Source of the DNA: Flavobacteriales bacterium
GTDB lineage: Bacteria > Bacteroidota > Bacteroidia > Flavobacteriales_F > PHOS-HE28
DNA length: 64,000 nucleotides
NCBI GenBank assembly: GCA_039933875.1
Contig: JBDTNF010000188.1
Location: 53 to 64,052, forward strand
Direction: 5' to 3'
Shown here: one piece after another, positions 1 to 64,000 of the stretch
How the letters are laid out: every line of letters starts with the position of its first letter
How positions within the stretch are numbered: position 1 is the stretch's first letter
Notes under the pieces: model-generated
What the model saw: the letters and a program-made list of their open reading frames with translations, nothing else
What the model was told of the DNA's origin: nothing
Database searches by the model: none
Position numbers and translations under genes: made by a program

Positions 1-1259
1 AGACCATAACGGTCTTCGAGCATCAGAAGCTGATGCTGAGCGCGAACGGGCTAATGCCCGCGCACGTGCAGCGCCTGCTGGCATGGAACGAGACCAACGG
101 CAACCAGTACTTCAGCTTCGGCCTCAAGAGCATCACCTTCACCCAATATGTGGGCGTGATCCAGGTCGGCGACCGCGTGATCGAGGTGCTTCCTAAGGCG
201 GACCGCACCGAGCCGGATACAGAAGAGACAAGGGACAAGTGGCAGCGTTCGTTGCTGACGATGTTGCGCGCGGTGCATGACCTGCCGCTCACGAGCACCA
301 CCGAAAGCCATTTGCAGAAGCGCCGCAGCACGGTGCTTGACTTCTTCTTCGGCCTCTACGTTCGCGATATCGAAGGCCTTGTGCGCCGTGGTTTGGTAAA
401 ACGCTATCGACGCACCAAGGCCAATAGCACCGCGCTGAAGGGTCGGCTTGATTTCCCCCGGCACATCCAGCAGAACCTCATTCACCAGGAGCGCTTCTTC
501 GTGGAGCATCAGGTTTATGATACGGACCACCTGCTCCATGCCCTGCTCAAGAAGGCTTTGTCCATTGTGAAGGGCCTAGCGCAAGACCCGGTCATAAGCA
601 GCCAAGCCACTGGCATCGAATGGGCCTTCGAGCAAGTCGCCGATCGCCGCATGGACCCGGTCACTCTCGACCGTATCATACTCGACCGCAAGACGGAACC
701 GTATGCGCGGGCCATGCAACTGGCCAAGATGATCGTGCAGAACTATGCACCGGACATCAAGGGCGGCCATATGCCCTTGATCGGATTGATGTTCGACATG
801 AATGTGCTCTTCGAGCAGTTCGTGTACCGTGTGTTGCGTAAAGCGCAGCCTGCGTTCTCAGAGCAACAACTCACGGTCCGGGGTCAAACACGGCAGAAGT
901 TCTGGCGCAACAAGACTATTCGCCCGGACATCGTGCTGGAGTACACACAAGGTGGCGCGTCGCAGAAAGTCATCGTTGACACGAAATGGAAAGTGCCCGC
1001 CAACGGGAAACCGAACGACGCGGACTTGAAGCAGATGTTCGTGTACAACGTGCAGTTCGATGCGGCGAAGAGCGTGTTACTGTATCCGCACGTTCCAAGC
1101 TCCACGCGCTATGATGGCAGCTATGTGAACAGCGTGCGATTACCCCGGTGGGAGCACTTGTGTTGCATGGAGTACGCAGACTTGTTCAGCGATAACGGAA
1201 CGATCCGCCCGAACGCAGGGAATGTGATCCTATCGGATCTCGTTCTCTCAGGGATGTAA
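1..1259 (+). CDS. McrC-like PD-(D/E)xK restriction endonuclease subunit (5-methylcytosine restriction system component), 5'-partial at window edge
   Basis: The reading frame is open back to base 3, so the gene begins outside the window. The C-terminal region carries a PD-(D/E)xK-type signature (RPDIVLEY...QKVIVDTKWK, compare DAKYK of McrC). The expected McrB GTPase partner would lie upstream, outside the window. Confidence 0.5.
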   Translation, partial: TITVFEHQKLMLSANGLMPAHVQRLLAWNETNGNQYFSFGLKSITFTQYVGVIQVGDRVIEVLPKADRTEPDTEETRDKWQRSLLTMLRAVHDLPLTSTTESHLQKRRSTVLDFFFGLYVRDIEGLVRRGLVKRYRRTKANSTALKGRLDFPRHIQQNLIHQERFFVEHQVYDTDHLLHALLKKALSIVKGLAQDPVISSQATGIEWAFEQVADRRMDPVTLDRIILDRKTEPYARAMQLAKMIVQNYAPDIKGGHMPLIGLMFDMNVLFEQFVYRVLRKAQPAFSEQQLTVRGQTRQKFWRNKTIRPDIVLEYTQGGASQKVIVDTKWKVPANGKPNDADLKQMFVYNVQFDAAKSVLLYPHVPSSTRYDGSYVNSVRLPRWEHLCCMEYADLFSDNGTIRPNAGNVILSDLVLSGM

Positions 1260-1264
1260 TCGTG

Positions 1265-2218
1265 CTATGCCGATGATTGATTTACCACCGCCACGTCCAT
1301 TGCCATGAACTCCATCAACCGGTCGGTAATGTACTTGGCCCTTTCCATCCCGCCCGACCTGAAGTTCTCGTAAGCCGGCCCCTTTTCGGGAACTTGATAG
1401 AGCTGGCTTCGCAGGTTCCAAATTGGACCAGCGATCGGAACCAACTGGCTTTTCACATGGAGAATGAGCTCCTTGCGGCGTATTATGCGCGGTGTTTCCG
1501 GAAGTTCTTTGGTGTCCAGGTCGCTAAGGATCAACACCGCGCGCTCAACGATCACATACAGTTCGATCAACGTTACCGCGGTCCATCCAATGATGTGCAG
1601 TTTAGTGTTCTCATCTTCGGTATTGAGGATGGTATTCAACCATCCCTTCTCTTGGCTCCAACTTGACGTCATGTACTCGGTTACGGCTATGCACCCAGTG
1701 TTTTGCGTCCATGGTTTTCTGGTATAAGTACGAATGTCATCCTTCAAGTCTAGTATCGCGCGGGCCAGCAGGTCCATCTCCATGGTCTGTTGACTGATTC
1801 TGGCTTGATCCTTCAAAGGCTGGAGTTGCGCCGCTTGCGATTCCGCCATGGCCTGTTGGGCCTTAACGGTGTTGATCAGCTCATCACGTGTCAACTTGTA
1901 TTCATTGATCTGCACGGCAAGCGTGATTATCAACAGAACCGCCGCGATCATTGCGAGTAAGGTGCCTATAGTTCCACTGACGTACTGCCCAATGTTACCG
2001 GAAGCCTGATGCAAGGCATCGCCACTACCACTGTGCATATACCACCAAAGGGCAACGCAAAGACCAGTGCCGATCAAAAGCACCCAAGGCATTGCGCGGA
2101 AGATGCGAAGGGACCATTTCGTGAGCGTGAAACGCATTTGGTCAAAGGAGCCGTGGTCGCTATCATTCTCATACGACATGGTGTGGTGGTTTGGTAACGG
2201 CCACCTCACCATCGGCAT
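1265..2218 (-). CDS. hypothetical membrane protein (2 predicted TM helices, coiled-coil region, cytoplasmic C-terminal domain); likely start at 2179 (MSYEND...)
   Basis: A 317-codon ORF convergent with the McrC-like gene, with hydrophobic segments WVLLIGTGLCVALWWY and LLAMIAAVLLIITLAV. Local composition is visibly more AT-rich than the flanks. Confidence 0.5.
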   Translation of the reverse strand: MPMVRWPLPNHHTMSYENDSDHGSFDQMRFTLTKWSLRIFRAMPWVLLIGTGLCVALWWYMHSGSGDALHQASGNIGQYVSGTIGTLLAMIAAVLLIITLAVQINEYKLTRDELINTVKAQQAMAESQAAQLQPLKDQARISQQTMEMDLLARAILDLKDDIRTYTRKPWTQNTGCIAVTEYMTSSWSQEKGWLNTILNTEDENTKLHIIGWTAVTLIELYVIVERAVLILSDLDTKELPETPRIIRRKELILHVKSQLVPIAGPIWNLRSQLYQVPEKGPAYENFRSGGMERAKYITDRLMEFMAMDVAVVNQSSA

Positions 2219-2312
2219 GCCAGATCCGACGATCGCAGGAACGACGGGGCTTCCTCCTGGTCACAACGCGGCTCCTGTATTCAAACCCTCCGTCGGGACC
2301 TCGCCCACGGAG

Positions 2313-2725
2313 TCAAGTGGTCTCTTCCAGCCCGCTCACCACCTTCAGGAGCCGGTCACCGCTTTCCCAGATCGCCTCGCGCACCTTGCGCGGCGCGATG
2401 ATGCAGCCGCGCGAAGCGGTGCCTGGCTTGGAGATCGAATCGCCGTGGATCAGGAAGCCATCACGGCCTTTAGGTCGGTGCCTGGCTTGGGTTGCAGACG
2501 CAGGACGTATGGTCCGTGCTCCGCTGTCTTGTAGGGCGGTCCGGTGATGGTCCACATGCCGTGCGTCACAGGGCCCACGCCCTTTTCATACTCGTACTTC
2601 GGGTTGTTCTTCCCGCGATCATAGCCGCTGTAAAGCGCCGCACGCACACGCTTGCCCGTCGGGTCGAAGAGGACGCCTGATATCTGTTCGTAGGTCCACA
2701 TGTTCGTGTCGGTCCGTTCTCTCAA
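2313..2725 (-). pseudogene. Tlde1/DUF2778-like (YkuD L,D-transpeptidase-fold) protein, disrupted by a frameshift near 2455-2480
   Basis: Two overlapping minus-strand ORFs (2450-2725 and 2313-2555) lie in different frames. The first carries YSGYDRGKNNPKYEYEKGVGPVTHGMWTI and the second GFLIHGDSISKPGTASRGCIIAP, which is the HG...S.GC catalytic motif of L,D-transpeptidases. Together they reconstruct one ~130-aa domain. The annotated TTG start is at 2725 and an internal ATG is at 2701. Confidence 0.45.
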
Positions 2726-2765
2726 CGAAGCAGCGGATCACTCGTGATCCTTCCAAATTCCCAAT

Positions 2766-2783
2766 GGGGGTATTTTACCCGGG
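2766..2783 (-). promoter_or_regulatory. 18-bp motif GGGGGTATTTTACCCGGG (plus-strand reading), copy 1, upstream of the Tlde1-like gene
   Basis: An exact 18/18 match to the sequence at 8316-8333. It contains the small hairpin GGGTA-TTT-TACCC. On the minus strand it lies 41-65 nt upstream of the candidate start codons. Confidence 0.4.
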
Positions 2784-2819
2784 TACACCTTCTGCGGCTC
2801 CCACCAGGAACGGGACCTA

Positions 2820-3920
2820 TCATGGTTCGACCGTGAACTGCCCTGCGGCAGGCATGTTCGGCGGGCGGTAGTGGGGGTCGGCGGCCATGCGGTCCAGCAC
2901 GCTCTGGTGTACCACAGGCATGGGGGGTACGGTGCGCCGTCGGCCATGATAGATACGCCAGGTGCTCTCCCACTTCATCGTTCCATCCACCATGTGTACC
3001 AGTTGCCGCCGCCGCTTGGGGATGAATTCCAGGATCCACCAGATGCCATGCAACGAGCGGTGGAGCATGGCTTTCGGATCGGGCGCGGCGATGTGGCCCA
3101 TTACCGAGGCGGTCAACAGGCCGTTGCGTTTCGCGGCATCCACCAGCAACCCGTTGGGGCGATCGGCGGCTTCGCGCACCATCCACGCGAGCGCGATCTT
3201 GCTGAGCCCGCTGTCCCTTTCGGCGTAGCCACCACCCACATCGCAGTGTACCCCGGGGAACCAGACCTCCTTCACATCCTGCCCGGGTGCGCGCCCGGTC
3301 CATGCGTTCTGCCGGTAGAAGCACCGCCGCTCATCGAGGCTGATGGCGTGCCGCACCATATCCACTGAAGGATTGTCGCTGGTGTACGGGTAGCTGTCGT
3401 CCTTGAACGGGCTGGCGTTCCTCAGGCTCTTGACCGTATCCCACACGCCGATGAAATGGATGCGGACATCGCGCGAGTAGAGTTCCTTGAACCCCTGCGC
3501 GTGCGCGAAGTCCTTGCGTTCCAGAACGCGGAAGGCATAGGGCACCAGATTCTCAGACCCCTTGTGGAGCAAGCCACAGAAGTGTACCAGGGCGGCCAGG
3601 GCGCGAACGGTGAACGCCCCGCGGCTGAATCCGAAGAGGTGGATGCGATCGCCCGCTTCGTAGTTATCCATCAAGTATCGGTAGGCTTCGAAGAGGTTGT
3701 CCTCGAAACCAAGGCCGAAAGCCAGGCCCAGCAGTTCGGTCCACCGTCGCTTCCAGCGACTCCAAGTGCCCGGCACACCGAAGGTGCCCACCCCGGGGTC
3801 GTAGTAGACCAACTGGTGCCCGCTCCGTTCCAACATGGCGAAGAGTTTCACCACGTTGGTGTTCTCATCACCATAGCTGTTGTTCGTGCCGTCGCAGCAG
3901 ATCACCAGGTTGCGTGCCAT
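2820..3920 (-). CDS. DUF2235 family alpha/beta-hydrolase (Tle1-like phospholipase-effector-type domain)
   Basis: The N-terminal signature RNLVICCDGTNNSYGDENTNVVKLF matches the DUF2235/Tle1 hallmark (CDGT.N....TNV.KL). The GFSRGA nucleophile elbow is present, and HCDVGGGY lies downstream. Confidence 0.65.
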   Translation of the reverse strand: MARNLVICCDGTNNSYGDENTNVVKLFAMLERSGHQLVYYDPGVGTFGVPGTWSRWKRRWTELLGLAFGLGFEDNLFEAYRYLMDNYEAGDRIHLFGFSRGAFTVRALAALVHFCGLLHKGSENLVPYAFRVLERKDFAHAQGFKELYSRDVRIHFIGVWDTVKSLRNASPFKDDSYPYTSDNPSVDMVRHAISLDERRCFYRQNAWTGRAPGQDVKEVWFPGVHCDVGGGYAERDSGLSKIALAWMVREAADRPNGLLVDAAKRNGLLTASVMGHIAAPDPKAMLHRSLHGIWWILEFIPKRRRQLVHMVDGTMKWESTWRIYHGRRRTVPPMPVVHQSVLDRMAADPHYRPPNMPAAGQFTVEP

Positions 3921-3923
3921 CGG

Positions 3924-4040
3924 CTATCCTTTTATGGTCAGTTCCACGCAAGGCAGCTTCTTGTCCGCCTTGAACACAACCCCGGCCTTTTTCCACGACG
4001 CCTTGGCAGGGCTCTTTTCCCGGTCAAGCTGGTATTTCAT
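3924..4040 (-). CDS. possible 38-aa Lys-rich small ORF (MKYQLDREKSPAKASWKKAGVVFKADKKLPCVELTIKG) between the MBL-fold and DUF2235 genes
   Basis: The ORF fills the 148-bp intergenic gap on the coding strand, and its TAG stop lies 3 nt before the DUF2235 ATG. There is no homology evidence. Confidence 0.15.
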   Translation of the reverse strand: MKYQLDREKSPAKASWKKAGVVFKADKKLPCVELTIKG

Positions 4041-4068
4041 CAAGGAGGCCCCGATGTTCCGCAAGTGA

Positions 4069-5532
4069 TCAGAGGAGGATGTCGACATGGAGTTCGGTTT
4101 CGGTCACCTTGTTGCCGAAGGCCGCCCGATCGGCGGCGGAGAGTGCCGATAGCTCGCTCGCGGTGGGCAGCTGCCGGGTGCTGTCCGAGAAGATCAAGCG
4201 GCCCTTGGTGCGTTCCTTCAACCGCCCCATCAGCGAAGGCCAGGGCATTGTGCGCGCATAGCCCATGGATGCGGCCTGCGACACTTCGAGCGGCACGATC
4301 GCGATCAGGTCGCGATGGATCATTTGTTCCAGGCCCTGGTCCTTCAGTGTTCCGTTGTGGCTGCAGTGGTGGCTCACCTTATAGAGCACGGTATCCTTCA
4401 GCAGGTCGGCGGTGGTCACCTTCTTCGTGCCCACCTTGAAATCGGCGTCGTGCCAGCTCAGGCAATTGCCCACCTGTGCGTCGCCGGGGAAGAGCAGAAC
4501 GCGACCATCGGGGAGTTGGAAGGCGAGCGCGAGGCTGGTGTTGTTGGTGTCGCGCACAAGGGCCATGGCCAATGCCTCGAAGGAGGCGAAGCTGTCGCTG
4601 CTGAGTGTTCGCCAGGGTGCGTCCACACCGTTGTCCACGGAGGGGAAGTACTTCGCGAACGCTCCTTCGTAGGTGCTGCGCTCCTGGCTCGATGGCCGCG
4701 CGGTGGCGGCATGCGAGCGCAGTTCCGCAGGCGATGGCGCACCGCCAAGGCTCACCCCAACGGTGGGTGCGAACGGGCCACTGAAGCCCTGTTCGAAGTC
4801 GGTCCCGGCATCGGTGAAGCCGAAGGCCCGGCGCGTTTCCGGGTACACCTCGGGCGTGCGTGTGTTCGGATCGCTGGCGGCTATCTTCTTCACATCCCGG
4901 GGCGGCCCGAGCACAAAGACCTTCACCCCCGGCAGCCGGGTATCGGTATGCACCGTGTGGGGTAGGAAACAGTGCTGCTTCTTCACCCGTTTCTTCAGGT
5001 CCGCGAAGATGTCCTCCAACTTGGCGGCACCAGCGGTGGCATTGAGCTGCAGTCCGTGGAAACCGAGGAGCCCTTCGATGGCCTCGCTGCGCACCGCATT
5101 GAGGCGAAGCCCTGGACTGGCGCCCATGCGCACGGCCTCCGCCTCCACCTTCTTTTTCTTCTTGCCCAACTCGGTGCGAACGGCATCGGCCACGGTGTCC
5201 CCCTTCTTTTCGGTCCAGGCCATCCAGAGCTCGCCGATGGTGATGCCGGCCCACACATCCTTGGCCTGTTCGAAACCGGAAAGATGGTCCCAATGCTCGT
5301 GCGTGGCCACGAGCACATCCACATGGTCGTTGGTCTCCAAGGCGATGTCGCGCACCACTTCCTGCATGCGCGGGCGCGGGTTCCTGGCACCCATGCACAC
5401 CCCGCAATCGATCACGATGTGGAAAGGGTTTCCGGCCACGCCCGGAAGGGTGAGCAGGAAGCAATCGCCGAGGCCTTGTCGGTACATGCGTACACGGGCC
5501 GCTGGGTTGGTCGGTGTTCTCTTCTTAGCCAT
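4069..5532 (-). CDS. metallo-beta-lactamase-fold hydrolase (487 aa), third gene of the caspase operon
   Basis: An HxHxDH zinc motif (VATHEHWDHLSG) is present, with a DCG upstream and an HHCSHN histidine cluster downstream. The start at 5532 (MAKKRTP...) overlaps the upstream gene's stop in the sequence ATGGCTAA. Confidence 0.7.
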   Translation of the reverse strand: MAKKRTPTNPAARVRMYRQGLGDCFLLTLPGVAGNPFHIVIDCGVCMGARNPRPRMQEVVRDIALETNDHVDVLVATHEHWDHLSGFEQAKDVWAGITIGELWMAWTEKKGDTVADAVRTELGKKKKKVEAEAVRMGASPGLRLNAVRSEAIEGLLGFHGLQLNATAGAAKLEDIFADLKKRVKKQHCFLPHTVHTDTRLPGVKVFVLGPPRDVKKIAASDPNTRTPEVYPETRRAFGFTDAGTDFEQGFSGPFAPTVGVSLGGAPSPAELRSHAATARPSSQERSTYEGAFAKYFPSVDNGVDAPWRTLSSDSFASFEALAMALVRDTNNTSLALAFQLPDGRVLLFPGDAQVGNCLSWHDADFKVGTKKVTTADLLKDTVLYKVSHHCSHNGTLKDQGLEQMIHRDLIAIVPLEVSQAASMGYARTMPWPSLMGRLKERTKGRLIFSDSTRQLPTASELSALSAADRAAFGNKVTETELHVDILL

Positions 5533-7402
5533 GGTCCGCGTTGTTCCAGTTGTCGCCGTGCAGAAAAGCGAAGGGTTCGTTCCTCGCTGTGGCATCGTTG
5601 CCGAAGAATCGGGCACGCACGCCGACCGGTAGTTCGTTCATCACGTATTCTTCCGTTGCGGTGCGCCGCTCTTCGTCGGTGATGGGACAACGGATGCAGT
5701 AGCGCAGGGTAAGTGTATCGAGGTCCACGATGAGGGTGGAGCCTCCACGGAACTGGTAGCTGCTGCCGTCGGCCGTGCGGATGGTGCGGCGTTGTGTGAG
5801 CGTGAGCAACGCATGGTTCAAGAGCGTGCCATCGGGCCGCGACCGGAAGGCGGTACGCACCTGGTGCACCTCGAACACGGGCAGGCCGTCCTTGTCCAGG
5901 GCGATGCCGAGCTTTTGCGCATCCGGTCCGAGATACAATCCGCAGAACCGGCTGAACTCATCGAGCCGGGTGATGTTCTTGTCGCGCACCGCATCCTTGA
6001 TGAACTCGTGTAGGGCCCCTTGAGCGTCCTTCGTCTTTTGCTGGATCCGATCACGCACACCTTCATAGCGCAACCAGTCCGCCTTGTCGCGCAACATCTC
6101 GAAGAGCCAGATGAGCCCCCCTGCGCGATCCTGCATGCTGGGCCAGGCCAGTTCCTCCTCCGAAAGGATCGTGACACCTTGGGCGAATATGCCGCGTTTG
6201 CGGAAAGCGTCGATCAACGCGATACGGTAGCCGTACAGGTCTTCGGGCACCATGTCGCGGTCGGCGGTGATCAAGGCCCGCAGGTAATCGCCGAACGTGA
6301 TCCCCGCGGGTGGGCAGTAATCCAGCGCTCGGATGCACATGCCGAGGAATTGTTGGGCGGTCTTCGCTGCTTCATCCGCCAGGGCGTCCACGAGTAGGGT
6401 GGGCAGATCCCCATCGGGCAATACGCCGGTGCCACCGGTGGCCATGCGCACATGGCGCTTGGAGCGCTGCCGGTAAATGGTGATGAACGCTTCGAACACG
6501 GCCGCCACCAAAATGGCACCACGGTCATGGGGCTCGCGCGTGTTCGCCATGGCGGCGGGATCCACAGGCGCGCCGATGGCCGATCGCAACGAATGGTGGT
6601 TGCCGATGGCGCGTCCGAACTCCTGTGCCAGTTCCACCAGGAGATTGGGTTTGTTCAGGTCGCCGCGTGTGTGGGCCACCTCACTGCGCAGCACTTCGGG
6701 GAACGTGAAGTGCTGGAACAATGCCACCAGGTCGGCGAACGCCTCATGGAACGCGAGCGAATCGGGACTTACTGGTTCGATGTAGCGTCGGTGCATACCA
6801 TCCAACAACGCATGGGTGGTCTCGTGGGCGACGATATCGTGCGATAGACAAGTGAACACCGTACTCCGCGGTGCGTGTATGCCATCATCCTCGTTCGCTT
6901 CGAAGTAGCCGAACAGGAGCGCTTTCTGCACAGGACTGTAAAAGGCGTTCGTACCGCGCAGGGCATGTGGATAGACACGCAGGCGGGGCACATCGAAGTA
7001 ACGGTTGGGGTTCTCGCCGGGGGCGGGGTTTTGCTTCGGTTCCTTTCCCTGCCCCCAAAGCGCTTTCCGCCCAAGGGCCATCTCGAAATTCTTGATGGTC
7101 GTCATCACCACCGCATAGACCATCTGCTGATGGGACTGGGGCGAACTTTCAGAAGGATCAAGCCCATCCTGTGCGAGCACGAAGGGGTGTTCCAGGTCCA
7201 CTGGCTCATACAGACGTTCGCTTGCCGGGTCATGGTCCACCACTTCGATGTACTCTCCGACCGGTCCGGGTTTCAACGACTCCCACGGTACGGTGAAGGT
7301 GGCTTCGTTGATGCCGGCCGTTTCCAGCACGGTACTAAGGCTGGGGTCCATCGCATAGCCACGTAACCGGCGATAAGCGGGTGGTCTTGTTACCTGGGTC
7401 AT
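5525..7402 (-). CDS. gluzincin-type zinc metalloprotease-like protein (625 aa), thermolysin-like HExxH...E site
   Basis: HETTHALLDG is followed 19 residues later by AFHEAFADL, the same spacing as thermolysin HELTH...NEAISD. There is no signal peptide. The gene is translationally coupled to the MBL gene. Confidence 0.6.
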   Translation of the reverse strand: MTQVTRPPAYRRLRGYAMDPSLSTVLETAGINEATFTVPWESLKPGPVGEYIEVVDHDPASERLYEPVDLEHPFVLAQDGLDPSESSPQSHQQMVYAVVMTTIKNFEMALGRKALWGQGKEPKQNPAPGENPNRYFDVPRLRVYPHALRGTNAFYSPVQKALLFGYFEANEDDGIHAPRSTVFTCLSHDIVAHETTHALLDGMHRRYIEPVSPDSLAFHEAFADLVALFQHFTFPEVLRSEVAHTRGDLNKPNLLVELAQEFGRAIGNHHSLRSAIGAPVDPAAMANTREPHDRGAILVAAVFEAFITIYRQRSKRHVRMATGGTGVLPDGDLPTLLVDALADEAAKTAQQFLGMCIRALDYCPPAGITFGDYLRALITADRDMVPEDLYGYRIALIDAFRKRGIFAQGVTILSEEELAWPSMQDRAGGLIWLFEMLRDKADWLRYEGVRDRIQQKTKDAQGALHEFIKDAVRDKNITRLDEFSRFCGLYLGPDAQKLGIALDKDGLPVFEVHQVRTAFRSRPDGTLLNHALLTLTQRRTIRTADGSSYQFRGGSTLIVDLDTLTLRYCIRCPITDEERRTATEEYVMNELPVGVRARFFGNDATARNEPFAFLHGDNWNNADHG

Positions 7403-7429
7403 GGGGTCAGGGATGAGCTGCCGTGTTGT

Positions 7430-8290
7430 TCAAACGGTGAAAGGCTGCTGTGCTTCGTAGGTGGCTGACGGCGCGCCCACCACGTAATAGTTGGGTGTTT
7501 GATCGGCGGGCATGCGAGAGACGATCGCGTCACGGAAGCTCCGGTAACCCTTCTTGAACTTTCCATTGTTCCACACTTCCTTCAGCGTTTCAGTGAACAA
7601 CCCGTTGCGGTCACCGTCCGACGATTCCTGGTTGTCCATACATCCTGAAATGAGCAGGCCGCTGGCCTTCACCTTCACCTTCTCACTACCGCGCGTTCGA
7701 TCCTGGATGCCATCGTACAGCTTCTTGTGCGCGTCGTAAACGCGCTTACCGATCGCGGGGGGCATGAAGCGCTTCCGTCTGCCCACGGGACGCATCCGCA
7801 GCACTGTGCCGCTGTGGCATGAATCGGAGAGTACGAGAATGCGGACACCCGGGGCGAACCTGGCGTATTGCTTGTACATCTCATCATCCACCAATTCGCG
7901 GTCGTACAGGCACCAGGTCTCGTCCTTGCGATCGCGTTCATCCGAGTTCTTATCCGGTACCTGCCCGCCGTGGCCGCTGTAGGTGAGGAAGAAAATGTCG
8001 CCCGCGCGCAACTGTTTGGCCGCAGCGTTCATCACCGCGATGACCTTCTTGCTCGTGGCCGCCTTGGTCAGCAGCTTGGTGCTGCTGCCGAAGCCTCGCT
8101 TCTTCGCAAGGGCCGCCATATCGTTCGCGTCGAATTCGCATGCGGTGAGGTCGCCGCTCCATCCTTCGTACTGGATCGGGTCGACGCTGTTGAGTCCTAT
8201 GTGCAGAGAGATCCCTTTGGCCATGACCTGTTGGTGTTCGTTGATGTGGTTGTTCGCTCCACTCAAATGTGCGGGTGCCTCAACGCTCAT
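7430..8290 (-). CDS. metacaspase/orthocaspase-like peptidase C14 (286 aa), first gene of the operon
   Basis: The catalytic His motif [10 protein letters not shown] and the Cys motif [11 protein letters not shown] together match the metacaspase H/C dyad signature (YSGHG / DSCHSG). There is no signal peptide. Confidence 0.75.
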
Positions 8291-8315
8291 GCAATACCCG
8301 ATCCCCGGTATGTGC

Positions 8316-8333
8316 GGGGGTATTTTACCCGGG
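8316..8333 (-). promoter_or_regulatory. 18-bp motif GGGGGTATTTTACCCGGG, copy 2, upstream of the caspase operon
   Basis: Identical to 2766-2783, lying 26-43 nt upstream of the caspase ATG at 8290 on the minus strand. Confidence 0.4.
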
Positions 8334-8663
8334 GCGCCGTGTCCGGATTTTCTTATCAGTATGGACAGGAGCCTGGTGTCGCCGCGGGTGGTCCCGGCAT
8401 AGGCCGGGTGTCATCGTCCCATGGCCATAGGTCTCGAGCCATCGGCCCTGCCAGCCATCGGCTTCGAACGCCCGCAGGATGGCGACCTCGGCGAACTGCG
8501 GGCGGCCATCAACAGTGAGCAGGTCCTTGCCGCCGAAACTGTGTACTGGTTCGGCAGCCCATTTGGTATAAGTGGGTGAGCAGAGTGGGACGTGCACTTC
8601 GCCGCCGCTGCAACTCACTGAGTGATGTGCTATGGGACGGAGACTCCCGGGAAGATGCGTCAT
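8325..8663 (-). CDS. hypothetical 112-aa ORF in the spacer between the SBBP-repeat gene and the caspase operon
   Basis: This is an ORF only, with no recognisable motif. Its 3' end overlaps the conserved 18-bp motif. It may be spurious or a gene remnant. Confidence 0.2.
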
Positions 8664-8690
8664 CCGGTTCTGTTCACGGGAAGGGCGAAC

Positions 8691-10244
8691 TCAACCCTTG
8701 CGTCGTTTGCGTCGCACCATGAGGAGGGTGGTGGCGAGCAGAAGCAGTGCCCCACCACCCCAAAGCACCAGGCCGCGTGGCAGGAAAGGTGTGCGATCGA
8801 ACCCGTGTATATCCGTTCGCGTTGCGCCGGTTCCCGCATAGCGTACGAGGAACATATCATATAACCCATGGTTCGCAATGTCCAGCGAAGCTGCGGTGGG
8901 ATCAAGATCCATTCGCGCGCTGTTGAACTTGCCACAGGCGAAAAGTCCATCGCGCCCGGTGATCGCCAGGTGCAGTCCGAAATCCCGCTCCATGCCTTCA
9001 CTACCCCAAGAGACCCAGCGCAACGCGCCAGCCGGACCGTAGGAAGCCAGATAGTAATCCTGTATACCAAAGCTGGTGTGCTCAGCGGTCAGCGCGGGAT
9101 CGGGGTCGAAGTCGCAGACCCCGTCATAGGTGCCGGTGACATAGATATTCCCTTCGTCGTCCACGCCAAGATCCTCGGGTAGGTTACTAGCATCAATACC
9201 ACCTGGTGCGTAAGCACTGTGCAATGCGAACGCCCATTGAAGCATACCATCATCGTCATATTGAGCAAGAAAGGCCTTTGAGGGTTCGCCTGATACACAA
9301 CTCAGAACTTGTGTCGCAGGGCCGGGATCAATGTCGATGCTGCGATTGACCAAGCCGGCCAGGTACAGATGATCCCGCTTCCATGCGATCGTTGTGAACA
9401 CGTTGTTCGCACCAGCGAATTGTGCCAGCCGACGCAAGGAGCCATCCGGCCGATAGGTGGCAATGAAATTGCTCGGTTCCGTGCCTGTCAAACGGAGCCC
9501 TAATGGTTCCGGATCGAACTGGTTCTTTTCATCGGCAAGGCCGGCAACGAAGAGGTCACCGTCAGGATCCGTGGCGATATCCCAGAAGGACAGCGGTGTA
9601 TTGCCCTTCATCGCACGTCCCCAGAGTATATCACCACCAGCATTGAATTTGTAGAGGGTATGTGCCGTAGTGGTCGGAGTGGTCGTTCTCGCGCACGCAT
9701 AAATGAGAGGGCCTGCCGCCAGCGCCAATGAGGTTCCATAGCTGTTACCGTCATAGTGATAGTGGTGTTCCCAAACGAACGCTCCGAGACCGGAATACTT
9801 TGCGACCAATACGTCATGGTCCGTGCCCCCGGCTTCGATGTAGTGCGTCGCCGTGGAGGGATCCATATCGACGCGGCCCGTGAAAGCCCCGGTCACGTAT
9901 AGGTTACCAGCACCGTCCATGGCGATATCACGCCCCTCCGCGCCAGGGATGGCGAATCCCCACTGATAAGCGCCCTCGTTATTGTATTTCGACACCACCA
10001 TGCTCGATGAGCCGCCCACGCCCAGTTCCCCTCCTATTGCGTCAGGGGTCATATCCACCACGCCATTGATAATGCCGGTGATGTAGGCAGCTCCACTGGC
10101 ATCAGCTACAACGGCCATCCCGAAATCCCCGCCAACGCCCCCTAAGGCTTTGGCCCACCGGGGTGCTTGCGCGGAAGCGTTCATTGCACATGCGGAAAGC
10201 GCCAATTGCAATGGAAGTCGGACCTGCCATCCCGAAGATCTCAT
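8691..10244 (-). CDS. secreted SBBP beta-propeller-repeat protein with C-terminal TM anchor plus basic tail (GlyGly-CTERM/exosortase-like sorting signal)
   Basis: A signal peptide MRSSGWQVRLPLQLALSACAMNASAQA is present (start at 10244). There are repeated G.G.D.G..IA.D..GN.YVTG units. The C-terminus is GGGALLLLATTLLMVRRKRRKG. Confidence 0.6.
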   Translation of the reverse strand: MRSSGWQVRLPLQLALSACAMNASAQAPRWAKALGGVGGDFGMAVVADASGAAYITGIINGVVDMTPDAIGGELGVGGSSSMVVSKYNNEGAYQWGFAIPGAEGRDIAMDGAGNLYVTGAFTGRVDMDPSTATHYIEAGGTDHDVLVAKYSGLGAFVWEHHYHYDGNSYGTSLALAAGPLIYACARTTTPTTTAHTLYKFNAGGDILWGRAMKGNTPLSFWDIATDPDGDLFVAGLADEKNQFDPEPLGLRLTGTEPSNFIATYRPDGSLRRLAQFAGANNVFTTIAWKRDHLYLAGLVNRSIDIDPGPATQVLSCVSGEPSKAFLAQYDDDGMLQWAFALHSAYAPGGIDASNLPEDLGVDDEGNIYVTGTYDGVCDFDPDPALTAEHTSFGIQDYYLASYGPAGALRWVSWGSEGMERDFGLHLAITGRDGLFACGKFNSARMDLDPTAASLDIANHGLYDMFLVRYAGTGATRTDIHGFDRTPFLPRGLVLWGGGALLLLATTLLMVRRKRRKG

Positions 10245-10503
10245 GTGCTTGATCCGTTCAATTCGACCGCAGGCAGGTAGCTGCCACACTGGATGAAATG
10301 GACCTCGGTGCCGGGAGTAGGAAAGGGATAGCCGTTCATGGCAAGGTTGTGCAGGTCGGTATGTCTTGGATAAAGGTCATACTCGCGCATCACTCTTGCA
10401 AGGATGTCCGAGGGTCTCACTTCCGCCGTATTGCAAGGGATGCGTGCTGCATTCCCGAACTTCGGACCCACACTTGCACTACGCCGGTCAAAATCCTCAT
10501 CCC

Positions 10504-10908
10504 ATGCTTCGCACAACCCTTCTCCTCCTTACCCTCATCACCCTCACCACCTTGCGCGCCCAGGATGCGCTGAGCACCCTCACCGGCGCCGGCCCCAGCA
10601 AGCAATGGAGCGTGATCGGCAACGCCACCGCACCCAAGTGCAGCCCCGGCGATGCCACGTACACCTTCAGCGCGAAACAGGTGGCGGTCGGCACCTGCGC
10701 GGGTGGTGCATGGAAGAGCAGCAACGAGGCCCTCACCACTTGGAGCGCCGGTGGCAAAAGCGGCATCGCCTTCGGCGGATCGAAATACGAAGTGAAAAGC
10801 CTGCCCGCTACCGCACCGGCCTGCAAGGGCAATGCGAACTGCGTGCGCCTGGTCACCATGCCCGATGGCAAGACCGACGCCACGCGCACCATCTACCTCA
10901 CGCACTGA
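10504..10908 (+). CDS. small secreted hypothetical protein (134 aa)
   Basis: A signal peptide MLRTTLLLLTLITLTTLRAQ is present. The stop codon overlaps the next gene's start (TGATG). Confidence 0.5.
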   Translation: MLRTTLLLLTLITLTTLRAQDALSTLTGAGPSKQWSVIGNATAPKCSPGDATYTFSAKQVAVGTCAGGAWKSSNEALTTWSAGGKSGIAFGGSKYEVKSLPATAPACKGNANCVRLVTMPDGKTDATRTIYLTH

Positions 10909-11384
10909 TGGAAGAAAAGTCCCCGAGGAAAGGCGCCGACTATTCCAAGGCGGTGGCTCCGCTGCTCACGGTGCTCGGCATCTCGGTGGGTGCGTGGCAG
11001 TTCACCAGCCAGATGAGCCACGAGAGCAAGATGGAGTTCAGCCGCAGCATGTACAACAAGAAGCTGCAGGCCTACGAGCAGGTTGGTCGCGCGGTGGGCG
11101 ACCTGCTGGTGGTGCCCCACGACGAGCAGTTGTGGATAAGCGCGGGCGATACGCTGGCCTTCGACAGTTGCCTGGAACGTTTCCGCACCTGTTACTGGGG
11201 CGTGCTGCCCCTGGTGGAGGACAGCACCGTGGAAACGGCGATGATCCAGTTCAAGGATATGGCGCGGTTCTACCGCCGCGGCGAGAACGATTACCACGAC
11301 CTGGCCCGCGAAGGCATGGCGCTGATGAACGCCTGCAACCGCTCGCTGGAGCAGCACTGGAGCAAGCCGAAGAAGGAGGAGTGA
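10908..11384 (+). CDS. hypothetical single-TM protein (158 aa), translationally coupled to 10504-10908
   Basis: The start MEEKSPRK... overlaps the upstream stop. One hydrophobic helix VAPLLTVLGISVGAWQF is predicted. Confidence 0.5.
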   Translation: MEEKSPRKGADYSKAVAPLLTVLGISVGAWQFTSQMSHESKMEFSRSMYNKKLQAYEQVGRAVGDLLVVPHDEQLWISAGDTLAFDSCLERFRTCYWGVLPLVEDSTVETAMIQFKDMARFYRRGENDYHDLAREGMALMNACNRSLEQHWSKPKKEE

Positions 11385-11571
11385 GCTTCTCGCGGATCGT
11401 TCGCGTCAGTGGTGCGTACCAGGTCGAACAATGTTCTTGATGGTGCTACGCAATTTGAATTCCATCGGAGCGCCTACCTCTGGATATCCGCCTGTCGGAT
11501 CACGCTCCCCTGTATGGAAAGCCGACCTACCTACGAAGAGCAAGAGCTTTGATCCGACGAGCTTCTCTTTG

Positions 11572-11601
11572 GTACTTTCTCTTGCGATCAAGAGAAAGTA
11601 C
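11572..11601. repeat. perfect 13-bp inverted repeat (GTACTTTCTCTTG-cgat-CAAGAGAAAGTAC) flanked by GATCCG(A/C)CGAG direct repeats, inside a 550-bp non-coding spacer
   Basis: Read directly from the sequence. It lies within the 11385-11933 convergent intergenic region, which has no convincing ORF. Confidence 0.6.
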
Positions 11602-11933
11602 GATCCGCCGAGGATGCAGTGTAGCGCAGACCAAGTCCGCCTTGGCGCGCACCCACCTAGCCCCTCGCTCTCTACTGACTTGGCGCATTCACCTGGCCCT
11701 CCGCATTCTGCCGCCCTTGGCCAACTCACCAAGTGCAAGCCGCACGGTAGTCGCCGTACTTTCTTTTGTCGCCCAACCCTTCGATGTCGCTCAGGGCAAG
11801 TATCAAAGAAAAAGGAGGACCAGATCATCACCGCTGATCACGAACGTGAGCGTTCAACGGCATTGGATCCGCTCCCTGTTCGAGAGGTGATCCGTCGCGC
11901 GTGCGCAAACTCCCGGCGCCTTCTGTTCCCCGC

Positions 11934-12497
11934 TCAGGTGGGCTGCCTGTCGTGCACCCCCTCGCGCACTTCCTCCAGCAACTTCGCGTTGAAGGCGGGA
12001 AGGTCCTTCGGGCTCCGGCTCGTCACCAGGCCCTGGTCCACCACCACTTCCTGGTCGCTCCAGATGGCACCGGCGTTCTTCAGGTCGGTCTTGATGCTTC
12101 CATAGCTGGTGAGTTTCCGCCCACGCACCACATCGGCTTCGGCAAGCATCCAGGGTCCGTGGCAGATGGCGGCCACCGGTTTCTTCTGCGTGAAGAAGGC
12201 GCGCACGAAGGCCACGGCCTCGCGGCTTTGCCGCAGCTGGTCGGGATTGATCACGCCGCCGGGGAGCACCAGCGCGTCGTAATCGTCGGCCGAGACATTG
12301 GTGACCATGTGGTCCACCGCTGTGGTGCCGTGCCAATCACCGTTCTTCCAACCCTTGATGGTACCACTGGCGAGGGAGATCACGCTCGCGATGGCTCCCG
12401 CTTCTTCCAGCGCCGTGCGCGGGCTGTTGAGTTCGCTGTCCTCGTATCCGTTGGTGGCGAGAATGGCCACTCGCCTGCCTTTCAGACTGTCGTTCAT
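11934..12497 (-). CDS. pfpI: DJ-1/PfpI family protein (intracellular protease/amidase, YhbO-like)
   Basis: The nucleophile elbow AAICHGPW is present, with a DJ-1/PfpI-like fold pattern. The protein is 187 aa. Confidence 0.8.
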   Translation of the reverse strand: MNDSLKGRRVAILATNGYEDSELNSPRTALEEAGAIASVISLASGTIKGWKNGDWHGTTAVDHMVTNVSADDYDALVLPGGVINPDQLRQSREAVAFVRAFFTQKKPVAAICHGPWMLAEADVVRGRKLTSYGSIKTDLKNAGAIWSDQEVVVDQGLVTSRSPKDLPAFNAKLLEEVREGVHDRQPT

Positions 12498-12517
12498 GGG
12501 ATGATGGGTTTTGCTGA

Positions 12518-13093
12518 TCAGTGCTTCCGATGGTTGCTCATCCGTGCACGCCGGCCTTTGAGGGCGGCCACGCGTTCGGTCTGCGCGTTGTGCTGGAAGG
12601 ATGTATGGCCGCGCATGGGGACCTTGGTGTCGGGCGTGGGGTCGAAGGTGGCATCGGGCTGCACGTCGAACTGGGCCACGGCGGTGAGCTCCTCTACCGG
12701 GGCACCGGTGGCCTCGGGCTGTTGTTGTTCAGTGACCTTGGCCTTTGGCTCTTCGTTGGCGCGTGCGCGCACCGGTACGCTCCGGGGCTTTTCTGCCTTG
12801 GGCTTCTCCATTTGGCGGGCGGGCATGGCGGCCTTCTTCATCACCGCGGCTTTCGGCGCCGGTTTCATAGTGGTCGACTTCTTCGCGACCGGTTTTTTCT
12901 GCGCGGTCTTCGCGGCACTCGCCTTGGCCACTTTCGTGCTCGTCGTTTTGGCCGATGCACCACGCTCAGCGACCTTCTTCTTCACTGCGGCTTTCGGTGC
13001 CGGCTTCCGGGCTGTCGACTTCTTCGCAGCAGGTTTCTTCTTTGCGGACTTCATGGCTTTGTGTTTCACGAAGCGCGGCGAAGTGCGTGCCAT
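12518..13093 (-). CDS. histone H1-like Lys/Ala-rich DNA-binding protein (191 aa) with internal tandem duplication
   Basis: MARTSPRFVKHKAMKSAKKKPAAKKSTARKPAPKAAVKKK... contains KKP.AKKST..KPAPKAAV.KK twice. The long 499-aa ORF upstream of this Met is Arg-rich GC-artefact-like sequence. Confidence 0.55.
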   Translation of the reverse strand: MARTSPRFVKHKAMKSAKKKPAAKKSTARKPAPKAAVKKKVAERGASAKTTSTKVAKASAAKTAQKKPVAKKSTTMKPAPKAAVMKKAAMPARQMEKPKAEKPRSVPVRARANEEPKAKVTEQQQPEATGAPVEELTAVAQFDVQPDATFDPTPDTKVPMRGHTSFQHNAQTERVAALKGRRARMSNHRKH

Positions 13094-13123
13094 GGCGTGC
13101 TCCTTGCCACGTTCCCGCCAAAC

Positions 13124-13348
13124 ATGCACGCCATGAACAAACCACTTCCGCTCATTCTGCTGATCGCAGGACTCGCGATCATCGGCCTCGGCTTGATGAA
13201 GAAGGACGACGGCCAGGCTGAGATAGACCTCGGCAAGACGGAGATCACACTGGGCAAAAGCGACAGCGCCTTCAACCCGTATTTCATTGTGGGCGGCGTC
13301 GCTGCGGCCGCCGGTCTGGCGCTGATACTGGTGAAGAACAAAGGCTGA
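13124..13348 (+). CDS. small two-TM membrane protein (about 74 aa), divergent from the histone-like gene
   Basis: MHAMNKPLPLILLIAGLAIIGLGL...FIVGGVAAAAGLALILVKNKG has two clear hydrophobic helices. Confidence 0.4.
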   Translation: MHAMNKPLPLILLIAGLAIIGLGLMKKDDGQAEIDLGKTEITLGKSDSAFNPYFIVGGVAAAAGLALILVKNKG

Positions 13349-13401
13349 TCGCCGTGTAGTCCGTGCACACGGTGGGTAGATCCTTCCACGCCGCCCCGCG
13401 A

Positions 13402-14250
13402 TCAGAAATGGATCGCTAGGCCAACCCCGGTGCGCACGCCGCCGAGGGTCACACGGTACTCGGGGCGCACCAAGGCGTCCTCTTCCAGGGTATGGGCGGC
13501 GAAATGCGGCTCGGCCAGTGGCAGCGTGAGGTCCACATCGGCGAACAACGATACGTAGCGCGTGAAGTACAGTTCGGGGCGGAGCTCCACCGCGAGGCTC
13601 GCCCCCCAGGCGGTGGCACGCTGCACCACTTGGCGTGCATCCCAATTGGAGATGGCGATCGCTGGACCATAGGGCTCGTAGCCGGTGGCGCTCATCAAGA
13701 TGTTGTCGCTCACAGTGTACTGTTGGTTGGCGACAAGGCCGAGTTCGGCGGCCACGTTGTGCACACGCAGACCCCAGGCAGCGTGCAAGCCGAAGCCGAC
13801 ATGGTGCCGACCGGCATAGGGCCTGATGGCGATCCGATGCAGCACCGACAGCGTGTTCATGGTATGCGCGAGGGTGAGCAGGTCGGCTTCGTACACGTTG
13901 GTGGTGATGGTGCCGAAGAACCAGCTGGGCGTGCTGGTGGTGGAGATGAGTTCGTTGGTCGCGTTCCACCCATGCCGCGTGGCGGCGCGGTCGTAGGCGA
14001 GCACCAGCGTGCCCCATTTACCGGGGCGGTAACCACATTCCACCCGCCAGGCCGAACCCGTGGTACCGGATCGCATGTCCTGTGGTGTCGGATCCATCAG
14101 GTTGTGCGCGTCGTAGTTGGTCATATAGGTCCCAGCCACATCCCAGCGGGTGGGCCTCGGATCCTGTGCTTGTGCCGCAGGGAAACCGCGGAGCACGATC
14201 GCGGCGGCCATCAGCCAGCGCGTGCATCGTTCGGGGGAAAGGGGTTCCAT
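13402..14250 (-). CDS. outer-membrane beta-barrel protein, possible PorP/SprF-type T9SS partner of the upstream cargo gene
   Basis: The protein has a signal-like N-terminus, alternating beta-strand-like composition and a C-terminal aromatic residue (…GLAIHF). It lies immediately downstream of a T9SS CTD cargo gene. Alternative starts are at 14283 and 14211. Confidence 0.4.
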   Translation of the reverse strand: MEPLSPERCTRWLMAAAIVLRGFPAAQAQDPRPTRWDVAGTYMTNYDAHNLMDPTPQDMRSGTTGSAWRVECGYRPGKWGTLVLAYDRAATRHGWNATNELISTTSTPSWFFGTITTNVYEADLLTLAHTMNTLSVLHRIAIRPYAGRHHVGFGLHAAWGLRVHNVAAELGLVANQQYTVSDNILMSATGYEPYGPAIAISNWDARQVVQRATAWGASLAVELRPELYFTRYVSLFADVDLTLPLAEPHFAAHTLEEDALVRPEYRVTLGGVRTGVGLAIHF

Positions 14251-14261
14251 GGCATCGGGCG

Positions 14262-15242
14262 TTAGTTCACGGTGAAGGCGCAACCGGTGGTGCGGCCATC
14301 GGTGGCCGATGAAGCGCGCAGCAGATAAGTGCCGGGTAGCAGGGTGTGTACATCGAGCATCACGGGTTCGGTGGTCGCCACCATATTCGTGTGCAACACC
14401 AACCGGCCGGTGGCATCGAACACATCCACGTTCACCGTGCCGGTGGTGCCAGGCAAACGCAGGTTAAGGTTGGCGTGCGCCGGCACGGGCCATAGCTCGG
14501 GCTTCATCCCGGCCACATGCTCGTTCATGCCGATGGTCGCATCGTCCAGGGCGCGTGTGAAGTACGTGGTGTCACTATTCTCGAAGGGGGTGGTGTACCA
14601 GTTGGCACTGAGCCGCGCCACGACACCGCGCACGTTCGGTGCGTAGAACTCCAGGTTCTCCTGGTAGTTCACCACCGCATAGCCGCCGGCGGTGTCCAGC
14701 AGCATGGTCGTCCTATGCAGCCCCACCACCTCCATCTCCTGGCCTCCGGGCAGGCGCACCGTTCCCCAGGCATCAGCGGTCCAGCGCACGGTATCCTGGT
14801 ACAATATGCCCGACCCATCCATATAGCTATAGGGGTCCTCCCAAGTGGTGCCCGCCGTCCAGGGGAAGGGCATCACCACCAAGGGGTCCACCATCTCAAA
14901 GTGGTCGTCGGGGGAGACATACCAACCGACCACCGTCCATGCGGTGGGGCTCTCGTTGTAGAACTCGGTGACCCAATCACCGGCCAGGGCCACATTGGCT
15001 TGTGGGTTGAGGCTGGCACCCGGCATGGTGTCGGGCAGCGCATAGGGCCACACGGTCGAAGAAGGGAACGTAAGACCGCTCAAGTCCCAATACTGCGCGG
15101 GGCCCGCTGCGAACGGGATGCCCGACGAGGTGAGGAGGTAGTGGCGCACATCCCCCGGCTGCGGCTGTATGCTGCTCGTGATGATGGGTTGTGCCGTACT
15201 GGCAGTGGGGAGAAGGAGGAGGAAGGCGTAGAGCTTGTTCAT
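14262..15242 (-). CDS. T9SS C-terminal sorting-domain secreted protein
   Basis: A signal peptide MNKLYAFLLLLPTASTAQ is present. The C-terminal Por-type tail reads ...VNVDVFDATGRLVLHTNMV...LLPGTYLLRASSATDGRTTGCAFTVN. Confidence 0.65.
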   Translation of the reverse strand: MNKLYAFLLLLPTASTAQPIITSSIQPQPGDVRHYLLTSSGIPFAAGPAQYWDLSGLTFPSSTVWPYALPDTMPGASLNPQANVALAGDWVTEFYNESPTAWTVVGWYVSPDDHFEMVDPLVVMPFPWTAGTTWEDPYSYMDGSGILYQDTVRWTADAWGTVRLPGGQEMEVVGLHRTTMLLDTAGGYAVVNYQENLEFYAPNVRGVVARLSANWYTTPFENSDTTYFTRALDDATIGMNEHVAGMKPELWPVPAHANLNLRLPGTTGTVNVDVFDATGRLVLHTNMVATTEPVMLDVHTLLPGTYLLRASSATDGRTTGCAFTVN

Positions 15243-15616
15243 GGTGTGGCGATCGCTTTTCATGATCGTGGTACCAAGCAACACCCGCAGTGCGGCGATG
15301 TACTTGCACCGATCGCGCCACCTCGCGCTGCGTTCCGCATGGATCACTGATCCGCCATGCCGCGAAGGCGATCCGTCGCGTTCCGTCCCACGCAGAGGCC
15401 GGGATCAACGCATATGCCCGGTGGCTGCGAACATCGGTGGCGCGCGCCGCATGCGGCGCGGAAAAAGGCCGGCCTGTTCGCTCTGCGGGCCACGGATCCC
15501 TGCGCCATGCCCACTGCCCCGCCAGGGCTACGCGGTGTGGTTCAACTGAAGGCTCGCTGGTGGGATGCACCGTGCCGAATGGTTAGCTTCACCATCGAAC
15601 CCTAACCCACCTTGTC

Positions 15617-16078
15617 ATGAGAACGATACAACGCACACTGACCATCCTCTGCCTTGCCGCAGGCCTTGTGCCCGACGCCGTCGCACAAAGCGACTCCCCC
15701 TTCAAAGAGGGCACCGTGTACACCGTGGCCATGATCCGCACGGAGGCCAATTCGCAGGATGATTACTTGAAGTTGCTGAGCACCTACTACGTGCCGCTGA
15801 TGACCAAGGCCAAAGAGCAAGGGCTGATCAAGGGCTTCACGCTGCTCAGCGGCGCCTTCGCCAACCAGGAGGACTTCGACGTGATGATGCTGGTGGAGTA
15901 CGAGAGCATGGCCATGATGGATCCCGATGTGGCGCGCGAGGCGAAGTGGAAAGCGATCCGTGATGGCATGGACACCAGCATCGGTGGCAAGGAGAAGACC
16001 GATGCCATGCAGACACAGTTCGGAGGCATGCGCACGTACGTGGGCAACAAGCTCATGCGCAAGCTGGAGTTGAAGTAA
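15617..16078 (+). CDS. secreted hypothetical protein (153 aa)
   Basis: A signal peptide MRTIQRTLTILCLAAGLVPDAVAQ is present. A strong intrinsic terminator follows. Confidence 0.55.
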   Translation: MRTIQRTLTILCLAAGLVPDAVAQSDSPFKEGTVYTVAMIRTEANSQDDYLKLLSTYYVPLMTKAKEQGLIKGFTLLSGAFANQEDFDVMMLVEYESMAMMDPDVAREAKWKAIRDGMDTSIGGKEKTDAMQTQFGGMRTYVGNKLMRKLELK

Positions 16079-16099
16079 CCTGTAACACCGCTGACAAAA

Positions 16100-16127
16100 G
16101 GCCGGGACGTGTCCCGGCCTTTTGCTT
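16100..16127 (+). terminator. rho-independent terminator (GGCCGGGAC-gt-GTCCCGGCC followed by TTTTGCTTT); an A-run on the other side makes it potentially bidirectional
   Basis: A perfect 9-bp GC-rich stem followed by a T-tract, immediately after the 15617-16078 gene. Confidence 0.75.
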
Positions 16128-16224
16128 TCCGCCGCGATACGTTGAGCCAGGGTAACCGACGCTGTATGGCAGGGGATGAAGATCATCGCAGGGCGCCTTA
16201 CTTTGCTCGCAAGCAAAGCGAAGC

Positions 16225-16971
16225 ATGATAAGCAATGCCGCACCTAACAGGCCAGGGGATAAGGTACTGCCTCTGCTCGCCATTGGTTTGAGCACAATCG
16301 CTCTGTTCTCGAGCTTCTATAACGGAAACATCTCGGCGATCATCATTGCCTTGATAGGGATCGCGGCCGGGGCATCCTACTTCTTGCGCAGCAAATGGTT
16401 CTTCCTGTTGATCCAACTCTGGATCTACGGACAGCTGCCATCCATTTCACGGGATAGGGAAACGGTCCTCGACGATGGTCAACGCATCACAGTCCATCAG
16501 CCCTTGCTTGATGCTGGACAAGTCTTCAAATACAGCATCGGCTTGCATTTGGGGGTCTCCAAGGGCTCACTGGATCTCGAAGTGAACTTGGTGCCTCTTG
16601 GCTTTTTGATACTCTTCCGCCTCCTCCAAAGCGGTGCGCTCATCGGAAGCATTGTGCGCATTGCGCAATTCCGACGGGATACGGATCTGAGTGACATATT
16701 CCCCCTTGAGGGCAAGGTCATACGTGTGGTAACCCTCGGGTCGGAAAAACACTGGCTGCTGATCGAACTCGGCCAGACCGTCCAGATCTCAATGCATACG
16801 ATCGCTCACCTTTTGATCAGGGACAAGGAAGGAGAGATCTATCGCCCCGGGAAGGCCGGTCGTGTCTCCTACCTCGTATCGGTCCCTGACCCTGGTGTTA
16901 TCCATGACGGCTCCAACAGGAAAGACCAATTCAAGTTCATTGATTGGGGTCTGGTATCGTTGAAACGGTAA
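16225..16971 (+). CDS. hypothetical membrane protein (248 aa), lower-GC composition
   Basis: There are N-terminal TM helices, no recognisable motifs, and visibly AT-richer DNA. Confidence 0.45.
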   Translation: MISNAAPNRPGDKVLPLLAIGLSTIALFSSFYNGNISAIIIALIGIAAGASYFLRSKWFFLLIQLWIYGQLPSISRDRETVLDDGQRITVHQPLLDAGQVFKYSIGLHLGVSKGSLDLEVNLVPLGFLILFRLLQSGALIGSIVRIAQFRRDTDLSDIFPLEGKVIRVVTLGSEKHWLLIELGQTVQISMHTIAHLLIRDKEGEIYRPGKAGRVSYLVSVPDPGVIHDGSNRKDQFKFIDWGLVSLKR

Positions 16972-16998
16972 TCTTCACCCTCTCCCAGCGATCGATAG

Positions 16999-18639
16999 TT
17001 GATGGCAAAGAAGAAGAAACCCGCCCCGCGCAAGACGAAGCCTTCGCCCAGGAAGGTCGCCCGCACCGCAAAGTCCACCCCGAAGGCCTCTGCGGTGAAG
17101 AGGTCCGCGAAGACCCCGCCCCGGAAAAAGGCTGCGCCCGTGAAGCGTGGCGTAAAGGCGAAGAAACCCGCCAACCTCCTCAAGGGCATCAGCGACATCC
17201 GCCGCTTCTTCCACCGCAACGAGGTGCCGCTCTATTTCATCAGCGCCACCAACTTCAACCTGCTGGGGGCGGATGAGTGGATCAAGGGCTTCAAGTTCAT
17301 CACCTACATCGACTGCTTCGATGGGCTGCACCCGAACCTGATGAGCCCGCGCACCGAGGAGCCGCACGAGGAGTTCCAGAGCATCGAGGACATCAACAAC
17401 TACCTCCTCGTGCACAGTGAGGTGCGCGACTTCATCGTCTCAAGGAAGAAGAACGCGAAAGCCGGCAAGGCGATGTTCCTGATGTTCGATGAGAAGACCG
17501 AGGCGCTGGCGAAGAAGGCCGGGCTGGAAGTGATCTTCCCTTCGGCCAGAATGCGCACGTTCATGGACAACAAGGTGAACACGAACCGCGTGGCCGAGAA
17601 GGCCGGCGTGCCGTGCGTACCCTATGTCCTCAGTCCGGTGAAGAACTATGCGCACTTGAACAAAGTCGCGAGCAAATTGGGCACCGACCTCGTCGTGCAA
17701 ACGCCTTTCGGGGACAGCGGTCATACCACCTTCTTCATCAAGACCGCGGAGGATTATGCCAAGTACGCCGCCGAGATCGAGGCGGAGAAGGAGTGCAAGG
17801 TGATGAAGCGCATCAACTGCCGCGGCGCCGCCATGGAAGCGTGCGTTACACGGCACGGCACCATTGTCGCACCGTTGATGACGGAGCTCGTCGGCTTCAA
17901 GGAACTCACCCCGTACAAGGGCGGCTGGTGCGGCAACGAGATCTTCGCGGACACGTTCACGCCGGCGATCCGGCGCAAGGCACGCAAGTACGCACAGCTC
18001 TTCGGCGACCAATTGCGCAAGGAGGGCTACACCGGCTACTTCGAACTGGATTACCTCATTGACCAGGACAATGGCAAGATCTACCTCGGCGAACTGAACC
18101 CGCGCATCACGGGTGCCAGCAGCATCACCAACCACGCCGTGTTCGCCCTGAGCGATGCGCCCCTGCACCTCTTCCACATCCTGGAGTGGATGAACACACC
18201 GTACGAACTGAGCGTGAACGCGCTGAACCGCCGCTGGTCGAAACCGGAGAACATCGACAGCTGGGGCCAGATGGTGATCAAGCACACGCACGACGACATC
18301 GAACGCGTGACCGAAGCACCGCGCAGCGGGATCTGGCGCATGCGCCCGGATGGGAGCATCTACTTCTGGCGCATGGACACACACCGTCGCTACGTGGAGA
18401 ACGAGAACGAGGCCTTCTTCCTGCGCATCACCCGCGTGGGCGACTGGCTCTACGAAGGTGCGGACATGGGCATCCTGGTGATGCGTGGCCGCATGATGAC
18501 CGACGAGTTCCAACTCACCGAGCGCGCGAAGAAGGCGCTCGCCGCGATCAAGGCGCAGTACAAGAGCGTGGCACCCGGCGCGCACGGAACCAATGGGCAC
18601 GAGCACCTGTTGGAGATCGGCGGGTTCAAGATGATGTAA
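16999..18639 (+). CDS. ATP-grasp ligase with a ~60-aa histone-like Lys/Pro/Ala-rich N-terminal tail
   Basis: The N-terminus is MMAKKKKPAPRKTKPSPRKVARTAKSTPKASAVKRSAKTPPRKKAAPVKRGVKAKK. A GWCGNEIF segment is present, and the ATP-grasp catalytic E-x-N-x-R motif appears in YLGELNPRITG. Confidence 0.6.
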   Translation: MMAKKKKPAPRKTKPSPRKVARTAKSTPKASAVKRSAKTPPRKKAAPVKRGVKAKKPANLLKGISDIRRFFHRNEVPLYFISATNFNLLGADEWIKGFKFITYIDCFDGLHPNLMSPRTEEPHEEFQSIEDINNYLLVHSEVRDFIVSRKKNAKAGKAMFLMFDEKTEALAKKAGLEVIFPSARMRTFMDNKVNTNRVAEKAGVPCVPYVLSPVKNYAHLNKVASKLGTDLVVQTPFGDSGHTTFFIKTAEDYAKYAAEIEAEKECKVMKRINCRGAAMEACVTRHGTIVAPLMTELVGFKELTPYKGGWCGNEIFADTFTPAIRRKARKYAQLFGDQLRKEGYTGYFELDYLIDQDNGKIYLGELNPRITGASSITNHAVFALSDAPLHLFHILEWMNTPYELSVNALNRRWSKPENIDSWGQMVIKHTHDDIERVTEAPRSGIWRMRPDGSIYFWRMDTHRRYVENENEAFFLRITRVGDWLYEGADMGILVMRGRMMTDEFQLTERAKKALAAIKAQYKSVAPGAHGTNGHEHLLEIGGFKMM

Positions 18640-18730
18640 TGAGAGTGGTGAGTGGCGAGTCGCGAGTGGTGAGTGGCAGCTGCGGGGGCAGACTCACCAC
18701 TCACCACTCACTACTCGCCACTCAATAAAG
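18640..18730. repeat. REP-like long imperfect hairpin built of GAGTGG/CCACTC units, copy 1, directly after a stop codon
   Basis: The left arm GAGTGGTGAGTGGCGAGTCGCGAGTGGTGAGTGG is complementary to ACTCACCACTCACCACTCACTACTCGCCACTC. It shares the 14-mer ACTACTCGCCACTC with the copy at 48862-48940. Confidence 0.6.
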
Positions 18731-18738
18731 AGAGAGCG

Positions 18739-19731
18739 ATGTACGTACAACTCAAACTCGTCAAAGAGCCCTGGCCCAGCGACCGCTGGCAGACCTTCTT
18801 CGATCGCGCGTGGCCGCTGTTCCGCATCTGGTACGTGAGCGAAGGCGAGAACGCACGCCCCGACCTGGTGACGTGCCGTTCGCTGTTGGAGCTGCACATG
18901 CCGGAGCTGATCCCGGTGTACAACAGCCTGTGCCGCCTGGCGAACAACGACGACATGGCCTGCCGTTTCCTGAGCATGTGGTGTCCGCCGCCCTACATGG
19001 CCGGCTGCTCGCAAGTGGCCTGGACGAAGGGCAACCCCACGCTCATCCGCAACTACGATTTTGATCCGCGCTATTTCGATGGGCGCATGCGCTACACCGA
19101 ATACTGCAAGCCGGTGATCGGCATCCAGGACAGCGGCTGGGGCTTGCTCGACGGCATGAACGCGGACGGGCTCGCCGTGGCACTGGCCTTCGGTGGACGC
19201 AAGGTGAGCGGCACCGGCTTCGGCATTCCGCTGGTGATCCGGTATGTGCTGGAGACGTGTGCCAACGTGGAAGAAGCGTGCGAGACCCTTTCGCGCATCC
19301 CCGTGCACATGGGCTACAACGTCACGGTGCTGGACAAGAGCGGCAAGTATGCCACGGTGTACATGAACCCGGACCGACCGGCGCAGGTGGTGTACCAGCA
19401 GGCGGCCACCAACCACCAGCACCAGGTGGAGTGGGACGAGTACGCCGCGTTCACGCACACCATCGAGCGCAAGCATTTCCTCGAAGCCTGCGTGGCCGAG
19501 CCCAAGTTGGACCGTGCCGCGCTCATCAAGCGCTTCCTGAAACCGCCGTTGTACAGCCAGCAATACCTGCGCGGCTTCGGCACGCTGTACACGGCGGCCT
19601 ACGATGTGGGGAAGGGCAGCGTGAAGATCATCTGGCCGGAGAAGCAGGTGGAGGCCAGCTTCAAGAAGTTCGAGGAGCAGGAGGTGAAGGTGATCCTGCT
19701 GCGACCCGTCGGGCGGTACCTGGCGAAGTAA
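18739..19731 (+). CDS. peptidase C45-like Ntn-hydrolase / acyl-CoA:6-APA acyltransferase family protein
   Basis: A putative autoprocessing Gly-Cys site occurs in PPYMAGCSQVAWTKGNPTLIRNYDF. The size of ~330 aa is typical of the C45/AAT family. Confidence 0.4.
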   Translation: MYVQLKLVKEPWPSDRWQTFFDRAWPLFRIWYVSEGENARPDLVTCRSLLELHMPELIPVYNSLCRLANNDDMACRFLSMWCPPPYMAGCSQVAWTKGNPTLIRNYDFDPRYFDGRMRYTEYCKPVIGIQDSGWGLLDGMNADGLAVALAFGGRKVSGTGFGIPLVIRYVLETCANVEEACETLSRIPVHMGYNVTVLDKSGKYATVYMNPDRPAQVVYQQAATNHQHQVEWDEYAAFTHTIERKHFLEACVAEPKLDRAALIKRFLKPPLYSQQYLRGFGTLYTAAYDVGKGSVKIIWPEKQVEASFKKFEEQEVKVILLRPVGRYLAK

Positions 19732-19776
19732 ATGCGAAGAAAGGCAACCGCAAAGACGCTAAGACGCCAAGAGGAG

Positions 19777-19814
19777 TTCCTTTGCGCCTCTGCGCCTTGG
19801 CGGTTCACTACCAC
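19777..19814. repeat. 38-bp direct repeat, left copy, flanking the GxxExxY gene
   Basis: TCCTTTGCGCCTCTGCGCCTTGGCGGTTCACTACCAC aligns with 20211-20248 at about 34/38 identity. Confidence 0.65.
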
Positions 19815-19819
19815 ATGGT

Positions 19820-20203
19820 ATGAACGAGAACGAACTATCAAAGCACATTGTCGATGCAGCTTTGACGGTGCACCGGGCGCTTGGACCCGGCCTGCTCGAG
19901 AGTGTCTATGAACATTGCCTTGCCTTTGAACTCCGTGAACGCAGACTTCAGGTGCTCCAACAGCAGGCATTGCCCGCGCACTACAAGGGCGTTGCGCTGG
20001 ACCTTGGGTTTCGGATCGACATCTGGGTCGATGGCAAGGTGGTTGTGGAGGTCAAGGCTGTCGATGCCCTGAACGATGTCCATCTGGCCCAGGTATTGAC
20101 CTACTTGAAGCTGAGCGGCAACACGCTTGGCTTGCTGGTCAATTTCAATGTCGTTCTATTAAAGAGTGGGATACGACGGGTGGTGAACGGCCTCTCGGAA
20201 TAG
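19820..20203 (+). CDS. GxxExxY family protein (PD-(D/E)xK nuclease superfamily mini-gene typical of intervening/repeat contexts)
   Basis: GPGLLESVYEHCLAFEL contains the G-x-x-E-x-x-Y motif. The ORF is 127 aa and is flanked by near-identical direct repeats. Confidence 0.7.
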   Translation: MNENELSKHIVDAALTVHRALGPGLLESVYEHCLAFELRERRLQVLQQQALPAHYKGVALDLGFRIDIWVDGKVVVEVKAVDALNDVHLAQVLTYLKLSGNTLGLLVNFNVVLLKSGIRRVVNGLSE

Positions 20204-20210
20204 CGTGTCT

Positions 20211-20248
20211 TCCTTTGCGCCTCCGCGCCTTTGCGGTTCACTCTCCAC
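20211..20248. repeat. 38-bp direct repeat, right copy, flanking the GxxExxY gene
   Basis: TCCTTTGCGCCTCCGCGCCTTTGCGGTTCACTCTCCAC. It ends 13 bp before the ALDH start codon. Confidence 0.65.
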
Positions 20249-20261
20249 GTAGTTTCGCGTC

Positions 20262-21686
20262 ATGTATCGCAACGCCAATTTCATCAACGGCAGCTGGATC
20301 GAGACCGGCGACAGCACCTTCAACACCGTCATCGACAAGTACCACGGCACCGAGCTGGCGCGGATACCGAACGCTACCGAGGCACAGATGGAGGAGGCGA
20401 TCGCCGCTGCCTATGCGAGCCGCGATGCTGTGCGCAAGCTGAGCGCCGGTGAACGAAGCGCCAAGCTCGAAGCACTGGCCGCGTTGATAATGAAGCATGA
20501 GGACGAGCTGGCCGCGCTCATCGTGAAGGAAGGCGGCAAACCCATCGGTTACGCGAAGGCGGAGATCGCACGTTGCATCACGACAGTGAAGACCGCCGCT
20601 GCGGAGGCATTGCGCTTCACAGGCGAGAGCGTGGCGCTCGACTACGGTGCCGGTGCTGGAAAGACGGCCTTCACGAAGCGCTTCCCGATCGGCGTCATCG
20701 CGGCGATCACACCGTTCAACTTCCCCTTGAACCTCGTGCTGCACAAGGTGGCACCAGCGCTGGCTGTGGGTTGCCCGATCGTGCTGAAGCCCGCACCACA
20801 AGCCCCGCTCAGTGCGCTGGCGCTGGGCAAATTAATCGAAGAAGTGGGCTGGCCAAAGGGCGCGTTCAACGTGCTCCTGGGCGGTATTCCTGTCGCAGAG
20901 AAATTGGTGAAGGACGAGCGGGTGGCCATGCTGAGTTTCACCGGGAGCGACAAAGTGGGCTGGCACTTGAAGAGCATCTGCGGCAAGAAAAAGGTCGCCT
21001 TGGAACTGGGCGGCAATGCATCGGTGATCGTGGACGAAGGCGTCGATCTTGCGGCCATCGCGAAGACCGTTGCGATCGGTGCGAACATCTATTCCGGCCA
21101 GACCTGCATCAGCACACAGCGCATCTATGTGGTGAAGAGCGCATTCACCCAGTTCCGTGATCTGCTGGTGAAGGAATACGCCGCCCTGAAGGCCGGTGAT
21201 CCCGGTGATGCGTCCGTTACCATCGGCCCGATCATAGACAAGGGCCACTTCGAACGCATCAGCGCATGGGTGGATGAAGCCGTGAAGGGTGGGGCGCAAG
21301 TACTCTCCGGCGGAAAGCCCATCGATGCGGCGCGCAACGTGTACGCGGCCACCCTGCTCACCGGAACGAAGCGGGACATGAAGGTGACTTGTGCCGAGGT
21401 CTTCGGCCCTGTGGCGATCCTGGAGGAAGTGGCGGACTTCGACGAGGCGATCGCCCGCGTGAACGATTCCACCTACGGTTTGCAGGCGGGCGTCTTCACC
21501 GATTCGGTGGCGCACATGAAGCGCGCGCATGACGAATTGGAAGTGGGCGGCATCATCGTCAACAACGTTCCAGGCTTCCGCGTGGACAGCATGCCCTACG
21601 GTGGCATCAAGGACAGTGGCCTTGGCCGCGAAGGCGTGAAGTACGCGATGGAGGAGATGAGCGAGCCGCGGCTGATCGTGTTCTGA
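20262..21686 (+). CDS. NAD(P)-dependent aldehyde dehydrogenase
   Basis: The ALDH signatures ELGGNA and the catalytic Cys context GQTCIS are present. The protein is 474 aa. Confidence 0.85.
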   Translation: MYRNANFINGSWIETGDSTFNTVIDKYHGTELARIPNATEAQMEEAIAAAYASRDAVRKLSAGERSAKLEALAALIMKHEDELAALIVKEGGKPIGYAKAEIARCITTVKTAAAEALRFTGESVALDYGAGAGKTAFTKRFPIGVIAAITPFNFPLNLVLHKVAPALAVGCPIVLKPAPQAPLSALALGKLIEEVGWPKGAFNVLLGGIPVAEKLVKDERVAMLSFTGSDKVGWHLKSICGKKKVALELGGNASVIVDEGVDLAAIAKTVAIGANIYSGQTCISTQRIYVVKSAFTQFRDLLVKEYAALKAGDPGDASVTIGPIIDKGHFERISAWVDEAVKGGAQVLSGGKPIDAARNVYAATLLTGTKRDMKVTCAEVFGPVAILEEVADFDEAIARVNDSTYGLQAGVFTDSVAHMKRAHDELEVGGIIVNNVPGFRVDSMPYGGIKDSGLGREGVKYAMEEMSEPRLIVF

Positions 21687-21833
21687 GTACCCTCGCTCCG
21701 GCCTGCTGGCTTGGACATTGCCCGCGGGGTGATTAGTTTGGCAAGCCTTTGATCGCTTCGGCCCGGGAGACTTCGTTGCTGTGAGCTGTATTGTGCGGGG
21801 TCGTTCGTGCTGAGTCCACTAGCCCTGACCGCC

Positions 21834-24800
21834 ATGAAGCACAACAGACCCCGCCGGAAAACCTTGATCACCTTGTTCGCCACCACGGCGGTACTTGGGC
21901 TTTCCGCCTTCGAGACCTTCGAACGCAGCAACGACGAGGGCATTGCGAAACAAGCGGTACCGGTCAGCGACTTCACCAATTTCGAGTCGGCCCATGTGCA
22001 CCCGATCGACAAGACCCCTGATGGCACGAAGCTGCTGGCGGTGAACACGGGCAACAATTCGCTCGAGGTTTTCACGATCACTGCTACCGGGATCCTTCAT
22101 GCAGCCACCATTCCCGTCGGTCTCGACCCCGTTACCGTTCGGGTGCGCACCAACAACGAGGCCTGGGTGGTGAACACCGTGAGCGACGAGATCAGCATCG
22201 TGGACCTCACCTTGAAGGCCACCATACGCAGTCTGGCGACCGAGAACGAACCGGCCGACGTGGTCTTCGCCGGATCGCCGCAGAAGGCTTTTGTTTCCTG
22301 TGCTGAACGGGAGAGCGTGCAGGTGTTCGACCTGGCGAACCTCAACAATGCACCGACGGAAGTGCTGCTGAAAGGCGAGCAGCCCCGCGCGTTGGCGGTG
22401 AGCCTCGACGGCAGCACGGTCTACTGTGCCTTCCTCGAGAGCGGCAACCAGACCACGGTGATCCCGGGGAACGCATTCCATGCGGCGGGATTTTGCTCCG
22501 TGCAGACGGGTGCCTGTTCCACCATTCCCAACGTGGTCGCCAACCCTGCCGGGCCTTATGCCGGAGCTGTCCCGGTCCCAAATTCGGGTGCTTCCGGTTT
22601 CAACCCGCCGATGAACCCGAACAACCCGGCGCCGCCGGGTAACAACAGCCTGGTGGTGCGCAAGAACGCCGCCGGACAGTGGATGGATGCGAACGGTCGC
22701 AACTGGACCAACCTCGTTTCCGGAGGCTTGCCCAACACCATGCGCATGGCCGGTTGGGATATGCCTGACCGTGATGTGGCGTTGATCAATGCGAACAGTC
22801 CTTCCACCGCGAGCACGACCTACAAGACCCATCTTGGCAATATCCTGATGGCCATGTCGGTGCATCCGAGCGGTGAGGTGTTCGTGGTGGGCACCGACGC
22901 CACGAACGAGATCCGTTTCGAGCCCAACCTCCGGGGCAAGTTCCTGCGTGTGAACGTTTCCCGCTTCACCACCGGCAATCCCACGATCACGGACCTGAAC
23001 CCGCAGATCAACTACGGCACGCATACGTCCGCACCAGCGATCCGCCAGCAGGCGATCGGTGATCCACGCGGCATCGTTTGGAAGGCCGATGGTAGCAAGG
23101 CATACGTAACGGGCATGGGCTCCAACAACGTGATCACGATCAACGCGACCGGCGCACGCACCGTGCCCGACCCGATCGAAGTGGGAGAAGGCCCAACGGG
23201 CATCGTGCTGGATGAAGCGCGCAACCGGGCTTATGTGTTGAATAAGTTCGACGCGTCCATCTCGACCCTCGACCTTGCCACCGACAAGGAGACGGCGCGT
23301 ACCGCGTTCTTCGACCCTACGCCGTTGGTGATCAAGAACGGGCGCAAACGACTATATGACACGCACCTCGGCTCGGGCCACGGTCACATCGCTTGTGGCT
23401 CCTGCCACGTGGATGGCCGCTGGGACCGCCTTGCCTGGGATCTGGGAAACCCCGCAGGGGACATGGTCACGGTGAACGACCCGGCAGGCAACAAGACCTA
23501 TCACCCGATGAAGGGTTTGAAGACCACCCAATTTCTGATCGACATCATAAACCGCGGCACCGGCAAGCTTCACTGGCGCGGCGACAAGGGCGGCTTCCAG
23601 GATTTCGCCGGTGCGTTCCGCGATCTGCAGGGGAACGACGTGCCGCTCGATGTGACTGGCATGCAGGAGTTCAGTGACTTCCTCGCCGCGACGTGGTACG
23701 TGCCCAACCCCTATCGCACCATCCGGCCTGACAGCAGCGTGGCGGCTTCCGTGGAGCGGATGAACAGTCCGGACCGTGTGCGCGGTATCGGTACCAGTTT
23801 CCAGACGGTGCCCATCGCGGGTGTCAAGATCTTCGTCGCGGTCAATGTCAACTGCTCGCATTGTCACCAGACCGGATCCGGTCGCGGGCATCTACCGGGC
23901 AATGGGTCCAACACGAACCAAGGCACCCAAGTGAACATGACCCTGAACCAGAACATGGTGCCCGATCTTCGATCCGCTTACCGGAAGAACGGCTTCTTCT
24001 ACAACACCACCGAGTGCACTTCAGGCTTCGGGATGATGTCCGATGGCATCTTCGCCACGGACTTCAGCCAGGCGGGCACATCGACCTACCTGGGTGACTA
24101 CGAGCCGGAGTTGCTGAGTTGGTCCGGTGGCATCACCCCGGTCAACAGTCCGGGCAGCCAGACCTTCGATCTGGTGCATCCCACCCAGGATGCGCTTCCC
24201 GCCGTAGGGACACGGATGACCATCAACGGAAGCATCGGTAGTGTGAACCGGGTGACGAGCATGAAGACCTACATGGCGGAGAAGTACCCGACCGACTATG
24301 CATTGGTGGTGAAGGGCATTTACAACGGGGAACAACGCGGCTTCTACTACCTCGGCGGCAACAGCTACCAGAGCGACCTCGCCAGCCAGACGGTCACACA
24401 CGCCCAATTGATCGCGTCCGCACAGGCGGGGAATCCGCTCACCTGGACGATCGTGCATCCCAGCACCAAGATCCGCCATGGCGTGGACCGCGATAGCGAT
24501 GGCATCTTTGACTACGTCGATGGCGACGTGGAACTCGATCTCGCCTTGTTGCTGGAGGGGGCGATGAGCGGCACCACGATGCGCAGCGACCTGAAGACGA
24601 ACGGTCTCCTCCCCAACATTGATCCGTATGGTACGGGCGCAACGCTGAGCCCGGCCCTCCTGGCGCGCAGCGGTTCCAGCGCTCCTGTTGATTGGGTGCT
24701 GGTGGAACTGCGCGATCCCACTAACAACACGACCGTGGTGGATGAGCTCGCCGCGATGGTCCTGGCGGATGGCCGCGTGGTGATGCCTTCAGGCCGGGCA

Positions 24801-25232
24801 CCTCTATTGTTCCCGAACGCGACGCGAGGGGCGTACTACGTGGCGGTGAGACACCGCAACCACTTGGGGGCGATGACCCTGGCAACGCAACAGTTCGGGA
24901 CCGGTGTGCGCGGTGTGGACTTCCGGGATCCCGCCCTGGCGACCTGGGGCACCGAAGCGCGCAAGTTCCTCAGTGGACTCTACGCGCTCTGGGCGGGCAA
25001 CACATACGGCGACGGTGTGCTGCGTTACACGGGCGCGGAGAACGACCGTGACCCCATCCTCGTACGGATCGGGGGAGCCGTTCCCACAGCGACCGTGGCA
25101 GGCTACCACATCGAGGATGTGAACCTCGACGGCTCGGTGCGTTACACCGGCACCAACAATGATCGCGATCCGATCCTGGTGAACATCGGCGGTACCGTAC
25201 CTACCAACACACGGACGGAACAACTGCCCTGA
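21834..25232 (+). CDS. large secreted protein: N-terminal YVTN/lactonase-type beta-propeller, central di-heme cytochrome c (two CxxCH), C-terminal repeated RYTG..NDRDPILV.IGG units
   Basis: A signal peptide MKHNRPRRKTLITLFATTAVLGLSAF is present. YVTGMGSNNVITINATGA is propeller-like. Two haem-binding motifs are seen: HIACGSCH and NCSHCHQ. Confidence 0.55.
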   Translation: MKHNRPRRKTLITLFATTAVLGLSAFETFERSNDEGIAKQAVPVSDFTNFESAHVHPIDKTPDGTKLLAVNTGNNSLEVFTITATGILHAATIPVGLDPVTVRVRTNNEAWVVNTVSDEISIVDLTLKATIRSLATENEPADVVFAGSPQKAFVSCAERESVQVFDLANLNNAPTEVLLKGEQPRALAVSLDGSTVYCAFLESGNQTTVIPGNAFHAAGFCSVQTGACSTIPNVVANPAGPYAGAVPVPNSGASGFNPPMNPNNPAPPGNNSLVVRKNAAGQWMDANGRNWTNLVSGGLPNTMRMAGWDMPDRDVALINANSPSTASTTYKTHLGNILMAMSVHPSGEVFVVGTDATNEIRFEPNLRGKFLRVNVSRFTTGNPTITDLNPQINYGTHTSAPAIRQQAIGDPRGIVWKADGSKAYVTGMGSNNVITINATGARTVPDPIEVGEGPTGIVLDEARNRAYVLNKFDASISTLDLATDKETARTAFFDPTPLVIKNGRKRLYDTHLGSGHGHIACGSCHVDGRWDRLAWDLGNPAGDMVTVNDPAGNKTYHPMKGLKTTQFLIDIINRGTGKLHWRGDKGGFQDFAGAFRDLQGNDVPLDVTGMQEFSDFLAATWYVPNPYRTIRPDSSVAASVERMNSPDRVRGIGTSFQTVPIAGVKIFVAVNVNCSHCHQTGSGRGHLPGNGSNTNQGTQVNMTLNQNMVPDLRSAYRKNGFFYNTTECTSGFGMMSDGIFATDFSQAGTSTYLGDYEPELLSWSGGITPVNSPGSQTFDLVHPTQDALPAVGTRMTINGSIGSVNRVTSMKTYMAEKYPTDYALVVKGIYNGEQRGFYYLGGNSYQSDLASQTVTHAQLIASAQAGNPLTWTIVHPSTKIRHGVDRDSDGIFDYVDGDVELDLALLLEGAMSGTTMRSDLKTNGLLPNIDPYGTGATLSPALLARSGSSAPVDWVLVELRDPTNNTTVVDELAAMVLADGRVVMPSGRAPLLFPNATRGAYYVAVRHRNHLGAMTLATQQFGTGVRGVDFRDPALATWGTEARKFLSGLYALWAGNTYGDGVLRYTGAENDRDPILVRIGGAVPTATVAGYHIEDVNLDGSVRYTGTNNDRDPILVNIGGTVPTNTRTEQLP

Positions 25233-25239
25233 TCCTCGA

Positions 25240-26256
25240 TCAGGCGTCCCGCTTCTCGATCGCTTCCACCCGCTCGACCAGCTTATCGAGGTTGCGGAAA
25301 TGGATGTAGCTCTTGCGGTACTTCTGCACCTCGAAGGCCGGTGAACCCATGTAAGCCTCGCCCGCTTTGGTGTTCTTGCTGATGCCGCTCTGCGCCGCGA
25401 TGATGGTACCATCGGCGATCTTCAGGTGACCGATGATGCCCACCTGCCCGCTGAACATGCAGTTCTTCCCGATCTTGGTCGAACCCGCCACCACACCGCC
25501 CGCCGCGTAGTACGTGTTCTCCCCCACCTCCACATTGTGCGCGATGTGGATGAGGTTGTCGAATTTGACGCCCTTCCGCAGGATCGTCGAACCGAGCGTG
25601 GCGCGGTCGATCGCACAGTTCGCACCGATCTCCACGTCGTCCTCGATCACCACATTGCCGATCTGAGGGATCTTCTGCCCACCATCTGGACCGGTCGCGA
25701 AGCGGAACCCATCGCTCCCGATCACGGTGCCGCTGTGGATGATCGTTCGAGCACCGATCACACAGTCCGAATAGATCTTCACACCGGCGAAAAGCGTGGT
25801 GTTGTCCGCGATCGTCACGTTGTCGCCGACGTAGCACTGGGGGTAGATCTTCACGTTGTTGCCCAGCCGGACATTCTCGCCGATGAAGGCCAGCGCACCG
25901 ACGTAGCAGCTATCACCCAGCTTGGCGCTCTCCGCGATCGCGGCTTGTGGCGATACGCCCTTCTTATCGAGCTTGATCTGGTTGTACATCTCCAGCACCT
26001 TCGCGAAGGCGCCCTGCGCGTCGGCCACACGCACCAACGTGGTCTTCACCGGGGCTGTTAGCGGGAACTCCTTGCCGATGATCACGACGGAGGCGGTGGT
26101 GCCGTACACGTATTGCGCGTAGGCTGGATTGGCCAGGAACGACAGTGACCCCTCGCCACCCTCCTCGATCTTCGAGAGCTTGTTGACGACGGCGTTGTCA
26201 TCCCCTTCCACGGTGCCTTGGAGGAGTTGGGCGATCTGGGCGGCGGTGAATTGCAT
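25240..26256 (-). CDS. lpxD: UDP-3-O-(3-hydroxyacyl)glucosamine N-acyltransferase
   Basis: The N-terminal MQFTAAQIAQLL... region and long left-handed beta-helix hexapeptide repeats are present. The start at 26256 gives 338 aa. Confidence 0.8.
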   Translation of the reverse strand: MQFTAAQIAQLLQGTVEGDDNAVVNKLSKIEEGGEGSLSFLANPAYAQYVYGTTASVVIIGKEFPLTAPVKTTLVRVADAQGAFAKVLEMYNQIKLDKKGVSPQAAIAESAKLGDSCYVGALAFIGENVRLGNNVKIYPQCYVGDNVTIADNTTLFAGVKIYSDCVIGARTIIHSGTVIGSDGFRFATGPDGGQKIPQIGNVVIEDDVEIGANCAIDRATLGSTILRKGVKFDNLIHIAHNVEVGENTYYAAGGVVAGSTKIGKNCMFSGQVGIIGHLKIADGTIIAAQSGISKNTKAGEAYMGSPAFEVQKYRKSYIHFRNLDKLVERVEAIEKRDA

Positions 26257-26396
26257 GGGGTACGATCTGATGGCGTGAAAGGTAGGGCGGCGACGTTGGT
26301 TCCTTTCGGGCGGGAGGTAACCAACGCGGGCCACCTGCCGTATCCCGAAAAAGGCCTTCCCCGAAAGGCAATGGAACCCCAACCTGAAAGCATCCC

Positions 26397-26855
26397 ATGA
26401 AGAATCTCTTACACCCCATGACACTGCTGGCGATATTGATCGTCGGCGCCACCTTCCCCTCTGCGCAGACCTTCGCCCAAGCGGGCAGCCACCCCAAGGG
26501 CTGGTCCGTACCAACATCGCCGACCGACCCGGCGATAGCGAACGAGGCTCCAGATGGCGAAGCCAAGAACGCGGAGTATTCCTTCCAGATCAATGGCGGA
26601 AGCATCTCCACCTTCCCCATCCCAGCGATCAGCCGGCTCACCGTCGTCTACACCGCTGCCAAGGATGGAGGTCTTGTTCTGCGCTTGACCGATACGCACG
26701 GTCTTCTGGTAGCGGCGCCCATCCCGGCCCGCGTGACCGCCGGCGAAGCGCGCCAATTCTCCTTTGAGGTCGGAGGACTCGCCAATGGCACCTATGTGCT
26801 TCGCGCGCAACAGGATGGCCTCAACCTTGCCCGACGCGTGCTCGTGGCACACTAA
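26397..26855 (+). CDS. small secreted protein with T9SS C-terminal sorting domain
   Basis: It has a signal peptide and a C-terminal ...GTYVLRAQQDGLNLARRVLVAH tail. Confidence 0.55.
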   Translation: MKNLLHPMTLLAILIVGATFPSAQTFAQAGSHPKGWSVPTSPTDPAIANEAPDGEAKNAEYSFQINGGSISTFPIPAISRLTVVYTAAKDGGLVLRLTDTHGLLVAAPIPARVTAGEARQFSFEVGGLANGTYVLRAQQDGLNLARRVLVAH

Positions 26856-26873
26856 CCCACACACTACTGAACA

Positions 26874-26901
26874 GAAACGCCTCCTCACCGGGGCGTTTTT
26901 C
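26874..26901 (+). terminator. rho-independent terminator (GAAACGCC-loop-GGCGTTTTTC)
   Basis: A 7-8 bp stem with a 10-nt loop and a T-tract, 19 bp after the stop of the 26397-26855 gene. Confidence 0.5.
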
Positions 26902-26939
26902 GTTGGTGGGGTTACCAATGGCGAACTTCGCTTCCGTCA

Positions 26940-28742
26940 ATGTCCAACCTCGACGTCCGGGAGAAAGTGAAGCTGCTGCCACGGCAGCCGGGCGTGTACC
27001 AATTCCTGGACGCGGAGGGCACCATCATTTATGTGGGCAAGGCCATCGACCTGCGCAGCCGGGTAGGCAGCTACTTCGGGGCGCAGGGCGGCATGAGCGG
27101 CAAGACGCTGCGTCTGGTGCGCAACATCATCGATATGCGCACCATGGTGGTGGCTACGGAATTCGATGCCCTGTTGCTCGAGAACTCGCTGATCAAGCAG
27201 CACCAACCGAAGTACAACGTCGCGCTGAAGGACGACAAGAGCTATCCCTGGATCCGCATCCGCAACGAGCGCTTTCCGCGGGTGGAGGGCATGCGCAACC
27301 CGGAACACGATGGCAGCGAGTACTTCGGTCCCTACGCCAGTGTGCGTGTGATGCGGACCGTGCTGCACATGGTGCACAAGCTCTATCGGTTGCGCACGTG
27401 CAACCTCGACCTCTCCGCGAAGAACATCGCCGCCGGCAAGTACAAGGTGTGCCTGGAATACCACATCGGGAACTGCAAAGGGCCTTGTGAGGGGAAGGTG
27501 GATGAGACCGAGCACAACGCGGCCGTGGACCAGATCCGCCAGATCGTGAAGGGCCGTGCGCGTGGTGTGATGAAGATGTTGAAGGACGCCATGCTCGAAC
27601 ATGCCGAGCGCCTGGAGTTCGAAAGCGCGGAGCAGTTGCGCGAACGCATCGAGCACCTTGAGCGGTTCCAGAAGCGCAACACGGTCGTAAGCACGGACAT
27701 CGGCGATGTGGACGTGTTCACCATCGTCAGCGACCCGAACGGCGGGTACGTGAACTACCTGCGCGTGATCGATGGTGCGGTGGTGCACGGCATCACGGTG
27801 GAGTTGAAACGCAAGCTCGAGGAGGCCGAAGTGGAACTGTTGCAGATGGCGATCGTGGAGCTGCGGGAACGCTTCAAGAGCACGGCACCGGAGATCATCG
27901 TGCAGATGGATATCGGCCTGGCGATCCCGCACACCAAGGTCACCGTGCCGACGCGTGGAGATCGCAAGCAACTGATCGAATTGAGCGAGCGCAATGCGCG
28001 CTATTTCATGATCGACAAGCAGAAACAGGAGAAGCTCGTCGATCCCGAGGCGCACACTACCCGCATTCTCGAACAACTGAAGGCCGACCTGCGCCTCGGC
28101 GCACTACCGCACCACATCGAGTGCTTCGACAACAGCAATACGCAAGGCACCGACCCGGTGAGCGCCTGCGTGGTGTTCAAGGACGCCAAGCCGAGCAAGA
28201 AGGATTACCGCCACTTCAACATCCGAACGGTGGTGGGTTCCGATGATTTCGCGAGCATGGAGGAGGCCGTGGAGCGACGTTACAGCCGCCTGCTCACTGA
28301 AGGCGACCCGTTGCCACAGTTGGTGGTGATCGATGGTGGCAAAGGCCAATTGCATGCGGCGATGAACGTGTTCGACCGCCTCGGACTCCGCGGCAAGGTG
28401 GCGCTCATCGGTATCGCGAAGAAGCTGGAGGAGATCTACTTCCCCGGCGATCCGTACCCGTTGCACATCGACAAGCGCAGCTCGAGCTTGAAATTGATCC
28501 AGCACATGCGCAACGAGGCGCACCGCTTCGGCATTACGCACCACCGTGGCAAACGCAGCAAGCGCATCGTGCGTACGGGCTTGGAGGACATTCCCGGAAT
28601 CGGGCCGGGCACGGCGAAGAAGCTGCTCACACGTTTCGGATCGATCAAGGGCATCAAGGAGGCGCTCCCTGCCGATGTGATCGCGGAGATCGGTGCGCAG
28701 AAGGCGGAGGTCGTCTTGCGCGCGTTGACCACCGCTGAGTGA
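26940..28742 (+). CDS. uvrC: excinuclease ABC subunit C
   Basis: An N-terminal GIY-YIG domain (GVYQFLDAEGTIIYVGKA) and a C-terminal HhH region are present. The protein is 600 aa. Confidence 0.9.
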   Translation: MSNLDVREKVKLLPRQPGVYQFLDAEGTIIYVGKAIDLRSRVGSYFGAQGGMSGKTLRLVRNIIDMRTMVVATEFDALLLENSLIKQHQPKYNVALKDDKSYPWIRIRNERFPRVEGMRNPEHDGSEYFGPYASVRVMRTVLHMVHKLYRLRTCNLDLSAKNIAAGKYKVCLEYHIGNCKGPCEGKVDETEHNAAVDQIRQIVKGRARGVMKMLKDAMLEHAERLEFESAEQLRERIEHLERFQKRNTVVSTDIGDVDVFTIVSDPNGGYVNYLRVIDGAVVHGITVELKRKLEEAEVELLQMAIVELRERFKSTAPEIIVQMDIGLAIPHTKVTVPTRGDRKQLIELSERNARYFMIDKQKQEKLVDPEAHTTRILEQLKADLRLGALPHHIECFDNSNTQGTDPVSACVVFKDAKPSKKDYRHFNIRTVVGSDDFASMEEAVERRYSRLLTEGDPLPQLVVIDGGKGQLHAAMNVFDRLGLRGKVALIGIAKKLEEIYFPGDPYPLHIDKRSSSLKLIQHMRNEAHRFGITHHRGKRSKRIVRTGLEDIPGIGPGTAKKLLTRFGSIKGIKEALPADVIAEIGAQKAEVVLRALTTAE

Positions 28743-28870
28743 ATGGAACGAACACCTCACGGCCACGAAGCCCTGCGAGCAAAGGAAACCGGATCGTGTT
28801 GGTTCCTGACCCGGCAATGATCATCGGGGGCTGGCGTTAGCGGACCGAGTCATCCTCCAACAGGCATCGC

Positions 28871-30478
28871 ATGAAGAACGCCGCTCTTCTCACAACGTTC
28901 ATCCTTATTGGTAGCCTGTGCCGTTCGCAAGGCACATTGATCTCTTCCGTGGTGCAAGTGAACGCTTCGATCGCCGACCTGGCGGTGGATGGAGCGGGAA
29001 ATACTTATGTGATCGGCACATTCGTCAGTACGCTGACGCTCGGCGACCTGGTGCTCACTAGCGCTGGAGCTTCCGACACCTATCTGGCCTGTCTTGGACC
29101 CAATGGCGAATGGGTGTGGGCGGAACGCATCGGTGGCACCGGGAGTGATGGCGGTACAACGGTCGCAGTGAACGGAACATACGATCTGTATGTGAGCACC
29201 TTTGTCGAAGATGGTCCCAGCTTGTCTGTTGGCACGTTGCCGGTCCCCGGGTTCCCGAACAGTGGACTGGCCCTCATGCGGATGAACACCGCTGGAGAAT
29301 ACCAATGGGCCACCCCCGCCTCAGTGGGGAACTTGCTGAACATTCGATCAGTCGTCACGGATCAGAACGTCTGCTACCTGGGCGGAACGGCGTTCGACCA
29401 CGCCTCGCTGCAATTCGGTGCCCACGTGGTCGGCACCACGGAAGTATCGGGCTTTCTAGCTGCTTGCGATGGTGAAGGTGAATGGCTCTGGGCGAAGGAA
29501 TACGGACAAAGCCTCCAGTCCTCCTGCGATGGAATTGCGACCGACCCCAGCGGCGACCTGCTAGCCACGGGGCGTTTCGGCGGACCGACCTTGACACTTG
29601 ACGGGGCGAGCCTGACAGGACCTCCATTATCTCAAGAGGGCGGGGTCTACTCCTCGCCCTACATCGGGCGCTGGTCAAGCGGAGGAGAACTACAATGGCT
29701 CATCAAAGGCGACGTCGGTTCGGATGGCGATGCCAGCACGTCGAGTATTTCGGCGACTCCTGATGGTGGTTGTGCGCTAACGGGCAATTACCTGGACAGT
29801 CTTTCATTCGGCAACGCGCACTTGACGACCGGCGCGTTCTTCATGTCCGCGTTCGACGCGAGCGGTGTATGTGACATGGCGGCTGACTTCCAGCCGTTCG
29901 GTGATCCGTTCTACCCAAGCGATGCCGTTCTCCTGGATGACGGGTCGCTGTTGCATGCTGGATATTATGCCGGAGATCTCCATCTCGGCACCCTGGAACT
30001 CCTTGGGAACGGCCATGTTGCAGGCTTTGTGGGGCAATGCTCCACCGACAATGAGTGGATACTAGCAGAAAGCGCCCTGTCCACGGACCAGGCGGCGTTC
30101 CACCGGCTGGCACATAATGGCCCCCATGTCAGAGCACTAGGGCGCTTTCAACAAGCGCTGTTCATCGGCGAAGACACATATGATCCCAGCCATGGCACGT
30201 GGTTCATCGCACTGCTTGCACCATTGTCGACCGGCGTCCCGGAGGGTTTCGAAAAGAAGCCGCTGCACATGTATCCCAACCCTGCTCAAGAGCGCGTTTC
30301 CGGCGGTGTCGTGGGCGAGTCCGGGATGACCCTTCTGCGGGTCTTTGGCCCGCTTGGCAACACGGTGATCACACAATGGGTCGATGCTGCGAGTTTCGAC
30401 ATCGGCCTGATCGGTCTGCCCGCCGGGATCTACGTGGTCAGCGTCCGCAACTCCATCGCGCGATTCGTGAAAGAGTGA
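28871..30478 (+). CDS. secreted beta-propeller-repeat protein with T9SS C-terminal sorting domain
   Basis: It has a signal peptide, SBBP-like repeats (DGAGNTYVIGTF...) and the tail ...GIYVVSVRNSIARFVKE. Confidence 0.65.
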   Translation: MKNAALLTTFILIGSLCRSQGTLISSVVQVNASIADLAVDGAGNTYVIGTFVSTLTLGDLVLTSAGASDTYLACLGPNGEWVWAERIGGTGSDGGTTVAVNGTYDLYVSTFVEDGPSLSVGTLPVPGFPNSGLALMRMNTAGEYQWATPASVGNLLNIRSVVTDQNVCYLGGTAFDHASLQFGAHVVGTTEVSGFLAACDGEGEWLWAKEYGQSLQSSCDGIATDPSGDLLATGRFGGPTLTLDGASLTGPPLSQEGGVYSSPYIGRWSSGGELQWLIKGDVGSDGDASTSSISATPDGGCALTGNYLDSLSFGNAHLTTGAFFMSAFDASGVCDMAADFQPFGDPFYPSDAVLLDDGSLLHAGYYAGDLHLGTLELLGNGHVAGFVGQCSTDNEWILAESALSTDQAAFHRLAHNGPHVRALGRFQQALFIGEDTYDPSHGTWFIALLAPLSTGVPEGFEKKPLHMYPNPAQERVSGGVVGESGMTLLRVFGPLGNTVITQWVDAASFDIGLIGLPAGIYVVSVRNSIARFVKE

Positions 30479-30611
30479 TCACCTCCACGCTCCCTCCGCA
30501 GTGCGGACACCATCCCTGCCCACGTGATCGGAGGTCGCGTTGTGGTCACTGGCTGACGGAGCGTGATCCGCGTAAGTGACCCGTATCTTCCCTCACCCAA
30601 GTACGAGCACC

Positions 30612-32168
30612 ATGCTGCGTCATCTGATCTGTCTTGTCGTTCCGACAGCCATCGCCTCGCCCGTTGTACTGAACGCGCAGGCCCCCATCTGGATCTGGGC
30701 TACCGGCTTCGAAGGGAGTGGGTACGTCCAGCTATTCGACATCGCCGAGAGTTCCAACAATGGGTGCTTCGCGCTCGGCTGGTTCGATCAGGAACTCTAC
30801 CTGCCCTTCGATACGCTTGTAAGCGGCAATGGCGATCTGGCGTACTTCATCGCACACCTTGATACGCTTGGTGCGACCACGTGGGCCGCACAGTTCTCCG
30901 ATCGCATCGTCTCGATGCATGGCCTGACGAACGGTGGCCTCAGTTGTTTGATCCCCTACGTGGGCAGCACCGAGGTGAATGGTCAGCTGGTCAACTCGGG
31001 CATAGCAGGCCACTCTGCGCTGGTGGTCGAATTCGATGGCACCGGTTCCATCACTTCGATGGTGAACATACCCCTCTTCCTCTGGCCGGGTGTGGTTGAT
31101 CCGATCCGTACAATGCACCATGCCGAAGGGGCCGGGATCGTGGTGGGCGGTAGTTCCACGGATAGTCTGTTCGTTGCGGGTGCATGGTTGCAAGGCAGTG
31201 GGATGTTCCTGGCACGACTCACTCCTCAGGGTGATCTGATCTGGGCTCAACGTATCGGATGTGGAACCATGATCGATGGTAGCGTGCATATCGATGATCA
31301 AGGCAGGATCCTGGTCGGCGTTCCATCCGGCTGTGATCCGAATGAAAGTGACCCCTTTCCCTGGAACGGGGCCGTCTCATCGTACAGCGCTATCGGGGAT
31401 CTGGAATGGCATCAGCCCTACATCATAACCCCCCTAGGTGACGTTGTCGTGATGGACCGTCGATCCAATGGCCATGCGCTGACGACCGTGCCCTACCCCA
31501 TACCGGGAGGTGGTTCGGAGATCGAGGTGCAAGAGTTCAACGCGGTCGGCGAGCCCACATGGTCAGAGTACGTATCAGGAACGCCGCAAATCCCCAGCTA
31601 TCCCCTGTCGATCCGGGCAACCGGGAACGGCACAACGCTGGTGAGCGGGTTCTCCGCAGGGATCACCGATTTCGGCCCTTGGACAGTAACTCCTAATGGG
31701 GCCGATGGGTACGTTGCTTCTTTGGACAGTTTGGGGAGCTGGCGCTGGGCGGTGCTGGAGACAAGTGGCAACGTCTACGGAATGTCCTGTGCGCCGGGCA
31801 CCAACTCGCGCATCTACACCACCGGCTGGACGGATACCGGCGCCTTTTTCGGGAGCCATCCGGCCAACTGGGGCAATACGAGTTTGACAGGCTTCGTGGC
31901 TTGTTTGGGGGATGTCATCCTGAGCACCTCCGATGGGGGCGCTTTGAGCAGGACGCTCTCCGCATGGCCCGATCCAGCGGCGAATGTGCTCCAGATCTCC
32001 CTCAACGTCGATCTCACGCAGCTTGTGAGCGTGACCGATATCCGGGGTCGTTCGGTGACCGATCACATCGGCCGCCTTTCCCCTTCATCTTTCGATATCT
32101 CCCGCTTGTCTCCAGGCATCTATGTGCTCAGCGCGGGAGAACAGCGCATCCGCTTCGTCAAGGAGTGA
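30612..32168 (+). CDS. secreted T9SS C-terminal sorting-domain protein, paralogue of 28871-30478
   Basis: A signal peptide MLRHLICLVVPTAIASPVVLNAQ is present. It has the same C-terminal signature, ...GIYVLSAGEQRIRFVKE. Confidence 0.65.
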   Translation: MLRHLICLVVPTAIASPVVLNAQAPIWIWATGFEGSGYVQLFDIAESSNNGCFALGWFDQELYLPFDTLVSGNGDLAYFIAHLDTLGATTWAAQFSDRIVSMHGLTNGGLSCLIPYVGSTEVNGQLVNSGIAGHSALVVEFDGTGSITSMVNIPLFLWPGVVDPIRTMHHAEGAGIVVGGSSTDSLFVAGAWLQGSGMFLARLTPQGDLIWAQRIGCGTMIDGSVHIDDQGRILVGVPSGCDPNESDPFPWNGAVSSYSAIGDLEWHQPYIITPLGDVVVMDRRSNGHALTTVPYPIPGGGSEIEVQEFNAVGEPTWSEYVSGTPQIPSYPLSIRATGNGTTLVSGFSAGITDFGPWTVTPNGADGYVASLDSLGSWRWAVLETSGNVYGMSCAPGTNSRIYTTGWTDTGAFFGSHPANWGNTSLTGFVACLGDVILSTSDGGALSRTLSAWPDPAANVLQISLNVDLTQLVSVTDIRGRSVTDHIGRLSPSSFDISRLSPGIYVLSAGEQRIRFVKE

Positions 32169-33160
32169 TCACCATTCTTCTCCCCTTCCGCAACGCGGCC
32201 ACAACGTTGGGTGCTGCCATCAGCAGCATCACGACGCAGTCATTCCGCGAATGGGAAATGCTTCTGGTCGACAACGCCAGCAGCGATGAGAGCCCTGCCA
32301 TCGCCAGTGAATGGTCGCTACGCGATCCGCGGATCCGCGTGATCGGAGAGCCTGCTGCCGGCATCGCCCAAGCCCTGAACACCGGGCTGAAGCATGCCAC
32401 CGCGCCCCTCATCGCCCGCATGGACGCCGACGATATCGCACATCCGGAACGACTCGCACGGCAGGTGGCCTTCATGGCGGAACATCCGGAGATCGGGGTC
32501 CTGGGCACGCGCACAACGTTCGCCACCACCGTTGAAAAGAGCAGCGGTATGGCCTGGTTCGTCGACTGGCAGAACACCATCCTCTCACCGCGCGAGCACT
32601 ACGTGAAGCGATTCGTGGACGCACCGTTGGCGCACCCTACGGTGTTGTTCCGGAAGGAACTGATCGATCGCTTCGGTGTATACGACACTGGTCCACTTCC
32701 CGAAGACCATGAACTCTGGTTGCGCTGGATGCACCATGGGGTGCGCTTCGCCAAGTTGCCGGAGGAATTGCTCACTTGGAACGATCACCTTCAGCGCCTC
32801 AGCCGCACGCACTCGAACTATAGCGTGGACGCCTTCTTCGCGACGAAGGCAAAATGGCTCGCCCGCTGGATCACGAGGAAATATGGGACAACCCGGCCGG
32901 TCATCATCGCTGGTACGAGCAACCTATGCCAGGAGCGTACCAGACTTCTCGCAGCGGAAGGCATCGCGATCCATGCGTTCACCGATGTAAGGCGGCGCGA
33001 AGTGTCGGGCTACGCCTTCATTCCGCACACCGAACTTCCTCCTCCAGGTGAAGCGCTCATCGTTTCGTTCATCAGCCAGCGTGGCACAGGCGATCGCATC
33101 GCGGAGTTCCTTGCCTCGCGCCAACTGGTCGAGGGCGAGGACTTCATTCTCGCAGCCTGA
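32165..33160 (+). CDS. family 2 glycosyltransferase (GTG start overlapping the upstream stop as GTGA)
   Basis: The GT2 signature ITILLPFRNAATTLGAAISSITTQSF...LLVDNASSDES...DADDIAHPERL is present. Confidence 0.7.
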   Translation: MITILLPFRNAATTLGAAISSITTQSFREWEMLLVDNASSDESPAIASEWSLRDPRIRVIGEPAAGIAQALNTGLKHATAPLIARMDADDIAHPERLARQVAFMAEHPEIGVLGTRTTFATTVEKSSGMAWFVDWQNTILSPREHYVKRFVDAPLAHPTVLFRKELIDRFGVYDTGPLPEDHELWLRWMHHGVRFAKLPEELLTWNDHLQRLSRTHSNYSVDAFFATKAKWLARWITRKYGTTRPVIIAGTSNLCQERTRLLAAEGIAIHAFTDVRRREVSGYAFIPHTELPPPGEALIVSFISQRGTGDRIAEFLASRQLVEGEDFILAA

Positions 33161-33201
33161 TGAACGTCGTGCTATCTTGTTGTCGATCAAACCAAGCACC
33201 C

Positions 33202-34077
33202 ATGTTCGCTCGTGGCGTTCTCACATGCTCCCTCGCATTGGCGGTTTCCTTCCCGCTACTGGCCCAACAACGACAGACCCTTGACCCCGATGCGATCCTG
33301 ATCGGGAACCAGCCACAGGCGCATATCCTGCTCGTGGGGACCTTCCACTTCAGCTACCCGGGCCTCGATGCGCACAAGACCACCGAGACGGACCAGGTGG
33401 ATGTGCTTTCACCCCAACGGCAGAAAGAACTGGCCGAGCTTGTGGATGTCATCATGCGCTTCCGACCGAATAAGATCGCCATGGAAACAGAAGGCGGTGC
33501 ATTGATGCGACAGTACCGGACGCACCAGGCGGAAGGAACACCATTGGGGCGGAACGAGTACTACCAACTGGGGTTCCGGATCATGGACCTTGCCAAGATG
33601 GACACACTCTACGCCGTGGATGCCGAACCACTGGTGAACGACCTCTACGATGGTCCTGACAGTCTTCGGTACCGACCCTGGCTTGACTCCCTCTATGCAG
33701 GGTGGGATTGGGGTGGCGAGGACACGATCTCGAAACGTTACTCGGAGTTCTACCACCAGCAGGACCTGTTCGAGCGCGACCACACCCTGCTTGAATCGTT
33801 CCTCGCGTCGAACGACGACCACACGTTGGACCGTGGTTTTGGCGCCTATCTGCACGGTGGTTTCGAACTCGATGACCAACGCGGGGCCGATGTGCTCAGC
33901 ATCCATTGGTACAACCGCAACCTGCGGATCTTCCGCAAGATCCAGGGGATCACCACCTCGCCTGACGATCGCATCCTCGTGCTCTTCGGTGCGGGACACA
34001 TGGGCATCTTGAAGCATCTCTTCGAATGCTCGCCGCAATACAAGCGTGTACGGTTGAGCGAGTTGGTGGAACACTGA
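33202..34077 (+). CDS. secreted TraB/GumN/Tiki-like (DUF5694-type) protein
   Basis: It has a signal peptide, a GTFHFSYPG region and an FGAGHMGIL motif reminiscent of the GumN/TraB family. This is a tentative call. Confidence 0.35.
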   Translation: MFARGVLTCSLALAVSFPLLAQQRQTLDPDAILIGNQPQAHILLVGTFHFSYPGLDAHKTTETDQVDVLSPQRQKELAELVDVIMRFRPNKIAMETEGGALMRQYRTHQAEGTPLGRNEYYQLGFRIMDLAKMDTLYAVDAEPLVNDLYDGPDSLRYRPWLDSLYAGWDWGGEDTISKRYSEFYHQQDLFERDHTLLESFLASNDDHTLDRGFGAYLHGGFELDDQRGADVLSIHWYNRNLRIFRKIQGITTSPDDRILVLFGAGHMGILKHLFECSPQYKRVRLSELVEH

Positions 34078-34093
34078 TCCACGCACCGCTACC

Positions 34094-35506
34094 TTGGTGC
34101 ACATGGCAACCGAAGCGGCTTGGGAGATCGGTGATGTGGAGAACCGACTGGCGGCGCTCCGTCAACACTTCGACAGCGGTGCGACAACGTCCTATGCCGT
34201 GCGACGCGACGCCTTGAAGTCACTGGGCAAGGCCTTGAAGAAGAACGAGGCGGCGATCCTCGAGGCCATGCGCCTGGACATGGGCAAGCCGGCGTTCGAG
34301 GCCTACATGAGCGAATTGGGGGTGCTGTACGGTGAGCTCGCGCACACATTGAAACACCTGAAGGAATGGATGCGGCCGCAGCATGTGAGAACACCGTTCG
34401 CGATCCAGGTGGCCAGCAGCGCGGTGCATCACGAGCCCTTGGGCGTTGTGCTCATCATCGGTCCGTGGAACTACCCCTTGCAATTGCTGATAGCCCCCTT
34501 GATCGGCGCGCTCGCGGCCGGGAACTGTGCCATCGTGAAGCCCAGCAACGAAGCGCCACACACAGCAGCGGTGACCGAACGGATCATCGCGGAAGCCTTC
34601 GCGCGGGAACACGTCACGGTGGTCCAGGGTCCGGGCAGCGTTGTCGGCCCGCAGCTGATCGAACGCTTCCGGTTCGACCACATTTTCTTTACGGGCAGCC
34701 CTCCAGTGGGCCGAAGGATCATGGCGATGGCCGCACCACACTTAACGCCGGTCACTCTGGAGCTCGGCGGTAAGAGCCCGGCGATCGTCGACCACCAGGC
34801 GGACCTAAAAGTGGCCGCGAAGCGCATCGCCTGGGCCAAGTATTTCAATGCCGGGCAGACCTGTATCAGTCCCGACCACGCACTGGTGCATGCCGATGTG
34901 ATGGAGCCCTTCCTCGCTGCGTTCGCCGAACATGTGCGCGCGTTCTTCGGCGACGACCCGAAGAAAAGCCCGCACTTCGCACGCCTCATCAACGCGAAGC
35001 GGTTCAACATCGTGAAGGGCTATTTGCAGCATGGCCATATTCATCTCGGCGGGCAGCACGATGAAGCGGAGCGCTACATCGCGCCGACCGTGCTCACCGA
35101 TCTGCCGCTCGATAGTCCGCCGATGCATGAGGAAATCTTCGGGCCGGTACTTCCTGTGATCCCCTGGAGGGAGAAGGAGGAAGTGCTGGACATGGTCCGC
35201 CGTAATCCGTTCCCCCTATCGACCTATGTCTTCACGAGCAACAGCGCGACCGCGCGGTTCTTCACCGAGCGCATCCCCTTCGGCGGCGGCTGCGTGAATC
35301 ATTGCATGCTGCACTTCGGGAATTCGGATCTACCGTTCGGTGGCGTGGGCCACAGCGGCATGGGGCGCTACCACGGCCGCAACAGCTTCGACGTGTTCTC
35401 GCATCAGAAGGGGATCGTCACCAGCAGCACACTGATCGACCCGGGGGTGCAGTATCCGCCTTACAGCGGCCGTAAGGAAAAGGTGTTGCGCTGGGTCCTG
35501 AAGTGA
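34094..35506 (+). CDS. aldehyde dehydrogenase (class-3 / fatty-aldehyde type)
   Basis: ELGGKSP and a catalytic Cys in GQTCISPD are present, with an ALDH3-like length of 470 aa. Confidence 0.8.
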   Translation: MVHMATEAAWEIGDVENRLAALRQHFDSGATTSYAVRRDALKSLGKALKKNEAAILEAMRLDMGKPAFEAYMSELGVLYGELAHTLKHLKEWMRPQHVRTPFAIQVASSAVHHEPLGVVLIIGPWNYPLQLLIAPLIGALAAGNCAIVKPSNEAPHTAAVTERIIAEAFAREHVTVVQGPGSVVGPQLIERFRFDHIFFTGSPPVGRRIMAMAAPHLTPVTLELGGKSPAIVDHQADLKVAAKRIAWAKYFNAGQTCISPDHALVHADVMEPFLAAFAEHVRAFFGDDPKKSPHFARLINAKRFNIVKGYLQHGHIHLGGQHDEAERYIAPTVLTDLPLDSPPMHEEIFGPVLPVIPWREKEEVLDMVRRNPFPLSTYVFTSNSATARFFTERIPFGGGCVNHCMLHFGNSDLPFGGVGHSGMGRYHGRNSFDVFSHQKGIVTSSTLIDPGVQYPPYSGRKEKVLRWVLK

Positions 35507-35509
35507 CCT

Positions 35510-35746
35510 TCACGCCTCCAGCACGCGCTCGGCGCGTTTCGGGCGCAGGCGATCACGCACAAGCGCCAGGTACTGTTGGTCGCATTCCAATGTCGCGGTG
35601 CACAGCACGGGCTGCTCGTTGGTCCAGTGCCGGTAGTTCAGCACACCTTCGCGCGCGCAGAACTCGTCCATGTGCTTGAGGAAATGCGTTGCTGTAACGG
35701 GCGCATCGGGGCCGAAGAAATCCCAGTGGAAGCGGAGGAGTGCCAT
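35510..35746 (-). CDS. small hypothetical protein (about 78 aa)
   Basis: An ORF whose likely start is MALLRFHWDFFGP..., with no recognised motif. Confidence 0.35.
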   Translation of the reverse strand: MALLRFHWDFFGPDAPVTATHFLKHMDEFCAREGVLNYRHWTNEQPVLCTATLECDQQYLALVRDRLRPKRAERVLEA

Positions 35747-35875
35747 GGCGTCGACGACGTCATCCGGTCGATCGGATGAGGTGCTCGAATGTAACCGCGC
35801 GATCGACCGAAGTGGCATCCACCACTCACCGACTTGCCAGCGATGCCCAGCTTGACCATCTTCGGCACCCGAGAA

Positions 35876-36478
35876 ATGGACGCGCTCCTCATTTTCCTTC
35901 TGGCCACCGTGGTGAGTTTCATCGGCTCCTTACAGGCCGGCCTGGTGAACACCGCTGTGTTGGCGACCACCCTGCGTTCCGGGAAACATGCCGGTCGTTC
36001 GCTGGCCCTCGGTGGCGCGATCCCCGAGTTCCTCTATGCCGGGCTCGCCTTCGCTTTCGGCACATGGATCACCATGCTCTCGAGCGACCATCCGGTCGCG
36101 CTGAAATGGGCCGCCGCTTCAACACTGTTCGCGATGGGCATCTACTTCCTATTCTTCTTCAAGCTGCATCTGGACCGACCAGGGAAGGTCTCCGGCGGTA
36201 TCTGGAAAGGATTGCTGATCGGCCTGGCGAACCCCCAGTTGCTCCTGTTCTGGTGCGGTGTGAAACTCTCCCTCCACACCTTCGGGATCACGGCCAGCGG
36301 TCCTGATGTCCTGCTCGGGTTCGCCTTGGGAGCGTTCGCGGGGGCACTGGTCCTACTACTGCTCCTGGTGCATTGGGGGAACCGCGCGAAGGACCGGATG
36401 CATGTGAAGACCCTCACCTGGGCCTTCCGCCTCATGGGTATCGCATTGATCGTGGGCGGGCTCTTCGCGCTCCGCTGA
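35876..36478 (+). CDS. LysE/RhtB family amino-acid exporter
   Basis: It has a six-TM topology and a LysE-type N-terminus (MDALLIFLLATVVSFIGSLQAGLVNTAVL). Confidence 0.65.
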   Translation: MDALLIFLLATVVSFIGSLQAGLVNTAVLATTLRSGKHAGRSLALGGAIPEFLYAGLAFAFGTWITMLSSDHPVALKWAAASTLFAMGIYFLFFFKLHLDRPGKVSGGIWKGLLIGLANPQLLLFWCGVKLSLHTFGITASGPDVLLGFALGAFAGALVLLLLLVHWGNRAKDRMHVKTLTWAFRLMGIALIVGGLFALR

Positions 36479-37532
36479 GATACCATACAGGCACGCGCAA
36501 GAAACGGAGCGTGATACCGAAATGCTCTTCGCAACGCGCGATCAGTGTTCCCAGCGGAACGGGGTGATGACCTTGCGCGCGCAGCGCTCTGCTCAATCGT
36601 GGAAGATGGGCCACGTGCCGAAGCAGTTCTCGCCAACAACCGATGATGCCCATCGCGGGGTCGTAGACATGGCCGGGTTCGCTCGAAACACCGTTCAGTT
36701 CGAGGATCGTGAAGCGCCCTTGCTGGAGCGCTTCTTCGCTCGGTGAGCGCACATCGAGCCGGCCATAGTATATCCCTTCCGTTCCATCCATCAGCGCATC
36801 CACCGCCTCCGTCAAGGCCGGAGTGGCCAGGTGGCGGGCATCCAGGAAACTCGTTCCGCGGCAGTGATTCCCGATCGGTTCCACCACCACGCGCTCGTTC
36901 CTCATCGGCACATGCGCGAGCAAGTCCGCCTTATAGTCGCTGAGCCGTTGGACCTGTTTGCGACCGCGCAAGGTGGCTCGCAGCAACTGCGCCACCGTTG
37001 AGCGACCATCGCCAACGACAGCAAGGAAGCGCTTGCCCGTGATCGAGAGCAATGTGGCCCTCCCCGTTGCCGGGTCCTTCATGACCATCAGCCCATACTC
37101 ATGTTCCCACGGGACCAGTTCCTGGAGCAGAAGCGGGGCCCGTTGATCAGCCAGCACCGTCCGCAGGGCCCCCTCATGCTCTATGCGCTGCACACCATCC
37201 CCGCGTTCACCGGTATCTGGTTTGACCATGTGCGGGAACGAAAGACCGACCGTTCGCATACGCGACAGCACCTCGTCCGTCGGTGTGCCGGGTTCGATCA
37301 GCAATGTGGTCGGATAGGACCCCTTGGGCAACAGCGCATAGATCTCGGATTTGCGCTCCCCAAAAAACCCGCCCATGTCGATGGCAGGGTTCACATTGGT
37401 GAAGAAGACCAGGCTCCGGTTGCGGATAGCGTGCAGGAGCAGCCCTGGAAGGACGGGCATGTAGATGAGGTACCACGGCCAGTACTCGTGGTTCCAGCGC
37501 GCGAAGGGTCCCTCCCCCGAACGGCGCATCAA
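36432..37532 (-). CDS. ATP-grasp family protein (putative carboxylate-amine ligase)
   Basis: FTILELNGVSSEPGHVYDP carries the E-x-N ATP-grasp motif. Its start overlaps the stop of the upstream DinB-like gene. Confidence 0.5.
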   Translation of the reverse strand: MMRRSGEGPFARWNHEYWPWYLIYMPVLPGLLLHAIRNRSLVFFTNVNPAIDMGGFFGERKSEIYALLPKGSYPTTLLIEPGTPTDEVLSRMRTVGLSFPHMVKPDTGERGDGVQRIEHEGALRTVLADQRAPLLLQELVPWEHEYGLMVMKDPATGRATLLSITGKRFLAVVGDGRSTVAQLLRATLRGRKQVQRLSDYKADLLAHVPMRNERVVVEPIGNHCRGTSFLDARHLATPALTEAVDALMDGTEGIYYGRLDVRSPSEEALQQGRFTILELNGVSSEPGHVYDPAMGIIGCWRELLRHVAHLPRLSRALRAQGHHPVPLGTLIARCEEHFGITLRFLRVPVWYLSGARRARPRSMRYP

Positions 37533-38029
37533 CGCGCTTGATGATTGCGCGTGCTCGCAGCCACGCCGAGATCCTCTGGGACCGCCACATGCGGCAGGTG
37601 CTGCCCCAGCGCGATGCGTATCATGGCCAGGTGATGCACCCCATGATCGGCGAGATAGGCCAATTCACGCTTCAATGTGGTCTCCTGAACGGACCAAGGC
37701 GAGGGAGCTGGCAACTCACTCTCCATGCGTAGTGTCCTGTCGCCGGTGATCTCTTTGAGCAGGCTGATGCTGCGCACCGCACAGGCACGGGCAGCGACCA
37801 CCTCGGAACCGATCAGCGGGTTGCGTTGGCGACGATCGTAGCTGAAGATCGGATCTTCCATGTTCACCAACAAGCATTCATAGAATTCAAGGATATGGCG
37901 CATGTGTTGCCCGATGCTACTGCCGAACAAGAGGGCGAACGGCCGCGAAAGTTCCTCGTTGGTGAGCTGGTGCAGGATCCCGTCGATCTTGCGCAGCACG
38001 GTCGTGTTGTACGCGATAAGCTCTTTCAT
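37529..38029 (-). CDS. DinB/YfiT-like (DinB_2) metal-dependent protein, possible thiol S-transferase
   Basis: The conserved His triad context (HMRHILEFYE...HGVHHLAMI) is present. The protein is 166 aa. Confidence 0.6.
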   Translation of the reverse strand: MKELIAYNTTVLRKIDGILHQLTNEELSRPFALLFGSSIGQHMRHILEFYECLLVNMEDPIFSYDRRQRNPLIGSEVVAARACAVRSISLLKEITGDRTLRMESELPAPSPWSVQETTLKRELAYLADHGVHHLAMIRIALGQHLPHVAVPEDLGVAASTRNHQAR

Positions 38030-38448
38030 GCCTTGTGGGCGTTACGCTTGCTGAATATGGTCATGAACAGGCCCTGCACGCGTGCCCGTTCGCGCACCAG
38101 CACCATGATCGAAAGTGCGGCCACCGTGACCGCCAGGGCGAACAAGAGCCCACCATCGCCCTGTACCTCGACACCCAGCACAGTGAGATGGCTCACGATC
38201 GCGCCCGCCATAACACCCAAGGCGAGGGCCGCCCCCATCCAGGCGAAGGCGGGCCATAACAACAGCACGGCCGCGATGAGTTCGGCGATACCCGAACCGA
38301 TGCGCCCGACAGGTTCCAGGCCCAATGTGCTGAAGATGTGGACCGACTCCGGGGCGGCGGTGAACTTGAAGAAGAGCGTTTGTGCAAGGATCGCTGCGGC
38401 GATCACATTGGGCAGTTTGCCCAGCCAGTGTCGAAGGGTCGGGTTCAT
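38026..38448 (-). CDS. DoxX family membrane protein
   Basis: A 140-aa protein with four hydrophobic helices in a DoxX-like pattern. Confidence 0.6.
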   Translation of the reverse strand: MNPTLRHWLGKLPNVIAAAILAQTLFFKFTAAPESVHIFSTLGLEPVGRIGSGIAELIAAVLLLWPAFAWMGAALALGVMAGAIVSHLTVLGVEVQGDGGLLFALAVTVAALSIMVLVRERARVQGLFMTIFSKRNAHKA

Positions 38449-38472
38449 CGTGGGTGTGTTGGTGGGTTGATG

Positions 38473-38937
38473 CTATTCGCTGTGCTTGAAAGCCGCCCAG
38501 TGCTCATCCGCCGCACGGTGCAACCGGGTCGCGTCCTTATTCCAACTCGTGAGCGTGTTGTTGAAGAACGCATTGTAGAAGAGGAACACCTTGCCATCGA
38601 TGGTCGTGAACGTTCCCGGATCCACGGTTACTTTCTCGTTGTTGGCACCGATGGCGTACGCGCAGTACCCCCCGTATTGCGGCAGATACTTCTCTGCCTC
38701 CAGGCGGAACAACTCCTGATGCGTCTTCGTGGCGAAGTGGAAGGTGGCTCCCTTGTATGTCAACGAGAACTCCGGGTTCCCCTTCACTGCTTTCCTGTCA
38801 ACGAAGTAGGCCACAGGATCATAGCCCTCGACCCACAGTCCTTGCGCGTTCACATTGAAGAACGGCTTAAGCTTGCTTTGGCCTTGAACAGCGGGAAAGA
38901 AGAGCAGGGCAAAGGCGGCTAGCAGGGCGTGTTTCAT
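38473..38937 (-). CDS. secreted hypothetical protein (YHS-domain-like GYDPVAYF motif)
   Basis: A signal peptide MKHALLAAFALLFFPAVQGQ and the motif EGYDPVAYF are present. Confidence 0.35.
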   Translation of the reverse strand: MKHALLAAFALLFFPAVQGQSKLKPFFNVNAQGLWVEGYDPVAYFVDRKAVKGNPEFSLTYKGATFHFATKTHQELFRLEAEKYLPQYGGYCAYAIGANNEKVTVDPGTFTTIDGKVFLFYNAFFNNTLTSWNKDATRLHRAADEHWAAFKHSE

Positions 38938-39042
38938 CGGTCTCGCGTACGGCCAGGAACAAGGAGATCTCCGGGCCGGTGACCGGTAGTCACGGCCGGA
39001 AGTGATTCCTGACAAGTGGATCGGGAGGGCGTCTGAGGACGT

Positions 39043-40038
39043 TCAGGCGAGCTGATCGCTTAGCAGGCGCATCTCAATGGCGGGGGCGATGCGTTCGTAA
39101 AGCATCCGGTACGTGGCCTCGCAGATCGGCATATGCACGCCGAGTTTCGCATTGATGGCATGCACGCACTTCACCGCGTAGTAACCCTCGGCGATCATGT
39201 TCATCTCCATCTGCGCGGCCTTCACGCCATAGCCCTTGCCCACCATGGTGCCGAACTCCCGGTTGCGGCTGAAGGTGCTGTAGGCGGTCACCAGCAGATC
39301 ACCGAGGTAGGCGGGTTCATTGATGTCACGCTCGATCGGATGCACGGCCTTCACGAAGCGATCGATCTCCTGGATGGCCCGGCTCACCAACACCGCGCGG
39401 AAATTGTCACCATATCCAAGGCCCACGCTGATCCCCGAACAGACCGCGATCACGTTCTTCAGGATCGCCGCGTACTCGGTGCCGTAGATGTCATCGCTCA
39501 AGGCGGTCTTCATGAAGCGGCCGCTGAGCGCATCGCCCATCAACTTCGCCTTAGCGGCGTTCTGGCTGGCAATGGTGAGGTAGCTCAGGCGCTCCAAGGC
39601 GACCTCCTCCGCGTGGCAAGGGCCGCAGATCACACCGAAATCCGCCTTCGCGATACCCCAGCGCTCGAAGAGGTACTCCCCCACGATCTGGTTCGTCTCC
39701 GGCACGATCCCCTTCACCGCACTGAACACGGTCTTCCCTTCCAATTCCGATGGATCCAGTTGCTCCATGGTCGCTTTCAAGAACGCACTGGGTACGGCGA
39801 CCACCAACACGTCGGCGCTCTTCACCACCGCATGGATATCGCTGTCCATGGCAAGTCGTTGTACATCGAACTGTGCCGCACTGATGTACCGCGGATTGTG
39901 GCCGTACTTGGCGATGTGTGCGATGGTCTCCGGTTTGCGCACCCACCAGCCCACACGCTCCTGCGTGCCGCTGAGCAGCTTCACCAAAGCGGTGCCCCAA
40001 GAGCCGGCACCGATCACCGCTATACGAGGCGTCGCCAT
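39043..40038 (-). CDS. gpsA: NAD(P)H-dependent glycerol-3-phosphate dehydrogenase
   Basis: A Rossmann N-terminus IAVIGAGSWGTAL is present, with GpsA-like length and motifs. Confidence 0.9.
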   Translation of the reverse strand: MATPRIAVIGAGSWGTALVKLLSGTQERVGWWVRKPETIAHIAKYGHNPRYISAAQFDVQRLAMDSDIHAVVKSADVLVVAVPSAFLKATMEQLDPSELEGKTVFSAVKGIVPETNQIVGEYLFERWGIAKADFGVICGPCHAEEVALERLSYLTIASQNAAKAKLMGDALSGRFMKTALSDDIYGTEYAAILKNVIAVCSGISVGLGYGDNFRAVLVSRAIQEIDRFVKAVHPIERDINEPAYLGDLLVTAYSTFSRNREFGTMVGKGYGVKAAQMEMNMIAEGYYAVKCVHAINAKLGVHMPICEATYRMLYERIAPAIEMRLLSDQLA

Positions 40039-41756
40039 CAGAACGTAACGTCTATGGTTACCTCCTTGCCGGCACGGAGCACCTTCACCGGTGCCGTATC
40101 CCCTTTCTCGAACGCGCTCAGTGCCTTCATGTAGCTCATCATATCGCTCACCTCGACCGTCCCGAGCTTCACCACCACGTCGCCCACGAGCAACCCTGCA
40201 TTGGATGCGGGCTTCCCTTCGGTGATGCCATCGATGCGCATGCCCCTGCCATCGTAGAGGTAATCCGGTACCACACCCAATGTCACTTTGAAACGTGGAG
40301 CCTCCTCCTGGTTCGCGTCCGCCGTCTTGGTGAACACGAGCTTCCCATCGTCGTTGAGGTTCGTCACAAGCGCCTCGATGAAGCGCGTGATACGCAGCAT
40401 ACCATCGTAGTTGATCTTCTCCTCATCGTCGCTGGGCTTGTGGTAGTCGGCATGCGAACCGGTGAAGAAGTGGATCGCGGGCACGCCTTGCAGGTAGAAG
40501 CTCGTATGGTCGCTTGGGCCTACCCCACCTGCACTCGTCCTGATGGTGAGCGTGTCGCCATCGATCTGTCGGCGTTTGCCAGGGCTCTGGATCTCCCGGG
40601 GGCGTCGCAGTTCCGTAAGTACACTATCCCAAATCGGCGAAGTGCCGGTACCGTTGATCGCCAGCCGACGTGCGCTGTCCAGGCGCCCGACCATGTCCAG
40701 GTTGATCATGTAGTTGAGCGTGCTGATCGGCAGCGTGGGGTGCTTCGTCCAGTAGTTCGAACCGTACAGCCCTTTCTCTTCGCCACTGAAGGCGATGAAC
40801 AGGTAATCGTTCGCGCGGGCCTGGTCCATTTCAGCGAGGTCGCGCGCCAGTTGCATCATCACCGCCACGCCGCTCGCATTGTCGTCCGCTCCGTTGTGTA
40901 TCGCCGGATCACCGCGGTACAGCGAACCTTCATCGCCATAGCCCAGGTGGTCCAGGTGCGCACCGATCACCACCACGTTATCCTTACCGTTGTCGAGCAG
41001 CCCCACCACGTTGTACCCGGTCTTTTGGGGCCGGTCGATGTTCACGTTCATCGCGACGGGATTGCCGGTCACGATAAGGTCCTCCACCTTCCCTGTGAGG
41101 AATACCACGGGCACGCCACATCCCTGCACCTTGGCCGATAGCTCCGGTCCGGGCGCCTCAACATTGGGGTCATCGTTATAGAAGACCACCCCCACCGCGC
41201 CCATGGCCATGGCCTTCTCAGCGCGTGCATGCAGGTCGTGGTACGCCAGGAATTTGCTGTGCGGATGAATGCCATCCGGCGAACCGATCGCGATGGCGGC
41301 CACGAAGCCCTTCACCTCCACCCCGTCGTAATCCAGACGGCCCAGTTCCGGAGCCTGGATCCCAAAGCCCACCTTCACCAACTTGCCACGCACAGCGCCC
41401 GTGCTGGAGAAAGCCATGGGAAAGAACTGTTCGCCCAACTTCATCCGCTTGCGCCCGACCTGCAACGCGTTCACGGCACCGAGCACCGGTTGTGCGTTGA
41501 AGGTGAAGGCCTGCAGGTAAGTGGCGCGATCGCCATAGGGCATCAGGCCCACGTTGCCGAATTTCGCCGCGATGTAATCCACCGCGAGCTTCTCGCCGGG
41601 TGTGCCCGTTTCGCGGCCTTCGAGCCGATCACTGGCGAGGTATTTCACATCGTAGCGCATCTGGTCAAGTACATCGGCATCGGGCATCAGTTGCGCGCGC
41701 AGCGCGCACGGAGATACCACGACAAGCAGAAGCAGGACGGAACGAGGGGTCTTCAT
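40038..41756 (-). CDS. M28 family zinc peptidase with PA insert and C-terminal PDZ domain
   Basis: It has a signal peptide (MKTPRSVLLLLVVVSPCALRAQ), the M28 metal-ligand context HLDHLGYGD...GADDNASG...EEKGLYGS, and a PDZ-like GLLVGDVVVKLG region. Confidence 0.7.
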   Translation of the reverse strand: MKTPRSVLLLLVVVSPCALRAQLMPDADVLDQMRYDVKYLASDRLEGRETGTPGEKLAVDYIAAKFGNVGLMPYGDRATYLQAFTFNAQPVLGAVNALQVGRKRMKLGEQFFPMAFSSTGAVRGKLVKVGFGIQAPELGRLDYDGVEVKGFVAAIAIGSPDGIHPHSKFLAYHDLHARAEKAMAMGAVGVVFYNDDPNVEAPGPELSAKVQGCGVPVVFLTGKVEDLIVTGNPVAMNVNIDRPQKTGYNVVGLLDNGKDNVVVIGAHLDHLGYGDEGSLYRGDPAIHNGADDNASGVAVMMQLARDLAEMDQARANDYLFIAFSGEEKGLYGSNYWTKHPTLPISTLNYMINLDMVGRLDSARRLAINGTGTSPIWDSVLTELRRPREIQSPGKRRQIDGDTLTIRTSAGGVGPSDHTSFYLQGVPAIHFFTGSHADYHKPSDDEEKINYDGMLRITRFIEALVTNLNDDGKLVFTKTADANQEEAPRFKVTLGVVPDYLYDGRGMRIDGITEGKPASNAGLLVGDVVVKLGTVEVSDMMSYMKALSAFEKGDTAPVKVLRAGKEVTIDVTF

Positions 41757-41835
41757 TGGGGCACCGAAGATATTCGTCGGCATACCTTCGATGTGCGGGC
41801 ATCGTTCGAACTGATGCCCCCATGACCATCTCCCC

Positions 41836-42063
41836 ATGAAACGCTTCTTAGTCGCCATCGCTGGTGTACTGTCATTCCTCTACTTGTGCAATCCGACTTT
41901 CGGGCTTTTGGAGTTCCTGCCCGACAATATCCCCTTGATCGGCAATGTCGATGAAGCGACCGCGACGATGGTGCTGCTCGGCGCGCTCCGCTATTTCGGC
42001 TGGGACCTGACGAACTTGTTCCTGAAGCGTCCGGCCATCGACTTCGGTACACAACAGCGCTGA
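41836..42063 (+). CDS. DUF1232 (YkvA-like) small membrane protein
   Basis: It carries the DNIPLIGNVDEA motif characteristic of DUF1232. Confidence 0.6.
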   Translation: MKRFLVAIAGVLSFLYLCNPTFGLLEFLPDNIPLIGNVDEATATMVLLGALRYFGWDLTNLFLKRPAIDFGTQQR

Positions 42064-42065
42064 GC

Positions 42066-43910
42066 ATGCGTGGGCCGGCCTATGCGATCCTCGTTCTGGC
42101 ATTGTGGGGCTGCGCATCCCATGAGACTTCGATAACGAACAAGTGGGCTGACGATCGCTTGTGGTCAGTACTTGATGCACAGGACCATCGCGACACCGAT
42201 CGGCTCTGCGCTCTACTGAAGGATAGTTCGGCGGTCGTTCGCGAAGCGGCGGCCATGGCCTTCGCGTCGGTGCAGGACAGCTTGGCGCGGCCATGCCTCA
42301 TTGGATCCTTGAAAGATGGTGATGGCCATGTGCGTGCGAGTGCGGCCTATGCACTGGGCCTGGTGGCGGATAGCATTTCACTCGTTGAGTTGAACAAAGC
42401 TTCGGACACCGAACAGGACACGGCCGTGCAGCGGGTGATGGTGGAGGTGGGTTTCCGGGCCGAGCTGGCCTTGCGCAAACACGACGCCACCTGGCTGATC
42501 AGCTTCCTCGAAAGCGACGACCCTGACATCCGCACGCGTTCAGCCCAATCCCTGGCGCGCCTTCCCAAGGAAGAATCGGCCGCGGTGGCGAACGATGTGA
42601 TGCATGCCGTGGGTGTTGAGCAAGACCAGAACGTGCGCACGTTCCTGGTGGCGGCACTGAAACACAACACCACCATGGAGGTCACCGATAAGCTGAAGGC
42701 GCTGGCGGCAGGTGACAGCCTGCCCATGGTCCGAGTGGCCGCACTCCGGGCGCTCGGCGCGAAGCAGGACCCTACAGAAGCCGTGTTCTTCGTGGACCGG
42801 CTGCACGACGCCGACCAGGGTGCGCGACAAACCGCAGTAGAACAACTGCAGCGCATTGAGGGCACGATCGATGGCGAGACACTGTGGAAGGCCGCGCAGG
42901 AACACCCCGATCCTCGCATCAAGGTGCCGCTCTGCGAACTGGTGATGGAACATGGTGATGAAGCGACCAAAGCCGCATGCGCCACGTTACTGTCGAAGTT
43001 GGCCGAAGGCGATGGTGACCCTTACTTGAACGCGGCGCTGATCCAGGCGCGATCGAGCACCCTTGCACTGGACACACTGATCGGTTGGATGCGACCACCC
43101 CGGTCGGCTCCGGAACGTCAGGCCGCTTTTGCGGCGGCGCTGGCCAACGTTCGTGGAACGATGATGCACGCACGGTACGCTTCACGCGAAGCGCAATACG
43201 CGGGTCTCGCCAGCGTCGGCCGGGCAGCACTCTTATCCGGCGATGCGGGCCTTGTTGCTGCTGCGGCCGAAGAGCTGGTCAAGGAAGAAGGTGATGTGAT
43301 CGCCTTGCTGATGGACAAGGACACCGAACAACACGCTTTCGCTTCGTTGCTACCGATCCGTGACCTCGAGGCGCATCAACTCCTTGAGGAAGCCATCGCG
43401 AAACGCGATGGCCTTGCGCCGCCCAAGCACAAGGGACCTGCGTTCAACCATCCGATCTCCCGGGAACGGCTGATGCACCTGAGCGAAGGACAACAGTACC
43501 GGATCACAACGACCAAGGGCGAGATCGTCCTCGCGCTGGAACCGGGTGCGGCGCCGGGCAGTTGTGTCGCGTTCGATTCGCTCGTCACTGCGGGATATTA
43601 CAACGGCAAGGCCTTCCACCGCGTCATCGCCAATTTCGTAGCGCAGGGTGGCTGCCCGCGTGGCGACGGCTACGGCAGCATGGACTGGACCTTGCGCACG
43701 GAGATCGGTACGCAAGGATTCGAGGCGGGTGCGGTCGGCCTGGCTTCCGCAGGACGCGATACGGAGAGCTGCCAGTTCTTCATTACCCTGGCGCCAGCAC
43801 CACACCTCGATGGCCACTACACGCGCTTCGCCCATGTGGTGAGCGGACTGGCTGTGGCGCGCGACCTTCAGGTGGGCGATGTGATGGAGCGAGTGGTGCG
43901 GATGCCGTAG
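42066..43910 (+). CDS. lipoprotein with HEAT/PBS-lyase-like repeats fused to a C-terminal cyclophilin-type peptidyl-prolyl isomerase
   Basis: A lipobox LALWGCAS is present. There are repeated AAA.ALG...D... HEAT-like units. The C-terminus FHRVIANFVAQGGCPRGDGYGS matches the cyclophilin core. Confidence 0.7.
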   Translation: MRGPAYAILVLALWGCASHETSITNKWADDRLWSVLDAQDHRDTDRLCALLKDSSAVVREAAAMAFASVQDSLARPCLIGSLKDGDGHVRASAAYALGLVADSISLVELNKASDTEQDTAVQRVMVEVGFRAELALRKHDATWLISFLESDDPDIRTRSAQSLARLPKEESAAVANDVMHAVGVEQDQNVRTFLVAALKHNTTMEVTDKLKALAAGDSLPMVRVAALRALGAKQDPTEAVFFVDRLHDADQGARQTAVEQLQRIEGTIDGETLWKAAQEHPDPRIKVPLCELVMEHGDEATKAACATLLSKLAEGDGDPYLNAALIQARSSTLALDTLIGWMRPPRSAPERQAAFAAALANVRGTMMHARYASREAQYAGLASVGRAALLSGDAGLVAAAAEELVKEEGDVIALLMDKDTEQHAFASLLPIRDLEAHQLLEEAIAKRDGLAPPKHKGPAFNHPISRERLMHLSEGQQYRITTTKGEIVLALEPGAAPGSCVAFDSLVTAGYYNGKAFHRVIANFVAQGGCPRGDGYGSMDWTLRTEIGTQGFEAGAVGLASAGRDTESCQFFITLAPAPHLDGHYTRFAHVVSGLAVARDLQVGDVMERVVRMP

Positions 43911-43930
43911 TCCGTTCCGGACAAATGCGC

Positions 43931-44866
43931 TCAACGAACCGGGAACAAGCGCTTCCATTCTTCACCCAGCGCCGCACTGAACACTTGTGCACCGCGATAG
44001 TTCACGTGCGATGTGTTGAAGAAATGATCGTCGGGCAGCGGGTATCGGCCAAAGTCAAGGACGGTGATGTTCGGAAGCGCATCCAACATGCGCAGGTATT
44101 CTGTAGCGGCCTCCATCCCTTTGTAGTTGGCGAAATACGAAGCGTGGTACGGGGCCACCACGATCACGATCGGGCGACTGGAAGACCGCAGAAGCCGAAG
44201 GAACGTACTGTCAACACCTGTTGGATCGGTCCACACATCCCTTGATCGGAAGCGCCGTGTGATCATCCTGCTGAACCGTTCCGTCGATGCTGGCGTATTG
44301 TCGAACACCCCGCCATCGGAGCGCACGTTGCCTGTTGAGCGCTCCCCCATACGGGTCTTGAAGTACTCACCGTACAGACCGAAAAAGCGCAGGCCGGGAA
44401 CGCGATGGTACCAATGCATTTCACCTCGGGCGTATGCACTGATCTCCGCATGATGCAGGTTCGGCACGAAGTGGGCCATGTTGCCCACCTCAGTTCGGAA
44501 GAATTCATAGTCCCAGTTGACGATGATCGGTGTCGTGCGCGCCTTGCGCAACTCCCGTTCCAGCATCACTTCCACAAAGCCATGCTCGGTGCGTTCGATG
44601 CCATAGTTGAATGCGTTCCTGTTGATCAGGTCGGGCACATAGCATCCTGCAGCGCGCGAGGAACCGAGGATCGCGACCTCGGTCGGGTCCTCTTCCTCGA
44701 ACATGCGCTGGATCTTATACGCACCCGCTGATCGCGACGGCATCACAAATGCACGCATCACCACCTCGTCGAGCACCCACGCCCCTGCCAGTATGCCCGC
44801 GATCACAGGCAACACAAGGCGCAGCAACGCCCGTCTAGAACTGGAAGTAGATGAAGTCGCCGCCAT
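43931..44866 (-). CDS. DltD/AlgJ/AlgX-like membrane-anchored partner of the MBOAT acyltransferase
   Basis: It has an N-terminal signal anchor and lies immediately downstream of the MBOAT gene, overlapping it. Homology is inferred mainly from gene context. Confidence 0.35.
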   Translation of the reverse strand: MAATSSTSSSRRALLRLVLPVIAGILAGAWVLDEVVMRAFVMPSRSAGAYKIQRMFEEEDPTEVAILGSSRAAGCYVPDLINRNAFNYGIERTEHGFVEVMLERELRKARTTPIIVNWDYEFFRTEVGNMAHFVPNLHHAEISAYARGEMHWYHRVPGLRFFGLYGEYFKTRMGERSTGNVRSDGGVFDNTPASTERFSRMITRRFRSRDVWTDPTGVDSTFLRLLRSSSRPIVIVVAPYHASYFANYKGMEAATEYLRMLDALPNITVLDFGRYPLPDDHFFNTSHVNYRGAQVFSAALGEEWKRLFPVR

Positions 44867-46250
44867 TGCGTCCGAGCAGGATGATGGTCAGGGTGGTGAT
44901 CACAATGAAGGTGCGCGGCCAACGTAAGCGCAGATCGTAAGGGAGCCGATAGCTGAACGCCAGCAAAGCCATCACGGCAAGCCCGGTAACCGGTGCGAGC
45001 GAACTGTCCTCGACAGCCAGTGCCGCGCGCGTCCAATTCCCATCGAAGCGCAGCATCCCCTGCAGGATGCTCATCGCTTGCTGTACGTTCTCGGCGCGGA
45101 AGAACACCCACGCGATCGTAACGAGGAAGGCTGTGAAGGCGATGTTCAGGACGCGTTGCATCCGCGGGATGCGATGGAGACCGGTCGCTTTCGCCACGGC
45201 GGCACGTGGTCGCTCGAGCACCATCCCGAAAACGAAGTAGAGACCATGCAGCAGGCCCCAAATGATGAAAGTCCAGTTCGCTCCATGCCAGAGCCCGCTG
45301 ATCAGGAAGGTGATCAACAGGTTGTAGTACCAGCGCCAGCGCACCACCCGGTTTCCGCCGAGGGGGATGTACACGTAGTCCCTGAACCAACTCGAGAGGG
45401 AAATATGCCAGCGCGACCAGAACTCGGAAATGGAAGCGGAGAGATAAGGCCTGCGGAAATTCTCCATCAGGTCGAAACCCAGGACCCTGGCCGTTCCCAC
45501 AGCGATATCGGAATACCCGGAGAAGTCGCAATAGATCTGCACCGCGAAGAAGACGGTGGCCAGGATCAACGACAGGCTTGTCGCAGTTCCCGCATGGCCA
45601 TAGACGGCATCCACATACACAGCCAGCTGATCGGCCACCACCACTTTCTTGAAGAACCCGTAGGTGATCTTCACGAGCCCCCACTCCACGCCGTCGTACC
45701 GGAACCGCTTCGTCTCGTGGAACTGATGCAACATGGAACGGCCGCGTTCGATCGGCCCGGCCACCAACTGGGGGAAGAACATCACGAAGAGCGCGAAGAT
45801 CCCGGCATGCCGCTCCGCCTTCAGGTCGCCGCGATACACATCGACCGTATAGCTGATGCTCTGGAACGTATGGAACGACAACCCGATCGGCAGGAGGATG
45901 CCCAGGTCCGGCACCCCATAGCCGAGACCGGCCGAGCGGAACAATTCCCCGATGTTCTGGTTGAGGAAGTTCCAATACTTGAACACGGCGAGCACGCTCA
46001 CATTGGCGACGATGCTGGCCAGCAGGAACAGGCGTTTGCGCTCCCCGCTGCTGCCCTCGATCAGTATCCCGGACACATAGTCCACCGCGATGGTGAAGGC
46101 TAAAATGAGAATGTACACCGGCACGAAGGCCATGTAGAAATAGCAACTCGCACCCAACAGCAACAGCCAGCGGAAACGGTGCGGAAGCAGGTAGTACGCC
46201 ACGCACACCAGTGGGAAGAAGACGAGGAAGGCGCTTGAGTTGAACAGCAT
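44835..46250 (-). CDS. MBOAT family membrane O-acyltransferase (DltB/AlgI-like)
   Basis: The protein is polytopic, and the conserved His context WHISLSSWFRDYVYIPLGG is present. Confidence 0.85.
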   Translation of the reverse strand: MLFNSSAFLVFFPLVCVAYYLLPHRFRWLLLLGASCYFYMAFVPVYILILAFTIAVDYVSGILIEGSSGERKRLFLLASIVANVSVLAVFKYWNFLNQNIGELFRSAGLGYGVPDLGILLPIGLSFHTFQSISYTVDVYRGDLKAERHAGIFALFVMFFPQLVAGPIERGRSMLHQFHETKRFRYDGVEWGLVKITYGFFKKVVVADQLAVYVDAVYGHAGTATSLSLILATVFFAVQIYCDFSGYSDIAVGTARVLGFDLMENFRRPYLSASISEFWSRWHISLSSWFRDYVYIPLGGNRVVRWRWYYNLLITFLISGLWHGANWTFIIWGLLHGLYFVFGMVLERPRAAVAKATGLHRIPRMQRVLNIAFTAFLVTIAWVFFRAENVQQAMSILQGMLRFDGNWTRAALAVEDSSLAPVTGLAVMALLAFSYRLPYDLRLRWPRTFIVITTLTIILLGRNGGDFIYFQF

Positions 46251-46263
46251 GGCGCCTGCTGGT

Positions 46264-47778
46264 TCACTCGAACTTCTCGGGGCGCATTTGCGGGAAGAGC
46301 AGGACCTCCTGGATGGCTGGATTGTTCGTGAGCACCATCACAAGACGATCGAGTCCGATGCCCACGCCGCTCGTCGGCGGCATGCCGTACTCCAAAGCGC
46401 GAAGGAAATCCTGATCGATGAACATCGCCTCATCGTCGCCGCGCTGCTGCAACTTCAACTGCTCCTCGAATCGCTCGCGCTGATCGATCGGGTCGTTCAA
46501 CTCGCTGTAGGCATTGGCCAGTTCGAAGCCGTTCACAAACAGCTCAAAGCGCTCGGTGAGGCGTGCATCATCGCGGTGCTTCTTGCACAGCGGACTCATT
46601 TCCACCGGGAAGTCGGTGACGAACGTTGGCTGGATCAGCTCAGGCTGCACCAATGCGCTGAAGAGTTCATCGATCAATTTGCCCTTCCCCATGCTTGCCT
46701 CCACATGGATGTTGTTCGCGGCACACAGCGAACGCAAGCCGGGCTCGTCCATCTCCAGCACGTCCTTGCCGGTCTTCTCCTGGATGGAACCGCACATGGT
46801 GATGCGCTTGAAGGGCGCGGTGAACTGGATCGTGTTCTGTTGGAAGGTGGCCGCGGACGAACCATTGGCCGCGATGGCCACACGCTCGAGCATGCGCTCC
46901 ATGAAATTCATCATCCAGCGGTAGTCCTTGTACGCCACGTAGAGCTCCATAATGGTGAACTCCGGATTGTGCGTGCGGTCCATACCCTCATTGCGGAAGT
47001 TGCGGCTGAACTCGAACACGCCCTGGAAGCCGCCTACGATGAGGCGTTTCAGATAGAGTTCGTTCGCGATGCGCATGTACAACTTCGTGTCGAGCGCGTT
47101 GTGGTGCGTCTCGAACGGCCGCGCCGCTGCGCCGCCCGGAATGGGCTGCAATACGGGCGTGTCCACTTCGAGGTAGCCCGCTTCGTCCATCGTGGCGCGC
47201 ATGGCAGTGACGATGCGCGAACGCTTCAGGAAAGTCCCGCGCACGCCCTCGTTCACGATCAGGTCCACATAGCGCATGCGGTAGCGCTGCTCGGGGTCGG
47301 TGAACGCGTCGAACACATTGCCCGCCTCATCGGTCTTCACCACAGGCAACGGACGCAGCGCCTTGCTCAACACGGTCAGTTCCTTCACGTGAACAGTGAT
47401 CTCCCCGGTACGCGTCCTGAACACATGTCCCTTCACCCCGATGAAGTCACCGAGGTGAAGCAGATGCCTCCACACCTCGTCGTACATGGCCTTGTCCTCT
47501 CCGGGCGCCACCTCGTCGCGCGCCACGTAGATCTGCTGGTCGCCGGTGTGATCGCGCAACACGGCGAAGCTGGCCTTGCCCATCACCCGCACGCTCATGA
47601 TCCGCCCGGCGATGGTCACCTGGGCCGGTTCTCCTTCTTCCTTGAACAGTCCCTTGACCTCCAGGGCTGTGCTGTTCACAGGGTATTCAGCGGCGGGGAA
47701 GGGCTCGATGCCAAGGGCGCGGAGCTTCTGCAGCGCCTCGCGGCGAACGAGCTCCTGGTCGGAAAGGGCGTGGGACAT
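46264..47778 (-). CDS. lysS: lysine--tRNA ligase (class II)
   Basis: The start is MSHALSDQELVRREAL.... An OB-fold anticodon-binding N-domain and class II motifs (FRNEGMDRTHNPEFT, ...GGVGIGLDRLVM) are present. Confidence 0.9.
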   Translation of the reverse strand: MSHALSDQELVRREALQKLRALGIEPFPAAEYPVNSTALEVKGLFKEEGEPAQVTIAGRIMSVRVMGKASFAVLRDHTGDQQIYVARDEVAPGEDKAMYDEVWRHLLHLGDFIGVKGHVFRTRTGEITVHVKELTVLSKALRPLPVVKTDEAGNVFDAFTDPEQRYRMRYVDLIVNEGVRGTFLKRSRIVTAMRATMDEAGYLEVDTPVLQPIPGGAAARPFETHHNALDTKLYMRIANELYLKRLIVGGFQGVFEFSRNFRNEGMDRTHNPEFTIMELYVAYKDYRWMMNFMERMLERVAIAANGSSAATFQQNTIQFTAPFKRITMCGSIQEKTGKDVLEMDEPGLRSLCAANNIHVEASMGKGKLIDELFSALVQPELIQPTFVTDFPVEMSPLCKKHRDDARLTERFELFVNGFELANAYSELNDPIDQRERFEEQLKLQQRGDDEAMFIDQDFLRALEYGMPPTSGVGIGLDRLVMVLTNNPAIQEVLLFPQMRPEKFE

Positions 47779-47874
47779 GGACGGAATTGCGAATGGGTGG
47801 CGAAGATACCCAGCAACCCCGGGCGACGGCCGTGCGTACCACGCGCCTAATTTCGCCCTCGCATCAACAGCACC

Positions 47875-48861
47875 ATGGAGCAACTCATCGACGCATTCCC
47901 CCGCCAACTCAAGGAAGCCTTGGAGATCGGCCGCAAGGCCACACTGAAGGCCCCGGGCGGGCCTTACGCCAACGTCGTTGTGACCGGACTTGGCGGCAGC
48001 GGCATCGGCGGGCGCATCGCAGCGCAGTTGACGCACAAGGAAGCCAAGTGCCCCATCGAGGTCTACAACAACTACTACCTGCCGGGCTATGTGAACCACA
48101 AGAGCCTGGTGATCGCCTGTAGCTATAGTGGGAATACCGAAGAGACCCTAGCGGCGATGGAACAAGCCCTGGCCAAGGGTGCCCGTGTGGTCGTCATCAC
48201 CAGTGGCGGCACCATGCTGGAGATGGCCAAGGCGAAAGGCCTTGACCATATCGTGATCCCCGGCGGCAATCCGCCGCGCACCATGCTCGCCTATTCGCTG
48301 GTGCAACAGTTCTTCGTATTGCACCACTTCGGCATCATCGGCGATGGCTTCGAGGGTGCGATCAAAACCACCGCGCTGATGCTGGAGCAGGACAAGGAGG
48401 ACATCAAGAAGGCGGCGCAGGACCTCACCGAGAAACTCCTGGGCAAGCGCCTGGTGATCTACAGCGAAGCCAACACCGAGGCCGTGAGCATCCGTTTCCG
48501 CCAGCAGGTGAACGAGAACAGCAAGGAACTCTGCTGGCACCACGCCATCCCCGAGATGAACCACAACGAGTTGGTGGGCTGGGCCGGTGGTGACAAGAGC
48601 CTTGCCGTGGTGATCTTCCGTCACAAGGAGGACCACGAGCGCACGCAAATGCGCATGGAGATCAACAAGAGCATCTTCGAGAAGTACACCCCGCACGTCC
48701 ACGAAGTGTGGAGCAAGGGCGACACGGCCTTCGCGCGCCAGTTGTACTTGATCAACCTGGGCGACTGGGTAAGCTTGTACTGGGCGGTGAAGAAGGGCGT
48801 CGACCCCAGCGAGATCGCGGTGATCAACATGCTCAAGGGCAAGCTGGCTGAGGTGAAGTAA
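47875..48861 (+). CDS. bifunctional phosphoglucose/phosphomannose isomerase (SIS domain)
   Basis: An archaeal-type PGI/PMI family protein of 328 aa with a SIS-like fold pattern. Confidence 0.7.
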   Translation: MEQLIDAFPRQLKEALEIGRKATLKAPGGPYANVVVTGLGGSGIGGRIAAQLTHKEAKCPIEVYNNYYLPGYVNHKSLVIACSYSGNTEETLAAMEQALAKGARVVVITSGGTMLEMAKAKGLDHIVIPGGNPPRTMLAYSLVQQFFVLHHFGIIGDGFEGAIKTTALMLEQDKEDIKKAAQDLTEKLLGKRLVIYSEANTEAVSIRFRQQVNENSKELCWHHAIPEMNHNELVGWAGGDKSLAVVIFRHKEDHERTQMRMEINKSIFEKYTPHVHEVWSKGDTAFARQLYLINLGDWVSLYWAVKKGVDPSEIAVINMLKGKLAEVK

Positions 48862-48940
48862 GTAGCGGCGAGTTGTGAGTGGAGAGGGAGTGCCACGTGG
48901 CATTCACTCTCCACTCATCACTTACTACTCGCCACTCTCT
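48862..48940. repeat. REP-like imperfect hairpin of GAGTGG/CCACTC units, copy 2, directly after a stop codon
   Basis: GGCGAGTTGTGAGTGGAGAG ... CTCTCCACTCATCACTTACTACTCGCCACTC. It shares ACTACTCGCCACTC with 18640-18730. Confidence 0.6.
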
Positions 48941-48956
48941 GCGATCTTTGCCCCCC

Positions 48957-49664
48957 GTGCGAACAGTTCTTTTCCAAGACCTCGGCCTGATCGACTACGC
49001 GGAAGCGTGGGACCTGCAGACGAGCCTCTTCCAGGCTACGATCGACCGGAAGATCGCCAACCGCAACCTACCCGAAGATCAGCGGATCCTCACCGAGGAC
49101 CACCTGCTCTTCTGTGAGCATCCGCATGTGTATACGCTTGGCAAGAGTGGCAAAGAGTCACACTTGCTATTGAACGAGCAAGGCCTTCGTGAACGGGGCG
49201 TGCAGTTCTTCCCGATCGATCGCGGCGGCGACATCACCTACCATGGACCAGGGCAGATCGTGGGTTACCCCATCTTCGATCTTGATCACCACTTCACGGA
49301 CATCCATCGCTTCTTGCGCACACTTGAAGAGGCGGTGATCGGCACACTGGAGGCTTATGGCATCAAGGCTGGACGCATTGAGGGTCTCACCGGTGTATGG
49401 TTGGATGGGACGGATCCGTTCAAGGCACGCAAGATCTGTGCGTTCGGCATTCGCGCCAGCCGCTGGGTGACCATGCACGGCTTTGCGTTCAATGTGAACA
49501 CCGACCTCGGCTTCTTCGAGAACATCGTGCCGTGCGGGATCGCTGACAAGGGCGTGACCAGCATGGCGAAGGAACTGGGTGGGCCGGTGGACATCGAAGA
49601 AGTGAAACAGCGTTTGAGGTTGGAATTGGCGGACCTCTTCGATGTGGAGCTTGAATACTTGTGA
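48957..49664 (+). CDS. lipB: lipoyl(octanoyl) transferase
   Basis: RGGDITYHGPGQIVGYPIFDL and KICAFGIRASRWVTMHGFAFNV match LipB. The likely start is GTG at 48957 (VRTVLFQDLGLIDY...). Confidence 0.85.
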   Translation: MRTVLFQDLGLIDYAEAWDLQTSLFQATIDRKIANRNLPEDQRILTEDHLLFCEHPHVYTLGKSGKESHLLLNEQGLRERGVQFFPIDRGGDITYHGPGQIVGYPIFDLDHHFTDIHRFLRTLEEAVIGTLEAYGIKAGRIEGLTGVWLDGTDPFKARKICAFGIRASRWVTMHGFAFNVNTDLGFFENIVPCGIADKGVTSMAKELGGPVDIEEVKQRLRLELADLFDVELEYL

Positions 49665-49739
49665 TCTTGGACTGATTCCTGCTCACTGCATCTCGCACCT
49701 GCGCGCCGTATTCGGTGGTATTACATACCTTCCCCTTCC

Positions 49740-52427
49740 ATGGGTTCCAACCACACTGCACGTTCGCTCATTAGTGCCGCGGCAGCGACTTTAATACTAG
49801 CGCACGGTTCCAAAGCCCAATTCTCCTCGGCTATTGTCGTGGACGGGGATGCGGACCATGCCATTTCGCTTGCTGTGGCGGATATCAACGGGGACACTGA
49901 CCCGGACCTCGTGTATGCTACTCGGGCCCCATCAGGTGGGATATACTGGCGGGCCAGCGATGGTGCGGGAAATTTCGGTCCACCACAAGAGGTTTCCGTC
50001 GAGGCATATCTCGAGGAGCTCGAAGCCGTTGATATCGATAGTGATGGCGATATCGATATCGTATGCACAAAAGATGGAACCCAAGCATGCGTAGTGCTCC
50101 TGCGCAACACAGGCGGCGGCACGAATTGGGTGCGCACCATACCTATGACCGGTTTAGTTCCCCGCACCATATGCACCTTGGATTTTGATGGTGATGGTGA
50201 CATCGACATTGTCAGTGGGACAGGGAGTAGTCCGTATGCAGGTCTCATGTGGTCCAAGAACCTGGGCGGGGGTAGTTTCAGCATGGTCTTTACTCCGATC
50301 GACCCTGACGTGGATGGTCTGAAATGCGTTCGCACAGGTGATATGGATGGGGATGGAGACCGCGACATTGTAGCCGCATACGACTACCCGAACGAGATCG
50401 GCTGGTATGCCAATACTGGAGATGTCAGCGTCCTCAATCGACAGGTGATCACCAACGAGGTCTTGAATCCCATGTGTATCGACCTTGCGGATCTCGATGG
50501 TGACGGTGATCTGGACGTTCTTTCTGCCTCGCACGATGATGGCAAGATCGCTTGGTACGCGAACGATGGCGTCGGTCAATTCGGTCTCCAACAGGTGCTC
50601 GATGTGGCGGTGTACTCGGCGATATGTGTTCTCGCCGCGGACCTGAACAGCGACGGACTCATGGACATAATCGCACCGGCTGCTGGAAAGATCGTGTGGT
50701 ACAAAGCCCTGGCACCAGGGGTCTTCAGTGATGCGATCGTTGCTGGCTTCAACCAGCTCACAGACGCCGCTGTGTCCGATCTTGATCAGGACGGAGATCT
50801 CGACCTTTTGTTCACGTCAGCCGGTTCTGATCTGGTGGCCTGGTACGAGAATTACATCGGGAGCCCATTCGAAATTGTTGGGAATGTTTTCGTGGATGAG
50901 GATGGCAGCATTTCGCCAACCGCTGGTGATGTGATGTTGCCTTGGCTAACAGTGGTGTCCGACCCGTTCGTGTCCTATCCGATGACCGGCGACAGCGGGT
51001 CCTATGTCTTTCATGTCGTGCCGGGGACTTATGCCGTCGACCTCCCCCCTCCGGGACCATTCTGGACCGTGGAGCCAGCCGGATATGTTGCGAGCGTTGA
51101 CAGTTCTGCTATGACAAGCGAGGGGAATGATTTCATTCTCACCTCGATTATAGATACCTCCCTTGTAAGCGCGTCGCTCACCTGGTCTCCGGCCCCTTGT
51201 GGTGGTGTGACATCTGTGTGGCTATCCTATTCCAATGAGGGAACAAGGATCGAGCAAGGAAATATCACACTTCAACTGGACTCGCATTATGTCTATCTCT
51301 CCGCCGACCCTCCCCCGGATTCTGTTGAGGAGGCCATGTTGACATGGACATACGATTCACTGTTGTATTTCGAAGTACGCCGGATCCGGTTGGAGGTGTT
51401 AAAACCGACCTCCCTCTACCAGGGAATTCCCCTTCTTTCTTCGATCCACATGACAGCGCTTAATGAAATGAGCGACACGCTAGCTGCTTTCCATTTCAAT
51501 TCTCAGGGGATCCATCTCTGTGCGTTCGATCCAAATGACAAGTATGTCATCCCGGGCGGGTATGGCGAGCACCATGCTGTTGACGTTCATCAGTCAGGTC
51601 TCGACTACACCATACGATTCCAGAACACTGGAACAGCACCTGCGTTCAATGTCATGCTTCTTGACTCGTTGTCTCCAAGCCTGGACTGGTCGAGCCTCCG
51701 CTTGCTGGGTTATTCACATACCCCGAGCAGTATTCGCATTGAGCACGATGGCCAATTGGTCATTCAGTTTGATAATATCATGTTGCCCGACAGCTCCTCT
51801 AATCAAGCTGGCAGCCAAGGATTCATCTCATTCCATCTCAACCTGATACCTGATCTCCCCCATCTGACCGAGATCGCGAATAGCGCACAGATCCACTTTG
51901 ACTACAACGAACCGGTCGTGACGAACACGACGCTTACAACATTGGTTGATTGTGACCTGTGGCAACCGCAGATCATCACGCTTATGACGAACGTGTTGCA
52001 GGTTCCCGAGGGGGATGGATACACATGGTATCTCAATGGCGAACCTCTCCCGGGCGATACGAGCCAATTGCTGTTGATCGACGTTCCCGGGACTTACACG
52101 GCCGAAGTGACCAGCGAATATGGCTGCACAAGCGCAACGGATCCTGTGCAGATCATTGTACTCGAAATCCCGGAGATCGATGCCCTGAGCATGGCCGTTG
52201 TTCCGAATCCCTTCAGCAGCGAGACGCGAGTACTGTTCGGTGAACCTCTTACATCCGAGCATCGCGTCGAGTTGCTCGATTTGAACGGCCGTGCCGTCCG
52301 ATCACTTTTTGGGTCCGGGACCGACCAACTCGTTTTGACACGCGAAGGCCTGCCTGCGGGAATGTATGTGCTACGCGTGAACAGCGACAACGGGTATCGC
52401 GGTTCGCTGCGCCTCGTGATCGAATAG
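49740..52427 (+). CDS. large secreted FG-GAP/VCBS-repeat protein with T9SS C-terminal sorting domain
   Basis: It has a signal peptide, many D.DGDGD.D.V repeat units, and a Por-type tail ...VPNPFSSETRVLF...GMYVLRVNSDNGYRGSLRLVIE. Confidence 0.7.
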   Translation: MGSNHTARSLISAAAATLILAHGSKAQFSSAIVVDGDADHAISLAVADINGDTDPDLVYATRAPSGGIYWRASDGAGNFGPPQEVSVEAYLEELEAVDIDSDGDIDIVCTKDGTQACVVLLRNTGGGTNWVRTIPMTGLVPRTICTLDFDGDGDIDIVSGTGSSPYAGLMWSKNLGGGSFSMVFTPIDPDVDGLKCVRTGDMDGDGDRDIVAAYDYPNEIGWYANTGDVSVLNRQVITNEVLNPMCIDLADLDGDGDLDVLSASHDDGKIAWYANDGVGQFGLQQVLDVAVYSAICVLAADLNSDGLMDIIAPAAGKIVWYKALAPGVFSDAIVAGFNQLTDAAVSDLDQDGDLDLLFTSAGSDLVAWYENYIGSPFEIVGNVFVDEDGSISPTAGDVMLPWLTVVSDPFVSYPMTGDSGSYVFHVVPGTYAVDLPPPGPFWTVEPAGYVASVDSSAMTSEGNDFILTSIIDTSLVSASLTWSPAPCGGVTSVWLSYSNEGTRIEQGNITLQLDSHYVYLSADPPPDSVEEAMLTWTYDSLLYFEVRRIRLEVLKPTSLYQGIPLLSSIHMTALNEMSDTLAAFHFNSQGIHLCAFDPNDKYVIPGGYGEHHAVDVHQSGLDYTIRFQNTGTAPAFNVMLLDSLSPSLDWSSLRLLGYSHTPSSIRIEHDGQLVIQFDNIMLPDSSSNQAGSQGFISFHLNLIPDLPHLTEIANSAQIHFDYNEPVVTNTTLTTLVDCDLWQPQIITLMTNVLQVPEGDGYTWYLNGEPLPGDTSQLLLIDVPGTYTAEVTSEYGCTSATDPVQIIVLEIPEIDALSMAVVPNPFSSETRVLFGEPLTSEHRVELLDLNGRAVRSLFGSGTDQLVLTREGLPAGMYVLRVNSDNGYRGSLRLVIE

Positions 52428-52494
52428 GGCTGGCGGGACTCGGCCGCCGATGCCGGATCGGCCGCCTCACTACCTTCGACCCAAGCCCACCGCC

Positions 52495-53655
52495 ATGCGT
52501 TCCCTTATCCGCTTCATCCTGTGGTTCGCCGCGATCGTCGTGCTGCTGATCTCGGTATTGTACATCACCGGTAACGACCACTTGGTGCGCGGAGTGCGCT
52601 ATACCTATCTGATCGGCCGCAACGGGCCCGAGATCGACGATCGCGGCTTCTTCCCCTACACCACCATCCGGGCCGAGGACCCACAACCCTGGCCGCAAGG
52701 CGCGCGCTATGGAAAATTGAAGCTCAGCCCCGCACAGGAAAAGGAACTGCGGGAGTTGTACTCCGTCGGTTTCGCGGTGTTCCAGGACGACAGCCTGATC
52801 TTCGAACAGTACTGGAGCGGCTGGGATGCGGACAGCGTGAGCAACAGCTTCAGCGTGGCGAAGAGCTACATCAGCGTACTCACCGGTATCGCCATGAAGG
52901 AGGGTGTGATCGACAATGTGTTCCAGCCGGTGGCCGATTTCCTGCCCGAGTTCAAGGACGAGTGCCACAGCAAGATCACCCTCTGGAACCTGCTTACCAT
53001 GAGCACGGGGCTTGACTGGAGTGAGAGCGGGAAGGATCCGTTCAGTGACAACGCGAAAGGGTACTACGGCACCCAGGTGCGCGAATTGAGCCTGGCGCAA
53101 CCATGCCGCGACGAATCCGGGAAGGAGTTCGACTACATCAGCGGCAGCACGCAGATCATGGCGGAAGTGCTGGAGGCCGCGTACGGCCGACCCCTGGACG
53201 ACCTCGTACGTGAGAAGATCTGGGGCCCACTTGGTTGCGAGCACGATGCCTATTGGGGCAAGGACCGCGCGGACGGCGACTTCAAGGCCTTCTGCTGCCT
53301 CTATGCCACCGCGCGCGATTTCGGCCGCATCGGGCAGCTATACCTCGACAGCGGCATGTGGAAAGGCAAGCGTATCCTACCGGTTGAATACTGGCAGGCA
53401 TCCATCACACCCGCCGCGCTCGATGACAAGGGTTCACGCAACCAGCGCTATGGGTACTACTGGTGGCTGGCGGAGGTGGATGGAGAACCGATCCAATACT
53501 GCCGTGGCTTCCACGGAGAGTACGTGGTGGTGATACCGAGCGAGCGACTCGTCTTCGTGCGTACCGGCATGAAACGCGAGGAGGTGAACGCCACAGGACA
53601 TCCGACGGACGTGTTCAAGTGGATCGCGATCGCTCGCGAACTGGCCGCTCGTTGA
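52495..53655 (+). CDS. serine hydrolase of the beta-lactamase/transpeptidase-like superfamily
   Basis: An N-terminal TM/signal segment is present, with the SxxK motif FSVAKSY and a beta-lactamase-related length of about 390 aa. Confidence 0.6.
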   Translation: MRSLIRFILWFAAIVVLLISVLYITGNDHLVRGVRYTYLIGRNGPEIDDRGFFPYTTIRAEDPQPWPQGARYGKLKLSPAQEKELRELYSVGFAVFQDDSLIFEQYWSGWDADSVSNSFSVAKSYISVLTGIAMKEGVIDNVFQPVADFLPEFKDECHSKITLWNLLTMSTGLDWSESGKDPFSDNAKGYYGTQVRELSLAQPCRDESGKEFDYISGSTQIMAEVLEAAYGRPLDDLVREKIWGPLGCEHDAYWGKDRADGDFKAFCCLYATARDFGRIGQLYLDSGMWKGKRILPVEYWQASITPAALDDKGSRNQRYGYYWWLAEVDGEPIQYCRGFHGEYVVVIPSERLVFVRTGMKREEVNATGHPTDVFKWIAIARELAAR

Positions 53656-53704
53656 TCCCATCATCCGATCTTTGTCCTCACACCCACAGGGTGTTGACGA
53701 CGTT

Positions 53705-54109
53705 ATGCGCAAGGACATCCACCCGCCCAAGGTCGAAGGCATCGCCATGGCAGTGGTGCGCGAGGCCGATGAGGAGGGCGAAGAGGCGTGGTATGTGTAC
53801 TTGATCAACCAGCGTGATGTGACGTTGGAGAACGTGCTGGTGAGTTCGCGCGGCTATGGTGAGCTGGGGGGCGAAACACGCAAGACCAGCGAAATGCGTC
53901 ACTTCCTGGGCCAGCTGGGCCCGAAGAGTTGGGCGCGCATCGAACGCATCGTGGAGGACGTGTTCCCGCTGAACAACCAATACTGGCTCAGCTATTACGT
54001 GGGCCATGACCTGCACGACAAGAAGTACATCTTCCTGCCCGAGAGCATCCAGGAGGAGAACTTCACCATGCTCCCGCTGATGAACAAGCGCGGCGTGATG
54101 ATCCAATAA
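53705..54109 (+). CDS. hypothetical protein (about 134 aa)
   Basis: An ORF with no recognisable motif. Confidence 0.35.
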   Translation: MRKDIHPPKVEGIAMAVVREADEEGEEAWYVYLINQRDVTLENVLVSSRGYGELGGETRKTSEMRHFLGQLGPKSWARIERIVEDVFPLNNQYWLSYYVGHDLHDKKYIFLPESIQEENFTMLPLMNKRGVMIQ

Positions 54110-54208
54110 CCGAATCTTGAAAACTGGAAAAGGAAGGCAGAAACACGAAACCGGGAGGCGGATGCATTCTTTCTACTTTCAGCTTTCCTAGTTCATCTCT
54201 TCCCCGCC

Positions 54209-54937
54209 ATGCGCCCCGAACAAGCCCGTGACCTGAGCAAGGTGCTGTTCCTCGATATCGAGACCGTACCACAGACCTACGATTGGAGCGCGTTGGACGA
54301 ACGCACCGCGAAACTCTTCAGCGACAAGACGCGATTCGAACAAGAGCGGAACGAGAAAAGTGCGGAGGAACTCTACGCGGAAAAGGGCGGTATCCTCGCC
54401 GAGTTCGGCAAGATCATCTGCATCGGTGTCGGCTCGTTGCACAAGCAGGACGATGGGTTGGCGCTGCGTGTCACTTCGTTCCACGCCGATGACGAGGCCG
54501 CTGTCCTCGCGCGGTTCGTGGACCTCTTGAACAAGCACTACAACACCGATGAGCATTGGCTATGCGGCCACAACGGCAAAGAGTTCGACTTCCCGTGGAT
54601 CGCGCGCCGCTGCGTGGTGCACCACATCAAGCTGCCCAAATTGCTGGACATCGCCGGCCTGAAGCCCTGGGAGGTGGGCCACCTGGACACGATGAACCTC
54701 TGGAGCTTCGGCGATCGCAAGGCCTACACTTCGCTCGCACTGCTCACGCATATCCTCGGCATTCCGACACCGAAGGACGACATCTCCGGCGCCGATGTCG
54801 CGCGTGTGTACTACGAGGACAAGGACCTCGAGCGGATCGCCGCCTACTGCAAGAAGGACGTGGTGGCGACCGCGCAACTCTTTCTGCGGCTTACGGGGCG
54901 GGAGCTGATCCAGGGGTCGGGCATAACGTTGGTATAG
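54209..54937 (+). CDS. 3'-5' exonuclease (RNase H-like DEDD family, PolB-exonuclease-like)
   Basis: The N-terminal LFLDIETVP acidic motif and a downstream H...D motif are present. Confidence 0.6.
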   Translation: MRPEQARDLSKVLFLDIETVPQTYDWSALDERTAKLFSDKTRFEQERNEKSAEELYAEKGGILAEFGKIICIGVGSLHKQDDGLALRVTSFHADDEAAVLARFVDLLNKHYNTDEHWLCGHNGKEFDFPWIARRCVVHHIKLPKLLDIAGLKPWEVGHLDTMNLWSFGDRKAYTSLALLTHILGIPTPKDDISGADVARVYYEDKDLERIAAYCKKDVVATAQLFLRLTGRELIQGSGITLV

Positions 54938-54973
54938 ATCCTCCGGGTTCATGGTGTCTGGCGGCTCGTAGAC

Positions 54974-57325
54974 TTGCACAGCCTTCCCATGTCCGCTCTC
55001 CGCTCTCTTCCCAGCACAGCGCCTACCACCAGGATCTGGTCCGCCATCCTGACGGTCGCCATGATCGCCTTCCTCTACGCGTTCTACGCGCCGGTGTTCA
55101 AGTGGCCGAACAGTATGCTCTTCAGCGGAGAGGGCGATGGCCTGAAGAATTACTTCACGTATGTGTGGCATGTGGACCATGATGCTGCCCCACTCCACTT
55201 CGGCGGGTCGAATTATCCCTACGGCGATCATGTGTTCTTCACAGATGGACATCCGCTGCTGAGCTGGGTTTTGCGGAGCCTCCCCTTCCTCGCCCCGTTC
55301 AAGATCGCCATCGTGAACATGAGCCTTGTGTTCGGACTGGTCTTGTGCGCCTGGTGCCTGTTCGCGATCCTGCACCGATCAGGTGTCCCTCCATGGGCGG
55401 CGGCGCTTGGTGCCTTCGGACTCACCGTTCTGGAGCCGCAGATCTTCCGCATGAGCGGACATCTGGCCCTGGCCCATTGCTGGATATTCCCGCTCACGTG
55501 GTACCTGCTCCTGCGCACCAGGGACGGCACACGCCGCTGGCTCTGGGCGGGCCTTTCCGGTGCATCGGTATTGGTCGCTTTCCTCATCCATCCCTACCTG
55601 GGAATGATGAACGCGATGTTCGTCGTTGGATACTACGCGTGGCTGCTGTTCTCGCGCTGGCGTGCGAACTGGAAGCAATGGACAACCTACGCTGAGCCAC
55701 TGCTCATCGCCGTGCTGCCCATGGTGCTGTTCATGCTATTGCTCACCAGCAGTGACGCTGCCCTGGACCGTCCGGACAAACCCTACATGGCAGCGGCCTA
55801 TGTCACGCATCCGTTCAGCCTGCTCGTAGCCACACACCCACCTTTGAGCGTCGTGTTCTTCAAGTTCTTCCGTTACGAGAAGCTGGACTGGGAGACGTGG
55901 TGTTACCTCGGTTCTGCTTCGGTGCTCATGCTCGTGATCGTTGCCGGAGTTCAGGTCAAGCGATGGGCGGTGCGCTCCGATGAACGCGGTGCACATGACG
56001 ATCTGGACATCTCGCTCGGAGCAGCGTTTTTGGTGTTGCTCTTCGCCATGAACATGTGGCAGGATCTTTTCGGGAAGTGGTTCCCTATGCTCGCGCAGTT
56101 CCGTGCCACGGGTCGGTTCGCATGGGCCTTCTACTACGTCTGCGGAGTGTTCAGCACGGTGCGGGCCTACCAGTACCTCTACCTGCGCGGAACGGCACGA
56201 CGCGCGATCGCTGCGGTCGTGTTCATAACGCTCATCGGCTTGTACACCGTCGAGGGATGGGACCAGCACCTGAGAATGTCCGCAGCGATAGTGAACACGC
56301 CGAATTTGTTCGAGCCGCACACCGGGGAGGAGGACTTCGCGGCACTCGTCTCAGCGACCATCGCATCGGAAGCCAACGCGATCATCCCACTCCCTTATGT
56401 GCACGTGGGCTCGGACCGGTACCAAAAAGACGGAACGGAGAAACTCCTTGCGCTGGCCTACCCGCTCGCTTTTCGAACCAACACACCCTTGATGGCCGGG
56501 GCCACCATCCGCACTTCCTTGCAACGGACACGCGCCCTTATGGCGCTGCTCACACCCCTGACCTTCCCGAAGACGGTGGCCCAGGATGTTCCCGCTGACG
56601 CGCGCTTTCTTCTTCTTTGGAGCAAGGAGGCATTGGAACCGGAAGAGGAGCGGCTTTGGCAGCGCGGAACACCAGTTTTCGAGAATGGTATCGCAGCCCT
56701 GCGCATCATCAGCGCCAGTGACCTGTTCGCCTGCGATCAAGAGGCTCGCTCAAAACAGTTCGAAATGCAGCGCACCTCGATGGTCAAGCGCGATGGTTGG
56801 CTGTTCTCCTTGAGCGACACGACCGTCAGCCGGATACTTCTGGATCGTGCGTGGTCACCTGGCGAGGCTGCGGGCCGCGCGAGCAGCCTGCCGGAGTACA
56901 ACACATTGTTCGAGCTGGCGCCCGGATCACTCGATAGCGCATTGACCTACGAGGCCAGCTTCATCTACCATGCTGTTGGCACTGACGCCCTGAACATCTC
57001 CCTGATCCTGGAGAACAGTCTTGGTGATGGGAGCGATACGCAATGGGAGGTTGTTCGCAATCTGCGCACGCTACCCATGCAGTTCGAGGACCGCACCATT
57101 GCAACGGTCACATTCAAGCCCGCACATCCTGATCGACGGTACAAGCTCTACTTGCATGGGTACAATGAGCTCAAGGACCCCTACGAGGTCGATCACCTCT
57201 TGCTTCGGCCACTGGGCGTGGATGCCTGGCGCGAGGGTCAATGGAACGGGATGCCGTCGGTCTTCTTCAACAACATCCCACTGAGCCCGGCGGCCTATGC
57301 TGCGCCCGCTCCGACGGTGAAGTGA
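54974..57325 (+). CDS. large polytopic membrane protein with C-terminal soluble domain (GT-C/YfhO-like glycosyltransferase candidate)
   Basis: A 783-aa protein with more than ten hydrophobic helices in its first 430 aa. Confidence 0.45.
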   Translation: MHSLPMSALRSLPSTAPTTRIWSAILTVAMIAFLYAFYAPVFKWPNSMLFSGEGDGLKNYFTYVWHVDHDAAPLHFGGSNYPYGDHVFFTDGHPLLSWVLRSLPFLAPFKIAIVNMSLVFGLVLCAWCLFAILHRSGVPPWAAALGAFGLTVLEPQIFRMSGHLALAHCWIFPLTWYLLLRTRDGTRRWLWAGLSGASVLVAFLIHPYLGMMNAMFVVGYYAWLLFSRWRANWKQWTTYAEPLLIAVLPMVLFMLLLTSSDAALDRPDKPYMAAAYVTHPFSLLVATHPPLSVVFFKFFRYEKLDWETWCYLGSASVLMLVIVAGVQVKRWAVRSDERGAHDDLDISLGAAFLVLLFAMNMWQDLFGKWFPMLAQFRATGRFAWAFYYVCGVFSTVRAYQYLYLRGTARRAIAAVVFITLIGLYTVEGWDQHLRMSAAIVNTPNLFEPHTGEEDFAALVSATIASEANAIIPLPYVHVGSDRYQKDGTEKLLALAYPLAFRTNTPLMAGATIRTSLQRTRALMALLTPLTFPKTVAQDVPADARFLLLWSKEALEPEEERLWQRGTPVFENGIAALRIISASDLFACDQEARSKQFEMQRTSMVKRDGWLFSLSDTTVSRILLDRAWSPGEAAGRASSLPEYNTLFELAPGSLDSALTYEASFIYHAVGTDALNISLILENSLGDGSDTQWEVVRNLRTLPMQFEDRTIATVTFKPAHPDRRYKLYLHGYNELKDPYEVDHLLLRPLGVDAWREGQWNGMPSVFFNNIPLSPAAYAAPAPTVK

Positions 57326-57346
57326 ACATCACCCCGCACCGGACGT

Positions 57347-59224
57347 TCACCTCACACGAAGCACACGTGTGGTCTCGACACGGAAGTCCGAGAGCCTGAA
57401 GCCCAGGCCCGAACGGTTCCACATGTAAAGTGTGCTGCGCATGCCGATGTCCCGACCTGGCAGGCGATAGTGGATGCTGAAGCCGCCATTGGTCACCGAC
57501 CGCGACCAATAGATCGATCGGCCCGCTGAGTTCTCCTCGGTGAACACCAGTTCCGCATTGTTGCCGACATCCCCGTTCCATTCCAGTGTGCCCTTCACCA
57601 CCAGGTCAACATAAAGGAGGTCGGGGTCGTCGAATCGCGGCAGTGTGATCTCGATCGGGAATTCTCCTCCCTCGAAACACTCCGAGGCACTGCCACCGGA
57701 ACACGGAATGGTATCGAACCGATGCGGCGATCCCAGCGCCAACCGGGTCTCGGATGAAACCAGGGTCTCCCGCTCCTCCTTTCGCTGCCCATTGCGACGA
57801 GCAAAGAGGTAAACCTCGAACGGATGCCCACCCAGCACGGTAAGCTGCTCGTTCGGGACCATCATCTTCACGAGTTCCAATTCGGGGTCCGTCAGAACAC
57901 GATCGAGTGGAACGCCTCTTTCGTTCGGTCCGAAATGCGCATCCCAAACCAGCAGGTCGCTGGGGCCGAGGCCAAGCCCGGGGTATTTCGTCTCGTGGCC
58001 GAACGCCGGGCGGACCTTAAGCGTGTCATACGGATCGAGTTCAGCGTAGTAGCCGATCTCAGGGTGGTAGAACGTAACACGGCTGTATTGATCCTTGACC
58101 TTCCCCACATATTCCCCCACGCTCCTTACAAAGTGATCGTAGTCGTTGGGTACCACGGGCAATGGCTGCTGCGCCATGAAAGAGGTGATGGCCCAGTGGA
58201 AATACAACCCTCCTCCGATCACCGATGCAAGTAACCGCCCGACACGGGTGACCAGCAGCACGGGCGCCAGGCGCAGTAAGGGCCACATCGTGCACAGCAC
58301 GACCAACGGAGCCGTGGTCGCCATCACCCTAGCCAAGCCAAGGGATCCTTTCCACCCGTTCCACCACAGTATCGAATGGACAAGAAGGACCGCCAGTGAT
58401 GGCAACACGGCCACGACAAGGAGTCGCACCAACACGGAGCGCACGTCACGTTGCTTCACCCATAACACACCGGCCGCCACCAAGGCGATCCCGAAGGCCC
58501 ACACCAGCGGCGCTCCATAGATGTTCTGGAGGCGATCGACGAAGTAGAGGAAGGGGCCATGGCCGTATATGTCCTGGGCCCCGCTGTATGGATCGTTATG
58601 GAACGCCCATAGCGCATCACCAAGCGCGATGGCACCGATGACCCCATACACTACATGCCCCACAGCCGCGAACGGCAACGCTCGCCACTGCCTCTTCCAC
58701 ACCACCCATCCGATCACGAACGGAGCGAAGGCGATGTACTCCGGCCGCGCGAACGGCATGAACGAGACGATGATCATCGCCAGCACATAGCGCTCCTCGA
58801 ACAGAGCGCGCACCACCAGCATCACGAGCATCGCGAAGAAGACCTCCGTCATGCCCGCCAGTACCATGGTGCCATAGACCGGTACGAGGAGGAGCGCCGG
58901 GGCGAAGAACCACCGCGCCATCCGCCCGGCACGGCGCAGCAGGCCATCCGCCGCCCAGCAGGTGACCACGAAACAAAGCGCGTTGAAAAGGGTCATGCCC
59001 CAATGGCCCAACTGTGCGAACGGCGAAGCGCAAAGCGTGAAGAGCGGCTTGCCCCAGTGGTGCAGGAAGAGTTCCGGATGCCGCCATGCATAGTGCGCGA
59101 TCTGGTAGTGCTGCACACCGTCGCCCCCTTCGAGAATGCCTGCTGAGAGCAGACGTACGATCACGGAAGCCGCAGCCCAGACCACCCACCAAGCGGTCGG
59201 CGCGGGAGCGTTCCGTGCGTTCAT
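57347..59224 (-). CDS. polytopic membrane protein, GT-C (ArnT/PMT-like) glycosyltransferase candidate
   Basis: It has a multi-TM N-terminal half and a C-terminal periplasmic domain. The start is MNARNAPAP.... Confidence 0.45.
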   Translation of the reverse strand: MNARNAPAPTAWWVVWAAASVIVRLLSAGILEGGDGVQHYQIAHYAWRHPELFLHHWGKPLFTLCASPFAQLGHWGMTLFNALCFVVTCWAADGLLRRAGRMARWFFAPALLLVPVYGTMVLAGMTEVFFAMLVMLVVRALFEERYVLAMIIVSFMPFARPEYIAFAPFVIGWVVWKRQWRALPFAAVGHVVYGVIGAIALGDALWAFHNDPYSGAQDIYGHGPFLYFVDRLQNIYGAPLVWAFGIALVAAGVLWVKQRDVRSVLVRLLVVAVLPSLAVLLVHSILWWNGWKGSLGLARVMATTAPLVVLCTMWPLLRLAPVLLVTRVGRLLASVIGGGLYFHWAITSFMAQQPLPVVPNDYDHFVRSVGEYVGKVKDQYSRVTFYHPEIGYYAELDPYDTLKVRPAFGHETKYPGLGLGPSDLLVWDAHFGPNERGVPLDRVLTDPELELVKMMVPNEQLTVLGGHPFEVYLFARRNGQRKEERETLVSSETRLALGSPHRFDTIPCSGGSASECFEGGEFPIEITLPRFDDPDLLYVDLVVKGTLEWNGDVGNNAELVFTEENSAGRSIYWSRSVTNGGFSIHYRLPGRDIGMRSTLYMWNRSGLGFRLSDFRVETTRVLRVR

Positions 59225-59278
59225 GATCCGCCAAAGATGGCGTTCTTCGCGTTGCACTTTCCTTCGACAGCCACCCCG

Positions 59279-60556
59279 ATGACCAGCCTGAACCACGCAC
59301 GCCCGGTGGCCTGGAGAATGGGCGTATTCCTTTTCCTCGTCGCACTGGTCCTGACCTGGCGGGCGAACGCCCTACGGATGGACAATGTGCTCACGCAGAA
59401 GAACGATCAATTGGGGTATTACGAATACCTCCCCGCGCTCGTGGTGCCTCAGGATTGGGCGGACCTGCCTTATGCGATCAGCCTGGGCTTTCATCGGACA
59501 GTGGATATTTTCACCTCGGGCGTCGCGCTGTTGCAGGCCCCCTTTTTCGGACTGGCCTGTGCGGTCGCCAAGATCTCGGGGCAACCGGTGGATGGCTATT
59601 CGCCGCCGTTCATATTCGCACGATTCGCGGCTTCTGCTTTCTACATGGCCGCGGCATCTGTACTGCTCTTCCTCGGACTTCGGCGCAACCATCCTTCGCG
59701 TGTCGCGGTGCTCGTGCCGCTGATCCTGTTCGGCGCCACGAACCTCTATTTCTACACCCTTTTCGACCCCGGCATGTCGCATGTCTATGCCTATGCCCTT
59801 TTCGCCTGGATGTACTACCTCACTGTGCGGATGGTGGAGAAACCCCGCAGCGACCGGTTGGTCGGTCTGCTCGTCGTTGCGGCGTGGATCATCCTGGTGC
59901 GCCCACTCAATGTGCTCGTTCTCTTATTCCCTTTGCTATACGGGGCTGGACCGAAAGAGGCCATACGGCAGCGCATCAGCTGGGTCGTGCGGTATCCATG
60001 GGCGACGTTGGCAGGCCTCGCATTGGCAATGTGCGTCTGGCTTCCCCAATTGCTCTATTGGAAGCACAGCACAGGATCCTGGCTTGTCTTCACCTATGGC
60101 CTGGACGGTCAGGGGTTCGATTGGCTGCACCCCCACCTGCTGGACGTTCTTGTGAGCCACCAGAACGGTTGGTTCGTCTACACCCCCCTGATGGCGCTGG
60201 TCATGGGCACGCTTCTCTGGGGCGCCTTGCGTAACAGGCCCGGCGCGCGTCTAATCCTTGCCATCTGGACGCTGGTCTGGTATTCGTACGCGAGTTGGTG
60301 GTGCTGGTGGCTGGGGGGCGGTTTCGGGTTCCGGGGCTTCGTGGAATATTATGCGCTACTTGCCCTGCCACTGGCTTGGATACTGCAGCGGTTGATCCAG
60401 CAACGTCGCGCGGTGCAGGAAGTGGCGTTCATCGGCATCGCTTTGCTGATCTTCCTGAACATGCGCATCAGCCAGATCTATCAGTGGCCTTGGGAAGGCC
60501 CGACGTGGAACTGGGACAGTGTTGGTGATGCCTGGGTCAGGGCCCTGTTCGGCTGA
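59279..60556 (+). CDS. polytopic membrane protein, paralogue family A of the glycosylation cluster
   Basis: WWCWWLGGGFGFRGFVEYYALLALPL parallels WWQWYFGCSYGMRPMVQYTPFLAMGL in the 62858-63985 protein. Confidence 0.45.
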   Translation: MTSLNHARPVAWRMGVFLFLVALVLTWRANALRMDNVLTQKNDQLGYYEYLPALVVPQDWADLPYAISLGFHRTVDIFTSGVALLQAPFFGLACAVAKISGQPVDGYSPPFIFARFAASAFYMAAASVLLFLGLRRNHPSRVAVLVPLILFGATNLYFYTLFDPGMSHVYAYALFAWMYYLTVRMVEKPRSDRLVGLLVVAAWIILVRPLNVLVLLFPLLYGAGPKEAIRQRISWVVRYPWATLAGLALAMCVWLPQLLYWKHSTGSWLVFTYGLDGQGFDWLHPHLLDVLVSHQNGWFVYTPLMALVMGTLLWGALRNRPGARLILAIWTLVWYSYASWWCWWLGGGFGFRGFVEYYALLALPLAWILQRLIQQRRAVQEVAFIGIALLIFLNMRISQIYQWPWEGPTWNWDSVGDAWVRALFG

Positions 60557-60572
60557 TCCCTGCTCCGGAAGG

Positions 60573-61298
60573 TCAGCCGAGGCCGTATTTCACGATGCAC
60601 CAGATCGCGCGGAAGCCGTCCTTCCAGCCGATCTTCTTGCCCTCGGCATACGTGCGGCCGTAGTAGCTGATGCCCACCTCGTAGATGCGGACGCCTTTCA
60701 CGCGCGCCAGTTTCGCGGTCACCTCCGGTTCAAAGCCGAAGCGCTTCTCTTGCAAGTTCAGCCCCTTGGCGATGTCGCTGCGCATCAACTTGTAGCACGT
60801 CTCCATGTCGGTCAGGTTCAAATTGTTGAACATGTTGGAGAGGGTGGTGAGCGTCTTGTTGCCGATACTATGCCAGAAGAATAGGATGCGGTGCGGATGA
60901 TGGCCCATGAAACGAGAACCGAAAACAACATCCGCGAAACCCTCCACCACCGGACGCAACAGCTCATTGTACTCCCGCGGATCGTATTCCAAATCGGCGT
61001 CCTGCACGATCAGGTATTCACCGGTGGCCAACGCGATGCCGGTGTGGATCGCGGCGCCTTTGCCCATGTTGCGCGGCTGATCGTGCAGGCGGATCGCCAT
61101 GGCCGGGTTCGTGGCCATGTAGCGCTTGATGGCGTCCGTTGTGCCATCGCTCGACCCGTCGTTCACCAGGATCACCTCCTTCTGGATACCCTGTTGCAAC
61201 CCCACATCGCGCACCTTGTCCAGGATCAGGTGGATCGTGCGCTCCTCGTTGTAAGCGGGGATGATGATGGAGAGGGTGCGGAAGGGGGCGGAGGTCAT
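60573..61298 (-). CDS. family 2 glycosyltransferase, polyprenol-phosphate sugar synthase (Dpm1/ArnC-like)
   Basis: [13 protein letters not shown]...VNDGSSDGT...[11 protein letters not shown]... is the classic GT2 DxD/ED pattern. The protein is 241 aa. Confidence 0.8.
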
Positions 61299-61322
61299 GG
61301 GTGGTGAACGGATGATCGGTGA

Positions 61323-62729
61323 TCAATGCTTGTCCATTTCCGGCTTCAGCTTGAAGTAGTTCGCCCACGAAGAGATGTTCACCAGTAGCAGAAAGGCCGT
61401 CATCGGCAGCAACCACATGACACGCGATTGCAAGCGGGGATCGACGGCTGCAAGTCCGGATGTGACCGCAGCGTTCAGAACGACCCAGCCGATGACCCAA
61501 AGGGTGAGCGATCGGAGAAGGGGAAATTCCTGAGCCTCTGTGGATCGCCATTGCAAGGCAAGCACCACCAACGACACGATCAAGGCGATGGCTTCCCTGC
61601 GGTTCGCCGCGTCGCGTTGTTCCCAATAGCCGCCCCACCACTGCTGTCGCGACTTGTCATAGGTATGCCTCTCCTCCGGGATCCTCCGAACCAGATTGTA
61701 CCGTGGCGACGAGCCTTCACCATAGGGGATGAGGCCCGTTCCGCCTTCCCATTGGAAAAGTTGTGTGACCGTTGAAACGAGGATGGAGCGTGCGTATCGC
61801 GCGAGGTATTCCGGCTTGCTCAAGATATCCTTCACCACCGGTGCCAACAGCGAATCCGCCTGGCCGATGGTCAAGTGTTCGGCGTTCACGAACTGATCCG
61901 AGGACCAGAGCAGATCCCCTGTGTCCTCCGGCATGTTCTCCCGGTAAGCGCAGAGCGGGTTGGGCCGCGTAGCGCAGTTGTTGTCCAGGTAGTCCGCCAT
62001 GATACCGGGCTCACACAAGCGACCCGCCAGGAACACATTGCCAGCGAGCGATAACCGCAACCTGCCATAGGCTGAATAATTGAAGAGCATGACCATCAGG
62101 GCCGCGCCGGCCAGGATACCCATTGCTCCCGCCCATTTCCACGAGAACCGGCCCCGCCACCCGGTCTTCCCGCCGCGCAGGTGCCGCAGGCCCACAGCGA
62201 CCAAGAGGATGCCGACCATCGGGAAATGCGCATTGTGGGTGGCCAGGAAAAAGAAAAGGAGCACCCACAAGACGCCTTCGCGCCAGGGCCCGAGACGCGT
62301 CGCTTTGAAAAGCAGGAAGAGAATGATCAGCACCAAGGGTGTGTAGTGGTCCGCCATCAACTGCGCCGCATACCAGGGCAGGCTTGAGAACAGCGCGAGA
62401 AAGGCGAGCAGCAACAGGTGCACATGCACCCATCGGCGTTCATCGCCAACGAGCTCCCGTACCATCAGCATCAGCAACCAGCTGACCACAATGCCTTGGA
62501 ACACCACCACCGTCCACATCGTGCTTTGCCATGTGAGCGCGCGGATGATCAACCCATAACCGATGGGCCGGTCATGGTATGGCACCAGGGTAAAGGAATT
62601 GTCCATGTACGCACCCGAATCCGAGTAGACGAGCGGGTAGTGGTTGACGAAGGCCAGCCCGCTGATGAGCACGCCGGTGACCAGATAGTACAGCAGTGCC
62701 TTGGGCAGGTGGTTCCTGGTTCTCATCAC
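61323..62729 (-). CDS. polytopic membrane protein (glycosylation cluster member)
   Basis: A 468-aa protein with many TM helices. Confidence 0.45.
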   Translation of the reverse strand: MMRTRNHLPKALLYYLVTGVLISGLAFVNHYPLVYSDSGAYMDNSFTLVPYHDRPIGYGLIIRALTWQSTMWTVVVFQGIVVSWLLMLMVRELVGDERRWVHVHLLLLAFLALFSSLPWYAAQLMADHYTPLVLIILFLLFKATRLGPWREGVLWVLLFFFLATHNAHFPMVGILLVAVGLRHLRGGKTGWRGRFSWKWAGAMGILAGAALMVMLFNYSAYGRLRLSLAGNVFLAGRLCEPGIMADYLDNNCATRPNPLCAYRENMPEDTGDLLWSSDQFVNAEHLTIGQADSLLAPVVKDILSKPEYLARYARSILVSTVTQLFQWEGGTGLIPYGEGSSPRYNLVRRIPEERHTYDKSRQQWWGGYWEQRDAANRREAIALIVSLVVLALQWRSTEAQEFPLLRSLTLWVIGWVVLNAAVTSGLAAVDPRLQSRVMWLLPMTAFLLLVNISSWANYFKLKPEMDKH

Positions 62730-62857
62730 CCGTTCAACTGATCATCTCCGAAACATCGCCTCTCCCACCGGGCGCAGCCGTGCATTCTGATCGCGCGGGT
62801 CGTCTCCGGGGTCGGCGCACGCTGGCGGCGGAAAGGATCGCCAAGATAGCCCGTGCC

Positions 62858-63985
62858 CTAAAAGGCCACCTTGCCGAAGAAGGCTTCCAGGATGTTGCGG
62901 CCGTAAGGGATCCAATCCCATGCCTCCCCATCGTAGCAGCATCCGTACTGCAACATCGCGCGGTAGTTCACAAAGCACAGCAGGACCAGCAGTGGAACCG
63001 CGCCATGGAGCCACATGGGGACACGTGCGCGGGCCCAACTGAACAATGCCCACAAGCCCATGGCCAGGAATGGCGTGTACTGCACCATGGGCCGCATGCC
63101 GTAGCTGCAACCGAAATACCATTGCCACCACGAGGCGATACTGTACAAGGCGACCAGCACTACTCCTCCGACCACCCATGTGGTCCGCTTGTCGTGCCGG
63201 GCCATGACAACCAGCCCGGGGACCAGAAGAGCGAACAACGGCGCGTGCGGGTTCAGTCCGTTCATCGGAGCGAGGAGCACTTCCTTCCAATGAGGGGAGG
63301 CCCACGCACTGAACCCTTCATCACCGTATGAATAGACCACCCAGCTGCCATGCACGAACTTCCAGTAGAACAGTTGGGGTAGAACGACCAGCGCGGCCGC
63401 AACGAACTGTTCCGCGTAAAGCCGCAGCGAACGGAAGAGCGCCGGTCGTTCGATGAGCAGCAGTAGCATCAATGCGAGAACGGCCATCGCATCGATCGGT
63501 CGTATGAGTACGATGAGGGCATTGGCGATCACAAAAACCCAACGCAGCCACCGTCGCATCGGACCACCGCGATCGGCGTAGATGGCATAAAGGCCAACCG
63601 CGACCAGGAAGAAGGAATAGATGTGCGAATAGCCAGCGGACCGGAACGCATAGTAGAACGTGTTGGTGCCGAACGCGATACCAACCAGGACCAGCAGCGC
63701 GATGCCGATGGTGGAGGGCCACCACCGGCGTAAGGCCAGGGCGATCAACAACAGGCCGGCTGTCCAATAGAATATCCCCGACACTTCAATGGCTTGGTGA
63801 TGTGTACGGGTCCATCCATCGGTGGCACCGAACCCCTCGATGGCCTCCGCCACCAGAAAGAAGGGCAGCTCCAACAGCGCCGTGCCATAGGTGTATTTGG
63901 TCACGATACGATCCCGCTCCCGATCAACCTCAAAGCCATATCCCCCAAGGGCAACGAGACTGTCGCTCACCGTGGCCGCATGCAT
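62858..63985 (-). CDS. polytopic membrane protein, paralogue of 59279-60556 (N-terminus probably incomplete)
   Basis: It shares a conserved C-terminal block with 59279-60556. Confidence 0.4.
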   Translation of the reverse strand: MHAATVSDSLVALGGYGFEVDRERDRIVTKYTYGTALLELPFFLVAEAIEGFGATDGWTRTHHQAIEVSGIFYWTAGLLLIALALRRWWPSTIGIALLVLVGIAFGTNTFYYAFRSAGYSHIYSFFLVAVGLYAIYADRGGPMRRWLRWVFVIANALIVLIRPIDAMAVLALMLLLLIERPALFRSLRLYAEQFVAAALVVLPQLFYWKFVHGSWVVYSYGDEGFSAWASPHWKEVLLAPMNGLNPHAPLFALLVPGLVVMARHDKRTTWVVGGVVLVALYSIASWWQWYFGCSYGMRPMVQYTPFLAMGLWALFSWARARVPMWLHGAVPLLVLLCFVNYRAMLQYGCCYDGEAWDWIPYGRNILEAFFGKVAF

Positions 63986-64000
63986 ACCGTGATGGAAGAG

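Follow-up and report, generated by a model that had tools for sequence, protein, structure and literature searches.

The functional unit at this locus of a Flavobacteriales bacterium is most likely a two-gene cassette encoding a thermolysin-like metalloprotease (M4L) and a metallo-β-lactamase-fold protein (MBL), and no triad. The locus lies in the window, i.e., the whole 64,000-nt stretch of DNA that was analyzed, where an earlier note had proposed a three-gene system that also included an upstream C14 caspase. Because only M4L and MBL are syntenic among homologues, there is no conserved three-gene system. The genes at the locus are the following:

2820..3920, minus strand: DUF2235/Tle1-like α/β-hydrolase, 366 aa, with a GFSRG motif (Pfam PF09994)
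4069..5532, minus strand: MBL, 487 aa counted from the ATG, with HEHWDH at residues 78-83, D351, and H388/H389/H392
5525..7402, minus strand: M4L, a 625-aa HExxH protein, with a zinc site of HETTH (193-197), E220, and D224
7430..8290, minus strand: C14 caspase (orthocaspase), standalone, 264-286 aa, with the YSGHG His and the DSCHSG Cys
8325..8663, minus strand: 112-aa ORF upstream of the caspase

The three central genes are coupled on the minus strand as the note had described, with a gap of 27 nt between the caspase stop and the M4L start, and an 8-nt overlap between the M4L stop and the MBL start (ATGGCTAA, read as C-ATG-GCT-AA). The likelier start of the caspase ORF is MAKGISL, at ~8224, and the MBL ORF reaches 5616 if extended to a GTG start. 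By inspection, no signal-like hydrophobic segment was found at the N termini of the caspase, M4L, or MBL, in agreement with the cytoplasmic location claimed for them.

M4L was followed by MBL, adjacent and on the same strand, in 83/84 loci from >10 phyla, including Chloroflexota and Armatimonadota. In the reverse test, starting from MBL homologues, M4L or an S8-M4L fusion was directly upstream in 3/3, and the pairwise identities of M4L and MBL were correlated (r = 0.72). Searches found >8000 M4L homologues. The pair has a patchy distribution, with at least 533 of ~185,000 species representatives carrying it. The adjacency of M4L and MBL is far beyond chance, whereas that of the caspase is not conserved, so the synteny check on homologues bore out the association for two of the three genes only.

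The caspase assignment itself held: both motifs of the catalytic dyad are present and the protein matches Pfam PF00656 (Peptidase_C14; E 3e-21), with the profile spanning residues 40-269. A caspase was found near the M4L-MBL pair in only 3/80 genome loci, however. In the nearest relative (L005), the order caspase-M4L-MBL-DUF2235 is the same as in the window, with 49% identity between the caspases and 82% between the M4L proteins. In Rhodoferax (L011), the caspase (52% identity) adjoins the pair in divergent orientation, and in an Armatimonadota locus (L075) the caspase domain lies within a 1014-aa protein downstream of the pair. None of the 80 homologues closest to the caspase (51-64% identity) was encoded within 6 kb of an M4L, MBL, DUF2235, or patatin gene; these homologues usually lie upstream of an α/β-hydrolase-caspase fusion.

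It could be hypothesized that all three proteins, the caspase included, are required parts of a single protease cascade, resembling the caspase-nuclease defense system canu (KaeCanABC) with an extra metalloprotease, in which the caspase would activate M4L and M4L the MBL, or the caspase and M4L would each cut one gating loop. Caspase-activated MBL nucleases are indeed known from canu (PMC12799240), and the operon-like spacing, the gene order kept in L005, the caspases of the L011 and L075 loci, and the hydrolases that recur upstream of M4L (patatin or an S8 subtilase fused to M4L) are consistent with this cascade. As in canu, the MBL gene is downstream of a protease gene and the array holds a C14 caspase. 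We nevertheless consider the cascade unlikely, given the low frequency of the caspase at pair loci, the lack of M4L and MBL within 6 kb of its 80 closest homologues, and its much lower identity than that of M4L between the window and L005. Furthermore, the caspase showed no BLAST similarity to KaeCanA, and at 264-286 aa, with the Pfam profile over residues 40-269, it is too short to hold the Ig-like domain that CanA has. M4L also stands between the caspase and the nuclease in the window, the caspase is no conserved companion of this MBL family, and no CanB-like partner was identified at the locus. The caspase is an optional, lineage-specific accessory or neighbor in the variable slot upstream of M4L.

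M4L of the window had no match in Pfam, NCBIfam, PADLOC, or PHROGs, although one family member (P0067) was above the threshold for Pfam PF01447. The AF2 model (pLDDT 76, pTM 0.85) has a thermolysin/fungalysin-type fold, upholding the classification as a gluzincin, and H193, E194, H197, E220, and D224 were invariant (100%) across an alignment of 78 sequences. The motifs HETTH and HEAFAD reported in the earlier note were confirmed, but the stretch between them has 21 residues and not 19. M4L is a cytoplasmic zinc protease with intact catalytic residues. M4L shares with thermolysin (M4) and fungalysin (M36) an HExxH + E zinc site and the Asp after it, but H197 and E220 are 23 residues apart in M4L, and the corresponding spacing in thermolysin is 20 residues. 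Thermolysin and fungalysin are secreted, whereas M4L is predicted to be cytoplasmic, with neither a signal peptide nor a recognized prepro region, and it has an additional conserved N-terminal segment of ~85 aa as well as a C-terminal region of ~215 aa (residues 411-625) that is variable. In the 78-sequence alignment, column identity in the core was 74%, compared with 37-55% for this C-terminal region. A tandem form of M4L exists with an inactive HLVSH copy, suggesting that M4L acts as a dimer. An intracellular HExxH metalloprotease serving as a phage-triggered suicide switch has a precedent in Lit (peptidase U49), the cytoplasmic zinc metalloprotease encoded by an abortive-infection gene of the E. 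coli prophage e14. Lit is a single gene, however; it cleaves EF-Tu and has no paired nuclease.

For MBL, the fold given in the earlier note was confirmed by structure comparison, and THEHWDH is present, along with weak Lactamase_B matches (Pfam) in the N-terminal part. The best structural match was a ComEC-type nuclease, and MBL is probably a ComEC-like phosphodiesterase and DNase. The phosphorylcholine esterase Pce was structurally almost as near as ComEC, and the substrate may therefore be something other than DNA. ComEC is a membrane channel and competence nuclease whose C-terminal MBL domain, as solved, spans 266 aa; the MBL of the window is soluble and free-standing, and has ~220 further residues, mostly within two insertions at ~aa 108-185 and ~214-330. 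These insertions lie on either side of the half of the fold that contains the active site. The overall pLDDT of the AF2 model was 79, while residues 221-300 in the second insertion reached only 33-55; within the variable loop of this insertion, "PF" at 253-254 is invariant. Matches to defense nucleases were weak in PADLOC (LmuA-MBL, RTasMBL, and Avs1a) and in NCBIfam (6A-MBL and Avs1a), and MBL fails both curated NCBIfam cut-offs (Avs1a, 26 versus 420 bits; 6A-MBL, 35 versus 220 bits). By hhalign, the MBL family matched CanC (E 8e-7) and HamM (E 3e-5), with significant similarity only within the N-terminal 90 residues. MBL is nevertheless collinear with HamM, CanC, and an Avs1a-like protein. 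The blocks GD..L, THxxxDH, VxVLGP, NxSS..GDA, and KVxHHxSxxN are found in all of them, and both insertions of MBL fall at the positions of the gating loops of HamM, CanC, and Avs1a.

By this sequence comparison, MBL is related to the nucleases described by Tuck et al. (Science 2025; PMC12799240), who reported MBL pro-nucleases that are switched on by a partner protease, either trypsin-like or a caspase, which cuts the gating loops and thereby unleashes the DNase. The remark in the earlier note that it knew of no described system pairing a caspase with a gluzincin and an MBL hydrolase is now dated. Co-evolving proteases and active-site insertions were the discovery criteria in that study, and the protease partners listed there were only trypsin, caspase/CHAT, and subtilase (PMC12799240). 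The cassette most resembles canu and the nuclease-protease pairs of Hachiman (HamM with protease-HamA/HamB), AVAST type 1 (Avs1a/Avs1b), Lamassu, and DRT UG9 (PMC12799240). With these pairs it has in common a ComEC-like MBL nuclease beside a co-inherited protease gene. They differ in that their protease is a trypsin-like serine protease, fused as a domain to HamA, Avs, or LmuA, and encoded downstream of the nuclease, whereas the thermolysin-fold M4L is free-standing and upstream. The MBL of the window is also ~100 aa longer and has HxHxDH where HamM and CanC have HxDxDH. No NTPase, helicase, STAND, SMC, or other dedicated sensor was conserved beside the pair in the loci examined, and the pair is absent from PADLOC 2.0.

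A patatin was found near the pair in 18/80 loci, S8 subtilase-M4L fusions were found on plasmids, and a DUF2235 lipase gene lies beside the pair in at least four lineages, including the window (148 nt downstream of MBL), L005, L047, M. extorquens pCMU01, and Hymenobacter pHA. The closest homologue of the DUF2235 protein of the window (64%) is encoded 3 nt downstream of an MBL (L177/L178). For an accessory role, this lipase, which the earlier note had named only as part of the neighborhood, has stronger support than the caspase. In L177/L178, the gene right after DUF2235 encodes a homologue of the 112-aa ORF (55% identity), and other homologues, of 163-185 aa, are found in accessory regions of Hymenobacter plasmids. 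The ORF had no family match and probably represents a small conserved protein, with a core motif of 26 residues, in truncated form; its tie to the cassette is uncertain.

With phospholipase-like proteins (patatin and DUF2235) as the commonest accessories, the pair might instead be physiological, with a Pce- or NAPE-PLD-like phosphodiesterase acting with lipases in membrane turnover, or with a role in stress or developmental autolysis. Most genes flanking the pair are housekeeping genes, the identity of ~50% across phyla is high for an immune gene, and the M4L tree partly tracks taxonomy. We regard such a role as rather improbable, since the pair is patchily distributed, its best structural match and common motifs point to ComEC-type and validated defense nucleases, and a cytoplasmic thermolysin-type endoprotease paired 1:1 with a hydrolase would seem to have no obvious metabolic logic. 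Copies are also carried within defense islands on conjugative plasmids, which made up 52/94 plasmid matches. Plasmid copies adjoin SIR2 and IS5, a DUF1837 and helicase (Hachiman-like) pair, or TcmP, and immediate neighbors in genome loci include mad3, mad8, AriA, SIR2, TIR, and Avs1a-type MBLs, in line with the defense-like setting noted earlier.

The neighbors listed in the note were largely recovered, i.e., McrC (Pfam, E 1e-62), the DUF2235/Tle1-like lipase, and the membrane protein of lower GC (0.52 versus ~0.60), but the Tlde1-like fragment beside the DUF2235 gene was below threshold (E 0.0075). Nuclease, lipase, and protease activities are typical of effectors, and next to this fragment lies the DUF2235 gene, whose product aligns with the Tle1 catalytic domain over the whole profile (PF09994; E 6e-80). 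The region could thus be read as an antibacterial toxin island whose lipase, Tlde1 remnant, protease, and nuclease are exported by a T6SS or T9SS. This appears very unlikely, as the caspase, M4L, and MBL lack signal peptides and T9SS C-terminal domains by inspection, and the 16 kb examined contained no gene for VgrG, Hcp, PAAR, or an immunity protein. Moreover, across its >10 phyla, most loci of the pair have no lipase or other effector-like neighbor.

The earlier interpretation as a whole is partly supported, and the kind of mechanism that it proposed, with a protease acting on another protein, is the most plausible one. Taking HamM/HamA, Avs1a/Avs1b, and CanC/CanA as analogues, we propose, with roughly even confidence, that the cassette is a protease-gated pro-nuclease using a metalloprotease, with variable accessory hydrolases. 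MBL would be produced as an inactive, loop-gated pro-nuclease. M4L, the proposed activating protease and sensor, has a sensor-like variable region beside its conserved core, and would read a trigger, e.g., phage infection, via this fast-evolving C-terminal region or a change in oligomeric state. It would then cleave the insertion loop(s) of MBL, and the freed DNase would degrade DNA, leaving the cell arrested or killed. Different genomes combine this constant core with different hydrolases, namely a patatin, a caspase, a DUF2235 lipase, or, as a fusion with M4L, an S8 subtilase. The window holds the caspase-M4L-MBL-DUF2235 version, in which caspase and lipase may be accessory effectors, regulators, or mere co-resident island genes. 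The metalloprotease partner would lie outside the kinds of proteases listed by Tuck et al. (2025) for MBL pro-nucleases.

An earlier note had proposed that genes for a caspase, a thermolysin-like zinc metalloprotease (M4L) and a metallo-β-lactamase-fold protein (MBL) form an undescribed three-gene defence system. All three open reading frames were found in the window where they had been placed, with the spacing that had been described, i.e., a 27-nt gap between the caspase stop and the M4L start, followed by an overlap of the M4L stop and the MBL start within CATGGCTAA.

7430..8290, minus strand: caspase ORF (PF00656 in Pfam, E 3e-21, 76.5 bits against a cut-off of 21.4)
5525..7402, minus strand: 625-aa ORF, M4L
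4069..5532, minus strand: MBL ORF, counted from its ATG

The true caspase start is probably MAKGISL, near 8224. The reported motifs were all present, namely the His/Cys dyad of C14 in the caspase (YSGHG and DSCHSG), HETTH and HEAFAD in M4L, and THEHWDH in MBL, although HETTH and HEAFAD are separated by 21 residues rather than 19. As for the neighbouring genes, Pfam backed the calls of an McrC (E 1e-62) and of a DUF2235/Tle1-like gene (PF09994, E 6e-80, 269 bits, full profile covered), whereas the Tlde1 fragment scored under threshold. Elsewhere in the window, a Lys/Ala-rich, histone-H1-like repeat segment (KKPAAKKSTARKPAPKAAVKKK...) lies inside a long ORF (about 12518-13400, minus strand), where the local AT skew is strong (-0.36). 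A scan for sigma-70 promoters and terminators returned nothing informative.

The conservation of the three genes was assessed in 84 loci, 80 of them taken from species-representative genomes and the other 4 obtained through two look-ups of contigs encoding homologues. In 83 of the 84, the next gene downstream of M4L, on the same strand, was an MBL homologue, and in the sole exception the contig stops 56 nt past M4L. The reverse also held, with M4L, or a fusion of an S8 subtilase to M4L, directly upstream of the MBL homologue in 3/3 cases. Furthermore, the pairwise identities of M4L and MBL correlate (r = 0.72). A caspase, on the other hand, was close to the pair in only 3/80 genome loci: L005, the nearest relative, where it has the same position as in the window (49% identity); Rhodoferax L011, in divergent orientation; and Armatimonadota L075, within a 1014-aa amidase-caspase protein. 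Likewise, metagenome loci of the 80 homologues nearest to the window caspase (51-64% identity) were inspected, and none carried M4L, MBL, patatin or DUF2235 genes within 6 kb of the caspase. Given this obligate synteny of M4L and MBL and the rarity of the caspase, we conclude that the conserved unit is the pair and not the triad; judged from these gene neighbourhoods, the window caspase would be an optional accessory. What the earlier note had observed (genes, spacing and motifs) was thus borne out, while its interpretation found only partial support, as the M4L-MBL linkage is syntenic and that of the caspase is not conserved. An obligate caspase-M4L-MBL cascade is disfavoured by the same synteny statistics, but such a cascade may exist as a lineage-specific elaboration.

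The usual neighbour of the caspase homologues was an alpha/beta-hydrolase-caspase fusion. In one caspase-homologue locus (L090 5159-6982) and 23 others (L085-L164), this protein of ~607 aa is encoded about 8 nt downstream and combines an alpha/beta-hydrolase (GHSLGS) with a second C14 caspase domain; the caspase homologue and the fusion make up a separate two-caspase module. In L005, the caspase ORF (6103-7338) does not end where expected but continues into M4L, and DUF2235 (10509-11615) is split into pieces, reflecting either long-read assembly frameshift errors or decaying accessory genes. Upstream of the caspase in the window, a 112-aa ORF (8325-8663, minus strand) appears truncated. A 55%-identical homologue of it directly follows the DUF2235 gene in two further loci, L177 and L178 (L177 3964-4209), and homologues of 163-185 aa are found on Hymenobacter plasmids (L181 7052-7543; L182 6986-7543), near DUF262, PD-(D/E)XK-helicase and Fic/VbhA genes.

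M4L belongs to an unnamed, very large family (>8000 sequence clusters) with identities of ~50% across phyla, and it had no match in Pfam, NCBIfam, PADLOC or PHROGs; the Pfam M4 model was reached by one homologue only (P0067, 31 bits against a cut-off of 22.4). The protein has the features of clan MA(E), M4/M36, i.e., HExxH, a downstream Glu zinc ligand and a two-lobed fold. The secreted prepro-enzyme architecture of M4/M36 was not seen: no signal-like N-terminus was evident by inspection, in agreement with the earlier claim that M4L lacks a signal peptide. Across 78 sequences, H193, E194, H197, E220 and D224 are invariant, and column identity is 70-74% for the catalytic core and the 85-residue N-terminal segment, while the last ~215 residues are far more variable (37-55%). 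When the C-terminal 211 aa of M4L were searched against 1.8 billion representatives, the matches appeared to be same-family members or fragments only, and since they were always at the C-terminal ends of the proteins, they give no indication of where the domain originated. Against PDB sequences, profiles of M4L and of MBL picked up nothing beyond noise or the N-terminal MBL motif.

Long M4L homologues (900-1060 aa) were considered as sensor-domain fusions, but this was rejected, as they contain no sensor-type Pfam domain and one of them, P0025 (1030 aa), proved on detailed alignment to be a tandem M4L duplication. In the first copy, the zinc site is dead (HLVSH, the catalytic Glu being lost) but the C-terminal region is kept, while the second has an active-type HEMTH and ends after the catalytic core, without the C-terminal region. 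The alignment suggests that P0025 is a built-in pseudo-dimer, and a tandem form with one inactive copy hints that single-copy M4L may work as a dimer.

In the MBL nucleases described by Tuck et al. (Science 2025, PMC12799240), the active site is blocked by two disordered insertions, and a co-evolving trypsin-like protease cleaves these nuclease loops, thereby unleashing the DNase. The same study reported caspase-nuclease "canu" loci and proposed a co-evolving protease together with active-site insertions as discovery criteria (PMC12799240). The window MBL is related to these nucleases. It has the ComEC-like fold of MBL nucleases; its metal-binding motifs are intact and the metal-binding residues invariant. 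The ~220 residues that it has in excess of ComEC are located mainly in two insertions, the first helical (about aa 108-185) and the second (about aa 214-330) with pLDDT of 33-55 over residues 221-300; within this otherwise variable second insertion, a PF dipeptide is kept in at least 97% of 78 sequences. When aligned with KaeCanC, PflHamM and an Avs1a-like protein, MBL was collinear in every core block (GD..L, TH...DH, V.VLGP, N.SS..GDA and KV.HH.S..N), and both insertions coincided in position with the gating loops published for CanC, HamM and Avs1a. By hhalign, the MBL family profile matched CanC (E 8e-7) and HamM (E 3e-5). The NCBIfam scores (26 bits for Avs1a, where the cut-off is 420, and 35 bits for 6A-MBL, where it is 220) were far under the curated cut-offs, placing MBL outside these families, and PADLOC gave weak LmuA-MBL, RTasMBL and Avs1a matches spanning only the first ~75-90 residues; MBL is, on these scores, a distant relative of the Avs1a and 6A-MBL equivalogs and not a member.

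The pair shares with the gated pro-nuclease pairs an adjacent, co-inherited protease gene, but M4L has a thermolysin fold, whereas the protease partners named for the published nucleases are trypsin, caspase/CHAT and subtilase, with no metalloprotease among them (PMC12799240). The cassette would best be filed as a very widespread metalloprotease version of the protease-pro-nuclease pair. A relationship to canu was also considered. CanA is a MALT1-like paracaspase that carries an Ig-like fold at its C-terminus, and its gene lies upstream of that for the nuclease (PMC12799240). The window caspase, in contrast, has 264-286 aa with C14 spanning residues 40-269 and no Ig-like extension, and was rejected as a CanA orthologue because BLASTP found no similarity to KaeCanA (E 2.8). 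Canu-type co-occurrence of caspase and nuclease was not observed either (caspase in 3/80 pair loci, MBL in 0/80 caspase-homologue loci). Literature searches on anti-phage, metalloprotease, MBL and patatin topics brought up no description of the M4L-MBL pair, and Kaur et al. 2020 (PMC7159879) make no mention of a comparable system with an MBL, a thermolysin or a patatin.

Most genes flanking the pair are unrelated housekeeping genes, and a few classes recur. A patatin-like phospholipase was present in 18/80 loci, mostly as the next gene upstream within the operon, and is scattered across the M4L tree. DUF2235 recurs next to M4L-MBL in at least four lineages; it is downstream of the pair in the window, L005 and the Thermoanaerobaculia locus L047, and upstream on the Methylorubrum extorquens plasmid pCMU01 and, in divergent orientation, on the Hymenobacter plasmid pHA. 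A more distant M4L-MBL pair is followed, after 3 nt, by the closest homologue of the window DUF2235 (64%). An S8 subtilase is fused to the M4L N-terminus on plasmids of Alphaproteobacteria and in a single metagenomic locus, giving proteins of 1032-1186 aa annotated only as "S8 family serine peptidase".

L166, 5720-8818: S8-M4L fusion
L167, 5270-8830: S8-M4L fusion
L175, 1435-4986: S8-M4L fusion

The "subtilase-associated" nucleases of Tuck et al. may correspond to these fusions. The window carries a caspase-M4L-MBL-DUF2235 version of a modular family. Its caspase and DUF2235 lipase may be additional effectors that M4L arms, may act as upstream regulators, or may reside in the island independently; the data favour DUF2235 rather than the caspase as a true partner. 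The window DUF2235 has the catalytic domain of T6SS Tle1 effectors, but no T6SS linkage (VgrG, Hcp, PAAR or a Tli immunity gene) was found among the ORFs of window 1-16000. That the genes form a secreted-toxin island is unlikely, given the lack of export signals and of T6SS genes in that interval and the occurrence of the pair in >10 phyla, usually without a lipase or other effector-like neighbour.

The pair family is patchy, occurring in at least 533 of ~185,000 species, and the M4L tree is only partly taxonomic. It is known from soil and freshwater bacteria of >10 phyla and from rhizobial and Hymenobacter plasmids. Viral collections yielded one partial match in IMG/VR and two weak or partial ones in GenBank phages, so the cassette is not typically phage-borne. 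Plasmid-borne copies are clearly located in defence islands. On the conjugative plasmid pCMU01, the pair lies beside SIR2, IS5, a second SIR2, and an AAA ATPase with an exonuclease. The Agrobacterium tumefaciens plasmid pAt1 (L169 4815-13162) has the order patatin-M4L-MBL with TcmP and DUF3800 upstream, and ~115 nt past the pair, on the same strand, DUF1837 (HamA-like) together with a DEAD/DEAH helicase (HamB-like); this could represent a Hachiman variant that employs M4L-MBL, or merely two adjacent systems. L169 was the only locus with DUF1837 and a helicase directly downstream, and no conserved third gene of infection-sensor type (HamAB, STAND, Lamassu, CanB) was found beside the pair in the loci examined. 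PADLOC on 71 immediate neighbour genes in the genome loci returned mad3, mad8, AriA, SIR2, TIR and PDC-S56. In two loci (neighbour-gene alignments A3 and A4), the gene adjoining the pair matched PADLOC PDC-M48B and LmuA-MBL (E 1e-35 to 1e-38) and, more weakly, Avs1a (E 1e-11 to 1e-14), and these two neighbours are bona fide Avs1a/LmuA-type MBLs, a further MBL nuclease of the defence-associated kind thus adjoining the pair there.

Degraded or divergent copies were also seen. In L171 (7001-13187), which encodes P0029, a 921-aa long-class homologue, MBL is present only as fragments, located ~3 kb further along, beyond an HTH_38 gene that has been inserted, with CHAT, IS66 transposase and E2-CBASS/ThiF genes in the surroundings. 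The Rhizobium leguminosarum plasmid pRL12 (L170 5956-9051) encodes a protein of more remote resemblance to M4L (32% identity over residues 16-408), which is annotated "serine protease"; the MBL that comes after it is split into two ORFs, with DUF1837 and an S1/P1 nuclease nearby.

On these comparisons, we give about even chances that MBL is a gated pro-nuclease with M4L as its cognate activating protease. A trigger would be read by the variable C-terminal region of M4L, by its oligomeric state, or by both; M4L would then cut the MBL loops, and the cut MBL would be released as a DNase that arrests or kills the cell. The folds, the intact catalytic sites, the obligate synteny, the positions of the insertions, the range of accessory genes and the island settings are what the analysis shows; cleavage by M4L, DNA as the substrate, the trigger and a defence phenotype are what we infer here. 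The pair may alternatively serve a physiological phosphodiesterase-plus-lipase function, an explanation kept alive by the high conservation, the housekeeping neighbours and the similarity of MBL to Pce. Returning to the pro-nuclease reading, a broader form of it is more doubtful, and we regard it as a speculative, rather improbable extension: M4L-MBL would be a self-contained, widespread immune or programmed-death module, in which M4L would itself be the sensor, by means of dimerisation and a C-terminal domain that diversifies, and would also serve as a hub that proteolytically arms several executioners in parallel, always the gated DNase, plus a plugged-in patatin or DUF2235 lipase, caspase or subtilase.

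The pair hypothesis is directly testable in cultured carriers, which include M. extorquens CM4 (pCMU01), A. tumefaciens (pAt1), Mucilaginibacter, Pedobacter, Spirosoma and Chitinophaga. If it is true, zinc metalloproteases would be a fourth, so far overlooked, protease class for pro-nuclease activation, in a minimal two-gene format without a separate NTPase sensor, and a very large, completely unannotated protein family would gain a function. The swappable accessory hydrolases (patatin, DUF2235, S8 and caspase) offer a natural experiment in the combining of bacterial death effectors.
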